Under the pieces are notes generated by a model. That model did not search any database. It had not been told where the DNA came from and was given only the letters and a program-made list of their open reading frames with translations. From a phage, in assembly GCA_004257845.1 (NCBI GenBank), contig GCA_004257845.1_4800.1: a stretch of DNA of 64,000 nt; one strand, written 5' to 3'. The translations under genes and the position numbers were made by a program. This document shows positions 1 to 64,000 of the stretch, in pieces. Position 1 is the stretch's first letter. Each line of letters opens with the position of its first letter.

Positions 1-102
1 AAAAAAAATGGCCAGAAAAACTGGCCGAAAGATCACCCTTTATCCACTACTAAGCTGGAATCATAATTTTACTTGATATAGCTTGTACAAGCAAACTATA
101 AT

Positions 103-1563
103 ATGAATAAAATATTAACACATAATTGGAAATTCATGTACCAGTTGAATCCTGCTTTAAAAGAAGTCTGGAAGACAAAAGCGCGATACAAAGTAATATA
201 CGGCGGTCGTGCATCTTCCAAATCGCATGATGCCGCTGGTTTTGCTATTTATTTGGCGGCAAACTTCAAATTAAAATTCCTTTGCGTTCGACAATTCCAG
301 AACAAGATTTCTGAATCTGTATATACTCTATTAAAAGACAAAATAGAGATTTCTGATTTCAAAGATGAGTTCAATTTATTAAAGAACTCTATTGAACATA
401 AAAGAACTAAATCTGAATTTCTATTTTACGGTATCGCACGTAACGTTGATGAAATCAAATCAACGGAAGGTGTTGACGTCCTTTGGCTGGAAGAGGCGCA
501 CGCGCTTACTGAAGAACAGTGGGACATTATTGAGCCGACAATACGTAAAGAAGGGTCCGAAATATGGATCATCTTTAACCCTGATGAAGAGGCCGATTTC
601 GTCTATCAAAACTTTGTCATGCGACCGCCGAAGAATGCCATTGTCAAAAAGATAAACTGGCAAGACAATCCATTCTTGTCGCAAACAATGCTGGACGTTA
701 TTGCAGGTATGTACGAGCGTGACCCGAAAAAGGCAGAGCACGTTTATGGCGGCGTGCCGAAGACTGGCGGCGATAAATCTGTAATCAACCGCGCATTCGT
801 TAAGGCCGCGCTTAACCTCCACAAACACCCTACGCTGGGGTGGAGTTTGTCAGGGTCTAACCGTATAGGCTTTGACGTAGCGGACGATGGCGACGACCTT
901 AACGCCACTGCATTCGTTACAGGAAACGTATTGCGCGGCATCAAGACATGGGAAGGTCTGGAAGATGAATTGTTGAAATCGGCAAGCGGAGTTTGGAAAG
1001 ATGCGCTTACATTTGGCGCTTCTATAACTTATGACGCCATCGGTGTCGGCGCTTTTGCTGGTTCAAAATTTGATGAACTGAACGAGTATGCAATACATGA
1101 AAATCCATCATTTCCAAGAATCGAATTTAATGCGTTCAATGCGCAAGGGTCTGTTGATGATCCTGATGACGTTTTTCTTGAATTACCACACGTTGAAATA
1201 CTCAATAAAGACCATTTCGCAAACATAAAAGCGCAAAAGTGGACTGAAATTGCAGAGAGATTCAGAAAGACATACGAATATGCAACTGGGCAAGCCGTAT
1301 ATCCGACTGACGAATTGATTTCAATCGACACCGATGGTATACCGGAACTTGGGATTCCAGCTTGGACTACTGAAGAGATTGAGACGTTTCTTTTTGAGAT
1401 GTCAGCGCCGCGCAAAGATACGTCTGTTCTTGGCAAGTTCAAAGTTGAATCCAAAAAGGATATGGCAAAGCGTGGAGTTAAATCACCTAACAAAGCGGAC
1501 GCAGCAATCATGGCATTGATGAAACCAATCGTTGCAGCATCCGGCTTCTTCTCTAACCTTTAA
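103..1563 (+). CDS. terL: terminase large subunit
   Basis: 486 aa; N-terminal ATPase-like motifs (GGRASSKS Walker A-like, LWLEEAH Walker B-like), Asp-rich C-terminal half; sits upstream of portal. True start could be the internal Met at 136. Confidence 0.75.
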   Translation: MNKILTHNWKFMYQLNPALKEVWKTKARYKVIYGGRASSKSHDAAGFAIYLAANFKLKFLCVRQFQNKISESVYTLLKDKIEISDFKDEFNLLKNSIEHKRTKSEFLFYGIARNVDEIKSTEGVDVLWLEEAHALTEEQWDIIEPTIRKEGSEIWIIFNPDEEADFVYQNFVMRPPKNAIVKKINWQDNPFLSQTMLDVIAGMYERDPKKAEHVYGGVPKTGGDKSVINRAFVKAALNLHKHPTLGWSLSGSNRIGFDVADDGDDLNATAFVTGNVLRGIKTWEGLEDELLKSASGVWKDALTFGASITYDAIGVGAFAGSKFDELNEYAIHENPSFPRIEFNAFNAQGSVDDPDDVFLELPHVEILNKDHFANIKAQKWTEIAERFRKTYEYATGQAVYPTDELISIDTDGIPELGIPAWTTEEIETFLFEMSAPRKDTSVLGKFKVESKKDMAKRGVKSPNKADAAIMALMKPIVAASGFFSNL

Positions 1564-1566
1564 CAA

Positions 1567-1806
1567 TCAAAGCATTCCGTGCTGAAGGTCGAGTTTTCTT
1601 GCAGCAAATGACCTGGCACGGAATCGCTTACCCGCTCTTACTGCCTGCCGAATCTTCTTCTGCATACACTTACGGTCAAAATCGTTGCGGTCAACGGCTT
1701 CGAGTAAATCCCGACGCAAAGCACCTAGTGTCGCCTTTTCGGATACTTCTATGCCCAGCGCGGCTGCAACATCTTTCAAAACATCGAGTTCGGTTAACGT
1801 TCTCAT
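1567..1806 (-). CDS. hypothetical small protein (79 aa), basic helical C-terminus
   Basis: Minus-strand ORF with start overlapping stop of upstream gene (ATGA at 1803-1806); no recognisable motif. Confidence 0.45.
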   Translation of the reverse strand: MRTLTELDVLKDVAAALGIEVSEKATLGALRRDLLEAVDRNDFDRKCMQKKIRQAVRAGKRFRARSFAARKLDLQHGML

Positions 1807-2219
1807 TTGATAATCCCCTTGATGTCTGATTCTGCCATAAAGATTGGAGTGCCGCCGCCAGGAACAATCGAGCGCGTTACTTTGTCAAACATATCGTTTT
1901 CTTCAACTTGAATACGATAAAATTTATTTTTGGATGAAGATGGGCACAATCCCATAAATTTACCAATGCCGCGAACGCATTCATCTTCAAAGTATACCGT
2001 TTCACCTTGAATGGATTCGATGTTTTCAACCGGATATACCTTGCGACTTAAAAGCCATTCATCCATGGTCGCCTGCAACACGTTTCGTGCATCCAAAATC
2101 CAAGGGTCAACTGTGGCACCTTCATATCGCGCAGCAGTGGCTTTTGCCAGCTCTTCATATTCGCATACGTTTACTACTTCGCCTTGATGAAGGACGACAA
2201 ATACAATTGTTGTGCTCAT
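1803..2219 (-). CDS. hypothetical protein (138 aa), first gene of minus-strand moron
   Basis: ORF preceded on minus strand by strong RBS (AAAGGAGATTGAA-ATG) and AT-rich promoter region; no recognisable motif. Confidence 0.5.
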   Translation of the reverse strand: MSTTIVFVVLHQGEVVNVCEYEELAKATAARYEGATVDPWILDARNVLQATMDEWLLSRKVYPVENIESIQGETVYFEDECVRGIGKFMGLCPSSSKNKFYRIQVEENDMFDKVTRSIVPGGGTPIFMAESDIKGIIK

Positions 2220-2224
2220 TTCAA

Positions 2225-2345
2225 TCTCCTTTCGTTTGGTTAACTAAAATATAACTCAAAATGATACAAAAGCAAAATATTTTATGAACTATTTATGATT
2301 ACTGTACATATCATTTGCTTACAAACACATGAATATTTATAATAT
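2225..2345. promoter_or_regulatory. AT-rich divergent promoter region (plus: TTGCTT-17-TATAAT toward portal; minus: TTGCTT-16-TATATT toward moron)
   Basis: Sigma70-like -35/-10 hexamers with correct spacing read on both strands in a 120-bp AT-rich gap between divergent genes. Confidence 0.4.
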
Positions 2346-2382
2346 AGATTGATTCCCTTTCACTGTCAGGTGGCGTTAACAA

Positions 2383-4757
2383 TGAAAATTCTTGGCATAA
2401 AACTCTGGGAGAAGACGCAACCAGAAGCCGAACCAGCGGAGATGCCGCCAGGCGACCCATTGGCACCGTTTGAACGCCTTGAAAGGCGCGGCAGCGGTCA
2501 ACGCTGGGAAAGGACTGAAAGCAATCGACCGACCTTTAAAACGGTTGATGACTTCCCTTTATATGAGCCTGATATTAACGGGGACGGTGTTGCAATCATC
2601 AAAGGTCGCTCAGTAGATTCAGCAACCGTATCCAAAAAAGTTATGGATAATGCTTTGAAGAACATCAGTTCAGAAGGGCAGGTTAATCCATACACAGTAC
2701 CTATTCAGCTGCAAAACTGGTACTTGTCGCAGTCATTCATCGGCTATCAAGCTTGCGCAATTATCGCGCAGCATTGGCTGGTAAACAAGGCTTGCTCGAT
2801 GGTAGGTCGCGATGCAGTACGTAAAGGTTGGGAAGTAAAATCAAGTTCTGAATCAGAATTGTCTGTGCAGGCAAGTGAACGTCTAAAGCAAATTGATAAA
2901 GAATTTAATATCAAAGAGCACTTAGTTGAAGCCGAACGATTCAAAAATATTTTTGGTATCCGCGTCATCATATTTGATGTGCGTAGCGATGACCCAGAAT
3001 ACTACAGTAAACCTTTTAACATTGATGGTGTGACAAAGGGGTCTTATAAGGGGATCATTCAGGTTGACCCTTATTGGATGATGCCATTTCTGACGTCTGA
3101 AAACACCGCCGACCCTGCTTCACAGCACTTCTATGATCCAGAATACTGGGTGATCAGCGGCCAGCGTTATCATCGCAGCCACCTCATAATCTTGCGCAAC
3201 GATGAGCCAGCTGATATTCTCAAGCCGACTTATATTTACGGCGGCATTCCTCTGACTCAGCAGATTTATGAACGCATCTATGCCGCTGAACGTACCGCCA
3301 ACGAAGCGCCATTGCTGGCGATGTCCAAGCGCACAACGACGCTGCGGACCGACGTTGACAAGGCCATTGCCAATGAGCGGTCTTTTGCAGAACGTCTGAT
3401 GATGTGGATCAAGTACCGCGACAACTATGCGGTCAAAGTGCTTGGTCAGAAAGAAGAGATGGACCAGTTTGACATCAACTTGTCAGACTTCGACAGCATC
3501 ATCATGAACCAGTACCAGCTGGTGGCTGCAATCGCAAAAGTTCCGTCGACCAAACTTCTTGGGACTTCGCCAAAAGGCTTTAACGCCACTGGTGAATTTG
3601 AGATGGTCAGCTATCACGAAGAGTTGGAAACGTGCCAGCAACATGACCTGACAAAAATTCTCGACCGCCATTATAAAATCCTTCTCAAATCAGAAGGGGT
3701 GGAAGTCGACGTTAAGGTTGCATGGGAACCAGTCGGCTCACTTACTGCTACTCAACTTGCAGAAATCAACGACAAGCGAGCTAACACTGGCAAAACTCTC
3801 ATTGATGCTGGCGTCATTTCTCCTGATGAAGAGCGCGACCGCATCAAAGACGACAAAAACAGCGGCTACAACCGTCTGCCGGAAGACGCAGCAGAAGAAA
3901 CCCCAGGGATGTCTCCAGAGAATATGGCATTGCTTGGCAAGTCTGCTGGTGAAGTCCTGCAAGGTAAGGCCGATATTGAACAGGCGAAAGCTGATGTCGT
4001 TAAGATGGGCGGCCAGTTCTATAGCGAAACAGGTATCATGCCAGAAGGTGCCGCGCGTGGTGAGTTGGCGGAAAACCCTGACAGAGCGCCTGTCGAAATC
4101 AACATGGACGATACCGATGATGAATCAAGCCATCAGGTTGATGTCCTAACGCAGTTGAAAGAAGGTCTGGAGGGTATTTCTGATTACTACCTAAAAGAAG
4201 GTCAGGATGTGGATTTTGACCCTCAAAAAGATTCACGGTCGGTGCAACCGTCTACCCTTCCAAGCGTTAAAGGACACGTCGTCAACTTACGCCACAACGT
4301 GGGTAAAATGGACGAAGCAGCATTACCTAAGATGAAGTTGCACGGAATGATTCTTGGCATTGAGAATCCGCGCAACAGCATTCGTAGAGGAAACAGCCTT
4401 GACGGTGAATGGGCTGTGAAGATGCCGCACCATTACGGATTCATCAAGGGCACCAAGGGTGCGGACGGCGATGAAGTCGACTGCTTTGTGGGTCCAAATC
4501 TGAAGTCGCCGAAAGTCTTTATCGTGAACCAAAACGATAACTACTCTGGCGAGTTTGATGAACACAAGTGCATGCTTGGATTCGATTCAGCAGAAGAAGC
4601 GAAAGAAGCTTATCAAGCATCATTTGGGAACGGCTGGAACGGATTCGACTCAATCCACGAATTGGATGTGAACTCATTCAAGGAGTGGTTGAAGGGTGAC
4701 TGCTCTCAAGCATACGGAGCACTCAATAATCCTACTAATTCACCGAAGCAAGGTTGA
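2383..4757 (+). CDS. portal protein with C-terminal inorganic-pyrophosphatase-like domain
   Basis: Long ORF after terminase with portal-like N-terminal ~470 aa; acidic linker; C-terminal ~160 aa contains HYGFI and DGDEVDC, matching the family I pyrophosphatase signature D-[SGDN]-D-[PE]-[LIVMF]-D-[LIVMGAC]. Start set at ATG 2383 (RBS AGGTGG) rather than TTG 2349. Confidence 0.6.
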
Positions 4758-4758
4758 T

Positions 4759-5610
4759 ATGGCTTTTAAAGCTTCGAAAAAACGTGAACGCCGCTCACCC
4801 GATAGAATCGGGCGCGGCAGTCCGATAATCCCATCAAACGCTATTGCGATGGCCTACCGTCGTGAGATGAAAGGTCTTTGCTATGCGATGATTGATGACT
4901 ATCAGGCAGGAATTTCAGAGTGGCTTGAAAAGAAGCAGGTGCAGAAGTTCTTTGCGCAAGACTCTGCTGATTCAACATTCCAAACTCTTATGAAACGTCT
5001 GCAGCTGAAATGGGCAAAGGCGTTTGCTCGTGTTGGGTCGAAGATTGCCGCTGATTTTATCAAGTCGGTTGAAAAGGGCGCTACTTCTGCTACATTTGCA
5101 AGTCTTAAGTCCGCAGGCATAGAAGCGCCAAAGGCCACATATAACAAATTCGTTGAGAACACTCTTAGAACAAGCGAGACGTTCAACACGACTCTAGTGA
5201 CTAAGGTTGGCGAGGATATTCACAACAGAGTGTACGAAGCAGTCATGCTTTCGCTGACTTCGCCCGACCCAGCCCAGCAAGGCACGTCAGGCATTCAGGC
5301 GGCGCTGCGAAACGTAAAACACTTCTCTGCAAAGAGAGTCGACTTAATCGCTAAAGACCAGACAAGCAAATTGTATTGCGTTCTAAGCGATGAAAGGATG
5401 CGACAGAATGGAGTTGAAGAATTTGAATGGTCGCACTCAGGAGCAGGGAAGGAGCCGCGAATCTCTCATGAACATGTCGACGGAATGAGATTCAAACTTG
5501 ATGACAAGCGTCTATGGGAAGTGGGCGGAGAGTTGAAGTTCAAAAAGGGTGACATCGGCCCTCCTGGATGGGCGATACGCTGCAAGTGCAGAAAAATACC
5601 AATCATTTGA
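4759..5610 (+). CDS. head morphogenesis protein (MuF / SPP1 gp7-like)
   Basis: Position immediately after portal; size and sequence character typical of MuF-like minor head proteins; start at ATG 4759 abutting portal stop. Confidence 0.45.
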   Translation: MAFKASKKRERRSPDRIGRGSPIIPSNAIAMAYRREMKGLCYAMIDDYQAGISEWLEKKQVQKFFAQDSADSTFQTLMKRLQLKWAKAFARVGSKIAADFIKSVEKGATSATFASLKSAGIEAPKATYNKFVENTLRTSETFNTTLVTKVGEDIHNRVYEAVMLSLTSPDPAQQGTSGIQAALRNVKHFSAKRVDLIAKDQTSKLYCVLSDERMRQNGVEEFEWSHSGAGKEPRISHEHVDGMRFKLDDKRLWEVGGELKFKKGDIGPPGWAIRCKCRKIPII

Positions 5611-5617
5611 GGTCATT

Positions 5618-6538
5618 ATGACGATACCAATCAGCACGTTTCCTCTATCTGGACAAACGCCAGTATTACCTGCTGTATATGCGAACGGTTTGGCGATTGT
5701 TTCAGAATTTACATCCGATAAAAATTTGATTGTTCCATTGAGTCCGCCATTGGCATCTGGATACAATTCAGTCGGACAATTCTTTATGATTGGCAATGAT
5801 GGCGATTCGACCAGCAAGCCTAATCTGACATTGTCTGTACCTAAGATGGACATCACAGATGTTCAAACTGGCTTGACTGCATCAACAATCACCATTGCTT
5901 TTGGAGAAGCGGTGATTATAGGAATGGAGTCTGGAGGGTCCAAGAATGCTGTCGCCGTTAAGGTAGTCAAATCCAGCGACAACCAATACACGTTACCAGC
6001 TGCGACGGCTTCCGTTCTCGGCGGCGTCAAAATAGGAAGCGGAATAAGCGTCGCAGGTGACGGTACAATTAGCGTTACTCAATACTCATTGCCGATTGCG
6101 TCAGCATCTACTTTAGGCGGCGTAAAGGTCGGTACAACTCTATCAATTGATGGTTCCGGTGTGCTTAACGCAGCGGAAAGCACCGTCCAGAATGCCATGA
6201 ACAGTGTTAGCAATCCTCCAACCACTTTGGTTAATCTGGCAACCTTAAACCTTCCTGCAGGAAAGTGGCTTGTGACGGCAAGTCAGTTGACTGTCGCGAC
6301 AGCAGGAATTCAAGCGAATACCGGAATTACAGCCAAATTGTCAACAAGCGATTCAGATATTACGGATGATGCATTTACGATGTCAGCTGGCATTCGGGCT
6401 GCAGGTCGTTTCGGCGGCAATATTCCAACAAAGATAATTACTCTTGCCGCGCCTGGCAACGTGTATCTAAACTATCAATGCACAGATGCGTTGACATCTA
6501 CCGTTTACGGACAGATCACCGCAATTAAGCTGAACTAA
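5618..6538 (+). CDS. virion protein with fiber-like repeats
   Basis: Repeated ...AS(V/T)LGGVK(I/V)G... blocks (three copies) resembling phage fiber repeat units; start at ATG 5618. Confidence 0.4.
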   Translation: MTIPISTFPLSGQTPVLPAVYANGLAIVSEFTSDKNLIVPLSPPLASGYNSVGQFFMIGNDGDSTSKPNLTLSVPKMDITDVQTGLTASTITIAFGEAVIIGMESGGSKNAVAVKVVKSSDNQYTLPAATASVLGGVKIGSGISVAGDGTISVTQYSLPIASASTLGGVKVGTTLSIDGSGVLNAAESTVQNAMNSVSNPPTTLVNLATLNLPAGKWLVTASQLTVATAGIQANTGITAKLSTSDSDITDDAFTMSAGIRAAGRFGGNIPTKIITLAAPGNVYLNYQCTDALTSTVYGQITAIKLN

Positions 6539-6718
6539 AGAGGAAGTTATGCAAAAGATTATTCAGTCACGTTATGTTAAAGTGCGAAATATTAATTGCA
6601 ACTCTTTGCTTTCTTGGAAATGGGCTGTTTACGACTCGATGTTAATTGGCGTTTTAGTTGCAGGAGTGCTATTTAATATTCACTGAATTCATCGGCAAAG
6701 GATTGCCGCGAGTTTTAT

Positions 6719-6994
6719 ACGTATAATGACGTATCATACGTATCAAGTAAGTTATTGTTTTCAAAAGAATCTTACGGATGATACGGATGATACGCGTTGC
6801 CGCCGTACTATATAGGAATTCAAATAAATTAATTTAAAATTATATATCTAATTTAATTTTATTTTTTTATAAACTCTTATATATGAAAAGTATCCGTATC
6901 ATCCGTATCATCCGTAGCACACCAGTGATAGCGCGGCTTATACACCGATACGGATAAAAATACGCCTCATTTTATCCGTATCATCCGTATCACA
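6719..6994. repeat. iteron/inverted-repeat element A around an AT-rich core
   Basis: CGTATAATGACGTA (6719-6733); direct CTTACGGATGATACGGATGATACGCG (6771-6796); AT-rich 6817-6890; inverted TATCCGTATCATCCGTATCATCCGTA (6891-6916) and TATCCGTATCATCCGTATCAC (6974-6994). A near-identical element occurs at 59124-59410. Confidence 0.7.
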
Positions 6995-7107
6995 CTAATA
7001 AAGGCGCGGCTATATCGGTTGTTATACATATTCAAACCATAATTATTGTTTGCCTAAGTTTTTTTCATTAGATATAATACACAATACTTATTTGAGGGTG
7101 GATGCGA

Positions 7108-8520
7108 ATGCAAACGGCACGCGAAATTGACAAAAATGGATTCTTGACGATTATGGGTTGTCCAATTTCGTCATTTGGCATTTTTGATTATTCTGCTGGT
7201 CAAGTTGGTCTTGATGGTGATCCGAATCGCATCGTAAAAGTCTATCGCCCTGAGTCAGCGGTGAAAGACCCCGAAGCGATAGATTCATTCAAAAATATCC
7301 CTTTCATCGACAATCACGAAATGCTTTCTGGATTTGAAGGTGATGAGGATAACACAGCACCCGAAGAGTATGGAGTTGATGGCGTTCTGACTGGCAATGT
7401 TTATTATGACAAGCCATGGATGCGCGGCGACCTTAAAGTGTTTAGCCGTCGTCTGAAGAAGGCCATTGATTCTGGAAAGGTTGACTTGTCTTTGGGCTAT
7501 GACTGTGAATTCATCATACAGTCTGGAGAGTTTGACGGGCAGCCGTATGAAGTGGTGCAGACAACTCTTCGCGGCAACCACATTGCTCTCGTGGACGTTG
7601 GTCGAGTACCAGGTGCACGGGTGCTGGATGGTCGTTGCTTTGACCATCTTTGTTTGACGACTGTAACACCATCCAACGAGGATTTAGACATGCCAAAACC
7701 GTTAAAAGGTAAAGCGCGTGATAATGCTGTTGAACAGCTGAAATCACTGATCCCTGCGCTCGAACAATTTCTGAATGAAGAGAGCACTGAAGCTGCTCAT
7801 CAGGACGAAGTTGAAGTGAAAGCAGAAGAGAAGGACTCAACCGAAAATCGTGAAGAAGTAATGGTTGATCCAGAAGTCAAGGCAGAAGCAGAAGAAACCC
7901 CAGAAGGTGAAGAGAAGTTTGAAGTTGAAACTGAATCTAACGCTGGCGGCGAACTTCCGCAATTGATCAGCCAAATCGAAGCACTTATTGCAAAACTGAA
8001 AGGTGGCGCGGTAGGTGATGAAGAAGAAGTTGAAGCCGAAGTCAAAGACGAAGAAGTTGAAGTCAAGGCTGAAGATGTATCACCTTGCGACAAAGCTGAA
8101 GATGTGGTTAGCGGCCTGCAAAACAGCAACGTAAAGGGGGCTTCGGTCGAAAAAGATGACAAACCGACAAAAGCGGCGAAAGCGTCGCCAGGTCCAGCAA
8201 AAGGGGAACACTCAATGGCATCTGATTCAGCAGTTGCTGCTTTCTACGCTGATTCTGCTCGTAAGAATAGCCTCTACCAGCGCCTGTCTAAAGTTGTTGG
8301 TGCCTTTGATCATGCAACTATGGACTCCAAGTCCGTAGCGAAATATGGCGCTAAAAAGTTAGGCTTGAAGTGCGTTGATGGCGCTGAGTTTGACGTGGTG
8401 GATAACTATCTGCGCGGCGTTGAACACGGTCAAAAACAGCGTGTAGTCGCAAAACAAAAGGCCGCTGCGGATTCTGCAGCAACTGACGAAGCATTTGAAG
8501 CTTGGTTGAAAGGGGAATAA
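7108..8520 (+). CDS. putative prohead protease / scaffolding protein (XkdF/DUF2213-like N-terminus, Glu-rich scaffold-like C-terminus)
   Basis: Position directly upstream of decoration-like and capsid genes; long acidic low-complexity E/V/K repeat region at 7800-8100; RBS GAGGGTGG before ATG 7108. Confidence 0.4.
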   Translation: MQTAREIDKNGFLTIMGCPISSFGIFDYSAGQVGLDGDPNRIVKVYRPESAVKDPEAIDSFKNIPFIDNHEMLSGFEGDEDNTAPEEYGVDGVLTGNVYYDKPWMRGDLKVFSRRLKKAIDSGKVDLSLGYDCEFIIQSGEFDGQPYEVVQTTLRGNHIALVDVGRVPGARVLDGRCFDHLCLTTVTPSNEDLDMPKPLKGKARDNAVEQLKSLIPALEQFLNEESTEAAHQDEVEVKAEEKDSTENREEVMVDPEVKAEAEETPEGEEKFEVETESNAGGELPQLISQIEALIAKLKGGAVGDEEEVEAEVKDEEVEVKAEDVSPCDKAEDVVSGLQNSNVKGASVEKDDKPTKAAKASPGPAKGEHSMASDSAVAAFYADSARKNSLYQRLSKVVGAFDHATMDSKSVAKYGAKKLGLKCVDGAEFDVVDNYLRGVEHGQKQRVVAKQKAAADSAATDEAFEAWLKGE

Positions 8521-8522
8521 AC

Positions 8523-9140
8523 ATGACTTTCCAAACTAGTGTAGGCCGTCAATATACAACTGGCTTTCCTGGCGACATCGTTCGCGACGGCCCACAGCGT
8601 GGGAAGCCAGGTCGAATCGTTAGCGCCAACGAAGGTGCAAACGTAAACGCCATCAGCCGTGTGTTTGGTTTTAAAGCTGACGTATCTTTAATGGGCACTG
8701 GCCAAACCAAAACCTTGGGCGCGCAGGACTTTGAAGTTGAACTGGGCGGCACCAATTACTATGGCATCCTTGGCAACAGCAAGCGTTACGCTCTGTATGG
8801 CAACTCTACTGGGCCTTTGGGTGCCAGCATGGTTCTGCCTCAATATAGCGAAGGCGAGTTTTACGATATGTGCACGGGCCTCGTAGTTGAAGTATTCAAC
8901 CCTGGCACCAGTCCGCAGACGCTGAACTACGGCGACCTGCTCGCTTATGTACCTAAAGGCATTTCCAGCGGCAACAACCCGAACAACTTGCCTATCGGTG
9001 CAATTATCGCCTATACTGGCTCACTGCCAACTGGCATGGCTGCCATTCCAGGCGGTATCGTGATTGACCCGACTGCTATTGCCCTTTCCGGCCCAAGCGT
9101 CCAGTCTTCCACTTATACCATTGTACAATTGACTCGTTAA
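8523..9140 (+). CDS. putative head structural/decoration protein
   Basis: Gly/Ser-rich 205-aa ORF between scaffold-like and capsid genes. Confidence 0.35.
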   Translation: MTFQTSVGRQYTTGFPGDIVRDGPQRGKPGRIVSANEGANVNAISRVFGFKADVSLMGTGQTKTLGAQDFEVELGGTNYYGILGNSKRYALYGNSTGPLGASMVLPQYSEGEFYDMCTGLVVEVFNPGTSPQTLNYGDLLAYVPKGISSGNNPNNLPIGAIIAYTGSLPTGMAAIPGGIVIDPTAIALSGPSVQSSTYTIVQLTR

Positions 9141-9154
9141 TAGGCAGGTGAATA

Positions 9155-10294
9155 ATGACTCGCATTAGCCAAACACACTCTCGCCTCCCAGCGAGCAAGG
9201 TGCGCCCTTTTGATATGCAATCCGTTACCGACGCGGCTGTTTCCCAGCTTGCTCGTATCGGTATTGTGTTTGATTCCGCGATTGTGCGTGATCAGATTGA
9301 GCACTTAAACCGTGCAGGCGCTTTCCGCGTAGGTGATGCCGCGTTTACTGCGCCGCAGACCACTCCGTCAATCCCGACCCCGTTGCAGTTCCTGCAGCAG
9401 TGGTTGCCTGGCTTCGTCAAAATCATGACCGCCGCTCGTAAAATCGACGAGCTGGTTGGTATTGATACCGTTGGTCAGTGGGAAGATGCAGAAATCGTTC
9501 AGGGTATCGTTGAACCAGCTGGCACCGCAGTTGAATATGGTGATTTCACCTCTATTCCTCTGGCAAGCTGGAACGTAAACTTTGAACGTCGTTCTATCGT
9601 TCGTGGCGAAATGGGCATGGCAGTTGGTATGCTGGAAGAAGGCCGCGCGTCTGCGATGCGTCTGAACTCCGCAGAAACCAAGCGCCAGCAGGCTGCTGTA
9701 TCTCTGGAAATCATGCGTAACGCAATCGGCTTCTATGGCTGGTACAACGGGAACAACCGTACATTCGGCTTCCTGAATGATCCAAATCTGCCAGCGGCGA
9801 TGACTTCCAACACCACTTCCGGCTGGGCTACTGCGACCTTCCAACAGGTGACTGCAGACATCCGTTTGATGGTTCGTCAAATTCGTGTGAACTCTCAGGA
9901 CCAGATTGATCCAGAGAAGGTTGACATGACTCTGGCACTGCCGACCAACTCTATCGATTGGCTGTCCAACACCACTGACTTCGGTATTTCTGTACGTGAC
10001 TGGATCACCCAGACTTATCCGAAGATGAAGATCAAGTCTGCACCGGAACTCAACGGCGCACTTGGCAGCGACCCGACTTTCTTGAACGTGGCATACCTGT
10101 ACGCTGATCACATCGATTCCTCAATCGATGGTTCAAGCGATGATGGTTCCGTATTCAGTCAGCTGGTTCAGACCAAGTTCATGACTCTGGGCGTTGAAAA
10201 GCGTGCTAAGAGCTACGTCGAAGACTACGCAAACGCAACAGCAGGCGTTCTGCTCAAGCGTCCTTTCGCAGTCGTCCGTATGACTGGTATTTAA
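9155..10294 (+). CDS. major capsid protein
   Basis: 379-aa ORF in canonical position after scaffold-like and decoration-like genes; RBS AGGCAGGTGA. Confidence 0.5.
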
Positions 10295-10409
10295 TTGCTG
10301 TGATTACACAGTAAAACACATGGGGCGTGGTCGAAAGGCTTCGCCCCATATCAATAGACCTCAAGGGCTGTAGGGGCTTATCTGAGGCTTATATAAATAG
10401 GACTACAAA

Positions 10410-10874
10410 ATGTCAAAATACATCGTTTCAACTATGTCTATGTCAGTAAACTACACCTTCTATACGGAAGTGAAAGAAAACCCGAATGCAAAAGCTGGTT
10501 CAGGCGCTCTTCCAAATATTCGCAAACAGATTCTAATCAAGGGCGGCGCTGGTCTTACTTCAGCAACTTCCGGCTTTGGTGAAATGGCAAAAGGCGCTGA
10601 CGGTGCACCTTTGTGGACTCCTGAAGGAATCGTCACCGTTGTAAGCGATGCAGATTTTGAGCATCTGAAAGATCATCACGTATTTAAGCAGCATCTTGAA
10701 AAAGGTTTGGTGAAAGTCGTAAATCACGACATTGTTGGCAATCACAAAGCCGTCGCTAAAGAAGTTCGCGGCATGTCAGACGACCCGTTTGCGCCTATGA
10801 CGCGCGAAACTGCTGACAAGCGCATCAAGGTGAAATTGAGCGGCGACCAAGAAGATGATTTATTCCGCGTTTAA
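10410..10874 (+). CDS. hypothetical virion protein
   Basis: ORF in head-tail joining region. Confidence 0.4.
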   Translation: MSKYIVSTMSMSVNYTFYTEVKENPNAKAGSGALPNIRKQILIKGGAGLTSATSGFGEMAKGADGAPLWTPEGIVTVVSDADFEHLKDHHVFKQHLEKGLVKVVNHDIVGNHKAVAKEVRGMSDDPFAPMTRETADKRIKVKLSGDQEDDLFRV

Positions 10875-10888
10875 ATAAGGTGAATGCC

Positions 10889-11344
10889 ATGTCATTAGAT
10901 TACGAAAAGTTCAGAATTAAATTTCCACAGTTTGCTGATCAGGTTAAATTCCCTGACACAACACTTCAAGTATTCTATGACATGGCATGTGAATTTATTG
11001 AATCACAAGACAGTCCTTGTCGTGTTTTAAATGGCAGTAAATTGGAGCTGGCATTGGAATATATGACGGCTCATCTTTTATGCATAGCCGCAGACCAACA
11101 AGTGTCTGTGTCTTCTGGTGACGGAGTTGAACAAAGCGGCTTCGTGACTGGCGCAACAATTGGTGATATCACAGTGAACAAAGTCGCGCCGCCTGCAAGT
11201 GATGGTTGGGAATACTGGCTTTCAAGCACTCCTTATGGCATGGCGCTGTGGGCGCTTCTTCAAGCACTGGCCGTTGGCGGCTTGTCATTCGGCGGTCTTC
11301 CAGAGCGTGAAGGATTCCGTAAAATTGGTGGGGTATTCTGGTGA
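10889..11344 (+). CDS. putative head-tail connector/head completion protein
   Basis: Position and size; ATG 10889 with RBS AAGGTGA. Confidence 0.3.
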   Translation: MSLDYEKFRIKFPQFADQVKFPDTTLQVFYDMACEFIESQDSPCRVLNGSKLELALEYMTAHLLCIAADQQVSVSSGDGVEQSGFVTGATIGDITVNKVAPPASDGWEYWLSSTPYGMALWALLQALAVGGLSFGGLPEREGFRKIGGVFW

Positions 11345-11727
11345 GGATTCCTGGCGTAAACTTATATCGAGTTGCGACAAAGGTTATCGGTCGCCAACCG
11401 ATTCAATATTACATGTACAAGGGGCGCACCCTTGATAAGATGCGCAACTATGTCACTACATATGAAGAACCAATCACCTTACTTGCTTCGGTGCAGGCTG
11501 TACTTCGAAACCAATACGTTGAGCTTGGATTAGAGCTTCAAAAGAACTATGTCAAAATCTGGGTGGACAAAGACATTGTTGACCTTGACCGCGACGCTTC
11601 CGGCGACTATTTTGTGTTTGGTGGCAAAACGTACAAGATGGAAGATGAAACGACATGGTTTGACCAAGATGGTTGGACGTCTTGCCTTGCCGTGGAAGTA
11701 AAACAAAGCTTTCCAGTGTCTACTTGA
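11341..11727 (+). CDS. hypothetical virion protein
   Basis: GTG start overlapping upstream stop (GTGA). Confidence 0.35.
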   Translation: MRIPGVNLYRVATKVIGRQPIQYYMYKGRTLDKMRNYVTTYEEPITLLASVQAVLRNQYVELGLELQKNYVKIWVDKDIVDLDRDASGDYFVFGGKTYKMEDETTWFDQDGWTSCLAVEVKQSFPVST

Positions 11728-11734
11728 GGTGTAT

Positions 11735-12310
11735 ATGACAGATGTCGACCTGATTGACATGCTGGCAACGCGAATTGAAGAAGGTCTGGCGGCGTATAGT
11801 CGTGCAGACCTTTCTGCTGTTCCGGTCCAGAAAAAATACCAACCGACTCAACAGGGCATTCCGACTGGTGATCAGATTTGGTTTAACCTTTTATTCTCAG
11901 TTCCATTCGGTTGGTCGATGAGAAAGAATGAATTTGTCAATGATGAATCTCAATTCGTTAATGGCAAATTTAAAGATATTGAAGATCAGATATATGCAAC
12001 ACGTTTTCAAATTAGCGGCTTATTTCCAGAAGTCCCTGGCAATCCAGAAAAGCCTACGGCTAATGACGTTTTGACTTATTTAGCAAGATTCATAACCCAC
12101 AAGGCTAATTTGAGGGATTGGTTTAAAAGGCATCAAGCTTCAGTATATAGAGTCGACATGAACAACAATGAAAAGTTCTATGACGACATGTCTCAGTTCG
12201 AATCGTTTCCTTCTTTTGATTTGGTAATCCTTCACAGAAACGCAATTTCAATTGACACGCCTGCTGTTGCAAGAGCTGTTAATAATGATTTAGGCGATAT
12301 TCCGGTGTGA
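11735..12310 (+). CDS. hypothetical virion protein
   Basis: ATG 11735 with RBS TGAGGTG. Confidence 0.4.
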   Translation: MTDVDLIDMLATRIEEGLAAYSRADLSAVPVQKKYQPTQQGIPTGDQIWFNLLFSVPFGWSMRKNEFVNDESQFVNGKFKDIEDQIYATRFQISGLFPEVPGNPEKPTANDVLTYLARFITHKANLRDWFKRHQASVYRVDMNNNEKFYDDMSQFESFPSFDLVILHRNAISIDTPAVARAVNNDLGDIPV

Positions 12311-12311
12311 T

Positions 12312-12797
12312 ATGACAAAATCAAAAATGATAGAAAAACAGATAAAGGCGCTTCAATCGATGAAGGGTCTTACTGTAGAGGCAGGATGGTTTGATTCTAC
12401 CAGATACCCTTCAGAAACTGGTGGAGAAGGGATGTTGGTGTCAGAAGTCGCGCGACTTAATGAATTTGGTCACATAGCCGTTTTGAACTTTGGACAAGGT
12501 CCAGTCAGGGTAGAAGTGCCACCCAGACCATTCATGAGATATGCCTATGAATTATTCGTTAGTGAGCGCAGTGAAATAGAGAATAAAATTGCTAAAAAGA
12601 TTTTTTCCGGTAAAATAGACGCTAGACAGGCATTAGGTCAGATTGGGCTTGCGATGGAAGCAAAGATTGTCGAATCAATTAAAAACGGACCTTGGCAAAG
12701 AAACGCCAGATATACCGTGCGTGTGAAAGGATTCGACAAACCTTTAATTCACAGCAGCCTTATGTGGCAATCTGTCAACAGCCAAGTCATTAAATAA
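12312..12797 (+). CDS. hypothetical virion protein (tail completion candidate)
   Basis: Position before sheath gene. Confidence 0.35.
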   Translation: MTKSKMIEKQIKALQSMKGLTVEAGWFDSTRYPSETGGEGMLVSEVARLNEFGHIAVLNFGQGPVRVEVPPRPFMRYAYELFVSERSEIENKIAKKIFSGKIDARQALGQIGLAMEAKIVESIKNGPWQRNARYTVRVKGFDKPLIHSSLMWQSVNSQVIK

Positions 12798-12809
12798 GAG
12801 GACACCGAC

Positions 12810-14348
12810 GTGATCAGTCAATCTCGTTATATTAAAATTGTATCAGGGGTCGGAGCAGGCGCGGCTGTTGCAGTTCGCAAACTGTCGCTTCGCATCATGA
12901 CTTCCAATACAGTTCTGCCGCCTGGCATTGTAGCAGAATTTTCAACTGCTGATGCCGTTGGATCATATTTCGGTTTTTCTTCCGAAGAATACAAGCGTGC
13001 AGCACTGTATTTCGGATTCATCAGCAAGCAAATCAACTCGCCTGATTCAATCAGCTTTTCTCGCGTTGTATCCACGGCGATTCCTGCAATGGTTATCGGC
13101 GACACTGAGCCTAAAACGCTTGCTACTTTCCAGGCATTCACTGGCGCTATCTTAAGCATCACTTATGACGGCACAGACTACCTGACTGACGCCATCAACC
13201 TTTCAGCGGCAACAAGTCTTGCCAACGTAGCGGAACTTTTGGAAACGGCAATCAACACCAAGTTTGCAGCAGAAGGTGGCACGTCGGTGCCTGCACTTGC
13301 TGATGCAGAAGTGTATTGGAATGCCAACACCCAGCAGTTCACTTTGGAAGCCGCTCCGTCGACCGCTGGTGCTGGAAACCTTTCGATTAACGTCACAGGT
13401 CAACCGACAGACCCATCTCAGGCGCTTGGTTGGACGACTACTGGCACCGTTACGGTTGCTGGACAGGGTGTAGCAAGTCCGGTAGAAGCCATCGCGGCAT
13501 CTGTGGAGATTTCCAACAACTTTGGCTCATTCCTTTTCGCTGGAGCAGACCGAACGCTGGAAGAAATCACAGCCGTTGCAGCTTGGACTCACTCGCAGAA
13601 CAACATGTACATGTATCTGTTCTCGACTGCATTCGCCAACATCGGCTCATACTATACCGCGTTGAAAGGTTACTCAGGCGTTGGTATGATGATCCGTGCA
13701 ACTAACCTCGCGAATGATTACATCGACCAGGCACCTGCTGAAATTCTTGCGGCGACAAACTATAACACTGTAAATGCAACTCAAAACTACATGTATTATC
13801 AGTTTGAAACGCGAAATGTAACCGTATCGACTGATTCACGCGCAGATACTGCTGATCAAAACCGTGCAAACTATATCGGTGCGACTCAGCAAGCTGGTCA
13901 AACTCTCGCGTTCTTCCAGCGTGGTGTTCTGATGGGCGGGTCTACCGCAGCAGTTGACATGAACACTTATGCCAACGAGATGTGGCTTAAATCTGCTATC
14001 ACTTCTCAGCTGTTCAGCATGTTCTTGAATCTTGGTCGCGTGCCTGCAAACGAAGAAGGCAAAGCGACTGTCCAAGCCATGATTCAAGTTGCTGTTGACA
14101 ATGCGAAGGTTAACGGCACCATCTCTGTCGGTAAGGCGCTGACGGAAATTCAGAAACAGTACATCACGCAAACCTCCGGTGACAACACTGCTTGGCGGCA
14201 GGTTGAGACTATCGGTTATTGGTTGACTGTCGATTTTGACACTGAAACCACTTCCGATAACCGCACCGAATACTATGCAACATACACGCTAATCTACTCT
14301 AAAGATGATGCTGTGCGTCGCGTTGAAGGTCGTGACGTTCTTATTTAA
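12810..14348 (+). CDS. putative tail sheath protein
   Basis: 512 aa, immediately upstream of tube gene; baseplate J- and V-like genes downstream support a contractile tail. Confidence 0.45.
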   Translation: MISQSRYIKIVSGVGAGAAVAVRKLSLRIMTSNTVLPPGIVAEFSTADAVGSYFGFSSEEYKRAALYFGFISKQINSPDSISFSRVVSTAIPAMVIGDTEPKTLATFQAFTGAILSITYDGTDYLTDAINLSAATSLANVAELLETAINTKFAAEGGTSVPALADAEVYWNANTQQFTLEAAPSTAGAGNLSINVTGQPTDPSQALGWTTTGTVTVAGQGVASPVEAIAASVEISNNFGSFLFAGADRTLEEITAVAAWTHSQNNMYMYLFSTAFANIGSYYTALKGYSGVGMMIRATNLANDYIDQAPAEILAATNYNTVNATQNYMYYQFETRNVTVSTDSRADTADQNRANYIGATQQAGQTLAFFQRGVLMGGSTAAVDMNTYANEMWLKSAITSQLFSMFLNLGRVPANEEGKATVQAMIQVAVDNAKVNGTISVGKALTEIQKQYITQTSGDNTAWRQVETIGYWLTVDFDTETTSDNRTEYYATYTLIYSKDDAVRRVEGRDVLI

Positions 14349-14395
14349 ATAATTGCCGCCGTAAATGGCGGCCATCTCTCTGAGAGGAATCTGTA

Positions 14396-14863
14396 ATGAT
14401 TAACGTTTCCGGTTTTGGCGCTTCGATTCGTTTGGTAGCATCAAACACTTTTCCGAATGGTGTGACTCTTTCTGATTTTGCAGATGATGCTGATCCGATT
14501 GACGCGCCGGACCTGCAAATCTCTGAGGCTGCAATGGGCCTTAACGGTGACTTAGTAGTATGGAACCGTGCAAACCCGCTTGAAGTAGGTGTGAACATCA
14601 TCCCTACTTCTGAAAGTGATGTCAACTTGGACGTTCTTGCAGCTGCAAACCGCGTAGGCAAGCGTAAGAACTCTGCAAAAGACGTGATCACACTTGTGCT
14701 GACTTATCCTTCTGGAATGGTTATCACGCTAAACAAAGGCACCTTGACAACTGGTTCAGTAATTCCTGGCATCCAGTCTCAAGGTCGTGTGAAAACACGC
14801 CAATATCGCTTCAAGTTTGAGAACGTAGTCAAAACTGGCGTGAGCAACCAAGAGATTTTATAA
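14396..14863 (+). CDS. putative tail tube protein
   Basis: 155 aa after sheath; paralog of 15814-16311. Confidence 0.45.
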   Translation: MINVSGFGASIRLVASNTFPNGVTLSDFADDADPIDAPDLQISEAAMGLNGDLVVWNRANPLEVGVNIIPTSESDVNLDVLAAANRVGKRKNSAKDVITLVLTYPSGMVITLNKGTLTTGSVIPGIQSQGRVKTRQYRFKFENVVKTGVSNQEIL

Positions 14864-15192
14864 TGTATCAAATACCACTTGACAGCGTACCTAACCAGAA
14901 TATCAGCTTTAACGTTGACGGTGCATATTGGCAGTTGCACATTTTTGCTGCTATCGAGCACATGTGCGCCGACGTATACCGCAACGGTGAACTTTTGATT
15001 CAAGGGGTGCGCTGTTTTGGTGGTATCCCAATGGTGCCTTATAAGTATCTCATGATTGGGTACGGTAATTTCATTTTCGACAGCGTACCTGATTATGAAA
15101 GTTTTAACTCTGGCGGCTGTAATCTATATTACATGTCAGAATCTGAGTTGGCTGAATTCCAGGCAACTGCTGAAGCGGAGTTTGCAATTTGA
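14863..15192 (+). CDS. hypothetical protein
   Basis: ATG overlapping upstream stop (TAATG). Confidence 0.4.
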   Translation: MYQIPLDSVPNQNISFNVDGAYWQLHIFAAIEHMCADVYRNGELLIQGVRCFGGIPMVPYKYLMIGYGNFIFDSVPDYESFNSGGCNLYYMSESELAEFQATAEAEFAI

Positions 15193-15545
15193 CAACTCTA
15201 ACAATTGAAGTTAACGAAAATAATGACCTTTTTCTGCCTGATGGAAGAAACTTAAATATTCTTTCAGGAGAAAAAGCGATGGTGCAAGTAATCAAGGCCG
15301 CGCACCAGATGCGACTTGGTGAAGACTTGTACGATATAGAAAACGGTGTCGATTATTTGGGGACCGTTTTCAAGTCGCCCGTTGACGAAGACGGTGCGCG
15401 AAAGTCGATTGCAGATGCTATTCTGAAGAAAGCAGACGTTGCCGGAATCGACTCATTGACTGTCACCATCCAAAACGGTATCCTTGGATTCACTGCAGAA
15501 GTGGTGACTATTTATGGCGAACGTATAAAGGTGAGTAATCAATAA
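15189..15545 (+). CDS. hypothetical protein
   Basis: ORF with TTG start overlapping upstream stop; alternative ATG near 15279. Confidence 0.3.
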   Translation: MTTLTIEVNENNDLFLPDGRNLNILSGEKAMVQVIKAAHQMRLGEDLYDIENGVDYLGTVFKSPVDEDGARKSIADAILKKADVAGIDSLTVTIQNGILGFTAEVVTIYGERIKVSNQ

Positions 15546-15811
15546 TGGCACAAGTAATTCATTTTGCAAATGGCGTCATGAAATTTGGCGAAAAATTTGA
15601 AGACGCATCAGAGCTGTTTAATAAGAAGGTTGAGCCTGTTGCAGAAATCAAAGAGCAGGTCGAAGAAAAATCCGTTGAACAAAAACTAGATTTTGATTCC
15701 ATGAGCGTTTCAGAATTGAAGTCTTATGCTAAAGAAAATGGCATTGACATCAAGGGTCTTTCTTATAAGGATGAAATTCTTGCTGCAGTTAAATCTGCAT
15801 CTGCGGAGTAA
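15545..15811 (+). CDS. hypothetical protein (88 aa)
   Basis: ATG overlapping upstream stop (TAATG). Confidence 0.4.
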   Translation: MAQVIHFANGVMKFGEKFEDASELFNKKVEPVAEIKEQVEEKSVEQKLDFDSMSVSELKSYAKENGIDIKGLSYKDEILAAVKSASAE

Positions 15812-15813
15812 AC

Positions 15814-16311
15814 ATGGTCAATATTAGTGGATTTGGCACAAGCATTAGAATTGTCGCTCTTCAATCTTTTCCTGTTGGGCTGAATATCAGTTCTTTGTCT
15901 GATGACCAGGATTCGCTAATTATTGAGGAAGTTGAATCAGTAGGTTATCAACTTACTTACGACGGCGGCATTTGCATATACGACAAAGCCGCCGTCGTTC
16001 GCGTATCCATTGCGGTCATTCCAAACACTGAAGACGACATAAATCTTAAGCTTTTATTATCTGCCCGTAAAGGTGGATTCAAGTGGTTGCCAATTCAGGA
16101 TGTGACATCGATGCTCATTACATATCCTGACGGTGGAAGGGTGGCATTCTCTAACGGAACGATAATCAGCGGTCCGCTTGGTGACTCCATAGAGCAATCA
16201 GGCCGTCGCAAGACAAACCGATACACATTTGTGTTTGCCAGCTACGGTGGCGCACAGAGCACGTCTCAAATTGCCAAGGGCGTGGTGCAGAGCATATTGG
16301 GGTCCATTTAA
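15814..16311 (+). CDS. tail tube protein paralog
   Basis: Alignable with 14396-14863 product over full length (M-INxSGFGxSIRxVA ... IPxxEDDxNL ... TYPxG ... GRxKTxxYxF). Confidence 0.45.
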   Translation: MVNISGFGTSIRIVALQSFPVGLNISSLSDDQDSLIIEEVESVGYQLTYDGGICIYDKAAVVRVSIAVIPNTEDDINLKLLLSARKGGFKWLPIQDVTSMLITYPDGGRVAFSNGTIISGPLGDSIEQSGRRKTNRYTFVFASYGGAQSTSQIAKGVVQSILGSI

Positions 16312-16844
16312 TGGCTATCGATTTACTGTCATATAGTCTATCAAACAGAAGCTTCACGATAAAGAGCTTCAACCTTGGAGAAGTATCCACGCTTGGATGG
16401 GCCATAGTCAACGTCAAAATAAGACTCCAAGCGAAGATATTCAAAAACCAAAGGGAAGACGGCAGCTATATTGTCGATGGCAGAGTAAAGATGCCGCGAA
16501 TACTCACTGTCACCGTGATAGCTCAGACGAAAAGCGCATCAGATGCAATAGCTAAGATGTTGCAAAACAGGTCGACTATATACACAATTAATTCCCGTGG
16601 TCTAATATTCGAACGTATGGTGCTGCAAAATAACAACTTCAGCCAGGACGCTGACAATATAACGTCTCAGCCCATACAATTGGTCTTCCATGAGATATTA
16701 ACACAGCAGGATGTGTCTATTCAAACAGCGCAGGCAGGCGACTCAACAGTAATAGAGCGCGGCATTGCATACATAAAAGAAACTTCTGCCAGCGTCACTG
16801 GCGTCGCTACAAAGGTGATGAATGGTATCAAGGGGATGTTCTGA
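16311..16844 (+). CDS. hypothetical tail protein
   Basis: Shares C-terminal block with the next gene (INSRGLIFERMVLQNNNF vs ITSRSIIASKMSMSDVEI). Confidence 0.4.
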   Translation: MAIDLLSYSLSNRSFTIKSFNLGEVSTLGWAIVNVKIRLQAKIFKNQREDGSYIVDGRVKMPRILTVTVIAQTKSASDAIAKMLQNRSTIYTINSRGLIFERMVLQNNNFSQDADNITSQPIQLVFHEILTQQDVSIQTAQAGDSTVIERGIAYIKETSASVTGVATKVMNGIKGMF

Positions 16845-17404
16845 TGGACTTCGTTTCGATTCTGCTTTCTGGTCAATCTTTGACCATAACGAATGAGTCA
16901 ACAGGTCTTCCTGTCTGGACAAGGCTTTCACCTGTTTCTGCAGAAATAACATCCCCAGCAGAAACAACTCAATTCCCTCTTGCTGGTACAGCCATGCAGG
17001 TTGTCGAAGTATCAAGCACGTCATCAGTAAGCAATTTACAGGCGGCAAAGGTTGTAATGCCAGCCCATATGGCGTTAAACGTAATTTGCAATGACCAGTC
17101 TACAATTGAAAATATCATAAATTCATTTGATGATGACGAAGTCACATTTTCAATAACTTCTCGAAGCATCATTGCCAGTAAAATGTCGATGTCCGACGTT
17201 GAAATAACCCAGTCAGAAGAAAACTTGAATGGAGTCTCAATAGTAATAACTTTCGAGCAAACGTCATTTAGCATTCAAGGAAGCTTCGACCCTAAACAAT
17301 CTGCAGACGAATCATCAAATGGTGTTGCCATTAAAGAACCAGTCAGTTTGACTACAACTGTGAGTTCGTTATATAATAAAATAAAATCAACAGTAGGAAT
17401 ATAA
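16844..17404 (+). CDS. hypothetical tail protein (paralog of previous)
   Basis: See previous; ATGA start-stop overlap. Confidence 0.4.
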   Translation: MDFVSILLSGQSLTITNESTGLPVWTRLSPVSAEITSPAETTQFPLAGTAMQVVEVSSTSSVSNLQAAKVVMPAHMALNVICNDQSTIENIINSFDDDEVTFSITSRSIIASKMSMSDVEITQSEENLNGVSIVITFEQTSFSIQGSFDPKQSADESSNGVAIKEPVSLTTTVSSLYNKIKSTVGI

Positions 17405-17405
17405 A

Positions 17406-17822
17406 ATGAAGATCACCAACAAACAAACTGGTCGTACAGTAGAAATTAAAATCAGCAAAATGACTGCGATGGAAGGCTGGAATATTCAGCGTCGATTCGT
17501 AGAATTTGCAATGTCGAAAGACCCTGCTTTTCGTTCAGAGTATACGATGGAAGTGTTGGGCTTTGCAAAAGTCGAGCTTGACGTGGGACAAGAAATCCCA
17601 TTAAGCACTGGTGCACTAATTGACAACCATCTTGGTGACTGGGAAAACCTTAAAGAAGTATTTGAAGCAGTTCTCATGGAGAACGGTATAAACCCAGACA
17701 CCCACGCCGAGCGTGAAGGCTACTGGGAACAAGCTGGCGGCGAAATGGCTGCAGCATTCATCGGCGAATCGATGCGATTAATCGCGCCATTCCTCAGCGG
17801 CGAGACTCCAAACAAGGGGTAA
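17406..17822 (+). CDS. hypothetical protein (tail assembly chaperone candidate)
   Basis: Position immediately upstream of tape measure. Confidence 0.3.
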   Translation: MKITNKQTGRTVEIKISKMTAMEGWNIQRRFVEFAMSKDPAFRSEYTMEVLGFAKVELDVGQEIPLSTGALIDNHLGDWENLKEVFEAVLMENGINPDTHAEREGYWEQAGGEMAAAFIGESMRLIAPFLSGETPNKG

Positions 17823-17825
17823 ACT

Positions 17826-20006
17826 GTGTCTGACTCATTAGAAAAATTTGTGCTTCAATATACGGTGGACTTGAAAGAGTCCATCAATCGTCTTGAGCAA
17901 TTGCAAGATAAGGTTGATCAGACAAACAAAAAGGCAAAATCCGCTGGCAAAGATTTCTCTGGAGCATTCAAAGATGTTTTTGGCGAGCTAAAGCCGCTTA
18001 CTGGTGAGCTAGGGTCAATTGACGGAATACTTGCGCGGCTGACATATCGTTTTGCCGCGCTCGTTCCTGTTGTCGCAGGATTGGCCGTCGTCGTCAAATC
18101 CATCGTTGATGTTCGAAAAGAATACGAAGCGCAAAGAAAGCTTGGTTTTGAAGCCGGACTCTCTCCAATGGGTGTCGAACAACTACAACGACAGTTGAAT
18201 GAAAGTTCAGGTGGCATCCTTGGCGCACAGGGGTCGCGAGACTTAATCAGCAAAGCTTCTAATCTGGCATTCAATGCATACACCAACCCCGATGTGATGA
18301 ACAAGGACAACTTGTTGTTGAACAAGATGGGGACAAGTCCTTTCAACAGTAACGGCGGCATCAAAGACACGAATCAGCTGCTTGATGAAATTGGAACAAA
18401 GCTGAGAAGTGTGAATGAGCAAACCGCTCGTGCTATTGGTGCCCTGGCAGGTTTTACCGCCGATGAAGTCCGCGCCCTTCGTGAGCGCAACCAGTCTGTG
18501 AAAGAAAGCACGCGCATAAGCGACGAAGAAACCGCGAAGCTGCAAAGACAGCAAGCTGCTCTTGAGACTATACGAAATAGTATGGGGCAAATTCAAGAAG
18601 ATTGGCGGCGTATTGAGTTGGTAATTGGTGAAAATGTCATGCCTGCATTCTCGACTCTTGTCAGCAAAACTGCTGATACAGTCGAAGGATTCCAGATGAT
18701 GTTTCAGAGAATGTCTGACGGATGGAGCGAATTTGTCGACAACTTCATCGCTGACTTGAAACATCCGTTCGACAAGCAGGCCGCTGTCAACGAACGTCAC
18801 GAAAGAGCGGTTGACCGATGGATCACCCAAATGGCTGATGGCGATGTTAAACGCCAAAGGAATCAAGAACAGAACGCCGCTGAACAACGTTCTGCACAGG
18901 CTCTTTTTACTCGTGACATAAATCTTTTTTCAAGTGCTGTGTCAACCTTTGCTGGCGTGATTGATGAGCGTCAAGCTTGGGCGGCATGGGCAGGTGAAAT
19001 CGGGCGCAGCGCAGGGCAATCCGCGATGCCTGGAACACCAGCATTGAATACTGGCGCGACCGTAGGGAATAATCTTGGGTCAGGGAATCCGACAGCATAT
19101 GACTCAATATATGAGGAAGCTTCAAAACGCTATGGCATACCTGTAGCAATGATGAAGGCTGTAACTGAAGTCGAATCTGGATTCAATCCAAATGCTGTGA
19201 GCGGAGCAGGCGCGACTGGTTTGATGCAAATCATGCCTTCTAACTTCAAGGGTCTTGGTATCACAGACGGCAACGACCCTAGACAAAACATTATGGGCGG
19301 CGCTCAACTGTTGAAAGAGTATTTAAACGCTGCCAACGGCGATTGGAATCTTGCGCTGACGATGTATCACGGTGGCTACGACCGCAGCGGCTGGGGCAAG
19401 AATACACGCGCTTATCCTGGAAAGGTCATGGCTGCTCTCGACCGACAATCCAATGGTGAGTATGCCACGGCAGCGCCGCAAGGTGCACCAGTTACTCCAG
19501 TACTTAGCGGTAGCGGAGCGGAAGCACCAAAGGGCCGTTATGCACCAGTACAAGGTCAATCGCGCCAAACGGTGCAATACAGGCAATTGCAAGAAGCCAT
19601 TGCAGGATACCTGAACGTACCAGTTGAGCAGTTGATGCAGGGACAAGTCAACAAAGGTGATATTGACTTTGCTCAAACTTACCTTAAGCTCGGAACGCAA
19701 AGGGATTATATTAAAAATATGCAGCTGGCTTCAACTCCAGGTGTAAGACCGAACATTCAAGCCGAAGCGATGAAAAACGCTCGTCTTGCTGCATTCCAAC
19801 TTGAAGCGTTCCAGAAATATGGCGGCGACCTTTCCGCGAATAGTCGACCTGGTGGGCGTGATATTACTATGGGTCAGAAAAACGTTGTCATCAACGTCAA
19901 CGGCGCCCAAGACCCACGCAGCACGGCATTCGAAACGAAACGGGTGCTTGAACAAGATGATATCAACGACATAAACAACCTTACTGCTACACCTTTGAAG
20001 TGGTGA
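17826..20006 (+). CDS. tail tape measure protein with lytic transglycosylase (SLT) domain
   Basis: 726 aa; helical N-terminal half; SLT signature EVESGFNPNAVSGAGATGLMQIMPSNF ... YHGGY. Confidence 0.65.
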   Translation: MSDSLEKFVLQYTVDLKESINRLEQLQDKVDQTNKKAKSAGKDFSGAFKDVFGELKPLTGELGSIDGILARLTYRFAALVPVVAGLAVVVKSIVDVRKEYEAQRKLGFEAGLSPMGVEQLQRQLNESSGGILGAQGSRDLISKASNLAFNAYTNPDVMNKDNLLLNKMGTSPFNSNGGIKDTNQLLDEIGTKLRSVNEQTARAIGALAGFTADEVRALRERNQSVKESTRISDEETAKLQRQQAALETIRNSMGQIQEDWRRIELVIGENVMPAFSTLVSKTADTVEGFQMMFQRMSDGWSEFVDNFIADLKHPFDKQAAVNERHERAVDRWITQMADGDVKRQRNQEQNAAEQRSAQALFTRDINLFSSAVSTFAGVIDERQAWAAWAGEIGRSAGQSAMPGTPALNTGATVGNNLGSGNPTAYDSIYEEASKRYGIPVAMMKAVTEVESGFNPNAVSGAGATGLMQIMPSNFKGLGITDGNDPRQNIMGGAQLLKEYLNAANGDWNLALTMYHGGYDRSGWGKNTRAYPGKVMAALDRQSNGEYATAAPQGAPVTPVLSGSGAEAPKGRYAPVQGQSRQTVQYRQLQEAIAGYLNVPVEQLMQGQVNKGDIDFAQTYLKLGTQRDYIKNMQLASTPGVRPNIQAEAMKNARLAAFQLEAFQKYGGDLSANSRPGGRDITMGQKNVVINVNGAQDPRSTAFETKRVLEQDDINDINNLTATPLKW

Positions 20007-20010
20007 TAAT

Positions 20011-20883
20011 TTGAAAAAGAGAATCCTTAAAGTCACCTTATCTATGCCGGATGGCACAAGCCAAGTGCTTGATGAAGGATTGATGCTCAGATGCCGAATC
20101 AAAAAGGCAGCACTTTCCGTGCAGAATAAGGCCACAATCGAAGTTGCAGGATTGACAGGGTACTTGAGAGAGTACCTGCTTTCCAACTTCACGGCATTCA
20201 ACAAACGTCTGCGTGATCAAGGCCAGTTGGCGGAGAACTATGTCAACGTGACTATTGAAGCTGGGTACAGAGAGGGGAACGTAATCAGCAGCAACTTGGT
20301 ATACAAGGGACAGGTGACGACTGTCGAGATAACAGCGCCGCCGCCGAACATCGTCATACGCATCACTTGCTACACCAACCAGATAAACAGGACTAAGTTT
20401 ATCACTCAAGCTGCACCGTCAAACCCAACCTTCAAAGAGTTTGTGGAGTGGTCAGCAAAGCAAATGGATATTGATACTGTTATATGCGATACGTCGATTA
20501 ACAATCAACGCCTTGTGAACCCAGGCCGAACAACATATGTTGCAGCTGCCTTGCTGCTTGAGATTCAGAACTATCAAAGGAACTCTATTGCGGCATATAT
20601 TGATGATGATACGCTAATCGTCAAGGATAAAGACAAAATTCTGAATCCAGAACAGATAACGGTGATTGAGGAATTTGTCGGAATACCGATGTGGAACGAG
20701 TGGGGCGCTGACTTCACTTGCATGTATAACGCGGATTTGAAGCTTGCCCAAGGTGTGAAATTCAAATCAGTCTTAAACCCAAGCTTGAACGACACCACAT
20801 TCGTCATCATGCAACTTGAATATGATTTAGCAAGTCGTGATGACATATTTACGGTGACGGGCGGCGTTGCACCATCGGCCTAA
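20011..20883 (+). CDS. putative baseplate/distal tail protein
   Basis: Position after tape measure. Confidence 0.35.
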   Translation: MKKRILKVTLSMPDGTSQVLDEGLMLRCRIKKAALSVQNKATIEVAGLTGYLREYLLSNFTAFNKRLRDQGQLAENYVNVTIEAGYREGNVISSNLVYKGQVTTVEITAPPPNIVIRITCYTNQINRTKFITQAAPSNPTFKEFVEWSAKQMDIDTVICDTSINNQRLVNPGRTTYVAAALLLEIQNYQRNSIAAYIDDDTLIVKDKDKILNPEQITVIEEFVGIPMWNEWGADFTCMYNADLKLAQGVKFKSVLNPSLNDTTFVIMQLEYDLASRDDIFTVTGGVAPSA

Positions 20884-20885
20884 AT

Positions 20886-21407
20886 ATGAGAAAGAATAAA
20901 GTAATTGATCTGTTTGGAGTCACTTATGAAATACATCAATTCAGCGCAATAGATGCGTTTGAAATGGTTGATGCGATAAGCATATTAACTCCACTTGAAT
21001 TATTAAGTGAATGTCATGTTATCAAATATGACGGAACTAAAGTCAGGTTAAACTCTGAGAAGGCAATAAGTGAAGAAGTGAAAAGTGTGCCAAATCATTT
21101 GCCGCCCAACCTTGTATTGAAAGTTCTAATGGAAGCGGTAAAGAAGCACAATTTTGGATTCCTCAGCGATTGGAAAGGTACTAAGATTCCAAATAGATTC
21201 TTGGCTGACGTTCCGACCGTAGAGCCTAATTATCTTGAGCCGATGGTTGCAAGCCTAATAAACAATGGTCTTGCTTCGTTAAAAGAATTGGAAGAATATT
21301 ATTCATTGCGTGATGCATTCGCTATGTTTGATGGACTAATAGCAAAATCACTTAATGAAGCCTACTCAAACGAAGCTGCCATTAAAGAATCAAAGTCAAA
21401 TCGCTAA
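20886..21407 (+). CDS. hypothetical baseplate protein
   Basis: ORF in baseplate module. Confidence 0.35.
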   Translation: MRKNKVIDLFGVTYEIHQFSAIDAFEMVDAISILTPLELLSECHVIKYDGTKVRLNSEKAISEEVKSVPNHLPPNLVLKVLMEAVKKHNFGFLSDWKGTKIPNRFLADVPTVEPNYLEPMVASLINNGLASLKELEEYYSLRDAFAMFDGLIAKSLNEAYSNEAAIKESKSNR

Positions 21408-21464
21408 AATATTGCTTATAGACTCCTTATAGATTATAATTTGTTGATCAGATATAAGGAGTCT

Positions 21465-22193
21465 ATGATGGCAGAAAAGTTAACCCAACTTACAAGCCCC
21501 AACCAAACTGACAAATCAAGTATGTTTGCCGCGCTGCAGGGAATGCTGGACCGTGGCAAGTATACCACTGACGGCATGATTCCTGCACAAGTAATATCTT
21601 ATGACCGCAAACAGAATTTAGCAGTCATAAAGCCTGTTATTCATTTCGTAAGTCTTGATGATAAACCAGTGGAGCGTCAACCTTTGGTGTCAATTCCTGT
21701 ATTGGCAATCGGCGGCGGCGGCTTCGTAATCAACTTTCCTCTGAAAGAGGGTGATTTGGGCTGGATATTCGCTGGCGACCGCGAGTTGTCGACATTCCTT
21801 GAAGAATTGAAGCCGACCGCGCCTACCAATGGCCGTGCGAAAACTTTCGCTGATGGACTGTTCATACCGGATGTATTTCGAAAATACACCATAAGCGGAG
21901 AGGATGCAGGCTCAATGGTAATCCAGTCACTCAGCGGAGATGTCCGCATCGCATTAAGTGATGACTCGATAAACATAACTGCATCGGCTGGAGTAAATGT
22001 GAAAACACCAATAACCACTATCGACCAACAATTGATAGTTAATGGAAAGGCAACGTTCAATGGTGGTATAGAAGGGAAAGAAGGAACGACGGCAACGCTT
22101 CCGACTGGCACAACAATCGGCGGCACAAATGTATCCACTCACGGTCACATAGGTAACGGACCTGGAAACAGAACTGGGGATATGATAGAATGA
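21465..22193 (+). CDS. putative baseplate spike/hub (gpV-like)
   Basis: Position before baseplate J-like gene; RBS AAGGAG before ATG 21465. Confidence 0.35.
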   Translation: MMAEKLTQLTSPNQTDKSSMFAALQGMLDRGKYTTDGMIPAQVISYDRKQNLAVIKPVIHFVSLDDKPVERQPLVSIPVLAIGGGGFVINFPLKEGDLGWIFAGDRELSTFLEELKPTAPTNGRAKTFADGLFIPDVFRKYTISGEDAGSMVIQSLSGDVRIALSDDSINITASAGVNVKTPITTIDQQLIVNGKATFNGGIEGKEGTTATLPTGTTIGGTNVSTHGHIGNGPGNRTGDMIE

Positions 22194-23461
22194 GTGCACA
22201 ATATTCTTACATAGTAAGCACTGGTGTAATAACCATCGACACAGCCGATTTGCTGGCTGACGTTCAAAGTGAATGGATTGAGTCATTAGGGGTCGGGCTT
22301 GACGTTGATGCATCGACACCGCAAGGCACCCTAATCGCGACAGAGACTTTGGCAAGAACTTCAGTCATGAAGAACAACGCCGAGCTGGGAAGTCTCATCA
22401 ACCCTAATTATTCATATGGCGTATACCTTGATGCCATCGCGGCATTGCTTGGGATTGAGCGAACTAAAAACATCAGCACGATGCTAAAAGGAATTACCGC
22501 AGAAGGAACGCCGCTGTTGGAAATTCCTGCTGGAAGTTTGCTGACGGATTCAAACGGCACATACTGGTATGTTCTTGAAGACGTTCAAATCACTTCGACT
22601 GGCAAGACAAGCAACATGACTCTTGCATCAAAAGATTATGGCTCATTTACGGTTGCCCCTGATGAAGAGTTTACCGTGGTGCAAGGTTATGACGTCATCG
22701 GATGGTCAAGAACGTATTCAACATCAGCAACGACGACCGTACCAGGTACGCAATACATGGGCGACGGAGCGTTAAAGGCCGCTCGCGTTAAGCGCCTTTA
22801 CCAGCAGGGAATTGCATCGCTTGGTGCTATTCGCGCTCGCGCCATGTCGGTCGACGGCGTGGAATCGGTGATGGTAGTGGAGAATGACACGGGATTGCCT
22901 GGAACGGTGCGCGGCATCACCTTTTCAACGCCTAACGGTGTCTGGGTGTGCGCAAGCGGAACGTTCGATAAGCAAGTTTTTGCTGAGACTATTTTCAAGG
23001 CAAAGATGGGCGGCCAGCCGTGGGACTTTGGTGCTGCCAACCAGGGTGATCCAGTCAACTCGCCTGATGGAATAGAAGTTGTCGACGAAGAATCGCAACT
23101 GTCTTATTTCGTAAAGTTCAACACTGCTGTCATATATGACTTGTATGTCGATATTACTGTTGTAAGAGGCACCGCAACCGCCGATGCCGAATCTATTATT
23201 GCCGCTGTGTTGAATTACGGTAATGGAAATTTTAACGGCGAGCAAGGATATGCAGTGGGCCAATCTCAATCTTCTTTTGAGATTGCTTCAGCAGTGTCTT
23301 GCGAGTATCCAGGCTTGTATATTAAAGATTGCAAAATTGCAGCAGTTAAAAGCGGACAGGCAGCGCCAAATTATCCATCCGATTACGGCAGCGAGTGGAT
23401 TGCCAATCCTTGGGATAAGGCGAATACTATGCGCGGCTTCATCAACGTTAAATTTGTGTGA
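22190..23461 (+). CDS. baseplate J-like protein
   Basis: 423 aa; N-terminal region reminiscent of baseplate J family; ATGA overlap with upstream gene. Confidence 0.45.
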   Translation: MSAQYSYIVSTGVITIDTADLLADVQSEWIESLGVGLDVDASTPQGTLIATETLARTSVMKNNAELGSLINPNYSYGVYLDAIAALLGIERTKNISTMLKGITAEGTPLLEIPAGSLLTDSNGTYWYVLEDVQITSTGKTSNMTLASKDYGSFTVAPDEEFTVVQGYDVIGWSRTYSTSATTTVPGTQYMGDGALKAARVKRLYQQGIASLGAIRARAMSVDGVESVMVVENDTGLPGTVRGITFSTPNGVWVCASGTFDKQVFAETIFKAKMGGQPWDFGAANQGDPVNSPDGIEVVDEESQLSYFVKFNTAVIYDLYVDITVVRGTATADAESIIAAVLNYGNGNFNGEQGYAVGQSQSSFEIASAVSCEYPGLYIKDCKIAAVKSGQAAPNYPSDYGSEWIANPWDKANTMRGFINVKFV

Positions 23462-23467
23462 GGAACT

Positions 23468-26206
23468 ATGCAAAAGTTTGACACAAACCTGTTGCAAAAC
23501 CTTAAGTGGATGCAGAACAATGCACCAAACATTACATCTTTGGTGCAAAAGAAAAGTGACTGGTATGAAAGATACCAAGATCAGTTTTGGACTGACTGGT
23601 ACAATAACATTTTTAACATTGACACTTGTGATGCAATGGGCATTTATATTTGGTGCGACATTCTTTGCATACCAAGAGACTTTGTGGACTTAAGCAATTA
23701 TGAGCACAACTGGGCGTTTGGACCGACGCGCGACAACTTTGAAGGTGCGGACAACATCGGCGGCAACTTCTTTGGTGCTGGCGGGAAGGTTGTAAAGAAT
23801 ATCGAAGAAGCGCGCATACTTCTTAAGCTTCGTTATCTGACGCTTACAAGTGATGGCCGCATCGAAAGTATCAACCGCATGCTTAAGTGGATTTTTAACC
23901 GTGGAGAGGCTTGGGATTACTCTTCATCACGCTACGCATATGTGACCGACAATACTCAAGGTGCGGTGTCTTCATCTGAATCAACAAATGGCTCATTCCT
24001 TCTGTACGACTGGCAAGGGTCAACTGAGATTCAGCATGATTATAAGCAGATACTTTTAAGCCATGGCAACAATGCCGGGCTGACCATCAGCGGAGTGTCA
24101 GGCACCGTGTCACGGATGGCGCACCCAGATTGGTACTCATGGGGAAATGGTTCCGGCACAGGGCTTGTCGGCGGCGACACCAGACAGTATGGTGGGCCTG
24201 ATTACTATGGGCAGTTGTGTGGTGATTACCCAGGCGAGGCCATAGAGAATTTTGCCAACGCAGTAAGGGTCATCAAGACGGCTTCAAGCGGTGAGCCTGT
24301 GTATTCTTTGGCCAATAATCCAAGTGCCAAATCAATTTCGCTTCCTTCGCAGGCTGGCGTCAACGTTTGCTATAGCTTCTACATAAAGGTGCTTTCTGAA
24401 AATGTCGCTTCTGTTTCTGTTACAGAGAATAGTGATGCATCGAGTAATGGAAAGCTGTTTGACCCCGTCACTGGACAGTTCAACTTAGACTCGTCCTTGA
24501 GTTATTTCATCACAGGCAAGTTTGATGGGGTGAGAAGGGAATCAAGCCGTGGTGGCATAAAAGCAATCGGCGGCGATTGGTATCGAATCTGGATTGTAGA
24601 GCAGACGGCAACCGATGCTTCTGGAGTAAGTACCAGCTTTTCAATAGAGTTGAAGGCAACTGCCGCTGGATCAACTCAAACTCGTGAATTGCCTGAAGGG
24701 TCTGACGCTCTTTTGTTTGGATACTCGATTTGCGTCTGCGACCCTGTTCAGAATCCAAATGGACCTGAGCCTTATTTTTATGGAACGCAAAACCCTCCTT
24801 CTGACGGAACAGCAATCCTGTCTGTAACGGCGGGAACGCTCAATAACATCTCCTGTGCAAACGGACCGCTGACGACAAGAAACGGTGTAGTTGGCGAGTC
24901 ATTCATGCAACCTGGCTCATCACTTGCATACTCTGGCTCAATCGGCGGCTACCCGTACCCAGGGAACGCCACGCTGATTGCAGAGACTGATGGAATCAGA
25001 CGCTCATGGAACGTTAGCAGGCTGGATGGAGCACCGCCGCCGCCGACCGCCGACTATTACATGGAATACGTCATCGGACCTTATTTCGCCAACAACCTGT
25101 CTGACAACTTTAAGACGCTAGTTGGCGACAGGAATGAAGGATTCTTGCCAGCAAATGCCGGAATACGCTGGCAGCTTTACCAAGAAGTCGCAGACTTATC
25201 TGATATTGATTTGACTGTCAGCGACATAACGGACACGCGAGTAGGATTTGAAACGGAAGGTGTTGCGTGGATTAACACTGATGGCATCATCAGAGTTGGC
25301 GGCATTAACGAGTGGCCACTGAACAACTTCAACGGTGTGATACGCCAACTTGAATCTTTGAAAGGTGTTAACCAAGTCGTCGATGGCGCTTTTGTCAACG
25401 ACTATTCAATCTCCAAGGCTTCTCGCGATGACTTTGGCCGTGAAATACCGCGCGCAGCCATCACAAACTATTGGCGATATACTCAGCCTAATGATGGAAC
25501 TTCATTTGGCAATATCATTGAGGATGGCGCAAACACTGTCACAGCGACGCCAATCAGCGGTGTGCCCAACCAGTTCCCATCATTCAAGCTTTCCGCTACA
25601 ATAGGGACTGTGCCAGCATCCGGTTATGCACGCGCTGTACTTGCTACTAAATACACTGGCACCCTGACTGGCCCTTTGTCATTTATCGCAATAGTCAAAA
25701 ACAACACGGTTAACGGTCAAAAACTTTTTGTAACTGTACCGGATGGGATGGGTGGCTATATCCCTAAATTCTACAACATAGGCGCAGGTGATTTGCAACG
25801 TATCGAAATTGACCTTGCCGCTGAGATTGTTGAAGGCGCTACCTGGGATGGATCAACAGGCGGCATCAGCATCGGTTTGATATCAGGGAAAGACTTGCCG
25901 ACCGAAGTTGGTACGACTCTTGAACTTGATATTTTAAGCTTGATGCTTGTGTCTGGTAATACGATGAATGCGCTTGCAATTTCAACAAGCGAAGATTTCG
26001 CAAAGAAAACTGCGACTTCTATATACATCAAAAACCCAGGATCACTTGCCACTGGAGTTCAATTGATTGCTTCTAATGGTGATGTTGTAGCAACAGTAAA
26101 CTTTCCGAGAAGTGCTGCTGGTGGTTATGTTTCAAGCATGAACATAACTGACTTAACTGGTGATTGGGCATCAACCCTTTTATCAAAAATTAAATACATC
26201 GTGTAG
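23468..26206 (+). CDS. large tail fiber / baseplate wedge protein
   Basis: 912 aa after baseplate J; Gly/Ser/Thr-rich distal half. Confidence 0.4.
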   Translation: MQKFDTNLLQNLKWMQNNAPNITSLVQKKSDWYERYQDQFWTDWYNNIFNIDTCDAMGIYIWCDILCIPRDFVDLSNYEHNWAFGPTRDNFEGADNIGGNFFGAGGKVVKNIEEARILLKLRYLTLTSDGRIESINRMLKWIFNRGEAWDYSSSRYAYVTDNTQGAVSSSESTNGSFLLYDWQGSTEIQHDYKQILLSHGNNAGLTISGVSGTVSRMAHPDWYSWGNGSGTGLVGGDTRQYGGPDYYGQLCGDYPGEAIENFANAVRVIKTASSGEPVYSLANNPSAKSISLPSQAGVNVCYSFYIKVLSENVASVSVTENSDASSNGKLFDPVTGQFNLDSSLSYFITGKFDGVRRESSRGGIKAIGGDWYRIWIVEQTATDASGVSTSFSIELKATAAGSTQTRELPEGSDALLFGYSICVCDPVQNPNGPEPYFYGTQNPPSDGTAILSVTAGTLNNISCANGPLTTRNGVVGESFMQPGSSLAYSGSIGGYPYPGNATLIAETDGIRRSWNVSRLDGAPPPPTADYYMEYVIGPYFANNLSDNFKTLVGDRNEGFLPANAGIRWQLYQEVADLSDIDLTVSDITDTRVGFETEGVAWINTDGIIRVGGINEWPLNNFNGVIRQLESLKGVNQVVDGAFVNDYSISKASRDDFGREIPRAAITNYWRYTQPNDGTSFGNIIEDGANTVTATPISGVPNQFPSFKLSATIGTVPASGYARAVLATKYTGTLTGPLSFIAIVKNNTVNGQKLFVTVPDGMGGYIPKFYNIGAGDLQRIEIDLAAEIVEGATWDGSTGGISIGLISGKDLPTEVGTTLELDILSLMLVSGNTMNALAISTSEDFAKKTATSIYIKNPGSLATGVQLIASNGDVVATVNFPRSAAGGYVSSMNITDLTGDWASTLLSKIKYIV

Positions 26207-26216
26207 AGGAACGGCA

Positions 26217-28004
26217 ATGCCAACACTTATTAACAGACCTTTCGCGCAAAGCGGTGATGTATCCGTGGTGCCGGATGCAAGTCCAAGCGGTTATGTGAAC
26301 TTCCAGCGCGGCTACACCCCTGACTATGCACTTGCCCTGGAAGCCGGAAACGTCGCCGCGAAAGCGGTTGAACGTGAGTCGATGAACTGGTTGCTGAATC
26401 TGATCACCGACAACCTTATGTTCATCCAGGACCACGGCGCTCAACAGTATTTCTCGTCTGACTTGAAGCCAGACGGATACCCGAAAAATGCCATCGTTGT
26501 CAGCAACTCTGGCACCCCTTCAGCGCCTGAATGGCGCATTTTCCAGAGTGCGGTAGACGGCAACACCAGCGCAGTCCCAGCTAACGGCGAAACGGAATCT
26601 TGGCAGGAATTGACGCTGCCTAGCGAAGCGAGAAAATATATTCCTATGCCTGCTGGCGGCGATGCGCAAAACCCGTATTTTGTTCGCGGACTGATTTCAA
26701 ACTTTGTGGACTTTGATAATATCACGACTTCCACAACTATTGTCATTCAATCTGATGCCGTTGCCGCTCTCTGCTCTAACATCCCGAACGCGGTTGGTGC
26801 GACGAAGGTTGCAGGCCGTCTCCAGGTTTGCGCTTGGCAGGTTAATGCGCAGACTTTCGCCCTGCAACAATACACGTCAATGAACGGATATGTTTTCACC
26901 CGCTCTTATACTTCTGGTGCTTGGAGTGCCTGGATTCAAAATGCTACTGTTCAAGACGTGCAAATTGGAACGCCGAATCTTGCATCAGGTAAAGGCGCAC
27001 AAGATATAATCCTTACCGTTCCAGCAGGTTATTCATGGCCTCCGTCAGCAGGTAGTCGCCTGACCATCGTTAATGATGTCACGACCACCGGACCTGTCAC
27101 CGTGACCATTGGTGCAAACAAAGTTGCAGTCCTTGGATTCGACGGCGGCGAGCTGCCAGCAGGGTCCATCGTCGGTCTTCTTCCTTTTACTATTATTTAT
27201 GACGGCACCGTTTGGCGTCTTCTTCAAGCGTTCGGCGCGGCGCAAATCGGTGTCGATGCTAGTGAGCCGCAACAGTTTGTTACAAAGCGCCAACTCGATG
27301 CTTTGGCCGCGAAGTTGATCACTATGGGTGATGTGTTCGAAGTCGGTGAGACTCGATTCTTGACTAATGGCACCAACCCAAATACTAAACTGGGCGCTTA
27401 CGGTCAGGTATGGACCAGGTTGCCTGATAACATGGTCATCAGGACGTCTGGCACGGCAAGAAACGGTCTTGACACTGGAGGTGCAGACTCTGTTACTCTT
27501 ACCGCCGCCATGCTTCCTCTGCACAATCACAGCGTGAACATAACTACGCGACAGAGTGGTCCATGGTCCAATACCACTGGAGACGCAGGCAACCATAACC
27601 ACACAGGCGATACCAGTCAAAACGGTGCTCACGTGCACGGAATGGATTCAGCAGGCAACCACCACCATGACAGTAGCTGGGGTGAATCAAATACGACTGA
27701 TGCGCGGTATGGCGTGTATGATGGGACGCACAACAACTTCGGAAGTCGAAAGGGTGGCGACTGGGACAACTATAAATACAACACCTCAACTAACGGCAAC
27801 CACGTTCACAATATTCAATCTTCTGGGTCACACACTCATGGGTTGAATATAAATTACGCTGGCAATCACAGCCATGGATATACCCTCCCAGCTCACACTC
27901 ACGATGTGGTCGGTAACACTGGCGATGCAGGGCAGGCCGTCCCAACGGCTGTTTCAACTCTGCCGCGATATGTCGTCTTGAACGGCTGGTACAGAAGCGC
28001 ATAA
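26217..28004 (+). CDS. tail fiber protein with C-terminal His-x-His repeat tip
   Basis: Repeated HNH, HVH, HHH, HTH, HSH motifs in the last ~130 aa, as in metal-binding tail fiber tips; start ATG 26217. Confidence 0.55.
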   Translation: MPTLINRPFAQSGDVSVVPDASPSGYVNFQRGYTPDYALALEAGNVAAKAVERESMNWLLNLITDNLMFIQDHGAQQYFSSDLKPDGYPKNAIVVSNSGTPSAPEWRIFQSAVDGNTSAVPANGETESWQELTLPSEARKYIPMPAGGDAQNPYFVRGLISNFVDFDNITTSTTIVIQSDAVAALCSNIPNAVGATKVAGRLQVCAWQVNAQTFALQQYTSMNGYVFTRSYTSGAWSAWIQNATVQDVQIGTPNLASGKGAQDIILTVPAGYSWPPSAGSRLTIVNDVTTTGPVTVTIGANKVAVLGFDGGELPAGSIVGLLPFTIIYDGTVWRLLQAFGAAQIGVDASEPQQFVTKRQLDALAAKLITMGDVFEVGETRFLTNGTNPNTKLGAYGQVWTRLPDNMVIRTSGTARNGLDTGGADSVTLTAAMLPLHNHSVNITTRQSGPWSNTTGDAGNHNHTGDTSQNGAHVHGMDSAGNHHHDSSWGESNTTDARYGVYDGTHNNFGSRKGGDWDNYKYNTSTNGNHVHNIQSSGSHTHGLNINYAGNHSHGYTLPAHTHDVVGNTGDAGQAVPTAVSTLPRYVVLNGWYRSA

Positions 28005-28012
28005 GGTGATTT

Positions 28013-28657
28013 ATGATTAATGCAAACGTAATATCTAAAGGGACCGGATGCAGCATGGATGTTGCTGAAAAATGGGTCGACCCCTTCAAGCAGGCTTGTG
28101 AGCACTACGGAATCAAAAGCAAGAATGCCATCGCGGCGCTGCTTGCAAACGTAGGAGTGGAAACAGGCAGCCTGAAGACCTTTGTGGAAAACCTGAATTA
28201 TTCCGCTCAAGGTCTTGCTAATACGTGGCCTAGCCGTTACAGCGCCAGCGGTCGTTTCGGTGGCGCACCAAACTCCTTGGCATTGTCGATTGCCCGTAAA
28301 CCAATGGAAATCGCCAATAATACATATGCAAACCGAATGGGAAATGGTTCGGTAGCATCTGGCGACGGTTGGAAGTACCGTGGCCGTGGTGCCATTCAGC
28401 TGACTGGAAAGGCTAACTATGCAGAGTATTCAAAGCAATCAGGGTATGACGCATTGAATAACCCTGACATTTTGACTGAGCCGAAATACATCGCTGACAG
28501 CGCGGCGTGGTTCTTCAAGAACAGCGGTTGCATTCCACTTGCCGATGCGGGTGCATTTGATTCGACCGTGAAGCGGATTAACGGGGCCGCGCCGAATACG
28601 GCTAACCATGGGGATTTGCGACGGAAGCGTTACAAGGATGCACTAGCAGTTATGTAA
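28013..28657 (+). CDS. endolysin, glycoside hydrolase family 19 (chitinase-like)
   Basis: GH19 motifs AALLANVGVETG and YRGRGAIQLTGKANY. Confidence 0.7.
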   Translation: MINANVISKGTGCSMDVAEKWVDPFKQACEHYGIKSKNAIAALLANVGVETGSLKTFVENLNYSAQGLANTWPSRYSASGRFGGAPNSLALSIARKPMEIANNTYANRMGNGSVASGDGWKYRGRGAIQLTGKANYAEYSKQSGYDALNNPDILTEPKYIADSAAWFFKNSGCIPLADAGAFDSTVKRINGAAPNTANHGDLRRKRYKDALAVM

Positions 28658-28660
28658 GAA

Positions 28661-28680
28661 AAAGGCCCATATGGGCCTTT
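28661..28680. terminator. bidirectional intrinsic terminator
   Basis: Perfect 20-bp palindrome AAAGGCCCATATGGGCCTTT flanked by A-run and T-run, between convergent genes. Confidence 0.6.
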
Positions 28681-28682
28681 GT

Positions 28683-28913
28683 TTATTTTACGGCTTCAAC
28701 CTGGACGGGCGGCGCGGAACTTGTATCAATGTCTGGCAAGTCGAAGTAATACCCCGCCATGCCAATCACGCCAACAATCGCGGCCCGTGCCACCTTGTTG
28801 CTAATTGACTCCCCAATAAGCTTTACCAACAGGGACAAGATTTGAGACGTCAAAGCCTTTTTCAGCCTTTTGTTTTCTTCCAAATCTTTCTGCATAACTA
28901 CCACCCATGTCAA
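28683..28913 (-). CDS. small membrane protein (76 aa; holin candidate)
   Basis: Single hydrophobic segment AAIVGVIGMAGYYF; ATGA overlap with upstream gene. Confidence 0.4.
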   Translation of the reverse strand: MTWVVVMQKDLEENKRLKKALTSQILSLLVKLIGESISNKVARAAIVGVIGMAGYYFDLPDIDTSSAPPVQVEAVK

Positions 28914-29452
28914 CGCACATCCTGTGTCTTAACATTACCTGAAGCATCTCTTAAGGGCAGTGGATAGTAGGCCATTTGGTAGTCTGATACGCCTTCAACA
29001 TGATAAAACACGATTACGTCTTTGCTGTTGATGAGCATGTTAACGACATCTGATTTATCTTCTGGAGTGAGTATGAGTGCGCCGCCTGTCCTGCTGTCTA
29101 CTGCAACAGGGTATGTCTTGTCGACAAGGCCGCTGTCCAATGTATTATACCTGACAACGATTTCAGCGGCATCAACTTTTGCAATTGACATTCCGAACAC
29201 AAACGAAACGACTTGGCGACCGCGATCATTCATTACGCACATCTTTTCCTTATCAAACCTTTCCTTTATCACATCATATTTGTTCCAGCAAAATTCGAAC
29301 GATTGGCCGTTGTTAAAATATCTCGTTAACACTTTGGCATTACTATTTGGCGGCGTAAACATACTTTCAGCCGCTGCACTTTTGGTGAAGAACAAGACTG
29401 TCAGCATAGCCATGATGGTGATCAAAACAATCTTTAAAGTTTTCGATTTCAT
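28910..29452 (-). CDS. secreted/periplasmic protein (180 aa) with N-terminal signal peptide
   Basis: Signal-peptide-like MKSKTLKIVLITIMAMLTVLFFTKSAAA; own promoter TTTACT-16-TATACT and RBS AAAAGGTGA. Confidence 0.5.
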   Translation of the reverse strand: MKSKTLKIVLITIMAMLTVLFFTKSAAAESMFTPPNSNAKVLTRYFNNGQSFEFCWNKYDVIKERFDKEKMCVMNDRGRQVVSFVFGMSIAKVDAAEIVVRYNTLDSGLVDKTYPVAVDSRTGGALILTPEDKSDVVNMLINSKDVIVFYHVEGVSDYQMAYYPLPLRDASGNVKTQDVR

Positions 29453-29537
29453 TATAATTCACCTTTTGATTACGAATATTAATAGTATAGGCCGAAGGTT
29501 TTGAAAGTAAATAAGGCGAAAGGTAAATAAAAGAAAA

Positions 29538-29553
29538 GCCGGAGATTTCCGGC
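29538..29553. terminator. intrinsic terminator hairpin (functional mainly on minus strand, after ligase gene)
   Basis: GCCGGAGATTTCCGGC flanked by A-run and T-run. Confidence 0.5.
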
Positions 29554-29628
29554 TTTATGTATACACTGTATATTAAATTCTATAAAACGACGCGATAGAT
29601 TATCCGCACCAATTATTTATCTAGTGTC

Positions 29629-30591
29629 TTAAAAATACTCCATATCGGTAATATCACGGAAGCATTTATACAAAGCAGAGCGCGGCACGTCGACGATGCC
29701 AAAGTTAAAGAATTTATACGTTAGGTATTTATCGCGATAGTTCTCGCGATTCTCCCAAAGCATTTTACGCTCTGCCATAGGCATTGAACCAGCGGAGACG
29801 CGGAAAGGAATCATTTCACCTTTCTCATCCACATATTTTGGATTGACGACTACGAATGAGCCAAGGTATCCTTTCGCAACTAAACCTTCAGCCTCTTTTG
29901 AACGCTTGGTGCGACCCAATTCGTCAATGAATGCTTCGTTGTTGTTCTCCATCATCTCAACGAAGTCTATGATCAACCCTTCTTCATCGGTCCACGGCTT
30001 GTCCTTCCACACATCACGTGACTTCGGCGTCGCGCGGCCATGCTTATATTTGCCCGTCCAAGACTTGCCATACAAGCCTTCATATCCAAGCTGGTCTGCT
30101 TCGATTTGCATCGCCGCGTACTGTTCCATATTTTCGATGTTTCGATATTCGAGAGCGCGAAGGAATGGGCGTCGACCATGGTTGATGAGATGTTGATTAA
30201 CTTCAGCAACTCTAGCTCGATAGTTTGCATAACGCTTTTCAAAAGGCAGATCAGGGTCGCTGAAGTCATCAAACACCCACCATGTAAAGTTAGTGATTGC
30301 ATCAGTATTCATGCATGCAGTATAGGCCTGTTGCATGACGTTCTTATCATTTGGATTGCCGTCGATTAGCTCTCCATCAAGTCCGTGAATTAGTTCACCC
30401 AAAAAGAGGAACTCTTTTTTGATTTGAACGTTGCGCAACGGCATGCCGGAAGTGCCCATTGGCAAGTTGTCATACGCCATTGCACGTATGCCATCGACCT
30501 TGAATGACAGTCCGCAAGGCAGCGGCACGTCCTCGCCGCGCTCGATAATCTGCTTACGTTGGCAACCCTTCATTGGTTTTAATGCTGTCAT
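29629..30591 (-). CDS. ATP-dependent DNA ligase
   Basis: Nucleotidyltransferase motifs: KVDGIR (motif I), LDGELI (motif III), EGLYGK (motif IV), downstream Lys-rich motif V. Confidence 0.6.
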   Translation of the reverse strand: MTALKPMKGCQRKQIIERGEDVPLPCGLSFKVDGIRAMAYDNLPMGTSGMPLRNVQIKKEFLFLGELIHGLDGELIDGNPNDKNVMQQAYTACMNTDAITNFTWWVFDDFSDPDLPFEKRYANYRARVAEVNQHLINHGRRPFLRALEYRNIENMEQYAAMQIEADQLGYEGLYGKSWTGKYKHGRATPKSRDVWKDKPWTDEEGLIIDFVEMMENNNEAFIDELGRTKRSKEAEGLVAKGYLGSFVVVNPKYVDEKGEMIPFRVSAGSMPMAERKMLWENRENYRDKYLTYKFFNFGIVDVPRSALYKCFRDITDMEYF

Positions 30592-30593
30592 AA

Positions 30594-31217
30594 TTATTGT
30601 CCTGTAACTTCTCTGATCACACGGTCTTCAAGTTCCAGCTTCTTTACCATTTTGCAGGAGTGCTCATAAGCTGGATCAGTAGATTTGATGAACGTTCCGT
30701 TGTACATGACACCTTTGCGGTCCTTGATGTCTTCGTAGGCCGCTTGCGCACAGTCGGATAAGCGAAGGCCATAATCATGAGCTACGCCGGAAAGGTAATC
30801 GACTGCGGCCATGATGGTGACGTCAATATCCATGGTCTGATTCTTAGCAATAGCATCACCAAGCCGTCCAAGGGTCTTTGCCAGGCGAAGGATGAATGAA
30901 TGAGGGTGAGCGCCTTTATCAGCACAACCGCCGCCATTAATGTTTTCGATTTCAGTACCGTTTTGCGCCGCCAGGATGGTCAACACAACAAGACAATCGC
31001 CAATGTCGTCCTTGATTGCAGCTTGCAAGTCACAGATGGCCTGCTCTGTATATCCAATTTCAGGGTCGAAGAACACAAGGTCATGGAGTTGATCAACGTG
31101 GTCGGTTAACTCCCCAAACTCGCTGATAAGCTTCGGGTATTGGTCCTTAAGGTCGCAACCTTGGATGATGTTACGGTCAGAAGCCCACTGGCGAATGTTT
31201 GCATAAATCTGTTTCAT
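30594..31217 (-). CDS. MazG-like nucleotide pyrophosphohydrolase (tandem all-alpha domains)
   Basis: Two helical repeats with acidic motifs (EFGELTDH ... DDIGDCLVVL and RLGDAI ... DYGLRL). Confidence 0.45.
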   Translation of the reverse strand: MKQIYANIRQWASDRNIIQGCDLKDQYPKLISEFGELTDHVDQLHDLVFFDPEIGYTEQAICDLQAAIKDDIGDCLVVLTILAAQNGTEIENINGGGCADKGAHPHSFILRLAKTLGRLGDAIAKNQTMDIDVTIMAAVDYLSGVAHDYGLRLSDCAQAAYEDIKDRKGVMYNGTFIKSTDPAYEHSCKMVKKLELEDRVIREVTGQ

Positions 31218-31733
31218 TTATTTTTCCTTTGATGCATTGAATTGATCGATTTTTATTTTAGCCTGATTATAAGTATCAATCAAGCTATTAACTTTCTCTT
31301 TTAATCGATTTGTTTCTGCGGCGAACTGAACAAGAAATCTGACATCCTCTTCTGATAGTCCACAGTTTCCTTCTGGGATAGAGAGGCGTCCAGTGGTCGC
31401 AGAGTCGGGCACACTCCTGAGTAACTCACGGGAGCAGCTGAGTTGCTCGCGCAACTTGACATTCCCAGACTTGTAACGAGCAATAGTGTCATCAGCAACC
31501 AGTTGCGCTTCCTGGCGACCCTTCTCATATGCCGATGCCGATTCAACCTGTAAAGTTGCAATTTGCTCTTCGAGTGCATTTATCTTGTCCTTACGCTCAT
31601 TAAGCGATGTCAGATATTGATTATCCTTGGCCAGTGATGCGTTGGTTTGCTGCAGGTCTTCAACGTATGATCCAGCGGCAAACGCGCCAACAAGGGCCAG
31701 AATCTTCAGGAGCGGTACAATTCTTTCTATCAT
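31218..31733 (-). CDS. i-spanin (Rz-like)
   Basis: N-terminal TM segment (LLKILALVGAFAAGSYV) followed by coiled-coil-rich periplasmic domain, 171 aa. Confidence 0.5.
   Translation of the reverse strand: MIERIVPLLKILALVGAFAAGSYVEDLQQTNASLAKDNQYLTSLNERKDKINALEEQIATLQVESASAYEKGRQEAQLVADDTIARYKSGNVKLREQLSCSRELLRSVPDSATTGRLSIPEGNCGLSEEDVRFLVQFAAETNRLKEKVNSLIDTYNQAKIKIDQFNASKEK
31301..31492 (-). CDS. o-spanin (Rz1-like) embedded in alternative frame of Rz
   Basis: Internal ORF fully inside the Rz-like gene: signal peptide MTLLLVTSLGMSSC with lipobox-like Cys, Pro-containing short mature part. Confidence 0.35.
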   Translation of the reverse strand: MTLLLVTSLGMSSCASNSAAPVSYSGVCPTLRPLDASLSQKETVDYQKRMSDFLFSSPQKQID

Positions 31734-31790
31734 GATGCACCAGATAAATAAAAGGCCGCCAAACGGCAGCCTTGTTGATTTGATTGTCGA

Positions 31791-32651
31791 TTAAAACTCT
31801 TCTGCGTCGGTCGGAGTTTCATTGACAGGACCAGCGGCACCGCTTGCTTCTTCCTGCTTGCTGCGGTCGATGTTAACGTTACCGCCAACTACGTCGTTGC
31901 GGAATGCCTTGGCGACTTCGTACAGACCTTTGTCCTGCACCAGACCTTCCAGCTCAAACTTCAGAACGGACCAGGTGTTGCCGTCTTTGGACTGGGATGC
32001 AGTACCCATGCGAACGATGTTCATAAAGGTCGGCGGCGTTTTCAAACCTTGCGGAGTTTGAACTTTCTTCTGCTGCAGCGCGGTCATCAGCATACGAGAC
32101 GGCTTGATCATCGAAGAAGTCAAAGACAGCATGGCACTGCCAAATTCACCCGTTTCTTCGTTCAACAGAATCACGAAGTGGTTACGTGTATCTGCATAGT
32201 AAGGAGATTTCTTCTCGTGCACTTTGCCGTTTTCGTCCGGCACAAATACCTTACCGTTGATCTCAACAGCGCGGCCTGCCGCGACTTCTGCATCAACGTG
32301 CTCTTTGGTGAATTCACCTTTAAAGCCTTTATCGTCGGACTCGCGACCGCCCCAAAGGATGAAGGTGCGTTTGAATGCGCAAGGGATGATCTGCACGCCT
32401 TTCTTGCCGTCATACAACTCACCAGTAACGGTGTTGTAAAGCATGCCAGCTTTTGCACCAGGAACGTGTTTTGGATCATCTTCGTCGACCATAGGAGACA
32501 TCTTCTGCAGGACGACGATAAAAGGAATGGCATACGCATCGGCATCGGCACCTTCAAAACCAGCGCCAAAATCGGTCATGTCGACAAAATCAGCCATAGC
32601 GGACATCTGGGTGTTTTTCACTGCAACTTCGGTGGTTTCTTTCTTAGACAT
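31791..32651 (-). CDS. putative ssDNA-binding protein (T7 gp2.5-like, acidic C-terminal tail ending in Phe)
   Basis: Acidic C-terminus ...TPTDAEEF reminiscent of gp2.5-type SSB tails; sits in replication module. Confidence 0.3.
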   Translation of the reverse strand: MSKKETTEVAVKNTQMSAMADFVDMTDFGAGFEGADADAYAIPFIVVLQKMSPMVDEDDPKHVPGAKAGMLYNTVTGELYDGKKGVQIIPCAFKRTFILWGGRESDDKGFKGEFTKEHVDAEVAAGRAVEINGKVFVPDENGKVHEKKSPYYADTRNHFVILLNEETGEFGSAMLSLTSSMIKPSRMLMTALQQKKVQTPQGLKTPPTFMNIVRMGTASQSKDGNTWSVLKFELEGLVQDKGLYEVAKAFRNDVVGGNVNIDRSKQEEASGAAGPVNETPTDAEEF

Positions 32652-32710
32652 TTGATATTTTCCTATAGTATCAAGTTTCGTGGCAACCTGATTTCAAGAT
32701 AAAGGTTAAA

Positions 32711-33268
32711 TTACTTTTTGCTTTTAGGCAAGGTTATTTTAGCTTCTTTGTATTCAAAAACGCTAATATCTTCACTAACTGGATTGCCCGCTTCCAGCTG
32801 TTCTTTTACAAACGACTTCAGTGTAGCAGAATGAACGCCTTGTTTCAACGTGGCTTCAACACCATCTTCACGCAGCGCGGCAACAATCTCTTGCGCCTGT
32901 TCGATTTCTTCGCGACCGAACTCAGCCGTGACGCTGGACTTGATCAAGCCGCCGTAACCGTTGTTGACAAGCCAATCGAAAACTTTTAATTCGTTTTCTT
33001 TCTTGATTGAAGCGTTCACCTTGGACTCGACCTTGATTTTGGTCTTGTCCTCAAGCTTGATTTCGGACACGCCAAGCTCATCCATAACGCCAGGAAGCAG
33101 AACAGTTTTGATTTCACTGATTCGCTGCTTTTGCATATCAGCTTCATCTTCAAGCTCTGTCAAAGCTTCTTGGCGTTCTGCCAGTTCAGATACTAAGCGC
33201 GCAAGGCGCTCTTGAATGCTCTCAGGAGCGACCTGCGGCAAATCATCTTCCCAATTAATATTGCTCAT
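32711..33268 (-). CDS. hypothetical protein (helical, acidic; recombination-associated candidate)
   Basis: ORF adjacent to SSB-like gene. Confidence 0.35.
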   Translation of the reverse strand: MSNINWEDDLPQVAPESIQERLARLVSELAERQEALTELEDEADMQKQRISEIKTVLLPGVMDELGVSEIKLEDKTKIKVESKVNASIKKENELKVFDWLVNNGYGGLIKSSVTAEFGREEIEQAQEIVAALREDGVEATLKQGVHSATLKSFVKEQLEAGNPVSEDISVFEYKEAKITLPKSKK

Positions 33269-33528
33269 ATTTTACCTTCTTGCATTAGCCCTTCAACACG
33301 GGTCATTTGATAACGTTCAGGTTTCCAAGCCGCCAAAGCCTTCTCAGCGCCTTTCAAGGTTTTATATGCCTTGATGCCAGGCATAATAACGGTATTCACC
33401 CCAGCACCGTTGCCATAATCAAACTCTTTAACAACGCGGAACATCCCGTCAATTTCTTTGACCAAAAGACGTTTGAAAGCGATTGCACCAGTAGCTTCAT
33501 TTTTGTAACGTTCAAGGATGCGTACCAT
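33265..33528 (-). CDS. hypothetical protein (87 aa)
   Basis: ATGA-coupled ORF. Confidence 0.4.
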   Translation of the reverse strand: MVRILERYKNEATGAIAFKRLLVKEIDGMFRVVKEFDYGNGAGVNTVIMPGIKAYKTLKGAEKALAAWKPERYQMTRVEGLMQEGKI

Positions 33529-33602
33529 TTTGTATTCCTCTGTTTCGTTTCGATGAAGTAATTATGACTCATCTTCCGTGACAAGTCAAATTATTTTTGA
33601 TA

Positions 33603-35126
33603 TTAATTCATCTTTTTGCCGTCGAGGATGTGATCAGCAAGCATAGACTTCATACTTAATGAACGCTGAATTTCTTCATCGATGGTATCAACACCAATAA
33701 AATCAACATACAGCACACTTGATTTGGTGCCGATGCGGTGATTTCGGTCTTCGGATTGTTTGCGCAACTCGTTGTCATAGTTGCAAGAATAATAGATTGC
33801 CAAGTCGGCGGCGGTAAGCGTGATACCGATTCCTGCCGCTGCAGCGTGACAAACAAGCACTTGCGTCCCACCGTTCTCGACTGTGTTCTTCTGGAAGTCA
33901 TCAATCAAGAACTCACGCTGCTCTTTTGACGTCTCACCGTTATATACACCAGTGACCACGCCTTCAGACTCAAGCCAGTCCTTAATCTGGTTCATTTCTT
34001 CCTTAAAGATGGCCCAAACGATGAATTTGCGCTCTGGGTCGTCTTCCAGCACCCCTTCCACATAATCCTTAAAGGCCGTGAATCGTGGGTTGTCTTCCAT
34101 GTAGACCATCTCATCATACACCTTGACAAAGCCGGATGTAACCTGCTTCATCTTGGTGCGCGACGCGATCATCTCAAACTTGACGTTTTCTTCTTCGCCC
34201 TTGTATTCCATCAAATAGTTGTACTCATTCTTGAGTTCATCGTAGACATCGCGTTGTTTAGGCGACAGCTCGAAGTCGATAAACTTATACACCTTCTCTG
34301 GAAGGTCAGGCAAGTATTCCGCTTTTGTCGCACGAAAATAGTGCGGTTCCATCAGCCGGATAAGCTTGTCAAGGTTTTTGTACATCGGTCGGCCAAACTG
34401 GTCTTTGCGCGGCACTTGCGGAATCCCATAGCCATTGCCGCCGATTTTCTTGAGGATGGCTTGCATTTCTGGGTCGTGCGCTTCAAGTAGCACAGTGAAT
34501 TCAGAGTTGAAGGCGCGGAAAGATTTGGTGCCGAGCAAGCCTGCTTCAAGGAAGTGATATTGCATGTAAATATCCGCAGGCGAGCGCGGCAACGGCGTGC
34601 CAGAAAGGATTCGACGGGCCTTTGCCAGCCGACCCAATTCCACGACCTTGATGGAGCGTTTTGCTGTGTTATTTTTGATGCGAGTCGATTCATCAATGAT
34701 CATCAGGCAGCGGTATTTCTTCAAGACCGACTCGATGTGTTGATAACCTACTGGTGTGTTGACGGTATCGATGTTGAATGAGAAGATGCGCGCAGGCACT
34801 TCGCCTTCAGGGTAGTGATCAGCAAACATCTTCTCCCAAAGCGCCTTGCCCTTTTTAGTCTTCATCTTGTCGTTGCCGCGCCAGTAGTGCCCAATCCACT
34901 TGATGGAAAGGTGTTCTGGTGCTTCACGACGAATCCAGTTGGAGTGGACACCGTTTGGAGCGATGACGACCATGGCATCGAACGCGCCAGCAGTGAAGTG
35001 CTTTTCAAACTCTGCCAAAGCGGTCCAAGTTTTACCAAGACCCTGTTCCATGAAATAGGCAAAGTATTTTCTGCGGCCTGCTTTATCAAGCGCCAGAAGC
35101 TGGTGGCGCATCCCTTGTGTTTTCAT
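33603..35126 (-). CDS. SNF2-family helicase
   Basis: Motifs QGLGKT (Walker A-like), DESTRIKN (DExx box), SGTPLP, C-terminal QSEDRNHRIG. Confidence 0.7.
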   Translation of the reverse strand: MKTQGMRHQLLALDKAGRRKYFAYFMEQGLGKTWTALAEFEKHFTAGAFDAMVVIAPNGVHSNWIRREAPEHLSIKWIGHYWRGNDKMKTKKGKALWEKMFADHYPEGEVPARIFSFNIDTVNTPVGYQHIESVLKKYRCLMIIDESTRIKNNTAKRSIKVVELGRLAKARRILSGTPLPRSPADIYMQYHFLEAGLLGTKSFRAFNSEFTVLLEAHDPEMQAILKKIGGNGYGIPQVPRKDQFGRPMYKNLDKLIRLMEPHYFRATKAEYLPDLPEKVYKFIDFELSPKQRDVYDELKNEYNYLMEYKGEEENVKFEMIASRTKMKQVTSGFVKVYDEMVYMEDNPRFTAFKDYVEGVLEDDPERKFIVWAIFKEEMNQIKDWLESEGVVTGVYNGETSKEQREFLIDDFQKNTVENGGTQVLVCHAAAAGIGITLTAADLAIYYSCNYDNELRKQSEDRNHRIGTKSSVLYVDFIGVDTIDEEIQRSLSMKSMLADHILDGKKMN

Positions 35127-35545
35127 GACAATTCCTCTAAATACTTGATGATGTGATGGATGGACCCGCTCGCGGCGACCATAGCCAGAATCTCATGCTT
35201 AGTATATTCTTTTAATCGCAATGAAGGGTGAACTAAATAATAAGCCTTTTCAGAGTCCACCTTCAGCAACACGAATGACGAGAATTTCCAATCACTCCAA
35301 GAAGTCAAAAAGCTTTGTTGACCTTTCTCAAATGCGCTCTTGAAAGGAAGAGTGGTGGCCCTTGCAGGCCACGATTCAAAGAACTTCATTTCAAGCCAAA
35401 AGCCGCGCCCTTTCCGGTTGGTGCCGATTACGTCCGGCACACCATCACCCGTCATTGATTCGATTCTTTGAAGCTTCAAGATTGATTCTGAATGCTTCTT
35501 CAAAGGCACGAATATGTATTTCTGTTCACGGTTATTTGTTGCCAT
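35123..35545 (-). CDS. VRR-NUC domain nuclease
   Basis: GVPDV ... FWLEMK PD-(D/E)xK-like motif; typical partner of phage SNF2 helicases; start taken at internal Met (ORF extends to 35596). Confidence 0.45.
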   Translation of the reverse strand: MATNNREQKYIFVPLKKHSESILKLQRIESMTGDGVPDVIGTNRKGRGFWLEMKFFESWPARATTLPFKSAFEKGQQSFLTSWSDWKFSSFVLLKVDSEKAYYLVHPSLRLKEYTKHEILAMVAASGSIHHIIKYLEELS

Positions 35546-38429
35546 CTGGATACACCTGTTTGATAACGTCGACGATGAACATGTCAATGCCTTCAAGTTT
35601 GCGGCCTTTCATCAGGAAGAATGCGCCGTTCCCGACGTTCTCTGCAATGTATTTCCCGTATTTCTGGAACTTCTCTGGACGAATCCTGAAGCGCATTGGC
35701 GAGTCGGTCGAATCGTCCTTGCACATAAGGTCAATGAACTGAGTCTCAAGCTTGTTTCCATACTGGTCAAACTCTGCGTAGCGGCCATCAGCTTGAAGAC
35801 CCTTTTTAAGTTTGCCGTGCTTTGTATAAATGCCGCGCTCAAGACGTTTACGGATGCGTGTCGCTTCGTTCTCGTCAGCCAGCACTTTCTTGGTCAACTT
35901 GCCGATCACTATTGCACGCTCGTCATCGCCGACTTCCTTCATCTGGCGTATTGAAGCACCGGAAGTAACGCCAATCAGATAGGGGTCATTATATGCCCAT
36001 CCGAACTTTGTGTGCATCTCTGTAAGGTCGCCGTATTTGACTTCAGCATTGGCCAATGCATCCTTTTGCTTTTGCGTTAAGGTTCCGGCTTCACGTGCTT
36101 CGATATACTTCATCGCCTTCACCATGCCATATCCTTTTGCGTTCATGATGCCGCCGATTAGCTTTCCGTTAGCGATGGTCCAGTTCATTGAAGAGTGATC
36201 AGGGTCGATTGGCACATAATCCACGCCTTCCTTCGCAAGTTCACGTAATATCGCAATCGTCTGGTCTTCGTCCTTAGCAGCGCGTAAGCAAGCAGCGGCA
36301 AATTCCAACGGGTAGTGTCGCTTAAGCCACAAGGTCCAGTAGGTCACGACCGCGTATGATACGGAGTGTGACTTGTTAAAGCCCCATGACCCGAACGTCG
36401 CCATCGCTTGCCAAAGCTTTCTTGCATCCGCTTCCGGTACGCCGTTATTTATTGCTCCTGCAACGAAGTCTTCGCCAAGCTTGTTAAAGTATTCCTCACC
36501 CTTACGACCTGACATCGCCTTACGTACAGCGGATGTTTTCGCCCAGTCAAATGAACCAATCTCTTTGACCACGGCCATGATTTGCTCTTGGTAAAGAAAC
36601 ACGCCGTAAGTCTCTTTTAAGTACGGCTCAAGCTGCGGCACGTCGTACTCAATCGGCGCACGTCCTGCCGCGCGTTCAATGTATTTCTGGGCCATACCGG
36701 ACGACAACGGGCCAGGTCGGCCAAGTGCTGTCAGGTTATCGATTTTGTTAAAGTTATCAACGTGCACAAAGTTGGTTACTGAGCGTACAGCGTCGCCTTC
36801 AAACTGGAAGATGCCTGACATCTTGTTTTCGTTAAGGATGTCAAGGACGCTTTGGTCATCAAGCTTGATTCCGTACAGCGTTTCAGCATCTATCACGCCA
36901 GTATCAGAAATGATTCCGAGAGTACGAAGGCCCAGCGCATCAAGCTTCAAAAGGTTTAGGTATTCGCTGTCAGGCTTATCGATTTGCGCAATCCCTTCTG
37001 CAGTTACAGTACAGTAATCAGAGATTGGGTCATTACACACAATGATTCCCGCTGCGTGAACACCTGTGTGAGACGGGTGAATCTCAAGGTCACCCATGCA
37101 ACGCGCGGCGTCAGGATATTTCGCCACGAACTCTTGGCCCGTGGTCGTTGTTGCAAAGGTATCCTCCAGGCCGTGACCATAACGGGCGTCACCGGATGAG
37201 TATTCAAGCAGTGCGTTTTTAATGTTGGCTGTTTCGTGGTATCCAATGTTGAACTTCTTACCAACTTGAGCCATTACTGAGTTGGCCTTAAGCGTGTTGA
37301 TGTTGCCAAGCTTTGCAACGTTCATTTCGCCGTATTTCTCTTTAAGATAATCAAACACCATATAGCGTTTGGTATCTTCAAAGTCGATGTCGATGTCAGG
37401 AAGGTCGGCGCGGCTTACGTCGATGAATCGGGCAAACAGTAGCTTATACGGGATTGGGTCCACTTCCGTGATGCCGAGGCAATAGCAAACAAGTGAACCA
37501 GCCGATGAGCCGCGAGCAGGACCGACGAGCATTTTTGTTTTTGCGAATCGTACAAGGTCTGCTACCACCAGAAAGTATGAGTCGAAATCTTTCAGCTGAA
37601 TCTGGTGAATTTCTTCGTTGAAGCGGTCCTCGTATTCCTGAGTCCATTCTTTGATGTGACCTGCTTTGAGACGGTACTCCATGCCCTCACGCGCAAGCTT
37701 TACCATGTCACCAGCAAGGTGAATAATCGGTGCCTTACGCAATTTCAGGTCAAGTCCGACTATGCCGTTTGCTATGTCAACAGCATTGGCCGTTGCCTGA
37801 TTGAGCTCATCTTCAGTCAAGATGCCTTTAAGCTGTTTTCGCAAGTCTTCCGCGTCAACGATGCAATGCGGCTTCACCGTGTCGCGCACTTCCCAAGCAT
37901 AAGCAAAGTCAACGTGCTCAGGTGAAGGCATGTGGTTGTATCCGGTTAAAACCAGCGGCCTTCCACCACTACGATGAGCCAACACCTGGCGCTTTGCCAA
38001 AAGGAACGACGATGGGTTGACGTCTATATAGTCGTAGTCCTCTGGCCGCAGCAGTTCCACGGCACCGCCACAGAATTTAACGACGCCATCGAGCGCCCCG
38101 AACTCTGCACGGGTAAGACCACCACGCTGCGTTGCAAGTGTTGTAGCGTTGTAAAAAGATTTTAAGTCAAGGGCCAATATCCAAGCCTTCGGTTTGAATC
38201 CCTTTTTCGGGTCCGCATCAGGGTCGATGATTGGAATCTCCATTCCAAACATAGGATTAATATCATTTTTCTGGCATTCCTTTTCCCAGCGAACGTGACC
38301 CCATGTGTTGTTATCAACTAATGCCGCGACTTCGCAGCCCAACTCTTTGAGCCGTGCTATAATTTCAGGATGCCGTCCATAAACTTCTTTGAACGTGTAA
38401 CCGCTGCGAACTCTCAATTGTGGAAACAT
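35532..38429 (-). CDS. dnaE: DNA polymerase III alpha-like replicative polymerase (DnaE family, PHP domain)
   Basis: 965 aa; N-terminal PHP-like region; DnaE palm motif ...RADLPDIDIDFE...; length and organisation. Confidence 0.75.
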   Translation of the reverse strand: MFPQLRVRSGYTFKEVYGRHPEIIARLKELGCEVAALVDNNTWGHVRWEKECQKNDINPMFGMEIPIIDPDADPKKGFKPKAWILALDLKSFYNATTLATQRGGLTRAEFGALDGVVKFCGGAVELLRPEDYDYIDVNPSSFLLAKRQVLAHRSGGRPLVLTGYNHMPSPEHVDFAYAWEVRDTVKPHCIVDAEDLRKQLKGILTEDELNQATANAVDIANGIVGLDLKLRKAPIIHLAGDMVKLAREGMEYRLKAGHIKEWTQEYEDRFNEEIHQIQLKDFDSYFLVVADLVRFAKTKMLVGPARGSSAGSLVCYCLGITEVDPIPYKLLFARFIDVSRADLPDIDIDFEDTKRYMVFDYLKEKYGEMNVAKLGNINTLKANSVMAQVGKKFNIGYHETANIKNALLEYSSGDARYGHGLEDTFATTTTGQEFVAKYPDAARCMGDLEIHPSHTGVHAAGIIVCNDPISDYCTVTAEGIAQIDKPDSEYLNLLKLDALGLRTLGIISDTGVIDAETLYGIKLDDQSVLDILNENKMSGIFQFEGDAVRSVTNFVHVDNFNKIDNLTALGRPGPLSSGMAQKYIERAAGRAPIEYDVPQLEPYLKETYGVFLYQEQIMAVVKEIGSFDWAKTSAVRKAMSGRKGEEYFNKLGEDFVAGAINNGVPEADARKLWQAMATFGSWGFNKSHSVSYAVVTYWTLWLKRHYPLEFAAACLRAAKDEDQTIAILRELAKEGVDYVPIDPDHSSMNWTIANGKLIGGIMNAKGYGMVKAMKYIEAREAGTLTQKQKDALANAEVKYGDLTEMHTKFGWAYNDPYLIGVTSGASIRQMKEVGDDERAIVIGKLTKKVLADENEATRIRKRLERGIYTKHGKLKKGLQADGRYAEFDQYGNKLETQFIDLMCKDDSTDSPMRFRIRPEKFQKYGKYIAENVGNGAFFLMKGRKLEGIDMFIVDVIKQVYPDGNK

Positions 38430-38971
38430 TATTTACTCCAGATGTCATATACGCCAATTTGTTGGCAGACTTTGTGCAGTAATATTACGTCGTCTAATGC
38501 ACGGTGTTTCTGTTCATATTTTCCGAAATATAATTCATACAGCTCTTGAAGCTTAACTCTTCGGCCAAAAATAGGCAAGGTTTGCTCAACTGTACAAATG
38601 TTTATTTCTGGAAAATTAACATCATCAAGCGTAAGTCCTTCGCGCTGTAGTGCATAATCAAGAATGTTTTTATCGAACGCATGGTTGTGCGCGATAGTTG
38701 CATCAGTCTTCTTGAAGATTTCTTTTAGCTGCGGGACGAAATTGATGAACGGTGGATTGCACTCAAGGTCTTCATTTGTTAATCCGGTAATCTTTGTGAT
38801 AATTTCTTCAATCACGATTTCAGGATTAATTATGAATTCAAACGTTTCAAGAATCTCTTTGCCGTCTGTCAACAGACCTGCAAATTCAATAGGGCGCGGC
38901 TGCATCCCAAGCGGCGCTTTCGGGTGCACGGTCAATCCGGTTGTTTCGAAGTCATAAGGGAGAAATAACAC
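38429..38971 (-). CDS. DnaQ-like 3'-5' exonuclease (DEDDh)
   Basis: Exo motifs DFETTGL, AHNHAFD, HRALDDV; ATGA-coupled to polymerase gene. Confidence 0.7.
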   Translation of the reverse strand: MLFLPYDFETTGLTVHPKAPLGMQPRPIEFAGLLTDGKEILETFEFIINPEIVIEEIITKITGLTNEDLECNPPFINFVPQLKEIFKKTDATIAHNHAFDKNILDYALQREGLTLDDVNFPEINICTVEQTLPIFGRRVKLQELYELYFGKYEQKHRALDDVILLHKVCQQIGVYDIWSK

Positions 38972-39025
38972 ATTAGCCTCCTACAAAAAGGCCGCCCATT
39001 AGGACGGCCACAGATTCACGATTCG

Positions 39026-39577
39026 TTATACAGTGTACGGAGTACCGTCTTGATTCAAGCGCACGATAAACTTCAAATCAACGCCGATGATTTCACGCGT
39101 ATCAAAGATCACATAGTTGTAACGACGTTGACCAGCAATGTTCGGGTTGGTATGAGAGTCAGTTACAACTTCCTGTGCAACCTGAATGCCTTCTTCGCTA
39201 AAGAACTTACGCCATTCAGCAAGTTCAGCGGCAGTTACGTGCATACCAAGATGGCTAACCTGATTGTCATGCGCATCGATATATTCGATGTTTTCGTTAA
39301 TCCAGTTGCAGCCCATTGTGTAGTCAAGGATTTCAAGCTCAAGAGGCTTACCAGCGCCGCCATCAGTACCGTTGCCAGCCTGATAGTTGAAGCGCAAGTC
39401 AGCTTCATTGGTGCAATCGTCGCGACGACCTTTAAAGTCATCAGCTTCAAATACGCGACCAGTAGCAACAACATGATCATGGAACCATTCTGTCAGGCCG
39501 ATTTTAGCCAAGAAATCCTGTGCGCGCTGAGCATCTGGAATTGACAGGGCGATTTGTTCAATTTTAAAATGTGGCAT
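39026..39577 (-). CDS. VOC (glyoxalase/dioxygenase-like) family protein
   Basis: Two-module beta-alpha-beta-like sequence with conserved His/Glu positions (HDHV ... HLGMHV); weak. Confidence 0.3.
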   Translation of the reverse strand: MPHFKIEQIALSIPDAQRAQDFLAKIGLTEWFHDHVVATGRVFEADDFKGRRDDCTNEADLRFNYQAGNGTDGGAGKPLELEILDYTMGCNWINENIEYIDAHDNQVSHLGMHVTAAELAEWRKFFSEEGIQVAQEVVTDSHTNPNIAGQRRYNYVIFDTREIIGVDLKFIVRLNQDGTPYTV

Positions 39578-39673
39578 TTTGTTTCCTTAATTAAATATTA
39601 TTGATTAATTACTGTGTTGTCTTCGTCCTGTTTCTTTTCAGGAGCGGGTGTGACAACTTCAAATGTTCGTGAT

Positions 39674-40357
39674 TTATTTACCAAATGGAATATCAGTACC
39701 AGACATAAAGCGCCATGCGCCAGTAATTAAGATATGGCGAATGAAGTCAGCAATTACTTGCGGCTCAGTCTCCAATCCATTCATCAATGCCTTTTTCTGG
39801 TATTCAGCAGCGTATTCAGGAGTCCAGCCGCGAGTCGCGCAAACGGCATCTTCAATCTGTTTAGACATGCCAGTGCCGCGCAACTTGTTAGGACTAATAG
39901 AGAATACCGTGATGCCGTACTTAGGCGTAAGTTCGTGAGCCATCTGCTTGCTGATCATAAGCGCAGCAGCCTTGGATGCATTATAACACAAGCTGGACGT
40001 CATAGGAATATGCGCAGCGTTGGAAACGATGTTGATCACAAAGCCTTTGTTGTCGATAAGACTTTTCAGCGCAGCCTGAGTCGTGTTAACGAAAGAGAAT
40101 GCGTTGGTGTGCATAACGCGGTTAAACTCTTCATAGTTTACATCTTCAAACCAATTGTTAGAGTTGACACCAGCACAGTTGATCAAGCCTTCAACATCAT
40201 ATGGGCTTAAAATTTCTTTCATCTGTTTAGCATCGCGGACGTCATATCCGTATGCTGAATCGATGCCAAGCACGTTATGACCGTAAGCGCCAAGGGTGTC
40301 AAAAATAGATTTACCAAGACCGGAATTGGAACCTGTTACAACAATTACTTTTTTCAT
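39674..40357 (-). CDS. short-chain dehydrogenase/reductase (SDR)
   Basis: N-terminal VVTGSNSGLGKS (TGxxxGxG), NCAG, catalytic S ... YNASK. Confidence 0.65.
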   Translation of the reverse strand: MKKVIVVTGSNSGLGKSIFDTLGAYGHNVLGIDSAYGYDVRDAKQMKEILSPYDVEGLINCAGVNSNNWFEDVNYEEFNRVMHTNAFSFVNTTQAALKSLIDNKGFVINIVSNAAHIPMTSSLCYNASKAAALMISKQMAHELTPKYGITVFSISPNKLRGTGMSKQIEDAVCATRGWTPEYAAEYQKKALMNGLETEPQVIADFIRHILITGAWRFMSGTDIPFGK

Positions 40358-40422
40358 TTATTTATCCTTTTTGGACTTCGTTTCGATGAGGTAAATATAA
40401 CTCATCGAAACGCACAAGTAAA

Positions 40423-41295
40423 CTATTTATTGAAATTAATATTATGGGTGTTTACAAGACGTTCACACATGGCGCTATAAACACCATCGTCGTGTATTGA
40501 GTCTTCGTGCTTCAGGCCGCTGATTGCGAAGCGTGTAAGCTTGACAATCTTAAGCTCGAACAGATGCCACATGTGGTAGTCTTCCGGCGTTTTCAGCGTC
40601 ACGCCATTAGGGAACAACACCTGCATAACCTGACCTACCATCACAGCGTTATCGCCATAAACGGCATTGCGCTCACGGAAGGTCGCGGCCATCGCATCAA
40701 GAATATCGGCGGCAGTTGCCGGAGATTGTTCAACTTCCACAGCCTTAGTCTCTTCTTGCCCTGTTGCGCTTGGATCAATTGCTAATTGTTGCACCACTTC
40801 ACCTGCTTTGCAAAGATTAAATGTAAAAGCGATTTTATTTTGAGCAACGGAGTTATAATACAATGCTTCATCTTGCATCCGCGCGAGTACGTCTTGTCGG
40901 TCGTCGAATACATTGATGATTCGATAATCGCCGTGCCGCAAAGCGTGCGATAGCCATGCAGATTTCATAATAGTTGATGGACGTTTGTCGCCATAGTCTC
41001 TCATCTTGATTGTAAATTCATCAAAAGGGAAAACATTGTCCAGACGTTCAAAAGTCACTTGTCTGTATTTTTCTGGCCTTGCAGTCCAATATTCAACCGC
41101 CTCACCGCGAAGAGATGCCGACTCTACTGCTGATGCAATGTGAGGATAGAACTGATCATAACCAATACCGCTGTGATAGTCATCATAGTCTGACAACGGA
41201 CCTGCCACCTTGATGCGGTCTAAGCGCCAACGGTCATCAAACAGCGTTCCGTCAAGGTCGAATACGTTTAAGATTTCGCTGTTTTTAATGCTCAT
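40423..41295 (-). CDS. HAD-superfamily phosphatase fused to an unknown C-terminal domain
   Basis: Motif I VFDLDGTLFDD and motif IV-like VFDDRQDV; ~110-aa helical C-terminal extension. Confidence 0.5.
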   Translation of the reverse strand: MSIKNSEILNVFDLDGTLFDDRWRLDRIKVAGPLSDYDDYHSGIGYDQFYPHIASAVESASLRGEAVEYWTARPEKYRQVTFERLDNVFPFDEFTIKMRDYGDKRPSTIMKSAWLSHALRHGDYRIINVFDDRQDVLARMQDEALYYNSVAQNKIAFTFNLCKAGEVVQQLAIDPSATGQEETKAVEVEQSPATAADILDAMAATFRERNAVYGDNAVMVGQVMQVLFPNGVTLKTPEDYHMWHLFELKIVKLTRFAISGLKHEDSIHDDGVYSAMCERLVNTHNINFNK

Positions 41296-42095
41296 CCTTT
41301 TGATACTCCATCTTTAGCAACTGGATTGTTGGTGATTGGCATTGCACTCCAAAACTGGATGCGCAACTCTTCTTGCTGTGCCGTGGTATCCATCCAATCA
41401 CGATACCAAGGGCAATGGGCTTTGCCATGACGAGGAAACGCGCACTTACCCATACCGATGCACTGAGGCTGTAGTAAAGGATTGGCCCACGGGTGCACCT
41501 TAAGGACTTCCGCAACCATTGCACGGAATACTTCTTGATACTCGCCTTGAGTACGCGTGCACAAGCGGTTAGAGGCCATTTGTTGCAGAGTGCGCAAGTT
41601 GAACTTTGCCATGATATGCGTTTGCATATTAGAAGGCAACACGGCACGTGCATCTTGAATCTCTGCGCCAGCCGCGCGAAGTTCTTGGTATAGGGCGTCA
41701 ATGGTTGCCATTGCATCATCCCATTTCTCTGCCAGTTCAGCAGCCTTCTCGTCATGACGAGTCCATCCCTTTGGATCATCCTCTGGGTAAGTAAATTTGG
41801 CAGGACGAATCGCATCAAATGCTGACGACTCCTGAGCGCGGCTTGTGCGTTCTTGATATGCACCTGTGCGTGTGCGCACCATCTGATGAGTCATATTCTT
41901 TGATACATCAGTGATGTCAAAGATATAGTCCACAAAGTCAAAAGGCGACTTGATTGTATCAAGCATGTAGCGCCAGTGCTCTTGCTTCTCTGATTCTGTC
42001 ATCTCAGAGACTGGCTTACCAGTCATGCGCGTGTTCTTTGTTTCCAGCAAAAGGTCAAGTGCATCTTGGGTGTATCGAATTAATTCAACTTTCAT
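41292..42095 (-). CDS. divergent ThyX-like (flavin-dependent thymidylate synthase-like) protein
   Basis: Segment FVDYIFDITDV ... HQMVRTRTGAYQERTSRA recalled as paralleling the ThyX RHR-x7-S-x-R-Y region but with RTR, T and A at signature positions; ATGA-coupled to HAD gene. Confidence 0.4.
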   Translation of the reverse strand: MKVELIRYTQDALDLLLETKNTRMTGKPVSEMTESEKQEHWRYMLDTIKSPFDFVDYIFDITDVSKNMTHQMVRTRTGAYQERTSRAQESSAFDAIRPAKFTYPEDDPKGWTRHDEKAAELAEKWDDAMATIDALYQELRAAGAEIQDARAVLPSNMQTHIMAKFNLRTLQQMASNRLCTRTQGEYQEVFRAMVAEVLKVHPWANPLLQPQCIGMGKCAFPRHGKAHCPWYRDWMDTTAQQEELRIQFWSAMPITNNPVAKDGVSKG

Positions 42096-42108
42096 TTTAA
42101 TTATCCTA

Positions 42109-42555
42109 TTAACGGTAATTCACTAGTTGCTGATCACCAGAGAAGGTGCAATGATAAACGAATTGTGCGTTATAAAGCAACTGAAAACTTTTCTTTGGTT
42201 CATTATTAGAACTCATTGATGTAAAGATTTCTGCACCAGAACGGTTTTCACCAATCAGGTTAATAAAGCCGCCAGTTGAACGAGGCTGAACGAAAGTGAA
42301 ACGCTGCATCCACGGAGTCCGGTTGGCACCTTTTCCAGTGAATCCCTGAATCTGAATATTCAGACCTTCTTGCTCGTTCACACCGATGTAAGTGGTAATT
42401 GTTGCGCCAGTCGTCGCTGCGGTCTTGCCGTCCATCGCTTCGCAATCGTAAACAGCGATTGAATCGGAAGTACGGACAGCGGCTTCAGTCGCTTCCATAT
42501 ACATGGTTCCGAGAATAGCAGTCGCGGCAAGCGCGATTCCAGTGATGCGTTTCAT
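42109..42555 (-). CDS. secreted protein (148 aa) with signal peptide
   Basis: MKRITGIALAATAILGTMYMEA signal-like N-terminus. Confidence 0.45.
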   Translation of the reverse strand: MKRITGIALAATAILGTMYMEATEAAVRTSDSIAVYDCEAMDGKTAATTGATITTYIGVNEQEGLNIQIQGFTGKGANRTPWMQRFTFVQPRSTGGFINLIGENRSGAEIFTSMSSNNEPKKSFQLLYNAQFVYHCTFSGDQQLVNYR

Positions 42556-42620
42556 TTTCGTTTCCTCTATGAGTTCTGCTTCAATGATTAAAGTATACGC
42601 CCATTGAAGCAGAAAGCAAA

Positions 42621-43616
42621 TTATTTATTAGCAATATAAGCAAATTTTTGATAGTTATTTGCTTTGATGAGTTTTTCAACTTCAGCAAGGTCATGAGCGA
42701 CGTCATCAAGCAAAATGTTTCGCCAAGTAGCGAATCGACCGACACTAAATACGTTCAAATCCATAGTCAACTGGAGCAGTAAGGCGTGGCGCAAGTCTTT
42801 CGGAATGTCGACAATTTTGCCATACTTCTGGTCAACCTTTTCAACTTCTTCCAAAGAGATGTCATTCCATGAAAGACCAAAAGCGGTAAGAACTTCATCC
42901 ACTTCTGCACGCAGCTTCATGTCGCGATAACGGGTAATGCCGCCAGCGGCTTCAACTGCTGCCGCGCTGACGCTTACCAATGGAATTGTTTCAATGATCA
43001 GCGTGTCACCAGTGATTGATGCGCGGTAAGTCCTTACAGAATAGTCAGGGAAGTAAATTGTTTGATAAAGTTCACACTTGCGCTTAATCTTAAAACGATA
43101 AACGCGAATATTTGCCTTATCAAACGAGAAGTCGAGTTTTTGATCAATACCAGCAAGCTTCATCATGACTGGCAGCGGCGATGTGTTGATGATTGGCGTC
43201 TCGCTATAGCCGCAAAGCGTGTCGACCGGAGTATTAAAGAATATACGGTCACCCAGTTTATCGACAAGTTGATCATAAAAGTCATCCGGCGCTATGTAGC
43301 GCGTAGCAGTTTGAAGCTTCATGATTGAGCGGCTGCCAAACTGGTTGGTGACTTTCATAGAGTACATGTTGGCAAGGTTAATCGGGCAGTGGTCGTGATA
43401 GTAGTTGCCGCGAAAATACACAGCCTTATCGACTGTCACGGCCTTAAAGGGGATTCCGGTAATACGGCTTACTTCTTCGCCGCGAAATCGTAGCAGCGCC
43501 TTGTGCTGCGCGACGCGTTCGCCTGCTTCGTACACAATAGAGTTCGGAAAGTGACAAGCCGTGATAAGTCCTGCCAGTCCGCCGCCGATAATCATTACAG
43601 GTTGTTTCATGTTCAT
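42621..43616 (-). CDS. FAD/NAD(P)-binding oxidoreductase
   Basis: N-terminal dinucleotide-binding motif VMIIGGGLAGLITA. Confidence 0.5.
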   Translation of the reverse strand: MNMKQPVMIIGGGLAGLITACHFPNSIVYEAGERVAQHKALLRFRGEEVSRITGIPFKAVTVDKAVYFRGNYYHDHCPINLANMYSMKVTNQFGSRSIMKLQTATRYIAPDDFYDQLVDKLGDRIFFNTPVDTLCGYSETPIINTSPLPVMMKLAGIDQKLDFSFDKANIRVYRFKIKRKCELYQTIYFPDYSVRTYRASITGDTLIIETIPLVSVSAAAVEAAGGITRYRDMKLRAEVDEVLTAFGLSWNDISLEEVEKVDQKYGKIVDIPKDLRHALLLQLTMDLNVFSVGRFATWRNILLDDVAHDLAEVEKLIKANNYQKFAYIANK

Positions 43617-43749
43617 TTGTCCTTTGTGGGTGATATGATAAGTATAATAGCTAAATTATCTTACAGCAACAAGTCATTTTATTTAGTACAGACGAAAAAA
43701 GACCCACAACTGGTGTGGGTCAATTACCGCTACATAACCGTCCTAGAGG

Positions 43750-44598
43750 TTATTCTGCTTGATCGTCGTGCTCTTCGGCATCTGCTTCGGATTCAACATC
43801 GATGAACTCGATGTGGCCCATCTCTTCCAGTTTGCTCAGGTAAGAGCGAACTGAAGCGCCAAACAGCTGATCTTTAACTTTTTCACCCAGCTCGTCGATA
43901 GACTGCGGCTGACCGATTTCACCTTCTTTGATCGCAGCCAGTACGCGACCACGGGTGGAATGTTCTTGCGGCTGGCTCAGGCCGTTTCCGGTGTAAACAA
44001 AGTGAGTTGCTTTAGCGCGACGCTGACCATTAGCTTTCTTGGCGGCTTTACGCTCTGCAATCGCTTTGCGACGCTCTTCAGCTTCTTTCTTACGCTGTTC
44101 TTTCTGTTGTTCTGCAGCTTCTTTCGCCGCAATCTTAGCAGCTTCACGCTCTGCCTTGCGTTTCGCTTTCGCTTCTTCTTTAGCCTTTTCTTTTTCGGCT
44201 TTCGCTTCTGCACGGGCCTGATCACGTTCAGCCTTTTTCGCCGCAGCTTGTTCAGCTTTCAGGCGCTTGGCTTCTTCTTTCGCCTTTGCCTTTTCAATTT
44301 CTTTAGCGGCTTTAGCGGCTTCACGCTCTGCCTTCTTAGCAGCAGCCTTTTCAGCACGCTCTGCAGCCTTCTTAGCGGCTTCTTCAGCACGCTTCTGAGC
44401 CTTCTCGTCAGCAGCCTGCTTGCGTTTCAGCGCAGCTTCTTCACGCTTGGCTTGTTTTTCCTGCTCACGCTTCTGGCGTTTTTCTTCGGCTTCTTTCTTT
44501 TTAGCCAGGCGTTTTTCTTCAGCCACGCGACGACGTTCTGCTGCAGCTGCTTGTTTTTCTTCTTTAGATAATACTTTGATTGCTTCGGCCATATTCAC
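43750..44598 (-). CDS. protein with ~200-aa Lys/Glu/Ala-rich low-complexity helical region and acidic C-terminal tail
   Basis: Continuous 282-aa ORF; repeats of EEKR/AKKA/EAK over ~210 aa; the repetitive DNA generates several shadow ORFs. Confidence 0.5.
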   Translation of the reverse strand: MNMAEAIKVLSKEEKQAAAAERRRVAEEKRLAKKKEAEEKRQKREQEKQAKREEAALKRKQAADEKAQKRAEEAAKKAAERAEKAAAKKAEREAAKAAKEIEKAKAKEEAKRLKAEQAAAKKAERDQARAEAKAEKEKAKEEAKAKRKAEREAAKIAAKEAAEQQKEQRKKEAEERRKAIAERKAAKKANGQRRAKATHFVYTGNGLSQPQEHSTRGRVLAAIKEGEIGQPQSIDELGEKVKDQLFGASVRSYLSKLEEMGHIEFIDVESEADAEEHDDQAE

Positions 44599-44751
44599 AG
44601 TCCTTAAATAAATTAGTTTATTTTATATTCCCCGTTTGGGATAACTTAATTGTGCCTTAAGTCGCCGCCAGTAGCAACTAAAAACTATGGCGGAAATGCC
44701 ACTTTAATTAAACTGATTTTCAGTTTTATTTTTCGTAAATTTACGTCAACA

Positions 44752-45936
44752 TTAACGCGCTTTCAAATCACGGTACACGGTCAGATTCTTCTTAGCACGG
44801 GTGATAGCTGTGTACATCATCTTGGAGTACGGAACGCCGCGCAAGATTTCTTCCAGCACGCACACATTGTCCCACTCGCTGCCTTGCGATTTGTGCACCG
44901 TGATGACATAGCCATAATCCATCCCGCCAACAGCGCGTTGGGCCTCTTTGCGCACTTCCTGATCAGTAGAGAAGGAAAGAGGATTAATCTTAACCTTTAT
45001 ATCTTTGCCATCGGTAAGCGAGCGCAAATTGACATACATGATTTCATTGGACTCGTCTTCGTCCCTTTCAAAGTCCGGCACTGGTTCATAGCTAATAACA
45101 ATCCCTTGCTCGCCATTACAGAATCCTGGCCCGTGCTGGTTGAAGGTGCAAATAACTTTCTCGCCGATTCCTGGCATTGGCGTTATACGTCCGCTCACTT
45201 GCCGTAATAATGAATTCCATTTATCTTTGGTGCTATTATAGGAGCAAATAATTTGATCATCTTCGCCCATGAATTTCTTCAATGCAGTAACGCGCGGCGA
45301 TTCTGCCAGAACTTTTACATCGTCGTATTCACGCGGAGGAAGGCGGTTGCCTTGGCGCACGAAGAAGGAGGCGCGGATGATGTTGGACTCTTTCCCTTGG
45401 CGCATGATTTCTGTTAACAGTACGTCAACGGCTTCTTCGGTAAAGTAGGCGGCGGCTTTTACCGGAGGGACTTGTCCAATGTCGCCTAATGCCAGGACAG
45501 GGATGCGGTGATCAAGAAGGCGCTCTGTGTCCCACTCGCCAACCATTGACGCTTCATCAAGAACAACAAGGAGCGGCTTTTCGTCCAGCTTTGACTTTCT
45601 CGAGAATATTGGCTCATTGTCGTCATTTACGCCGCGCACGTTATAGATGAACTGGTGAAGGGTCTTAGCTCCACGACAGCCTTTTTGCTTTAATCGGCTT
45701 GCAGCCTTTCCGGTAGGCGCAATATAGATAGCGCCGTACTCACCGACACAGCGGCGCACAATCTCGCGAGCAATAGAGGTTTTACCAGTCCCTGCATAGC
45801 CAGCGATGAAAAACACGCGCTTCGTCGTTTTACCGTCCTGCAATCGCTTGTACCATGCAACGGCCTTCTCGATGGCATCGATTTGTTGCGCGTTAAACTG
45901 AATCACTGGCTCATCATTAAATTCTGGAATGTTCAT
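44752..45936 (-). CDS. SF1 helicase (Dda/RecD-like)
   Basis: GYAGTGKT (Walker A), VVLDEASMV (Walker B), LGDIGQVPPV, VHKSQGSEWD, AITRAKKNL. Confidence 0.7.
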   Translation of the reverse strand: MNIPEFNDEPVIQFNAQQIDAIEKAVAWYKRLQDGKTTKRVFFIAGYAGTGKTSIAREIVRRCVGEYGAIYIAPTGKAASRLKQKGCRGAKTLHQFIYNVRGVNDDNEPIFSRKSKLDEKPLLVVLDEASMVGEWDTERLLDHRIPVLALGDIGQVPPVKAAAYFTEEAVDVLLTEIMRQGKESNIIRASFFVRQGNRLPPREYDDVKVLAESPRVTALKKFMGEDDQIICSYNSTKDKWNSLLRQVSGRITPMPGIGEKVICTFNQHGPGFCNGEQGIVISYEPVPDFERDEDESNEIMYVNLRSLTDGKDIKVKINPLSFSTDQEVRKEAQRAVGGMDYGYVITVHKSQGSEWDNVCVLEEILRGVPYSKMMYTAITRAKKNLTVYRDLKAR

Positions 45937-46262
45937 TATAACTCCACTACGCTTTCAAGGTCCAGATATACTGGAATAAAATGGCAATCTTCTTTTCGTT
46001 CAAACATCTCACCATCAACATGGCTGAAGAAAACAGTCGTGTTTGGTATCTTCCATCCTTTCTCGTCGCGCACTAAGTACGCCATGGATTCAACAGGGAT
46101 GTACAGAGATACCGGATTTGCGGCAAAAATAAATTTGATTCTGTCTGGTTGACCCAGGAATCGCATGATTGTTAGGCTTGAATTCAATCTTGTATTAAGG
46201 AAGGACTCAACGATTCCGACGTGTGTTGCACGTTCGCGTTGCTTCGTCTCTTTTTCGTTCAT
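45936..46262 (-). CDS. hypothetical protein (108 aa), first gene of minus-strand replication operon
   Basis: ATGA-coupled ORF downstream of divergent promoter region. Confidence 0.4.
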   Translation of the reverse strand: MNEKETKQRERATHVGIVESFLNTRLNSSLTIMRFLGQPDRIKFIFAANPVSLYIPVESMAYLVRDEKGWKIPNTTVFFSHVDGEMFERKEDCHFIPVYLDLESVVEL

Positions 46263-46422
46263 TTCAGGCGACCTTTGTTAGTGCGGAAATATTTTCTGAT
46301 AGTATAATTGCAGATATAGTATAAAGCAAAGTAAATCGAAATTGTGAACTAAATGGTAAATATTGTTGACTTTGTATCACTCAATATTATACTGCAGGTA
46401 TTGATCACCGAAGGAAAGAAAG
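46263..46422. promoter_or_regulatory. divergent promoter region between minus-strand replication block and plus-strand early block
   Basis: Plus strand TTGACT (46366-46371) -16- TATACT (46388-46393) before ATG 46423; AT-rich with TATAAT-like boxes readable on the minus strand. Confidence 0.45.
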
Positions 46423-47505
46423 ATGGCTAGTTTAAGAGAAGAAGCAAAAATAATTGAAGAGTTTTTAACAGAACTCCAAAGAGGCATCCCAGAAGATGAG
46501 CGCGTCATGACGGTGTTTGCTCCTGAAGCAACGGTGCAGACCGACGAGCGCGGCAAGAAGATCAACAGCAGCTTCTGGCCTAAGCCTTGGAAGTTGGGCA
46601 AGCCGCTCATGCAGCACCAAAACGGCTATGCATGCATCAGTTCAATGCGTAAGTCTCCCAACCCAAAGACGGGTGAGATGCGATACTGGCGTACAGAGTC
46701 GGCCTTTGGTCACGGCATGGCGATGATGGTCGACGACATCGGTCACGGTAAAGGTTCCAAAGGCGATTTAGATTTGGAATTCTTTTTTGAGCGACTGAAG
46801 CCGACTGTCATCGTCGAGACTTCACCGAACAACCACCAGCTTTGGTACTTCTTTAAAGAACCGATTGACCATCTTATTCAGTTCAAAGCGTTCCTTGGGT
46901 CTTTCGTTAACATGGTACTCAAGAAGGGCGGCGACAACACGATTAAAGACGTAACGCGCGTGGGTCGTGTTCCTGGGTGCATCAACAACAAGCGTGTGAC
47001 TCACGACGGCCCCTATAAATATGTCGATGAGAACGGCGACCCGTTCCGCTGCCGACTTGTCCATGCAGACTACTCATTGCGCTACACCATCGAAGACATT
47101 TGTCAGGCATTTGGCTTTCACGTCGTCATGCCACAAAATCGTGAGATTCAAATTGACGTCGATGAATACAAGTATGATGCTGTTTGGTATAAAATAGCCC
47201 AGCAGATTCTATCGCGCAACAAGATGGGTGAAGGGTCTGATGGCGACGTCATCGAGAATATGTCAGGCAAGTGCCGCATAATCTGTCCTTGGGGTGAAGA
47301 ACACACCAACGGCGACCCGTATGGCGCTTACTTTCGCGGCCCTATCCCTGGTGCAGAACATGAGTTTGTGTTCGGTTGCGCCCACGACTGTCACCGGAAA
47401 GGGGAAGGCAAGAAAGGTTGGACTGCTTTTGTTGAAGCAATCGTCATGCCTTATATTGAGAATCAACTTGACATGATAAATCGTCGTGCAGGTGGCATAA
47501 AATAG
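46423..47505 (+). CDS. putative primase (prim-pol/RepB'-like) with C-terminal Cys/His zinc-binding motif
   Basis: Acidic MVDDIGHGKG and SPNNHQLWYFF motifs; CPWGEEH ... CAHDCH cluster; directly upstream of VirE-like NTPase. Confidence 0.4.
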   Translation: MASLREEAKIIEEFLTELQRGIPEDERVMTVFAPEATVQTDERGKKINSSFWPKPWKLGKPLMQHQNGYACISSMRKSPNPKTGEMRYWRTESAFGHGMAMMVDDIGHGKGSKGDLDLEFFFERLKPTVIVETSPNNHQLWYFFKEPIDHLIQFKAFLGSFVNMVLKKGGDNTIKDVTRVGRVPGCINNKRVTHDGPYKYVDENGDPFRCRLVHADYSLRYTIEDICQAFGFHVVMPQNREIQIDVDEYKYDAVWYKIAQQILSRNKMGEGSDGDVIENMSGKCRIICPWGEEHTNGDPYGAYFRGPIPGAEHEFVFGCAHDCHRKGEGKKGWTAFVEAIVMPYIENQLDMINRRAGGIK

Positions 47506-47563
47506 TTTGCTTTTATTTTCATAGCAACTATAATCATTTTATGAACTGAAGCAGAGGTGATTT

Positions 47564-47710
47564 ATGCAAAGCGAAGAATTGAAAATCGAGGTTGAATGTC
47601 TGTTAAAGTCGTTAGAACCTAAACCAGCAGAGCTTCCGACCCTTCAAGGAGTCATGGCTCACCATCAAGCGGCTGCGGCCAAACACTACTCTGAATTTGT
47701 TAAGGAATAA
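47564..47710 (+). CDS. small ORF (48 aa)
   Basis: RBS AGAGGTGA then ATG; not in ORF track (below 60 aa). Confidence 0.3.
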   Translation: MQSEELKIEVECLLKSLEPKPAELPTLQGVMAHHQAAAAKHYSEFVKE

Positions 47711-47712
47711 AG

Positions 47713-48003
47713 ATGAACGAACCAAAAATGATGACCGTTGAAGAAGCGCAAAAGCTTCGTGTTGAAAACGAGCTTAAGCTTGTCAACCAGATTCTTCCTT
47801 TGTTTGCAGGCTACGCAGTGGAGGAAGTTGTTGGGGCAATCCTTAACGTATCCACGCATGTCGCTATGAATCTTCAGGCCGAGCGATTCAACACACTGCT
47901 GACTATTAAAGACCTTACCGTCAGCGCAACGTTCACTGTTGAGCCAGTCAATTTTGACGAAGCTTCAGCCGCGATTCAACAGCAAAGAGATCAAGAGGTG
48001 TAG
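47713..48003 (+). CDS. hypothetical early protein
   Basis: ORF. Confidence 0.4.
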   Translation: MNEPKMMTVEEAQKLRVENELKLVNQILPLFAGYAVEEVVGAILNVSTHVAMNLQAERFNTLLTIKDLTVSATFTVEPVNFDEASAAIQQQRDQEV

Positions 48004-48004
48004 C

Positions 48005-48268
48005 ATGGGTGCTTTCCGTAACGAGTTCATCTGGAACGTTACCAGCAATCTCTCGACTTGTCCTAACTGTGCGAGCGATGTTATCAAGGTGCGGCAGCAT
48101 CGCAACGCGGAGAAGGGTGCATGGGAAGATGGCGACCTTGTAGAGTGCCAGTGCTGCTCTCATGAAGGTGTTGTTGAGCTTCAAGCTGGTGAAGGTTGCC
48201 CACCAGCAGAGCGCACAGCACGCGTTGAATGGGATGCAACAGACTCCATTGGTGATCCTCAACAGTAA
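48005..48268 (+). CDS. small Cys-rich zinc-ribbon-like protein
   Basis: CPNC ... CQCC motif pairs; start at ATG 48005. Confidence 0.4.
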   Translation: MGAFRNEFIWNVTSNLSTCPNCASDVIKVRQHRNAEKGAWEDGDLVECQCCSHEGVVELQAGEGCPPAERTARVEWDATDSIGDPQQ

Positions 48269-48286
48269 ATTTAGGTATAGATACTT

Positions 48287-48391
48287 ATGAAAGCCGTAAA
48301 GAAATACACATTAATCATTTCCCTTGTCATCATCCTGGGGCTATTATATGTATTGGATATGGCATATTATTTGGCAGGGGTGAGTGGATGA
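48287..48391 (+). CDS. small hydrophobic peptide (34 aa, one predicted TM helix)
   Basis: MKAVKKYTLIISLVIILGLLYVLDMAYYLAGVSG; stop overlaps next start (ATGA). Confidence 0.3.
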   Translation: MKAVKKYTLIISLVIILGLLYVLDMAYYLAGVSG

Positions 48392-48678
48392 ATATTGTAA
48401 TTCTTTATGGTGAAAATATCAGCGATGACGACATCGAAGTTGCCGTTGATGTTTACGGTATCGATGAGGTGAAACGTGTTGAAGAAATTAGTGGCGCAAA
48501 TCTCAATGAGATTGTCAAAGAGGCTGGCTGTCCTTCGGAAGAGATTCTGGTGGTTACTAACGATGACCTGTCTTCTATGGATCATTTGCGCCGCATCTTC
48601 ACCGATTGCCAATACCTTCATGCTGTTCAATCAGTAAACAAATTGAGAAAGGCATACGCCAACCAATTTCCTTGCTGA
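48388..48678 (+). CDS. hypothetical early protein
   Basis: ORF. Confidence 0.4.
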   Translation: MNIVILYGENISDDDIEVAVDVYGIDEVKRVEEISGANLNEIVKEAGCPSEEILVVTNDDLSSMDHLRRIFTDCQYLHAVQSVNKLRKAYANQFPC

Positions 48679-48728
48679 TAGTTCACCAGTTATATTGCTT
48701 TAAATTGAGTTTTACTATATTAATATAC

Positions 48729-48748
48729 AACGCCAGATTTCTGGCGTT
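48729..48748 (+). terminator. intrinsic terminator
   Basis: Hairpin AACGCCAGATTTCTGGCGTT followed by TATTTA. Confidence 0.5.
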
Positions 48749-48814
48749 TATTTACCGCACCCTGAAAGGATATATCCATGCAACAATATAACAAAGCCGT
48801 ATCAGGAGGATTAA

Positions 48815-50485
48815 ATGTCAATTAATAATGACAATCTTCCAGAGGATACAGGTGATGAATTTGGTGCAATCTTTGACGAAATTCAAGATGCAGGTGTTTC
48901 GGAAGAAATGCAGGCAGCAGAGCAGCAAGGCACCAGAGCTAAAATCAGCCTTCAACACAAAGCTGTTGAAAAAGATTCAGAGCGCATGGAATGCTACGGT
49001 GAAGAAGACTTGGTTGAAAGAGCACGCTTGCTCGCCTCACTTCAGGTAATCAAGTTCCCTCACTACAAGCCTACCAAAGATGACTTCGTTCTACAGGCAG
49101 ACCGGACGAGTGACATGAACCGTTATGCGGTTTTCGACGCGTTGTTTGATAAGGGAAGTGGCATTGTTCCATTCCCTCACAAAGATACTTTTCGTGGGCG
49201 CTTAGTCGACCATCGCGGCGAAACATTCACTGACCGTACCTTGGAAGTCACAGAGATAGTCGCTGCTGTCGACGCAGCAGGGTTGTCCAACCCAAACTCA
49301 CGTCAGGTCGCTCAATCCTATAAGGAATGGGCCATGCGTTATCAGCGTGACGACCTGATGGACTTCTTCTACAAGAAGCTGCCTGAATGGGACGGTACTG
49401 CGCGCATCGAGAAATACCTTATCGAGCTATTCCGACCGTTCGATACAGAGTTAAACCGACAAATCGGTGTGTATTTTTGGCTATCGCTCTACAACCGCCT
49501 GACCAACCCTGGCTGTCAAGCGCCAATCTCCATCGCGCTAATCGGCGGCCAGAACGCAGGGAAGAGTTATTTTAGCAAGCTGCTTTGCGAAGCTATTATG
49601 AACGACCGCCACGCAACACCGATTCCGTTGAACTTAGCCGCGCAAAACTTCAACCCGTTCTTGCGAGCTATTACGGGTCGCTCAATTATCGCGAACGTTG
49701 GCGAGATGACAGGCTTTAAAAAGGCCGACATCGAAAACATGAAAGCATTCCTGACTAAGACGGAAGATGACCTGGACTTCAAATTTGAAGATACGCAGGT
49801 TAAACCACGCCAGTGGATTGCCATCATGGACGGCAACGAATACGCAGGCATGCAGCGTGACGATACGGGCAACCGTCGTGTTTACCCTATCTTTGTTGGC
49901 CAACTTGCTGACAAGGACGGGCAACCGAACTGGTCTAAAGACTTCCAAGCTGACCTTTCCACTTTGAAAGAAGATGTTTGGCAGCTTATGGCTGAGTGCG
50001 CTGCGTGGATGGAGAAGCACGGCGAAGCAGGCTATAACGCGTTTGTTGGTGAAACATCTCGCATGCTTACTGAGTTCAGTAAAAACGAAATGGAACGTGC
50101 ACGCGGCGTTATCCGTGATGAGATGGTCGACAACGACCTTGTTGAAGTCGTCATCACCGCGCCTTATGACCGACATCACAGCGGACGCTGGCACATCACA
50201 AGTGGTGCTATTGCTATGGGATTCAGAGCGAAGTGCGGCAAGTCGCCTTTCTCTCGTACCCTTGCGCCGCACATGTCGAAGCTTGGCTTTGAGCCTGCGA
50301 CCTATCGCAACCAGCGCGGCTACTTTACGCCGCTGATTAAGAATGAAGCAGGGGAATACATTTCTGATCTGATGACCATCTTAGCGTATCTTATCCGCGA
50401 TGAGTCTGACCCTGAAGATATTGAATTCTTGAAGAAGGTTATTGAGCGTAAACGTTCTTTGGGAAGAGATAAGGATGAATTCTGA
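48815..50485 (+). CDS. VirE-like P-loop NTPase (primase-associated helicase)
   Basis: Walker A LIGGQNAGKSYFSKLL; Walker B-like WIAIMDG; 556 aa. Confidence 0.6.
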   Translation: MSINNDNLPEDTGDEFGAIFDEIQDAGVSEEMQAAEQQGTRAKISLQHKAVEKDSERMECYGEEDLVERARLLASLQVIKFPHYKPTKDDFVLQADRTSDMNRYAVFDALFDKGSGIVPFPHKDTFRGRLVDHRGETFTDRTLEVTEIVAAVDAAGLSNPNSRQVAQSYKEWAMRYQRDDLMDFFYKKLPEWDGTARIEKYLIELFRPFDTELNRQIGVYFWLSLYNRLTNPGCQAPISIALIGGQNAGKSYFSKLLCEAIMNDRHATPIPLNLAAQNFNPFLRAITGRSIIANVGEMTGFKKADIENMKAFLTKTEDDLDFKFEDTQVKPRQWIAIMDGNEYAGMQRDDTGNRRVYPIFVGQLADKDGQPNWSKDFQADLSTLKEDVWQLMAECAAWMEKHGEAGYNAFVGETSRMLTEFSKNEMERARGVIRDEMVDNDLVEVVITAPYDRHHSGRWHITSGAIAMGFRAKCGKSPFSRTLAPHMSKLGFEPATYRNQRGYFTPLIKNEAGEYISDLMTILAYLIRDESDPEDIEFLKKVIERKRSLGRDKDEF

Positions 50486-51132
50486 TGAATAAAGCAATCA
50501 ACATCGCTAAATTCTTTCAACATCTTGGTGAACTGAACAAAGAGAGTGATGTTCACGGCGAAGAAATGAACCGGATGATTTCAACAGTGTTGCGCGGCTT
50601 TGGTTATGATAAGGACTCAATCACTTGCAAGCGCACAAAGCTTGTCGATGAGTCTTATCTTTACTACGTAGAGCTGCGCATTGGTAAAGATGTAATGATC
50701 ATTGACCCTAAACTGGAAGGGGCACACTGTTTTGGCGCTCATCCTCGTGCGAGTGAATTCAAGGGTCGCGGTCGCAACCGAATCCAGAAGCTTGATGACG
50801 CAGGCGACTTGAACATCGCAATGTTCCTTAAAGAGTTCCTTGCGCTACCGAAGGTTGCATCATCCACGGGCCGTGATGACCCTTGCAAGATTGGATTCCG
50901 AACTAAAGATTTGCGCAATGCGCTACGCAAGAAGGGATTTGTGCCTTCTTATGACAATGTCGCCGCGCTGATGGCTTCAATGGAGGAAGCTGAAGCGATG
51001 GACAAGGTACGCGGCTATTTCCTGAATACAGGCTTCACCATGTATGAATGGCACACGAAGGGATTGACTGTCGCCGACTTCATCTATTCATTAGAGCAGA
51101 AGTATGTACGCAATATGCAGGCCACAGGATAA
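50485..51132 (+). CDS. hypothetical protein (215 aa)
   Basis: ATGA-coupled ORF. Confidence 0.45.
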   Translation: MNKAINIAKFFQHLGELNKESDVHGEEMNRMISTVLRGFGYDKDSITCKRTKLVDESYLYYVELRIGKDVMIIDPKLEGAHCFGAHPRASEFKGRGRNRIQKLDDAGDLNIAMFLKEFLALPKVASSTGRDDPCKIGFRTKDLRNALRKKGFVPSYDNVAALMASMEEAEAMDKVRGYFLNTGFTMYEWHTKGLTVADFIYSLEQKYVRNMQATG

Positions 51133-51171
51133 TCATCATCAAAATATTTGCTTTTCTGACGAGGTGATATT

Positions 51172-51396
51172 ATGATTAATTTAGACAGGATTGAGTTAGC
51201 ACTTAGTACCTTAATCAAATATTACCAGTTTGCTTTTAAGGCTAGTTTGTTTGGCTTGTTCAATCCTCATCAAGCAGCAAAGGCGCGAAGCAATGCCAAC
51301 CGCCTGCGCTGCACTGGTATAGTCATCCATGACCGGATATTGACAGAGGGTAGATTCAGCCATGAATACACAGTGGAGAATAACAAATCAACGTAG
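51172..51396 (+). CDS. hypothetical small protein
   Basis: ORF with RBS GAGGTGA. Confidence 0.35.
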   Translation: MINLDRIELALSTLIKYYQFAFKASLFGLFNPHQAAKARSNANRLRCTGIVIHDRILTEGRFSHEYTVENNKST

Positions 51397-51571
51397 GGCT
51401 TTACAAGTCCTCATCCACTACCTGTCACGCCTTTATCCAACGGCGCACGAGCAGAATCCAGCAACTGGTCATCTGTTTAAGCGCCGTAACCTTTCGCTAA
51501 AAACATTCGCTTTAATCCAATATGACCGCTACCTGGACGGGCGCTACTGCGGCCCGAAGGATTCTCTATGA
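51362..51571 (+). CDS. hypothetical small protein (overlaps previous by 35 nt)
   Basis: ORF; uncertain. Confidence 0.25.
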   Translation: MNTQWRITNQRRALQVLIHYLSRLYPTAHEQNPATGHLFKRRNLSLKTFALIQYDRYLDGRYCGPKDSL

Positions 51572-51846
51572 TTACTACATACAAAGTATTCTTTGTCAAA
51601 TGCACATCATCTATTGATGACCAATTTACTGCTGGCAAGAATTATCCCGTGATTTCTGAGTCAAAGCTAGATATAATCTTGAACGATCATGAAATCTATG
51701 AGCCGATGCCAGCGACTGCGTTTGATGTTATCGGTCACGTTCGGATTAAGACGAATGTTGAGACGATGCACGATCCGTTGTTCAAGAAGCAAATCAAGAA
51801 TGCCATGCAAGACTTTTGCGCGGCTATGTTTAAATATTATAAGTGA
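51568..51846 (+). CDS. hypothetical small protein
   Basis: ATGA overlap. Confidence 0.4.
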   Translation: MITTYKVFFVKCTSSIDDQFTAGKNYPVISESKLDIILNDHEIYEPMPATAFDVIGHVRIKTNVETMHDPLFKKQIKNAMQDFCAAMFKYYK

Positions 51847-51853
51847 GTTGAAG

Positions 51854-52075
51854 ATGAGCAAGAAAACCCTTAAGGCTGGCGACCGTATCCGTTGGATGTC
51901 AGGACAGAATATGCGCGCAGGCACCATCCTTGAGCTGGACCAATACCTTACTGATTCACGCGGTCGCAATCATTACCGTGTAAGAATCGATACGGTAAAA
52001 GAAGATGACAAGTCACTGGTTGGTGAAGTCGTCATCGTAACTCCACGTCAAATCAAGGCGGCTTGTGAAGCATGA
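51854..52075 (+). CDS. hypothetical small protein
   Basis: Start at internal ATG 51854. Confidence 0.4.
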   Translation: MSKKTLKAGDRIRWMSGQNMRAGTILELDQYLTDSRGRNHYRVRIDTVKEDDKSLVGEVVIVTPRQIKAACEA

Positions 52076-52227
52076 ATAAATATCAATTTAGCGATAATAA
52101 AATCAGTAAGGCAGACGCAATCAAGCAGCTTCGCCGCGTACTTGAAGCCAGCGGCCATACGAAAGAGCGCGCACGCGTCCTGGCCAAAGAGCATTATAAA
52201 CGTTTCGTGTCACAAATCAGAGGTTAA
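52072..52227 (+). CDS. small ORF (51 aa)
   Basis: ATGA overlap with previous gene; fills gap before 52230; not in ORF track. Confidence 0.3.
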   Translation: MNKYQFSDNKISKADAIKQLRRVLEASGHTKERARVLAKEHYKRFVSQIRG

Positions 52228-52229
52228 TT

Positions 52230-52721
52230 ATGATCATCCATCGCCCTTTAATGTTAAACAAAGAAGAAGCTAAAGAAATTTTACACGCATTGAGACGTGC
52301 AGAAGCAGATGTTAACCTTCGCGTAAAGGTAAGAGACTTCATTATGAAGCAGTTCGAAAGTTATGATGTTGACTATGCCATCGATGAATTACTGAAGCGA
52401 AACGTCAAGGGTGCAACAAGACCTATTCACCATCAATCACGTTGCGTAAGAGTTCCTATTAAAACTTATGTTGATAAAAAGCCGCGCCTTAAGCCAATTG
52501 ACATATTTGACATAAAGAACGGCGACTCAATCATAAGCAAGGACGCGGAAGAGGGTGCAATTCCTGTCAATGGCCGAGTGATTTACGTGTCGCATGACGC
52601 TGATCAGACTTTAATTCAATGGGTAAGGTTTGATAACACCGGCGGCGGCAAATATCGCTACTATGGCGACGAGCGATTCACCACTAAATTCTATAAGGTA
52701 CTCGACCATGGCTCATGTTAA
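52230..52721 (+). CDS. hypothetical protein
   Basis: ORF. Confidence 0.4.
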   Translation: MIIHRPLMLNKEEAKEILHALRRAEADVNLRVKVRDFIMKQFESYDVDYAIDELLKRNVKGATRPIHHQSRCVRVPIKTYVDKKPRLKPIDIFDIKNGDSIISKDAEEGAIPVNGRVIYVSHDADQTLIQWVRFDNTGGGKYRYYGDERFTTKFYKVLDHGSC

Positions 52722-53055
52722 AGACGAAGTGTTGTTTGGCGCAGAGATTAAGAAACGTGTCAGAGAAATGGCAGGAGAAGAAAGAATGAAGTCGCTGCGA
52801 AAAGGTTTTGATCACATCAATGGCGTATCCGGCACGAAGGAGATGGGCGTGTTGGTAAAAGACATTCGCATTGGCGATGTCATGGTCATCGACCGACAAG
52901 CGCGCGTCGTTATCCAGGTACAGCCGAACGATGATGAAGGTTGTGTCCTATTGAAGTTGAAGAAGCTTTCATCAAGCCCAGCGAAGGCCGTCATCAAGAA
53001 GGTATGGCCCGAAGGATTACGCAAACTCATTCGTCGACCAGTGGAGAATGTATAA
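52708..53055 (+). CDS. hypothetical protein
   Basis: Start at ATG 52708. Confidence 0.4.
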   Translation: MAHVKDEVLFGAEIKKRVREMAGEERMKSLRKGFDHINGVSGTKEMGVLVKDIRIGDVMVIDRQARVVIQVQPNDDEGCVLLKLKKLSSSPAKAVIKKVWPEGLRKLIRRPVENV

Positions 53056-53291
53056 TGGAAGATTATATCAATGCTATGTATATGGCATTCTATGTCGTGC
53101 AACTTCCGAATGGCGCGGTATTCTATGGCGAGTATACCTTTGACGTTCAATATGACGTTTCAGAGCGTACAGTGTTAACAAGGGAGTTGATTGCTGACCT
53201 TAAGGACGACATCAAACGCGTCGCGCGGCAGCAGTTCAATTTGGATGACACCGTCATCGTTCGAATTACTGGAATAACAGAGGTGCAGTGA
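53055..53291 (+). CDS. hypothetical small protein
   Basis: TAATG overlap. Confidence 0.4.
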   Translation: MEDYINAMYMAFYVVQLPNGAVFYGEYTFDVQYDVSERTVLTRELIADLKDDIKRVARQQFNLDDTVIVRITGITEVQ

Positions 53292-53620
53292 TGACCCGTG
53301 ATCAGATACTTGCCGCGTATGAGCGTAGGAAGGTGAACGAAATCTGGAAAAGACACAACGCCTTTGCCGAGTCCTATTACTTCTTAAAGAGGTGCATAAA
53401 AGAGAATGTGAGGATGGGCGATACCGTTTTGACATTTAACATTTTGTCTTATGGTAATAAGCTTAATGCAATATATGCTTGTCGACTAGCCAACATGAAG
53501 TTCGATAGAGGAGGTGACGGAGAGTTGACCATCTATCGATTCTCTCACCGGACGGGTGATACAAAGATAACAAGGACACGTGACCAGATAGAGATTGACC
53601 TACTCCACTATGTAAAATGA
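53288..53620 (+). CDS. hypothetical protein
   Basis: ATGA overlap. Confidence 0.4.
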   Translation: MMTRDQILAAYERRKVNEIWKRHNAFAESYYFLKRCIKENVRMGDTVLTFNILSYGNKLNAIYACRLANMKFDRGGDGELTIYRFSHRTGDTKITRTRDQIEIDLLHYVK

Positions 53621-53638
53621 ATATCAAAAAGGTGATTT

Positions 53639-53833
53639 ATGAGTGTTAAACTAGACATACAGAAAACTCTTGATAAGGCCGCTGCAATAAAGAACTTCAT
53701 GGATTGTTACGCCAGTTGCACGCTTTATGGAAGCGTTCCAAACGGCGACGTAAGACCGGAAAGTATGCTTGAGTGGCTTGTTGAGCATCGCTACATAATC
53801 GACATAGTTGATGAATACATAAAGCAGAAATGA
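53639..53833 (+). CDS. hypothetical small protein
   Basis: RBS AAAAGGTGA. Confidence 0.4.
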   Translation: MSVKLDIQKTLDKAAAIKNFMDCYASCTLYGSVPNGDVRPESMLEWLVEHRYIIDIVDEYIKQK

Positions 53834-53837
53834 ATAT

Positions 53838-53867
53838 CAAAAAGGTGAGCTAAATGCTTGCCTTTTC
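53838..53867 (+). terminator. repeated terminator hairpin module, copy 1
   Basis: TCAAAAAGGTGAGCTAAATGCTTGCCTTTT: 10-bp stem with two G-U pairs, then T-run; identical 30-mer at 55090-55119; TATACT box follows. Confidence 0.45.
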
Positions 53868-53918
53868 TTTTATCAATATTTATACTCTTTTCATCAATAC
53901 GAACAAGTGAGGTGAATT

Positions 53919-54236
53919 ATGATTTACTTAGGCATCGACAAGGAACAGGACGAGCGGTTAGGAAGCGTGTTAAACGTAGACTTGAACACAGCTGTACACA
54001 CCAAGCCTTGGCCAGAGGGCCACCCCGACGTAGTTGTACCCGTTGCACCTTGGACGCGTTACGTGGCCATTGACGATAACGGCCTTGTTCATTGTTACTC
54101 AGAAAAGCCGACATACTTCGAAAAGTATCACCAATGGCTCATGACTGGATGGGCAAAGGTGCGCTGTTGCGGCGAAGTCGGTCTGGATGGCTGGAGCTTC
54201 GAGGCTAGTGAATCGTGTGTCGAGGTGCAATTATGA
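53919..54236 (+). CDS. hypothetical protein
   Basis: RBS GAGGTGA. Confidence 0.4.
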   Translation: MIYLGIDKEQDERLGSVLNVDLNTAVHTKPWPEGHPDVVVPVAPWTRYVAIDDNGLVHCYSEKPTYFEKYHQWLMTGWAKVRCCGEVGLDGWSFEASESCVEVQL

Positions 54237-54451
54237 ATGCCGCGCTGGGTAAGTTGTCTTTTAATAAGCGCAATGAGTTGCGTATGGTGTCGGCTTTTCA
54301 GCGCACCCTTAATGCCATGTCAAGCATTGCAATGACAATTCTTCGTGCCGATTGTCCTGAAGAAGAACGTGAGTGCTTGTACGCAAGACACAAACAACTA
54401 AACAAAGCTGCATTCAAGTTGCAGCAATATGCTATGGAGTATGCGAAATGA
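54233..54451 (+). CDS. hypothetical small protein
   Basis: Start ATG 54233. Confidence 0.4.
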   Translation: MNAALGKLSFNKRNELRMVSAFQRTLNAMSSIAMTILRADCPEEERECLYARHKQLNKAAFKLQQYAMEYAK

Positions 54452-54831
54452 GAATGAAGCGTTGCCCTTACTGCCACGATGTGATGCACCTTCCACACGA
54501 AGAGTTTGTGCAGCACATGACTGACTGTGATAAGAATCCTAATAGCGAAAGCCAACTTGAAGAAAGAATGTTCTTGGTGTCATTCAAAGCTTCTGCTTAT
54601 GAAGTGCAACGTTCTTACGGCGCACCAAGTACGATTTACTGTCCAACAACATTGAGAAGCGACATCGACTCAATTCAGCTTGCGGCCTGGATTAACGTTA
54701 AGGAAGGAATCACGCCGCACTTTATTGCGCGCATCCAATCTCAGATTCTACAAATCAAGCGCGAATACAACCGTGACATCACTGAAGTGAAGGTGTTGTC
54801 TATCACGCCGATGAATAAGGAGTTGCCGTGA
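54448..54831 (+). CDS. hypothetical protein with CxxC ... H ... C zinc-binding-like N-terminus
   Basis: CPYCHDVMH ... HMTDC. Confidence 0.4.
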   Translation: MRMKRCPYCHDVMHLPHEEFVQHMTDCDKNPNSESQLEERMFLVSFKASAYEVQRSYGAPSTIYCPTTLRSDIDSIQLAAWINVKEGITPHFIARIQSQILQIKREYNRDITEVKVLSITPMNKELP

Positions 54832-55088
54832 ACAAGGGTCCGATGACCAAGTTGGCCGTTGGCGCGCGGAAGCTTCGACAAGCCGTTAATGGGTCGCGGC
54901 CCGTGGCGTTAACACTAGACGATGCAAAGGCACTGGTAGAGCTACTCGACGAGCACAACCGACGCAAGAATCTGGAGAACACATTACGCTGGCGCGTTAC
55001 TCCGAAAGGGCGGGAGAGCGAAAAGAAAGCTTACTTGCGACGCAAACTAAGGTCGGTCGGCCTTCACGAAGAGGCGAAGAAGATTTGA
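54828..55088 (+). CDS. hypothetical small basic protein
   Basis: ORF. Confidence 0.4.
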   Translation: MNKGPMTKLAVGARKLRQAVNGSRPVALTLDDAKALVELLDEHNRRKNLENTLRWRVTPKGRESEKKAYLRRKLRSVGLHEEAKKI

Positions 55089-55089
55089 T

Positions 55090-55119
55090 TCAAAAAGGTG
55101 AGCTAAATGCTTGCCTTTT
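55090..55119 (+). terminator. repeated terminator hairpin module, copy 2
   Basis: Identical 30-mer to 53838-53867 followed by T-run and TATACT box. Confidence 0.45.
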
Positions 55120-55166
55120 TATTTACCTGTATTATACTTAGTTCATCAAGCAAAGGAGAAATGATT

Positions 55167-55469
55167 ATGAGTTACGACGAAAGGTTTGGCAGAAGCGGAT
55201 TATTTCATGACGCTGTACACAAAGACAGCAAAGATGTTGTCTGCGCATTCAAGGTTGATTCTTACGGTACGCTGAAACCTTTTAAGGTCGGCGAAACATA
55301 CAAGCTGTTTCACGGATGGTTAACGCGTCGCAACAACTTGCCTGACATGGAAGTCTGGTGGATAGAATACAATGGTCAGGCTCATCGGTGCAAGGTTGTA
55401 GAGGTGCGCGGCGTGACCTACTACCAATCTGTTATCAGCGGCTTTGTTTTTAAAGAGGGTGAGTTATGA
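55167..55469 (+). CDS. hypothetical protein
   Basis: Start at ATG 55167 after RBS AAGGAG; track ORF start 55107 lies inside the terminator hairpin. Confidence 0.4.
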   Translation: MSYDERFGRSGLFHDAVHKDSKDVVCAFKVDSYGTLKPFKVGETYKLFHGWLTRRNNLPDMEVWWIEYNGQAHRCKVVEVRGVTYYQSVISGFVFKEGEL

Positions 55470-55771
55470 GCACCAAAGCGATGAAGATTAAGTTGTTGAA
55501 GGTGATGCAGGCCGCTGTAGAGTGCGGCGCTATTCAGGAGTTCAAAGAGACTCAAGAAGGCGGTGAGCCAGTATTCTTCTTTAAGAATAAGAAAGGTGCG
55601 GCAGTTGCGTTGATGCTCTTGAAGAACAGCGACACGACCTTTATTCTTTGCGCAGGCGGTTATGACCTTGTTGCCGATGACGCTTACATCACCTGCGCGA
55701 CGGGCCTTAATCCTATGTTAACGTTCGAGCGTCGCGGTATTCGTGTTGCGACATTTGGAGGCTGTTTATGA
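55466..55771 (+). CDS. hypothetical protein
   Basis: ATGA overlap. Confidence 0.4.
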   Translation: MSTKAMKIKLLKVMQAAVECGAIQEFKETQEGGEPVFFFKNKKGAAVALMLLKNSDTTFILCAGGYDLVADDAYITCATGLNPMLTFERRGIRVATFGGCL

Positions 55772-56064
55772 AACTAAGTTTAGCACAAGTCCAAACATTA
55801 TACCGTATGGAAGACGGGACGCGATATATGTTGCGTGGCGATTGCAAGAAGGCTCATGAGAAGCGCCCATCGCTGTTTCATGACGTCAATGCACCATCAA
55901 TCCCTGTTTTGTTTCGCCTTGGGCTTGTTGATTGGGCGGTTCAAGGAGAAAAAGACCCAAGGCTATATTCATTTGTGGTGATGACAAAGAAGGGTCGCGA
56001 GGCATTACAAGGAATTAAAGAGAATATGAGAGGAGGAAAATACTATTATGACATCCAACCTTAA
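55768..56064 (+). CDS. hypothetical protein
   Basis: ATGA overlap. Confidence 0.4.
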   Translation: MKLSLAQVQTLYRMEDGTRYMLRGDCKKAHEKRPSLFHDVNAPSIPVLFRLGLVDWAVQGEKDPRLYSFVVMTKKGREALQGIKENMRGGKYYYDIQP

Positions 56065-56284
56065 AGCCCGTTTGTTATTCATCAAGCCACATATGCCTTA
56101 TAAGATTAGTAAACGCACCTGGCTCAACATCTACAACCGCAGCGGCGACCGTTGCTTGTACAAGGCGAAGCGACGCAAGAAGGTATATTTAAAAGCGGTG
56201 ATGTCGCAGCCAGTCGATGCATTCATCATCGGAGAAAATGAATTGTCAGTAGGACATCAAATCGAACTCGGAGCAAAGAAATGA
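56048..56284 (+). CDS. hypothetical small protein
   Basis: ORF. Confidence 0.35.
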   Translation: MTSNLKARLLFIKPHMPYKISKRTWLNIYNRSGDRCLYKAKRRKKVYLKAVMSQPVDAFIIGENELSVGHQIELGAKK

Positions 56285-56784
56285 AAATCGAACAACTCGA
56301 AGCAGTATTGGAAATGGCTGTTAAAGCAGGCGCAATCAAAAGCTGGCGTCGCGAGAAGTCGGATGACGCCGCGCACTTTTGCCGCAACTTCTATATTGTC
56401 GGCAACCTTAACGACCACTACACCATCGAGTGGTATACTAATATGATGACGCTTAAGTCGCGCACCATGGAGCTTTGGTGCAATGACATTTGCTTATCCA
56501 ACACTCATCCATCCTACGACGTTGCATTGGCATTCTATCACGGAAGTCATCAACCAGTAGCCCACATTGGTGAGAAGCACGAATACCTGAAGGCGGGACC
56601 AGAAGATCCAATGGAAGGTTGGATTGAATGGTCTGGCGGCAAGAATCCGGTGCCTGGTAAAAAGGTCATGTTGATGTGGAGGAATGGCGCAAAGTCATCA
56701 TACGCTTTCAATTCAAAAGGATACATATGGACTCACGACGGAAGCACCCATGACATCATCGCTTATCGCGTCGTGGAGGAATAA
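56281..56784 (+). CDS. hypothetical protein with C-terminal W-GG-NPVPGK domain
   Basis: C-terminal ~55 aa alignable with C-terminus of 57930-58349 product. Confidence 0.45.
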   Translation: MKIEQLEAVLEMAVKAGAIKSWRREKSDDAAHFCRNFYIVGNLNDHYTIEWYTNMMTLKSRTMELWCNDICLSNTHPSYDVALAFYHGSHQPVAHIGEKHEYLKAGPEDPMEGWIEWSGGKNPVPGKKVMLMWRNGAKSSYAFNSKGYIWTHDGSTHDIIAYRVVEE

Positions 56785-57125
56785 TGGAAGAGCAAGAAGG
56801 CCGTGAGCTAACGTTCGACGAGCAGATGCAAGAGCTTCAGCGCACATCGCCGCTGCGCGGTAAGGTTGTTGACATCGAGGCGAGAGAATCCAATCTCACC
56901 CAGTGGCGGCTCAAGTGCACCAGCGCAAGCAAGGATATGTTAAGCTTCAAAGTCGGTCAGACCTATTTGCTTTATGAGGCAAAAGGACTTATTATTGATG
57001 GAAGGCAAATTGTCTTCACGGTCGTCAGCGGAATGCGTTGGTTTGTGAAGCGTGATGTCGAGGGCCGTGACATGTTTGTCGCAGGCTTTCCAGCAACAAG
57101 ATTCCAATTGGAGAAGGTTGAATGA
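56784..57125 (+). CDS. hypothetical protein
   Basis: ORF. Confidence 0.4.
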   Translation: MEEQEGRELTFDEQMQELQRTSPLRGKVVDIEARESNLTQWRLKCTSASKDMLSFKVGQTYLLYEAKGLIIDGRQIVFTVVSGMRWFVKRDVEGRDMFVAGFPATRFQLEKVE

Positions 57126-57445
57126 AGTCTCTTCAACTGCACGCGCAATCGCTTGCATCTAAGTTCGGATTCATGGATGGTGACATCGTGTCACTTTTCT
57201 GTGAAGAAAATAATATTGAATCAGAATTAAAGGACAAAGACTCCCACGACGTTTTAATCAAATTAGTAAGGAAGCACCTTTTGCCGCTGGTAAGTCACGT
57301 TGAGGTGTTTGAAATATCAACGATGCACAACCCGATACGTTGTGAAGATGAATTCATTGATGATATGCGTCAAAGCGATGTGCAAGTTGAAGTTGGCATC
57401 AAAGAAGTATTACAGTGCATTAAAGAAACGGAGAAATTTGAATGA
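57122..57445 (+). CDS. hypothetical protein
   Basis: ATGA overlap. Confidence 0.4.
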   Translation: MKSLQLHAQSLASKFGFMDGDIVSLFCEENNIESELKDKDSHDVLIKLVRKHLLPLVSHVEVFEISTMHNPIRCEDEFIDDMRQSDVQVEVGIKEVLQCIKETEKFE

Positions 57446-57933
57446 CTAACAAAACGCAGCGCATCAATTTTGAAGGTAAAGAATACGAAATAGACGCTCG
57501 TGCAAGATTTGTTGCGCGCGATTCTAACGGAACCATCTGGGCGTATGAGGGGAAACCTGCATGGAACGATTGGCGCGGCCAGTGGGGATACGAAGTCGGC
57601 GATTCGCTTTGGTGCAAGCAAATTGGTGATGGAAAGATGTTTGAAGAGAACAGACCCGCATCACGCGATTCATTGAAGGAAGTGGCAGAAATCAAAATCC
57701 AGGACCCAACGCCGTCGACCGATAATCAATACGCAGTCGGGCAACGTGACATCGAGCAACTCGACGAGGGCGGCTATTATACGCGCCACATCTATGCTAT
57801 GACTCAAGAAGGACTTTACAGCAAGTCGGACATTGCCGCTGAACTGGCCCATCGTGACTTGCAAATTGACCTGCTCAAGATAGAAGTGCAAAACTTACGC
57901 AACACCCTTTTAAATACCTGGAGCTTAAAATGA
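57442..57933 (+). CDS. hypothetical protein
   Basis: ATGA overlap. Confidence 0.4.
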   Translation: MTNKTQRINFEGKEYEIDARARFVARDSNGTIWAYEGKPAWNDWRGQWGYEVGDSLWCKQIGDGKMFEENRPASRDSLKEVAEIKIQDPTPSTDNQYAVGQRDIEQLDEGGYYTRHIYAMTQEGLYSKSDIAAELAHRDLQIDLLKIEVQNLRNTLLNTWSLK

Positions 57934-58349
57934 TACAGCGTTACGATGTTGATTATTGCACGCAGCACGCTTGCACTTGTGAAGTTGTAAAGGATGATGA
58001 AGGCGGCTATGTTGAATATGAGGACTATGAATCACTACTCAAGCTTAATGAGTCGCTAACAAAAGAGATTGAGCAATACCGCGAGCGCATCAAAGTCGCT
58101 GAAGATATTATCAAGCTTTTTAGCGAGGCTGTTGAGAAATACAAGGAGCGCAACGTACCGATTAAGGAGGAAGCGTGGACCGTGTGGTTTGGTGGCGTGA
58201 ATCCGGTGCCTGGGAAGATGGTTGAGTTTGAATTACTCAACGGTTATAAATCAAAAGGTGCTGTTCCTTCGGATAGTTTGACATGGGATAAAGTCACAAG
58301 CCCGACTGGTGCAAAGATTGTTGCTTATCGGGTCGTTAAGGAGGGGTGA
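57930..58349 (+). CDS. hypothetical protein with C-terminal W-GG-NPVPGK domain (paralogous domain)
   Basis: WTVWFGGVNPVPGKMVEF ... IVAYRVVKE vs WIEWSGGKNPVPGKKVML ... IIAYRVVEE. Confidence 0.45.
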   Translation: MIQRYDVDYCTQHACTCEVVKDDEGGYVEYEDYESLLKLNESLTKEIEQYRERIKVAEDIIKLFSEAVEKYKERNVPIKEEAWTVWFGGVNPVPGKMVEFELLNGYKSKGAVPSDSLTWDKVTSPTGAKIVAYRVVKEG

Positions 58350-58798
58350 TGGGTAAACGGCTTATCGCCGCTGGTTGGGCCATACCGAAGTGGGGCCATC
58401 GTGCGCATTACTTTGACGAAGGAGAAGTGCAAAGCCTTTGTGGTCGCGCAACATACTTCGGTGATGAGCGCGTCAGCGGCGATTACATCGACTCGCTTTT
58501 AGGCAAAGGTGATTGCAAGAAATGTCAGGATATATTAAGAGATATTCTTACGCAAAGAGGATTGCTTGAGCTTGATGAATCGGAGGAAGTAATTGAACTT
58601 AAGCTTGAAGCGAATTACCTTATTTATACGTTCAAGAACTATTACGCAACTAATATGCGCTCAAAAATGAGCGAGGAAGTAATAGAAAAGGTGTTCACCT
58701 ACAATCCGCTAAGGATGAATAAAACTAAATTGAAGAAGTTTAATATAATGTTAAGGAAAGAATTTAAAAGGCTTGGAGTGAAGAATTTTATATTTTAA
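58346..58798 (+). CDS. hypothetical protein, last gene of plus-strand early block
   Basis: ATGA overlap; followed by terminator. Confidence 0.4.
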   Translation: MMGKRLIAAGWAIPKWGHRAHYFDEGEVQSLCGRATYFGDERVSGDYIDSLLGKGDCKKCQDILRDILTQRGLLELDESEEVIELKLEANYLIYTFKNYYATNMRSKMSEEVIEKVFTYNPLRMNKTKLKKFNIMLRKEFKRLGVKNFIF

Positions 58799-58814
58799 TA
58801 GTGATTAATGTTAA

Positions 58815-58830
58815 GAGGGCCGATTGGCCC
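58815..58830 (+). terminator. intrinsic terminator
   Basis: Hairpin AGGGCCGATTGGCCCT followed by TTTTTGTTTG. Confidence 0.6.
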
Positions 58831-58840
58831 TTTTTGTTTG

Positions 58841-59060
58841 CCTGTGGAATGTGAGGCTTTATTATCGGATAAAGCGATTGATTTGTGTAAATCTATTAGA
58901 GGGTCGTGGGTAGTAAGGATTGTGACGTGAATTTTGTGTCTTGAATATGTGTGCGAATTTGGAAGAATATTGTACTGTGGTGCTGTGGGATTGGAGAGGG
59001 AATCACTAGGAATTGGAGCGTGTACCGTGGTGTGTGGTCCTGTAGGCTGCGCCGTATATG
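58841..59060 (+). other. G/T-skewed non-coding segment rich in GGA motifs (candidate structured or sponge-type RNA)
   Basis: No ORF; strong G+T excess on plus strand; about ten GGA triplets, five within GGGATTGGAGAGGGAATCACTAGGAATTGGAGCG. Confidence 0.3.
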
Positions 59061-59123
59061 GGATTGTCGCTTGAAACTAAAAAGGAGATATAGTTAGCTG
59101 GCTAACCTTACGCATAGAATTTA

Positions 59124-59410
59124 AGCGTATAATGACGTAAGATTTGGACCTATCCGTAGTTCACTCCACACACTTCTATGGTGCGCCGCGACTGGGTTCA
59201 GTGGTACATCTTACGGATGATACGGATGATACGCGTCGCCGCTATACTTTATACAACTTTGAAAAAACAATTAACTCCATTTTGAATTAATTTAAATTAA
59301 TTTTTTTCTACATCCTCATACTTATACTAAACTTATATTTATACGTATTATCCGTAAGATATAAGTAAAAACAAAGACTTGCGGCAATACGGATGATACG
59401 TCATGATACG
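59124..59410. repeat. iteron/inverted-repeat element B (second copy of element at 6719-6994)
   Basis: GCGTATAATGACGTA (59124-59138); CTTACGGATGATACGGATGATACGCGTCGCCGC (59210-59242); AT-rich core; inverted TTATCCGTAAG and ACGGATGATACGTCATGATACG. Confidence 0.7.
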
Positions 59411-59522
59411 CTTCGACCAGCCAGCAGCGGCTAAGTCATTGATTTGCATAACAAGCGGCGAAAGGGATGGATTTCTTTTATACGTATCAAACAGTACACC
59501 ACGCACCACGGTCCGCAATCCT

Positions 59523-60822
59523 ATTTGCACTATGATTTGTGTACGTTTATAGCCATAATGAACATCAATCTGCACTTGAATATAATGTCCATCCATTGTA
59601 TAATTCACACTATTAATTTGCACTATGGGATTTTGCACTATGAGTCAAGATTATGTAGCGATGCCTGAAGACTTTGAAGACCCGCGATTCGCAGAGCACA
59701 ATCAGGCTTTATTCGATGAGTTCATTGACCTTGTTATTCAGGGCCATGACATGCGCGCAGCTTTTGCACTAGTATTTGGAATGGAAGTTGCAACGGATAA
59801 CTACACTGGCCAGCGAATCCTTTGCGCACAACGCAATCCGTACTACAAAATGCGCTTCAAAAAGCGTATGGAAGAGATGCCACTCAAGGATTTGTGGAGC
59901 GTAAAAGGTGCAATTCACAATTTGGTCAAGCTTGTGCGTGATCCAGAAGTCGCGGCGTCAGCCAAGCTTAATGCTATTCGTGAACTGAATATCATCTACG
60001 GCATCACGATGATTGATGAAAACGGCAATAGTAAAATGGGCCGTTCCATGGACGATTTCTACAAGGATTTTGGAGAGGCAGCCAAAGAAGGTGAGCAATT
60101 CTCCCGCCACTAGCCAATTTGCACTATAAAACGGCCCTAGAACACATTTTCTCCACTTCTAGGGCCATCGGTAATACGACGGGGAAGGTTACAACCGTAA
60201 ACGCGTTAGAAAGTGTATTATTATAAGTCATCTTTTAGTCACTTTACGTAACAATTTACGACCTTCAACCGTCCAATCGAACGACTCCACCAGCAGATTT
60301 GCACTATAACCTAAGACGATGCGCCCTTTCTCGTTATCGACCCGCCAACAAGTCTCGAATAGCATTCGATTTGCACTATTAACTATTGCCGCAACTCGCG
60401 TAGGATAAGCGCAATTTGCACTATGGTCGTAAAGGGATAAGGTGCGACCACTTCCGATGGACAACGTAGCGATGAGAATGAGTGTATTCATAAGCCACCA
60501 ATTTGCACTATGAAAAGCGACCCCGAAGGGCCGCCATTCGATTAGATAATCTGGAAGGTGTAGGACTTGTTGCCGAACTCGAAGTTTAAGCGTCCAGCTT
60601 CCTTAAGCTTCATGCGGAAGCGAATGTGCTTGCTATCCGGTAAGCCCAGCGCGGCGAACGCTACGCGGACCGATTTGAACTCGCCTACACCCTCGACCAT
60701 GACACCGTTACGGGTAAGACGCTTTTGCGCCACTTCCTTATTATCCCAACTTTTTGCAATACCTTCGCTATTCGAACGGCGATGGGATGGAGTTCCATTT
60801 TGCACTACGCAATTTGCACTAT
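59523..60822 (+). promoter_or_regulatory. array of at least nine copies of the motif (A/T)ATTTGCACTAT, all in one orientation
   Basis: Copies read at about 59524, 59616, 59631, 60113, 60297, 60368, 60413, 60500, 60796 and 60808; variant AATTTGCAGTACACT at about 63205 and 63297. Confidence 0.55.
59640..60113 (+). CDS. hypothetical protein (157 aa; small-terminase or regulator candidate)
   Basis: ORF preceded by iteron element B and by two motif copies overlapping its start codons; helical, acidic N-terminus. Confidence 0.4.
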   Translation: MSQDYVAMPEDFEDPRFAEHNQALFDEFIDLVIQGHDMRAAFALVFGMEVATDNYTGQRILCAQRNPYYKMRFKKRMEEMPLKDLWSVKGAIHNLVKLVRDPEVAASAKLNAIRELNIIYGITMIDENGNSKMGRSMDDFYKDFGEAAKEGEQFSRH

Positions 60823-61168
60823 CGTTTAAACCGCTCTTAACGAAGGCTTCATACTCTTCGTCGGTCATCGCGTCGAGTTCTTCCTGGGTCGGCTCGGACT
60901 TTTTAACGACCGCACGCGCCTTATGCGTTTTTACATCGTTGGGCACTTCCTCGCGCGACTTCGCGTCTGGGATGGGCGACTCGTTGGACGGCTCATCGAG
61001 CGCGTTTAAGGACTCGATTAACGCTATTACGCGAGTCTCGGCGGTCCGGCGGTCCGCAAATTTTTTGATCGGCTTCGAACCGGAATTTGCATTATAAAAT
61101 GCAACGAGGTCGGCGGTCTTAGTTGCGATAACGTCGCCGCTAGTCGAGAAACGATTTAAGCTAACCAT
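60542..61168 (-). CDS. hypothetical protein (208 aa) in atypical-codon-usage island
   Basis: ORF with CpG-rich, C-ending codon usage distinct from the rest of the window. Confidence 0.4.
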   Translation of the reverse strand: MVSLNRFSTSGDVIATKTADLVAFYNANSGSKPIKKFADRRTAETRVIALIESLNALDEPSNESPIPDAKSREEVPNDVKTHKARAVVKKSEPTQEELDAMTDEEYEAFVKSGLNDSANCVVQNGTPSHRRSNSEGIAKSWDNKEVAQKRLTRNGVMVEGVGEFKSVRVAFAALGLPDSKHIRFRMKLKEAGRLNFEFGNKSYTFQII

Positions 61169-61248
61169 AATGAACTCCTATTTGTTAGGGCGCTAGGCGC
61201 GAAAGAATTTTATTAAAGCGCCGCGCACGACGCTCTAAAAATCCTCTC

Positions 61249-61533
61249 TTACGCTTCGACGAGGGAGAAGGTCTCAAATTCTTCTTCGCCCATAACGAGT
61301 AAGATGTTACCGATTTCGACCGCTTCGAAGAAGTATCCGTTAACGTTTACTTCGAAGGCTTCGCGGTCCGATTCCGGTAACGCCGCGTAAAGTTTAAAAG
61401 CCTCGGCGACCGTAACCCCACCCGCCTCGATAGTTTGGTCTACGTTCGCGGCGTAGACTTCGGATAAAATTTGTTTTACGCCGTAGTTCTCGACGATAGC
61501 GTTACGGATAGAAGAAACGTTAAGAATAGCCAT
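61249..61533 (-). CDS. small protein, paralog family member A
   Basis: Paralog of 62167-62457 product; preceded on minus strand by conserved promoter and 5'UTR hairpin with RBS AGGAG. Confidence 0.5.
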   Translation of the reverse strand: MAILNVSSIRNAIVENYGVKQILSEVYAANVDQTIEAGGVTVAEAFKLYAALPESDREAFEVNVNGYFFEAVEIGNILLVMGEEEFETFSLVEA

Positions 61534-61612
61534 TTTAAACTCCTAGTTGGGAGAGGCGTTAACGACCTATTCGTTAACTCATCCCGTCCCGATATGAGTA
61601 CATTATAATATA
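61534..61612 (-). promoter_or_regulatory. conserved promoter plus structured 5'UTR, copy A
   Basis: Minus-strand reading: GTGCTTTACT-16-TATAAT, TATCGGGACGGG, hairpin GTTAACGA-ATAGG-TCGTTAAC, CCAACTAGGAG RBS. Confidence 0.5.
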
Positions 61613-61644
61613 GTGTAGAAAAAAGTAAAGCACTTTTTCGATAA

Positions 61645-61673
61645 AGATGAGATAAATTATTTTATCTTTTTTC
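61645..61673 (+). terminator. AT-rich hairpin with T-run between divergent promoters
   Basis: AGATAAATTATTTTATCTTTTTT; weak stem. Confidence 0.25.
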
Positions 61674-61757
61674 TTTACTTCTTCGTACACTCGCGTATAC
61701 TTGTTTATATCGAGACGGGCGATGACCCTTTCTTTTACTACCATCGGGAGTTTTATT
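61674..61757 (+). promoter_or_regulatory. promoter (TTTACT-16-TATACT) and 5'UTR for 61758 gene
   Basis: Shares GTGCTTTACTTCTTCGTACACT and TTTATATCGAGACGGG with the other two copies. Confidence 0.45.
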
Positions 61758-62060
61758 ATGGCTACTTTAATTTCTTCTCTTCTTACTTACGACGAAGACC
61801 GCTTAACCGTCGCTTCTCTTCTTAAAGCCGTTAACGCAGAATTAGACGGGACCGCTATTAAGGTCCGCGCGTTCGCCTTCGTCGGCCTTTCCTTCGACGA
61901 TATGAAGTACGTCGAACGTAGCGCCATCCGCTTCGCGAAGACCGACGACGAAGCCGTTACCCTTATCGAAACCGTAACGCCGCGCGGCGAAGCGCTAATT
62001 ATCGTCGAGTATCTCGATATAGAAGGCTATAAAGCTTATAAACATTTTATCGCAAAATAA
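61758..62060 (+). CDS. hypothetical small protein (100 aa)
   Basis: RBS GGGAG; Leu codons almost exclusively CTT/TTA, unlike the rest of the window. Confidence 0.45.
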   Translation: MATLISSLLTYDEDRLTVASLLKAVNAELDGTAIKVRAFAFVGLSFDDMKYVERSAIRFAKTDDEAVTLIETVTPRGEALIIVEYLDIEGYKAYKHFIAK

Positions 62061-62070
62061 CGAAAAGTGC

Positions 62071-62166
62071 TTTACTTCTTCGTACACTAAGACTATAATG
62101 TTTTATATCGAGAGGGGATGAGGTAGCGAATAGGTCGCTACCCGCCCGACCAACTAGGAGATTATT
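62071..62166 (+). promoter_or_regulatory. conserved promoter plus structured 5'UTR, copy B
   Basis: TTTACT (62071-62076) -17- TATAAT (62094-62099); TATATCGAGAGGGG; hairpin GGTAGCGA-ATAGG-TCGCTACC (62122-62142); CCAACTAGGAG RBS. Confidence 0.55.
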
Positions 62167-62457
62167 ATGATTACTTTAGCCGCTATCCGTTCCGCTCGCG
62201 TCGAGACTTCCGAAAACTCTAACGTATTTGGCGAAACCTTAGAGAGCGTTTATCTCTCTAACGTAGACGCAACTATCGAATCTATTTATGAGCCGATCAA
62301 CTTCCTCGACCTTTACAAGTATCGCGATGAGGACATCGTATCTTGCCGCGTAACCATCAACGGCTTCGTCTATACGATTACCGAAATCGGCGGCGAATAT
62401 CTCGCGGTCCCGCAACTCGGCGGCGAAGTAACTTTCTTTAAAATCGTAAGCCTGTAA
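62167..62457 (+). CDS. small protein, paralog family member B
   Basis: Alignable with 61249-61533 product (SxYxxNVDxTIE ... VxxNGxxxxxxEIG). Confidence 0.5.
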   Translation: MITLAAIRSARVETSENSNVFGETLESVYLSNVDATIESIYEPINFLDLYKYRDEDIVSCRVTINGFVYTITEIGGEYLAVPQLGGEVTFFKIVSL

Positions 62458-62468
62458 GGAGAAGGAAG

Positions 62469-62678
62469 ATGACTAATATGAATAATTCTCTTAACGCGCG
62501 CGCCCATCGTACCGCCGTAATCGATATGTTCCGCGAGCTTAAGGAATTATGCGATAATATGAACGCGATGTTATCCATCGGCGGCTGGGGATACGAAGAA
62601 GAGGTTAAATACGCGGTTATGCGTCGCCGTCGCGATAACGTCCTTGGGCAAATTAAACGCGCCGGATTATTCCTTTAA
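62469..62678 (+). CDS. hypothetical small protein (69 aa)
   Basis: RBS GGAGAAGGA; followed by terminator. Confidence 0.4.
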   Translation: MTNMNNSLNARAHRTAVIDMFRELKELCDNMNAMLSIGGWGYEEEVKYAVMRRRRDNVLGQIKRAGLFL

Positions 62679-62704
62679 TTATAATTACCAACAGTTACTA
62701 ATAG

Positions 62705-62722
62705 GCCGCGCTTAGTCGCGGC
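62705..62722 (+). terminator. intrinsic terminator
   Basis: GCCGCGCTTAGTCGCGGC followed by TTTTCTTC. Confidence 0.55.
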
Positions 62723-62739
62723 TTTTCTTCGCCCCTATC

Positions 62740-63380
62740 TCGATGCGCTTCTCCGCGAAAACTCCTTTATCCTTCCCTTCGTCGTCGCATAATCTTCGTC
62801 GAGATGCTCCTTAGTTCGTATAACGGGTATTACGTTAAATGGAGAACATCGCGTAAGTCCTTGTTTTATATAGACACCTATATCGGACCGTTAGGGCGGG
62901 TCGCGTAAGTCGTTGTTTTATAAAGGCGCAAAACTTTCCCTTCGTTCCGAACTAAAACGAGGAATATGCCGACCCTTCGTCCGAAAATAGTACGCATGCG
63001 AAATTACATGCATCTCGAATAATTCCCACCGATATTATCCTACAAGCAATCATTCTCTTTCGAATCATTATGCTTCATATTATTATGCGTCGAATCATTC
63101 GCTTTCGAATTGTAACGCTGGAAACTGTAACGGCGATTGATTATTGCGTTCGTGTGGTTTTTAGGGCATGGGTCTTTTGGTGCGTTTTGGTACTTGATGA
63201 AATTTGCAGTACACTAATCAAAATACGACACATTTGGTCCACTAACTTTTCAAAGAAAAAGTCCTGGACAGTACCGTACTATTTTGTACCCACAGGAAAT
63301 TTGCAGTACACTCCTGCGCGCCAGGCAAAATAAAGGGCCGCACTAAGCGACCCACGATTCACGGTTAAGGCAACATCCAC
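62740..63380. repeat. repeat-rich non-coding region
   Basis: Direct repeats CGCGTAAGTC(C/G)TTGTTTTATA (about 62853 and 62903), TCGAATCATT x3, TGTAACG x2, AAATTTGCAGTACACT x2; no convincing ORF. Confidence 0.5.
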
Positions 63381-63382
63381 CC

Positions 63383-63784
63383 ACTATTCACTCTTATGGG
63401 CATCACCAAAGCCATCCGCAATCTGGCTGATCAACGACTCAATGGACACAGTCTTACCAATTGATCGAGCGGTTATGGCGAGCATATTATCAATCAAACC
63501 GTGATTAACACAACACTCTGGAGATTTAGAGTCATCTTCAGAACAACCAAAAAGCTGGTCGCGCAGACTTTCAAGAGAACGCTCAATATTTTCCAACTTC
63601 TCTTCTAAATCGGATTGGCGACGTAAAACCCATGTCAAGTCACGGTTGCCAACTTCCAATCCATCAGAATAGCAAGGTGGAGCGTCAATTTTGATACTGG
63701 AGCCAAAAGCGGTGCCGCTGCCTTTAGTATATGTGTGGCTCATAGAATCATTTTTATTTGACATATCATTACCTTTAATATTTG
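63383..63784 (-). CDS. hypothetical protein
   Basis: Minus-strand ORF; start placed at Met with RBS AAAGGTAA (ORF extends to 63830). Confidence 0.4.
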
Positions 63785-64000
63785 GGTGATTAACAATAAC
63801 TATAATAAAGCCGCATAGCGCGGCATTCAAATCGATTTATTAATTGTGACGATTGGATTCATCAATCGATACCAATTGTGCAGGGTCGCCGGATACCGTT
63901 GCGCCGATGATTCCCATCTGAGAGAAAAATTCTGAATAAACTTCTTTCCAGTACTTGCGCGCAGCTTTCTGGGCCTGCCCTTTGCGCTTGTAACTTTTTC

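Follow-up and report, generated by a model that had tools for sequence, protein, structure and literature searches.

The locus examined here raises two questions: why a block of small genes in the terminal repeat of a phage should use codons so unlike those of the rest of the genome, and what is controlled by the promoters and leaders that precede these genes. The source phage belongs to the genus Wifcevirus, a group of E. coli myophages, and the window referred to below is the whole stretch of 64,000 nucleotides that was analysed (contig GCA_004257845.1_4800.1). An island of atypical codon usage had been placed at 60540-62700 by the first-pass annotation. The atypical block exists, with a core that is shifted to about 60850-63000, and what marks it is a scarcity of one dinucleotide class, CA/TG.

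Location of the island in the terminal repeat

The bounds of the terminal repeat were set by placing the PhageTerm-annotated repeat of phage Mansfield (1-3673) on the window by blastn. Position 63178 is the counterpart of the right physical terminus of the virion DNA.

59279-63178, no strand: direct terminal repeat (DTR) of 3.9 kb, the Mansfield repeat as mapped by blastn
about 60850-63000, no strand: core of the CA/TG-purged island, CA/TG 0.27x, CG 1.89x and TA 1.89x
62730-63178, no strand: end of the DTR, non-coding and rich in repeats, low in CA/TG as far as about 63000

The island lies wholly within the DTR, its right edge some 180 bp short of the boundary, and these final 180 bp or so are of normal composition. 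Leftward of the core there is a weaker gradient of CA/TG depletion down to about 60100, and in the left 1.5 kb of the repeat the purge is absent or weak.

The same arrangement is found in the Serratia phages of the genus Myosmarvirus, where the purge again lies about 200 bp from the genome terminus, with mostly different genes. In MyoSmar the DTR occupies 1-3559 and the island about 200-2050, while in MTx, whose record is oppositely oriented, the corresponding positions are 1-3566 and about 1450-3400. The terminal position and the CA/TG purge are thus conserved across two genera.

Dinucleotide composition

Between 61000 and 63000 the mononucleotides stand at 1.00x and 0.99x background, and 7 of the 10 dinucleotide classes at 0.93-1.09x. 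The remaining three classes deviate, CA/TG falling to 0.27x and CG and TA each rising to 1.89x, with the G+C content unchanged from the rest of the genome. The two enriched classes are the two transition products of CA/TG. The loss is seen on both strands, at all three codon positions and in non-coding DNA, and about 80 CA/TG remain. Such a composition is rare: unrelated viral contigs totalling about 1 Mb contained no 1-kb window with an observed/expected CA/TG ratio below 0.71, against 0.27-0.37 in the island.

Among trinucleotides, CAG/CTG is down 16-fold and CAC/GTG 6-fold, and in the island of phage Spe5P4 CAG/CTG and TCA/TGA are both down about 8-fold. Palindromes are not avoided; the island is rich in them by virtue of its composition. 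More 5-mers are missing from the island than from background windows (20% vs 8%), as are more 6-mers (53% vs 43%), so the general gain in "invisibility" from missing k-mers is modest. CA/TG is also not the cheapest dinucleotide to purge, since the removal of AG/CT from coding DNA would cost no amino acid, and something specific to CA/TG must therefore matter.

Genes and promoters of the island

Five small genes lie in this part of the repeat, with B followed by A reading leftward and C, D and E reading rightward, and each direction is closed by an intrinsic terminator.

60513-60536, minus strand: intrinsic terminator 3' of gene A, read from the sequence and annotated in WFC
60542-61168, minus strand: gene A, 208 aa, basic, two folded domains, phrog_4730
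61249-61533, minus strand: gene B, 94 aa, pI 4.05, paralog of D by pairwise comparison
61534-61637, minus strand: cassette P_B, -35 TTTACT (61629-61624) and -10 TATAAT (61607-61602)
61666-61757, plus strand: cassette P_C, TTTACT, 16-nt spacer and TATACT (61674-61701), leader AUAUCGAGACGGG
61758-62060, plus strand: gene C, 100 aa, pI 4.9, without kinship to B or D by sequence comparison
62063-62166, plus strand: cassette P_D, TTTACT, 17-nt spacer and TATAAT (62071-62099), Shine-Dalgarno (SD) sequence CUAGGAG
62167-62457, plus strand: gene D, 96 aa, pI 4.2, paralog of B, family found in Wifcevirus only
62469-62678, plus strand: gene E, 69 aa, basic, with RRRR, phrog_10377 "transcriptional regulator"
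62704-62729, plus strand: intrinsic terminator of the rightward operon, read from the sequence, with an annotated counterpart at the homologous position of Mansfield and WFC

The kinship of B and D, proposed at the outset, was borne out by a pairwise comparison (28% identity over 81 aa, E = 6e-6). No homologs of B, C or D were found outside Wifcevirus, and the gene content of the island differs among relatives: B is missing from some, in which its cassette drives gene A directly, and E is an accessory gene that many lack. Gene A is vertically inherited and conserved throughout the Pbunavirus-like clade, with full-length homologs in Pbunavirus and Myosmarvirus that are not depleted of CA/TG. 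It is the sole gene common to the islands of Wifcevirus and Myosmarvirus, and in the present phage its purge is confined to the 5' half. No anti-restriction or nuclease fold was recognisable in any island protein by searches of Pfam, PHROG and, by sequence, solved structures; the same searches returned no match to A1, A2 or dmp of T5.

Genes A-E are preceded by three near-identical promoter/leader cassettes of sigma-70 type, whose promoters score a consensus-like 9-10 out of 12 and are predicted to drive these genes with the host polymerase specificity. The promoter module described in the first-pass annotation is therefore real, with three copies instead of two, the third preceding the unrelated gene C, and the minus-strand copy reads CATATCGGGACGGG in place of the TATATCG that had been given. 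In P_B the predicted start is near 61595 (AUAUCGGGACGGG), followed by a hairpin, the SD sequence CUAGGAG and the ATG at 61533. The P_D leader begins at about 62105 (AUAUCGAGAGGGG) and has the same order of hairpin and SD sequence, and that of P_C carries a different small 5' hairpin, without the AUAGG loop.

Selection on the purge

The codon usage of the island is atypical, as had been noted, and at its root this is a dinucleotide effect. Among Leu codons CTG makes up 3% and TTG 0% in the island, compared with 20% and 22% elsewhere, and the Ser codon TCA falls from 24% to 0%. Third-position C is used in 91% of cases before G and in 18% before A, in contrast to the background genes, where the fraction is 0.46-0.61 whatever the next base. 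Since the choice of codon hinges on the base that opens the following one, and non-coding DNA shares in the loss, the purge operates on DNA and not on codons. The proteins have remained intact with a reshaped amino-acid content, His, Gln, Cys and Trp being 3-6 times rarer.

Comparison with relatives showed that the purge is still maintained. In the island 16-33% of the substitutions relative to eight relatives involve CA/TG, where about 40% would be expected under neutrality, and the figure is 16-20% relative to the divergent WFC-group phages; in the flanks it is 54-61%, with about 49% expected. Substitutions among relatives thus steer clear of creating CA/TG, and purifying selection keeps the purge going. 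The purge itself appears to have arisen in situ, because the orthologs of gene A in PASA16 and Spe5P4 are not depleted, while an A-paralog located inside the Spe5P4 island is.

The leader hairpin

A hairpin is present in two of the three leaders. Its top, CGA-AUAGG-UCG, is invariant, and the stem below it covaries.

61558-61578, minus strand: P_B leader hairpin, DNA GTTAACGA-ATAGG-TCGTTAAC, RNA GUUAACGA-AUAGG-UCGUUAAC
62122-62142, plus strand: P_D leader hairpin, DNA GGTAGCGA-ATAGG-TCGCTACC, RNA GGUAGCGA-AUAGG-UCGCUACC

Compensatory base changes had been suggested from these two copies, which do differ compensatorily at two pairs. A search in other phages, on which the suggestion could have failed, recovered the hairpin in Myosmarvirus and in one metagenomic lineage. 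In the alignment of these with Wifcevirus, 5 of the 8 stem pairs have changed on both sides and 98.4% of the cells pair, and the covariation observed was reached in none of 500 shuffles. The hairpin is a conserved RNA structure. In lineage L179 it is present without a purged downstream gene, and no relevant covariance-model match was found in Rfam 15 at E <= 1 in 59000-64000.

Promoter-proximal or leader hairpins in which the loop is fixed for a protein and the stem covaries are familiar from the lambdoid nut sites (boxB), HK022 put, the MS2 and PP7 coat protein operators and the T4 RegA operator. The present hairpin resembles nut/boxB in its position, fixed loop and covarying stem, and differs in having no boxA-like element, no conserved N-like protein (E, the only Arg-rich protein, is missing from many relatives) and no Rfam match. 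Its invariant loop would favour recognition by a protein, and it is most likely a site at which a protein controls the cassette after transcription has started, be it through translation, stability or read-through. A possible though doubtful alternative is a non-specific stabiliser of the 5' end of the mRNA, or a DNA palindrome for a dimeric repressor. The location in the 5' leaders of highly expressed genes, the weak thermodynamic z-scores (-1.5 to -2.0) and the compositional richness of the island in palindromes are in keeping with it. Yet across three lineages the five lower pairs covary beneath a loop and three upper pairs that do not change. A plain stabiliser has no need of an invariant loop, and in a DNA operator the sequence would be conserved and not the pairing. 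Moreover, of the four single-site variants three give a G-U wobble, a pair that can form in the sense-strand RNA alone.

Restriction sites and phenotypes

Published work found Wifcevirus to resist EcoRI, EcoRV, EcoCFT_I and EcoCFT_II and not EcoP1. Phages Bas98-100 plated at 0.3-2.4 on hosts with the first four systems and gave zero plaques on the EcoP1 host, and the BASEL authors reported no known mechanism of genome protection. In 10 Wifcevirus repeats, counted on both strands, there are no sites for EcoRI, EcoRV or EcoCFT_I, 0-1 CACAG sites (EcoCFT_II, an assignment borne out by the agreement of site counts for two genomes) and 4-7 AGACC sites (EcoP1), although for four of the six systems zero sites in 3.9 kb would also be expected by chance. 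Genome-wide, Bas98-100 carry 92-93 CACAG and 82-89 AGACC. Sensitivity in Wifcevirus therefore tracks the sites inside the repeat, a relationship that is correlative and covers six systems.

This is the rule established for T5 and BF23, which are restricted only via sites in the first-step-transfer (FST) DNA of the terminal repeat, and in Autographiviridae it applies to the leading region. As T5 and BF23 resist EcoP1 although their FST DNA has sites, the rule is not universal. DNA hypermodification, of the 5-hmdU-derived or a similar kind, was considered as a cause of the context avoidance and rejected: the thymidylate synthase is ThyX, the "kinase" matches the PNKP phosphatase domain, and the set of dUMP hydroxymethylase and 5-HMU DNA kinase genes was not found.

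Comparison with known systems

The island appears, by analogy, to be like the T5 FST region in kind. In T5 and BF23, too, early genes with host-type promoters lie in a multi-kilobase direct terminal repeat, a segment that is non-coding and rich in repeats marks the repeat boundary, and restriction is resisted without DNA modification unless the repeat has sites, with which the phenotypes and site counts of Wifcevirus fit. The two also differ. T5 is a siphovirus with a 10-kb repeat, not a myovirus with one of 3.9 kb; homologs of its A1, A2 and dmp are absent here, and two-step transfer is here at most putative. The FST DNA of T5 has raised CpG and normal CA/TG, and T5-like phages withstand EcoP1 even with FST sites, unlike Wifcevirus. 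In T7-like Autographiviridae restriction sensitivity is likewise set by motifs in the first-entering region, which is variable and encodes counter-defence functions, but what has been lost there is single motifs. The present island has been purged of an entire dinucleotide class and encodes no protein recognisably like Ocr. In SPO1, too, a terminal repeat houses numerous small genes, those of the host-takeover module, whose early promoters and ribosome-binding sites are strong; that repeat shows no dinucleotide anomaly.

Rusinov et al. are said to have described in 2018 how phage genomes lose restriction targets under selection from restriction systems. Such avoidance concerns specific sites of 4-8 bp, usually over the whole genome, and not one dinucleotide in one 2-kb terminal block in which palindromes are spared, and this purge of a dinucleotide class would set the island apart from it.

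What the purge may be for

The reading preferred here, with a probability of about one half, is that the island is a pre-early cassette in the DTR, similar to the T5 FST region, that is kept free of nuclease targets by the purge of CA/TG. Its DNA would enter the cell, and be expressed, ahead of all the rest, as do the T5 FST DNA and the leading end of T7, and would be held free of target sites that contain CA/TG. Sequence-directed nucleases would then be unable to cut it before its products, presumably protective, shield the remaining genome. Among candidate attackers, the best supported are host restriction enzymes of types III and I with short sites. The replacement of CA/TG by CG and TA operates at the level of double-stranded DNA and is preserved by purifying selection. 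More tentatively, the purge may be the mark of the specificity of one DNA-targeting agent acting in the first minute of infection, either a widespread enterobacterial defence (e.g., type III enzymes of the CAG/CAC type) or the phage's own nuclease for host DNA, with the CGA-AUAGG-UCG hairpin controlling the cassette. With either agent, ridding the leading 2 kb of one dinucleotide would amount to a counter-defence strategy in its own right, one that different phage genera have conserved. Were the agent the phage's own nuclease, it would provide a sequence-level answer to the T5-type puzzle of how first-entering DNA survives the destruction of host DNA.

That last possibility, self-protection from an island product that degrades host DNA at CA/TG-containing sites (CAG/CTG and CAC/GTG being the most avoided), is rather unlikely. 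It recalls Davison's idea for T5 that "A1 is a restriction enzyme", which addresses the survival of FST DNA during host DNA degradation; the purge of a single dinucleotide that is not the cheapest suits a single specific agent, the trinucleotide losses in this island and in Spe5P4 are in its favour, and very fast lysis is reported for Wifcevirus. Yet A-E have no detected nuclease domain, gene A alone is shared by the islands of the two genera, about 80 CA/TG have been left in place, host DNA degradation has no report for these phages, and the pattern of EcoP1 versus EcoCFT_II is unexplained by self-protection alone. A physical role is quite improbable: that the last-packaged, first-ejected 2 kb needs a mechanical or protein-binding property, at the portal, tail channel or terminase, that CA/TG steps disturb. 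An island 180-200 bp from the physical terminus in two genera and the purge of non-coding DNA along with genes would agree with this, but TA, the most flexible step, is enriched and not avoided, the very last 180 bp are normal, the terminal repeats of T5 and SPO1 show no CA/TG purge, and such a requirement is known for no phage.

Explanations that dispense with selection on DNA fare worse. A mutational bias, in the form of repeat- or transcription-associated deamination at CA/TG, is very unlikely, even though CA/TG has been replaced by precisely its two transition products in a repeated, probably heavily transcribed region, and repeat-induced point mutation (RIP) in fungi leaves a related CA/TG-to-TA signature. 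The unchanged G+C would demand that changes in the two directions balance each other, the process would have passed over the left part of this repeat, transitions are rarer in the island (a share of about 0.45-0.62 of substitutions vs 0.59-0.68 in the flanks), the proteins are intact with their amino-acid content reshaped, and no phage is known to have such a process. Avoidance of UG and CA by early mRNAs, for instance to escape a ribonuclease or to tune translation, would account for an island roughly coextensive with the early transcription units; it is scarcely to be expected when both CA and TG are depleted on the coding strand in genes of both orientations, and when depletion extends to the apparently untranscribed 62730-63000 but not to the 3' half of gene A, which is transcribed. 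The separate origin proposed in the first-pass annotation, from a donor with different codon usage, is by now largely refuted and hardly credible. The orphan status of B, C and D and the variable gene content would be in its favour. Against it, of the mononucleotides and 10 dinucleotide classes compared only CA/TG, CG and TA differ, codons are chosen according to context, gene A, with full-length homologs throughout the clade, is purged only in its 5' half, purifying selection is ongoing, and a second genus bears this signature on other genes.

With regard to DNA entry, two segments of the repeat, the repeat-rich 62730-63178 and the ATTTGCACTAT array at 59523-61094, are candidates for an injection stop signal of the T5 type.

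Composition of the island

Per-kilobase dinucleotide odds ratios are flat over the window save at 61001-63000, where CpG stands at 2.05-2.16, TpA at 1.17-1.29 and TpG/CpA at only 0.27-0.37. The core of this island lies at ~60850-63000, with a weaker gradient leftwards to ~60100. Its base composition is the same as that of the other 59 kb (1.00x and 0.99x), and relative to them CA/TG falls to 0.27x, CG and TA each rise to 1.89x, and seven dinucleotide classes stay at 0.93-1.09x. The CA/TG deficit, 0.106 of all dinucleotides, is offset almost exactly by the CG+TA gain of 0.095; the island has had its CA/TG swapped for the two transition products, with G+C kept constant. The features are as follows.

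59279-63178, direct terminal repeat, as mapped onto the window by blastn
60542-61168, minus strand, gene A, 208 aa, basic
61249-61533, minus strand, gene B, 94 aa, pI 4.05
61558-61578, minus strand, leader hairpin
61758-62060, plus strand, gene C, 100 aa, unrelated to B and D
62122-62142, plus strand, leader hairpin
62167-62457, plus strand, gene D, 96 aa, pI 4.2
62469-62678, plus strand, gene E, 69 aa, basic, phrog_10377, an accessory gene

All trinucleotides that contain CA or TG are depleted, most strongly CAG/CTG (0.06x) and CAC/GTG (0.16x). In the island genes no codon position escapes the depletion, and the proteins contain 3-6 times less His, Gln, Cys and Trp than those encoded elsewhere in the phage. 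Context gives the decisive test: in pyrimidine-ending codons the share of C is 91% when a G follows and 18% when an A follows, compared with 46-61% in any context in the background genes. The first-pass annotation was right that codon usage here is atypical, but a foreign codon dialect is not what it signifies: the choice depends on the next base, and what is seen is therefore selection on the DNA dinucleotide, neither such a dialect nor tRNA adaptation.

The signature is a rare one, as no 1-kb window with a CA/TG observed/expected ratio below 0.71 was found in a chance sample of ~1 Mb of unrelated viral contigs, Wifcevirus contigs excepted. Other CpG-rich patches of the window, at ~6700-7000 and ~29500-29800, proved to be ATCCGTATC repeat clusters or ordinary sequence and are not CA/TG-poor. 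That palindromes or restriction sites are avoided in general was ruled out, with more 4-bp and 6-bp palindromes in the island than in the background, as was avoidance of a DNA-modification context, there being no hydroxymethylase/kinase gene set. A large generic gain in missing k-mers was likewise set aside, the gain being modest (20% of 5-mers absent in the island vs 8%, and 53% of 6-mers vs 43%). Nor is CA/TG the cheapest dinucleotide to purge, since coding DNA can be freed of AG/CT without loss of any amino acid, while clearing it of CA/TG takes 11.7% of residues; some property particular to CA/TG must therefore matter.

Setting and origin

Over the 2.6 kb around the finding, identity to 29 Wifcevirus phages of E. 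coli and Shigella is 90-96%. The corresponding stretch of phage Mansfield falls within a direct terminal repeat of 3,673 bp, as predicted with PhageTerm. Being inside the terminal repeat, this is no ordinary internal locus: the virion chromosome has it at each of its two physical ends.

The island was found in all ten Wifcevirus loci examined. Between the window and eight relatives, 16-33% of island substitutions involve CA/TG in either allele (e.g., 39/250 against WFC, 46/284 against CWP003 and 35/106 against Eco4M-7), where random change on the island sequence would give ~40%; in the flanks the figure is 54-61% vs ~49% expected. Gene A, purged in its 5' half, is matched over its full length by homologs in Pseudomonas Pbunavirus, Serratia Myosmarvirus and further relatives (35-42% identity), and neither the ortholog in Pbunavirus PASA16 nor the second A locus of Serratia phage Spe5P4 shows a surrounding purge, CA/TG being normal there. 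The purge has arisen in situ and is kept by selection. The separate origin first proposed for the island is not supported, given gene A homologs of normal CA/TG content and substitutions that avoid CA/TG. The observation itself is borne out and taken further, and the initial interpretation is right in part: it is the paralogs, the promoter modules and the functional hairpin that hold.

The same island is present in Myosmarvirus. The first 2.05 kb of the Spe5P4 record have CA/TG observed/expected ratios of 0.13-0.28, CpG of 1.8-2.5 and TpA of 1.1-1.7, with a sharp return to normal values at ~2100. Compared with its own genome this island has CA/TG at 0.22x, CG at 1.55x and TA at 2.14x, and the share of C is 94% when a G follows and 10% when an A follows. 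It starts with a CTTTACT-17-TATAAT promoter and codes for a second gene A copy and three small acidic proteins, A being the only one of its proteins detectably related to those of the Wifcevirus island. The A copy in the purged island (167 aa, nucleotides 24-527 of record L140) is CA/TG-poor, and the one outside (5605-6639 of record L135) has normal composition; as a pair they provide a natural control for what the purge does to a single protein family. In MyoSmar the repeat spans 1-3559 and the island ~200-2050, and in MTx, deposited in the opposite orientation, 1-3566 and ~1450-3400, such that in both genera the purged block lies in the terminal repeat, ~180-200 bp from one physical terminus.

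Among other phages with terminal repeats, no CA/TG purge was found in T5, which has raised CpG only, or in SPO1, which shows nothing of the kind. In the T5 terminal repeat (1-10219 of NC_005859) the CpG ratio is 1.35-1.5, save 1.06 at 6-8 kb, and steps down sharply at the repeat boundary to 0.57-0.92 in the adjacent 20 kb (10220-30000), with normal CA/TG. This rise may be akin to the purge, in a milder form, or may simply reflect codon usage.

Promoter cassettes and the leader hairpin

The island region carries three copies of a promoter cassette, one more than had been noted at first, and the cassettes are almost invariant throughout the genus. Each consists of TTTACT, a spacer of 16-17 nt, then TATAAT or TATACT, with AUAUCGRGASGGG as the conserved start region; two of the three go on with GAUGAG, a hairpin, CUAGGAG and then the ATG. 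Transcription is predicted to start near 61595 (minus), 61707 (plus) and 62105 (plus). In RCIP0319 and Eco4M-7, which have no gene B, the same cassette is joined directly to gene A, which makes it a portable expression module that is not tied to the paralogs. A search of IMG/VR with a loose promoter pattern gave mostly chance hits.

The two hairpins in front of the paralogs differ at two pairs by compensatory changes, and among four single-site variants in Wifcevirus three are G-U wobbles, able to pair in the sense RNA only, and the fourth is a C-A mismatch. Spe5P4 has the hairpin GUCGGGCGA-AUAGG-UCGCCCGGC, 17 nt downstream of a TATAAT, in which the loop and the CGA/UCG top are unchanged and the lower stem is new. 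When IMG/VR was scanned with the signature TATAAT-N(12-40)-CGAATAGGTCG, 66 DNA stretches were returned, and the extended stem was found only in the Wifcevirus and Myosmarvirus lineages and in one contig, L179 (3300034198_002835), with GACUAAGCGA-AUAGG-UCGUUUAGUU in the RNA; the remaining matches have no stem and are due to chance. In this third lineage, positions 6408-6470 read TATAAT, 15 nt, GACTAAGCGA-ATAGG-TCGTTTAGTT, a Shine-Dalgarno sequence and ATG, and the contig ends 230 nt past the start codon. The downstream gene is TG-rich, not CA/TG-poor, and hairpin and purge are thus separable features.

Over the eight distinct hairpin sequences 98.4% of cells pair, and five of the eight pairs have changed on both sides, a degree of covariation matched by none of 500 shuffles; when the partner columns are slid, pairing falls to 17-50%. 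The three top pairs and the loop are invariant. The hairpin seen at the outset is conserved in Myosmarvirus and L179 as well, and a new conserved leader RNA element can be defined. A fixed apex above a covarying stem is what an RNA hairpin recognised by a protein shows, and not what is seen with a mere stabiliser or an operator in the DNA. Folding energies on their own are unremarkable (z-scores of -1.5 to -2.0), and the element has no match in Rfam.

The island proteins

B and D are paralogous, as had been suspected, with 28% identity and E = 6e-6. Even when 1.8 billion representative proteins were searched exhaustively with a profile, no member of the family was found beyond Wifcevirus, and the AlphaFold model of D is unreliable (mean pLDDT 51). 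Protein A is conserved in Pbunavirus-like phages (Wifcevirus, Myosmarvirus, Pbunavirus and others) and belongs to no Pfam family. Its model has two confident domains with a disordered acidic linker between them; Foldseek gave no significant match, only weak winged-helix-like hits (E of at least 0.2), which come from the C-terminal domain. Searches of Pfam, PHROGs and PDB sequences were uninformative on the function of A-E.

Restriction and the terminal repeat

In the BASEL study, Wifcevirus, which has no known genome protection, resisted every restriction system tested except EcoP1_I, and the authors pointed out that it has as many sites for EcoCFT_II, to which it is resistant. Their tables give, for Bas98/Bas99, 36/38 sites for EcoRI, 6/8 for EcoRV, 4/3 for EcoCFT_I, 93/92 for EcoCFT_II and 82/89 for EcoP1. 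Raw plating efficiencies were 0.3-2.4 on the EcoRI, EcoRV, EcoCFT_I and EcoCFT_II hosts, with zero plaques on the EcoP1 host; EcoKI is outside the plating set. The EcoCFT_II site was taken as CACAG, of which Bas99 has 92 copies and Bas98 93, equal to the tabulated counts, and no other 5-mer fits both.

In the terminal repeats of the window and ten relatives there are no EcoRI, EcoRV or EcoCFT_I sites and at most one CACAG, and the EcoP1 site AGACC is present 4-7 times, on both strands. A type III enzyme needs two inverted sites, so that a lone CACAG is uncuttable. The sole effective system is the sole one with usable sites in the repeat. For the rare sites, zero in the repeat is expected by chance (0.2-1.0 expected), but for CACAG it is not (5.3 expected); CACAG is missing because of the CA/TG purge, which cannot remove EcoP1 sites, as AGACC contains neither CA nor TG. 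The seven AGACC sites in the repeat of the window are at 59678, 61796 and 61939 (plus) and 61115, 61270, 61437 and 63171 (minus), five of them in the purged island vs 2.65 expected there.

T5 and BF23 are known to be subject to type I and II restriction only through sites in the first-step-transfer (FST) DNA, which is the terminal repeat, CRISPR targeting of T5 likewise acts only through FST DNA, and the same rule applies to the leading region of the Autographiviridae. Wifcevirus resembles these phages in that restriction correlates with the sites in terminal or leading DNA.

CAG and CAC are the most avoided trinucleotides of the island. To our knowledge, one or the other is carried by three of four enterobacterial type III sites (CAGCAG, CACAG and CAGAG; REBASE), and sites as short as these cannot be missing from 2 kb by chance.

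Interpretation and alternatives

By analogy, the most fitting description of the region is a pre-early cassette in a terminal repeat, of the T5 FST kind. Entry order, stepwise transfer and protective activity are each parts that we infer: the terminal repeat, or its purged end, would enter the cell first, and products of this DNA would then protect the rest of the genome. Only sites in the repeat would count for restriction, and the repeat would have been emptied of those that contain CA/TG. This offers a concrete, testable answer to the BASEL puzzle of resistance to all but EcoP1 despite just as many sites for EcoCFT_II, and would extend the FST principle of T5 to a myovirus clade of interest for phage therapy.

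An alternative of a similar kind is found in Davison's idea for T5, by which the phage makes a pre-early nuclease that breaks down host DNA at sites lacking in the first-entering phage DNA. No nuclease is recognisable among A-E. A context-specific mutational process is less likely, with transitions at ~45-62% of island substitutions vs 59-68% in the flanks. Selection at the level of RNA is also less likely; CA and TG are both scarce on the plus strand irrespective of gene orientation, and the non-coding stretch 62700-63000 is likewise poor in them. A physical role of the terminal DNA is again a less likely account than the pre-early cassette, TA, the most flexible step, being enriched and the terminal repeats of T5 and SPO1 being free of such a purge.

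In the literature searched nothing was found on dinucleotide bias in phage terminal repeats, and a purge of one dinucleotide from one terminal block, selected and conserved across genera, looks new as a signature. The conserved leader hairpin is the second feature for which no description was found. As a signature, the purge could serve to locate the leading end and the pre-early cassette of phage genomes not yet characterised.

Other repeats in and around the terminal repeat

The motif (C)AATTTGCACTAT is present in nine copies, all on the plus strand at 59523-61094, in the left and middle of the terminal repeat and including gene A, and two copies of GAAATTTGCAGTACACT lie just beyond the right boundary, at 63199-63215 and 63296-63312 (11 matches in total vs 0.8 expected). 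The motif agrees with the DnaA-box consensus TTWTNCACA at 7/9 positions; the array possibly represents small-terminase (packaging) sites, an injection-stop array or a phage-specific promoter. Direct and inverted ATACGGATGATACG / ATCCGTATC repeats flank the left boundary (59279) at 59205-59233, 59341-59363 and 59387-59400, and the unit recurs at 6778-6993, around an AT-rich stretch of ~70 nt (6.8-6.9 kb) that lies upstream of the gene for the head protease. The repeats are candidate signals for terminase cleavage or a replication origin.

Follow-up and report, generated by a model that had tools for sequence, protein, structure and literature searches.

The 64-kb window analysed here, that is, the whole stretch of phage DNA under study, derives from a Wifcevirus, a myovirus of Escherichia coli. 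Its relevant part holds the small terminase gene terS, about 9 kb distant from terL, and two leftward genes, ORF87 and ORF208, all three of which are spanned by an array of short repeated words within a direct terminal repeat (DTR). The surrounding elements are as follows.

59205..59363, no strand: inverted repeats of the TACGGATGATACG type, arms 59205-59227 and 59341-59363
59279..63258, no strand: DTR of ~3.9 kb, ends mapped from relatives (PMC6753283, PMC6563267, PMC6454146)
59559..59604, + strand: two overlapping sigma-70-like promoter matches 5' of terS, by consensus match only
59640..60113, + strand: terS, small terminase subunit, 157 aa (PDB 7UXE 'Small terminase', 10 chains, E=7e-34; phrog_4783; Mansfield annotation)
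60228..60491, - strand: ORF87, with three motif copies read as S-A-N tripeptides
60542..61168, - strand: ORF208, conserved protein, phrog_4730, with two exact and two degenerate motif copies

ORF87 is a real gene, with diversity highest at the third codon position and homologs in Pantoea phage Kyle and in the metagenome contig L183, and its N-terminus resembles a signal peptide. Expression of ORF208 is documented by published mass spectrometry (PMC7048862), and no function was assigned to it from Pfam, PHROGs or a large protein search. The ends of the DTR were inferred for this genome from relatives, which are 92-97% identical to it in the array region. WFC and Mansfield, in which the left end was fixed by PhageTerm or by assembly (PhageTerm in the case of Mansfield), agree on position 59279, while the right end ranges from ~63178 (Mansfield) to 63258 (WFC). 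The inverted repeats flank an AT-rich centre that contains the left terminus and constitute a candidate cleavage or regulatory element. A single true Chi site is present in the terminal repeat (60287-60294, - strand). Cumulative GC skew peaks at the array, and gene orientation switches at the same place.

The word TTTGCACTA occurs in 11 exact copies between 59524 and 60821, all on the + strand, and its reverse complement is absent from the whole window. It is the most frequent 9-mer of the entire 64 kb, whereas a first-order Markov model predicts 0.38 copies per strand over 64 kb and 0.008 over 1.3 kb. The copies are listed below by their 9-mer core, together with degenerate and variant forms; fractions refer to 16 Wifcevirus genomes.

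59524..59532, + strand: copy 1, TTTGCACTA, exact in this genome only; TCAGCACTA or similar in relatives
59617..59625, + strand: copy 2, immediately 3' of the sigma-70-like terS promoter; kept in 16/16
59632..59640, + strand: copy 3, its last A (59640) and the next TG forming the start codon of terS; kept in 16/16
59763..59771, + strand: copy 4, within terS, encoding F-A-L; kept in 16/16; CCGCACTAC at the counterpart position in Kyle terS
60118..60126, + strand: copy 5, 5 nt past the terS stop, near-Chi CCACTAGC before it and a hairpin after it; kept in 15/16
60298..60306, + strand: copy 6, within ORF87, antisense; exact in 11/16 and TTCGCACTA in 5/16
60370..60378, + strand: copy 7, within ORF87, the other strand encoding N-S-A-N; kept in 14/16; counterpart position in Kyle gp2
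60415..60423, + strand: copy 8, within ORF87; kept in 15/16
60502..60510, + strand: copy 9, between ORF87 and ORF208, beside a terminator-like hairpin, CCACCA before it; kept in 16/16
60799..60807, + strand: copy 10, within ORF208, in a 7-residue insertion missing from the Kyle homolog; kept in 13/16
60813..60821, + strand: copy 11, within ORF208, in the same 7-residue insertion; kept in 12/16
60753..60761, + strand: degenerate copy TTTGCAATA, in 13/16 genomes
61086..61094, + strand: degenerate copy TTTGCATTA, in 11/16 genomes
63199..63213, + strand: first variant AAATTTGCAGTACAC, adjacent to the right ends reported for the DTR
63296..63310, + strand: second variant AAATTTGCAGTACAC, just past the DTR on the right

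The dense, one-orientation array described in an initial annotation of this DNA was thus borne out by 11 of 11 copies on the + strand within 1.3 kb. The count against shuffled sequences confirmed enrichment above composition: allowing at most one mismatch, the 11-mer ATTTGCACTAT matched 10 times against 1.79 expected, exclusively on the + strand and within 59523-61095, and none of 100 shuffles reached 10. The figure of at least nine copies holds for the 10-mer TTTGCACTAT, which reaches nine, while the strict 13-mer (A/T)ATTTGCACTAT(G/A) fits five sites only. Spacing is irregular as claimed; distances, given there as 45-90 bp for some copies, run from 14 to 355 bp overall, and helical phasing is absent. 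The proposed overlap of the terminal ATG with start codons applies to terS (59640, or the alternative 59625), whereas the other such starts open only tiny ORFs. A CRISPR array had been discounted and we concur, the word being 9-13 nt long, irregularly spaced and present in coding genes, whereas CRISPR repeats are 24-48 nt long and regular. We know of no match of the motif to the EcoKI recognition site or to host-factor sites, and no published description of the array was found.

Outside the array the motif is missing from the window and also from Mansfield 6000-30000, a stretch of the relative beyond the coverage of the window, so that the motif stays within 1.3 kb and the rest of the genome (~64 kb, most operons) carries no copies. 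Its polarity follows the genome and not the genes, since the copies run with terS but against ORF87 and ORF208, and some are intergenic; six exact copies lie antisense inside leftward or convergent genes. Polarity of this kind points to a DNA-level process directed along the chromosome. A coding artefact was rejected, as copies occur in three genes, in different frames and strands, as well as between genes, and those of ORF208 fall in an inserted linker. An RNA-level element was likewise rejected, since transcripts of terS would carry the word and leftward transcripts its complement, with no Rfam match (best E=0.77, below threshold).

Phage-specific promoters, the first function suggested by the initial annotation, would have these copies serve either as SP6/T7-like cores through CACTAT or as activator sites resembling the T4 MotA box. 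On inspection of the sequences, CACTAT is similar to a portion of the core of T7/SP6 promoters; TTTGCACTA agrees with the MotA box, TTTGCTTTA, at 7/9 positions. Only ~13 nt are conserved, however, with no -10 element at a fixed distance and no conserved partner at -35/-10 distance, and the canonical sigma-70-like sites elsewhere in the repeat do not overlap motif copies. Moreover, six exact copies oppose their host genes, the remaining ~64 kb is motif-free, and the annotation of Mansfield 1-68120, on which this point depends, lists neither an RNA polymerase nor a sigma factor nor a MotA-like gene. The promoter reading is largely refuted and must be regarded as most improbable.

Operator or roadblock sites for a phage-encoded regulator, which would shut off terS and act as a barrier to convergent transcription where terS meets the leftward operon, account for part of the layout. 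The copies at 59617 and 59632 lie just 3' of the sigma-70-like terS promoter, over the 5' UTR and start codon, those at 60118 and 60502 abut hairpin terminators, and the terminal repeat holds several small uncharacterised proteins, one of them a 'transcriptional regulator' in the F13 annotation. Against this, no copy other than those at 59617 and 59632 adjoins a promoter, most being distant from promoters and within gene bodies, and Kyle has no copy at the terS start. Asymmetric sites in one orientation over 1.3 kb are also atypical of repressors, and searches of the neighbouring proteins revealed no DNA-binding domain. The operator sites suggested in the initial annotation appear distinctly improbable as an account of the array.

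Ten of the sites are kept in 11-16 of the 16 Wifcevirus genomes. In non-coding DNA of this genus the motif columns are less diverse than those outside (0.004 vs 0.054; permutation p=0.028), while over all columns diversity equals the background (0.049 vs 0.048), a within-genus comparison among genomes that are 92-97% identical here and of which three have a replaced segment. One-way arrays also occur in Kyle (14 copies against 0 reverse within the array; terS 43% identical) and in contig L183 (9 against 0; terS 52% identical). Across these lineages the consensus is CAATTTGCACTAY, asymmetric with ~13 nt conserved, and its orientation and location are as in Wifcevirus, although only about four positions correspond. 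The preservation of consensus, orientation and location while positions differ suggests that selection acts on the array and not on individual sites. Copies 10 and 11, in a linker that the Kyle homolog of ORF208 lacks, agree with this.

The three array lineages (Wifcevirus, Kyle and L183) also have ORF87 in common and perhaps make up one clade. Some 27 further relatives by terS are without the array. A paired-motif scan of IMG/VR recovered a true array in wifceviruses only; the other matches were rejected as coding repeats or unrelated tandem repeats without terS, ORF208 or ORF87 homologs. The idea that every terS relative carries an array of its own found little support: the candidates in XcP1, Maja, L046, L047 and others were tandem repeats or ribosome-binding-site contexts. 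Pa193 showed no array word, and Hera showed a triplicated terminator-like element with Chi and nothing more.

The array occupies positions 245-1544 of the DTR, its first copy lying 245 bp inside the left end. The third suggestion of the initial annotation, a pac-type packaging array on condition that 59640-60113 is a small terminase, is the best-supported of its three options: the identity of terS is confirmed by the match to 7UXE, and the array begins close to the end. We infer that TerS binds the array and that this binding has a role in packaging. The array would then be a dispersed, polar recognition array for the small terminase and a cis-acting packaging signal, a proposition to which we give an even chance.

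TerS, which probably assembles into a ring of some ten subunits, would bind the repeated asymmetric ~13-bp sites (CAATTTGCACTAY) on concatemeric DNA. Bound sites would mark the junction for left-end cleavage by the large terminase at 59279, within the AT-rich centre that the inverted repeats flank, and binding would also set the direction of translocation, rightward into the genome, as all sites are co-oriented. The two weaker AAATTTGCAGTACAC variant sites at the right boundary, both after the Mansfield right end and one on either side of the WFC right end, may help position the terminating cut.

With respect to what is typical of small terminase sites, the array (59524-60821) spans terS and begins 245 bp from a physical end inferred from relatives; it is not a compact cluster of tens to ~300 bp, extending instead over 1.3 kb with unphased spacing of 14-355 bp. 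In lambda the order is cosN-cosB-Nu1, and pac lies in or beside terS in P22, SPP1 and P1 (PMC9611059). The likeness to lambda cosB (R1-R3, bound by gpNu1) lies in the succession of left end, repeated TerS sites in the packaged DNA and terS, in a partly symmetric element at the cut and in sites that define the direction of packaging. Lambda nevertheless has three 16-bp sites in mixed orientation and an IHF site within ~120 bp, with 12-nt cohesive ends, whereas this array comprises 11-13 co-oriented sites over 1.3 kb and three genes, with a ~3.9-kb DTR and putative TerS binding. Short repeated words in or near terS, and a cis site co-inherited with its recognition protein, are shared with pac sites (hexamer clusters of P1, pacL/pacR boxes of SPP1, pac in gene 3 of P22). 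Those sites, however, cover 22 to ~300 bp and belong to phages that package circularly permuted DNA by the headful mode, unlike this phage with its fixed ends, and the headful relatives (Pbunavirus) are without the array (PMC12345254).

Chi/RecBCD, KOPS/FtsK and SRS/SpoIIIE offer a further likeness, each being a short asymmetric one-way word, irregularly placed in coding and non-coding DNA, that directs a DNA motor, and in relatives the array is interleaved with Chi. Such words are genome-wide and host-encoded, whereas the array takes up just 1.3 kb at one end of a phage genome. A variant of the packaging interpretation takes the array as a dispersed KOPS/Chi-like word, read by the terminase ring to select the concatemer junction and the packaging direction, and evolutionarily coupled to Chi, which would let these 1.5 kb deal with RecBCD at the entering or recombining end as well; we consider this rather unlikely. 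Short repeats at DTRs are also represented by the SRL/SRR heptamer arrays of T7 and the injection-stop-signal repeats of T5, with suspected roles in packaging or ejection. To our knowledge, their sequences, geometry and positions differ from those of the array, and none is known to surround terS.

A replication element was also considered, in which phage replication proteins such as RSF1010 RepB'-like primases or helicases would use the copies as iterons or as strand-specific sites of recognition or priming, giving one-way synthesis near the genome end. RepB-type primases are annotated in the phage and their plasmid relatives use specific single-strand initiation sites; primase/helicase genes lie directly upstream of terS in relatives, and the AT-rich, inverted-repeat-flanked region lies ~180 bp upstream of the array. 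Origins can sit within coding genes, as does the lambda ori in O. The array also coincides with the cumulative GC-skew peak, but so does the switch in gene orientation. Irregular, unphased spacing (14-355 bp) is unlike iterons and the lack of a hairpin in the motif is unlike ssi sites; the neighbouring gene is terS and not an initiator, and pbunaviruses and myosmarviruses share the replication genes without the array. On this balance the replication reading is quite unlikely.

The Chi sites of relatives bear on another possibility, a RecBCD-linked signal for end protection or recombination, in which the motif would act with Chi, for instance as the site of a phage or host factor that modulates RecBCD entry at the left end or helps RecA to invade the terminal repeat, which would give concatemers. 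Relatives show massive clustering of Chi over these 1-2 kb, always on the strand ending 3' at the left end (10 in Kyle vs 0.08 expected, 7/8 in L183, 4 in Hera and 5 in TropicalSun), and motif and Chi are co-oriented. Immediately before 3/11 copies here (p ~7.5e-4) and several in Kyle stands a Chi or near-Chi (CCAC[C/T]A), and the true Chi complement CCACCAGC at 60287-60294 directly precedes copy 6. On the other hand, the E. coli RecBCD target 5'-GCTGGTGG-3' bears no resemblance to the motif, and no candidate binding protein was identified. Motif and Chi are also separable, as wifceviruses keep the array with only one Chi retained, while myosmarviruses have Chi clusters without the motif. We regard a role with RecBCD as clearly improbable.

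Myosmarviruses also bear on the interpretation of the array as a TerS recognition signal. They have a ~3.56-kb terminal repeat (PMC6753285) and a homologous TerS, yet no such array, which indicates that the array is not required for this mode of packaging; its use as a marker of terminal-repeat packaging was rejected on the same ground (PMC6753285, PMC6588376). The homologous TerS of E217 reportedly did not bind DNA to an appreciable extent in vitro (PMC9611059).

A residue of TerS varies with the presence of the array. The position before the conserved N-P-Y-Y is Glu in 27/27 aligned terS from array-less loci and additionally in L184 and L193; it is Asp in L009 and another residue in the distant L047, two rows not being scorable. 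Gln64, Arg or Lys stands there in the three lineages that carry the array. The position falls in the N-terminal half, where the DNA-binding helix-turn-helix (HTH) of TerS is located (PMC9611059). The correlation may represent one event, given that the array lineages share ORF87 and are perhaps a single clade. A single-sequence AlphaFold model of TerS was unusable (pLDDT 50).

The mechanism generating long terminal repeats is described in one paper as unknown (PMC6454146), and for phages with such repeats (T5-like, Wifcevirus, Kylevirus, Myosmarvirus) it matters how their DNA is recognised and how two cuts kilobases apart are placed. A packaging signal has yet to be described for long-terminal-repeat phages, and the most probable role of the array is that of such a signal, which would set the place and direction of the start; the KOPS/Chi-like reading, if true, would supply the missing cis element for terminal-repeat generation. 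How ring-shaped small terminases read sequence is still debated (PMC9611059). The array offers an easily mutable candidate signal with a 13-bp consensus, three lineages to compare and a solved homologous TerS structure. The hypothesis is directly testable, since synthetic fragments already suffice to rebuild a close relative, through the published in vitro assembly/reboot system for vB_Eco4M-7 (PMC11074155). Wifceviruses serve as anti-O157 phages and engineered reporters, for which the packaging signal is of importance in engineering and in the assessment of transduction risk. The co-located and correctly oriented Chi clusters of relatives open a line of inquiry of their own into how the ends of linear phage DNA deal with RecBCD.

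The dense one-orientation array described in the initial annotation proved to be real by shuffled-sequence control, strand bias and 9-mer ranking. At most one mismatch being allowed, the 11-mer ATTTGCACTAT has 10 matches in the 64-kb window against 1.79 expected, all on the + strand within 59523-61095, and no shuffle gave as many. Its core TTTGCACTA is the commonest 9-mer of the whole window, with 11 exact copies (59524, 59617, 59632, 59763, 60118, 60298, 60370, 60415, 60502, 60799 and 60813) against 0.38 expected per strand in 64 kb under a first-order Markov model, and 0 copies of its reverse complement. Copies are irregularly spaced by 14-355 bp and no helical phasing of this spacing was found. 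The flanking pattern first proposed was too strict, the 13-mer as written fitting 5 sites only, and the suggested overlap with start codons holds at the small terminase gene (terS) and at none of the other copies.

Features under and around the array (window coordinates)
59559-59604, predicted sigma-70-like promoter of terS
59640-60113, + strand, terS, small terminase (7UXE 'Small terminase' match over residues 3-147)
60228-60491, - strand, ORF87, a real gene by codon-position diversity and homologs
60542-61168, - strand, ORF208, conserved in Kyle (49%), Pbunavirus (C-terminal domain, 51%) and others
60753, + strand, degenerate motif copy
61086, + strand, degenerate motif copy
61629-61602, predicted sigma-70-like promoter
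61674-61701, predicted sigma-70-like promoter
62071-62099, predicted sigma-70-like promoter

A packaging role had initially been made dependent on 59640-60113 encoding a small terminase, which is borne out by the 7UXE match (E=7e-34) and by the terS annotation of its counterpart in the relative Mansfield. The 10 chains of the 7UXE entry agree with the decameric small terminase (TerS) of phage E217 (PMC9611059), and the large terminase gene terL lies ~9 kb from terS (Mansfield 9484-10911), the two being likewise far apart in E217 (PMC9611059). In ORF87, diversity rises from 0.006 at first to 0.017 at second and 0.079 at third codon positions; the gene has homologs in the Pantoea phage Kyle (E=4e-12) and in the metagenome contig L183, and carries a signal-peptide-like N-terminus. 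No recognisable domain was found in ORF208; published mass spectrometry shows its counterpart (vB_Eco4M-7_19) to be expressed (PMC7048862), and other published results show that this protein can bear a C-terminal tag. The motif runs in the sense direction within terS but antisense within ORF87 and ORF208, and further copies are intergenic, so that polarity follows the chromosome and not transcription. Copies within ORF87 and ORF208 encode S-A-N tripeptides, the protein sequence there being imposed by the DNA motif; ORF87 has three such tripeptides, and ORF208 has D-S-A-N-C-V-V-Q-N in a 7-residue insertion that Kyle lacks.

The earlier suggestion that the copies are promoters is essentially refuted, as 0 of the predicted sigma-70-like promoters overlap a motif copy, no conserved sequence was found at -35/-10 distance from the motif, and the annotation of the whole Mansfield genome lists neither an RNA polymerase nor a sigma factor. 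Operators or transcriptional roadblocks constitute a rival explanation; however, only two copies are near a promoter. An RNA element was also considered and rejected, as no Rfam family matches.

Four sites keep TTTGCACTA unchanged in all 16 Wifcevirus genomes compared, three do so in 14-15 and three more in 11-13, while the first copy (59524) is exact in the window genome only. Taken together, motif columns are as diverse as background (0.049 vs 0.048), which follows from the 92-97% identity of the genomes here, and a segment replaced in three of them inflates the former value. Outside coding sequence, motif columns vary ~13-fold less than the rest (0.004 vs 0.054; permutation p=0.028). Comparison between genera gives stronger evidence of conservation. 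Kyle, with a terS 43% identical and a direct terminal repeat (DTR) of 3,603 bp, has nine T[T/C]GCACTA against 0.28 expected, and 14 GCACTA, all in one orientation, at 477-1483 bp from its left end; L183 (terS 52% identical) has nine GCACTA, again in one orientation only, over the stretch that runs from terS through the ORF208 homolog. The asymmetric consensus C-A-A-T-T-T-G-C-A-C-T-A-Y is common to Wifcevirus, Kyle and L183. About four positions match between lineages (within terS, just past terS, at the ORF87 N-S-A-N codons and just ahead of the ORF208 stop), and the remaining copies, including two in the ORF208 insertion, are lineage-specific. Since individual sites turn over while number, orientation and location stay, these alignments indicate selection acting on the array itself. 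The array was not found in ~27 other terS relatives, comprising Pbunavirus, Myosmarvirus, Carpasinavirus, Bcepfunavirus, many metagenomic contigs and L184 (45% identity), and an IMG/VR scan for paired motif copies returned true arrays in wifceviruses only.

The window region shares 90-96% identity with 29 Wifcevirus genomes (Escherichia/Shigella myoviruses), among which DTRs of 3,673 bp (Mansfield, by PhageTerm; PMC6753283), ~3.7 kb (WFC and WFH; PMC6563267) and 3,533 bp (Ro157lw; PMC6454146) have been reported. Mapping of the Mansfield repeat and both WFC copies onto the window places the left DTR end at 59279, on which Mansfield and WFC concur, and the right end between ~63178 (from Mansfield) and 63258 (from WFC). 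Because the ends map there, the array would occupy positions 245-1544 of a ~3.9-kb DTR, just within the physical left end. The projected left terminus lies in an AT-rich centre flanked by TACGGATGATACG-type inverted repeats (59205-59227 and 59341-59363); the terminus of Kyle is set in a like structure built on a different word, ATATCCGAA, and L183 has an equivalent one built on ACGAACGAA. From the inverted repeats at the terminus and the position of the array, the layout therefore runs in order from a symmetric element with the cut, through the polar array, to terS. At the right end, a + strand AAATTTGCAGTACAC pair (63199-63213 and 63296-63310, 97 bp apart), two mismatches from the array word and in the same orientation, is kept in most wifceviruses, starting 26 nt past the Mansfield-derived end with one copy either side of the WFC-derived end.

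The most likely reading, judged about as probable as not, is that the array is a dispersed polar recognition array of candidate sites for the small terminase. Such an array would mark the concatemer junction, bring in the large terminase (TerL) for the left-boundary cut and set the rightward direction of translocation. The order of cut element, array and terS parallels the established lambda cosN-cosB-Nu1 order, and the array resembles cosB/pac sites in position and gene context; known cosB/pac sites, however, are compact, and in its polar, scattered layout the array is closer to Chi/KOPS. In TerS alignments, a Glu just N-terminal of an invariant N-P-Y-Y is kept in 27/27 sequences from array-less loci and also in the relatives L184 and L193, being Asp in L009 and another residue in the distant L047 (2 rows were unscorable); the equivalent residue is Gln64 in the window, Arg in Kyle and Lys in L183, the sole three GCACTA-array lineages. 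This position falls in the N-terminal half, the part in which the DNA-binding helix-turn-helix of TerS proteins lies. The correlation offers circumstantial support for TerS recognition, and would count as a single event if the three array lineages form a single clade. A numerical match of 10-11 strong sites with the TerS decamer of E217 (PMC9611059) is suggestive only. Against recognition by TerS, E217 TerS shows no appreciable DNA binding in vitro (PMC9611059), no characterised pac or cosB site has a geometry like that of the array, and myosmarviruses form similar terminal repeats without the array (PMC6753285, PMC6588376).

As a rival reading, the array could serve the RepB'-like primases of the phage as a replication priming or origin element; this is weakened by the irregular copy spacing and by the absence of the array from relatives sharing these primase genes. 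A RecBCD-linked end signal is a further rival, as Chi (GCTGGTGG) is strongly clustered in the corresponding stretch of relatives on the strand 3'-ending at the left genome end (26/26 in the first nine loci and almost always overall), the orientation recognised by RecBCD entering from that end. Chi counts near terS reach 10 in Kyle (0.08 expected), 7/8 in L183, 4 in the Serratia phage Hera (Myosmarvirus) and 5 in TropicalSun.

Chi clusters beside terS (locus coordinates)
L003 (Kyle), 255-1979
L183, 1625-3322
L005 (Hera), 3737-4840
L006, 4487-4999

In the window, Chi or near-Chi stands directly ahead of 3/11 copies (p about 7.5e-4), namely a single Chi at 60287-60294 (- strand) abutting copy 60298, and near-Chi words ahead of copies 60118 and 60502. 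Nevertheless, wifceviruses retain the motif with one Chi and myosmarviruses retain Chi without the motif; because each lineage has kept one without, or nearly without, the other, the two are separable. Hera (L005 4524-4650) lacks the GCACTA array and has three AAAAAATAAGCATGCTTTGTAT copies interleaved with Chi and Chi-like CACCAGCA just downstream of terS, which may be terminator-like hairpins or a signal of the Myosmarvirus lineage's own.

The motif is not mentioned in the papers retrieved on these phages, and searching full texts for the word gave nothing from phage biology. The array is a testable candidate for the signal by which phages with long terminal repeats are packaged; one relative of the window phage can already be rebuilt synthetically (PMC11074155).

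Other features of the region were also observed. The TACGGATGATACG element, with direct and inverted copies around an AT-rich centre, occurs twice in the window, at 6773-6992, in the gap that precedes the head protease and capsid genes, and at 59205-59401, spanning the left terminus; it could be the setting for terminase cleavage or else a shared late-promoter/regulator module. Upstream of the DTR, a non-coding stretch (58800-59100) has a strong G/T bias on its + strand (GC skew +0.32 across 58001-59000), and a similar switch from G/T-rich to C/A-rich lies upstream of terS in Hera. A cluster of CGAATCATT-type repeats (63032-63119) sits just within the right DTR end, with AATGATT-type repeats at the equivalent place in Kyle (L003 3447-3591). 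Within the DTR, two inverted paralogous genes of ~95 aa (61249-61533, - strand; 62167-62457, + strand) have matching 65-nt inverted-repeat upstream regions (61531-61595 and 62105-62169) carrying a sigma-70-like promoter (TTTACT...TATAAT), and look like a duplicated early-gene cassette.
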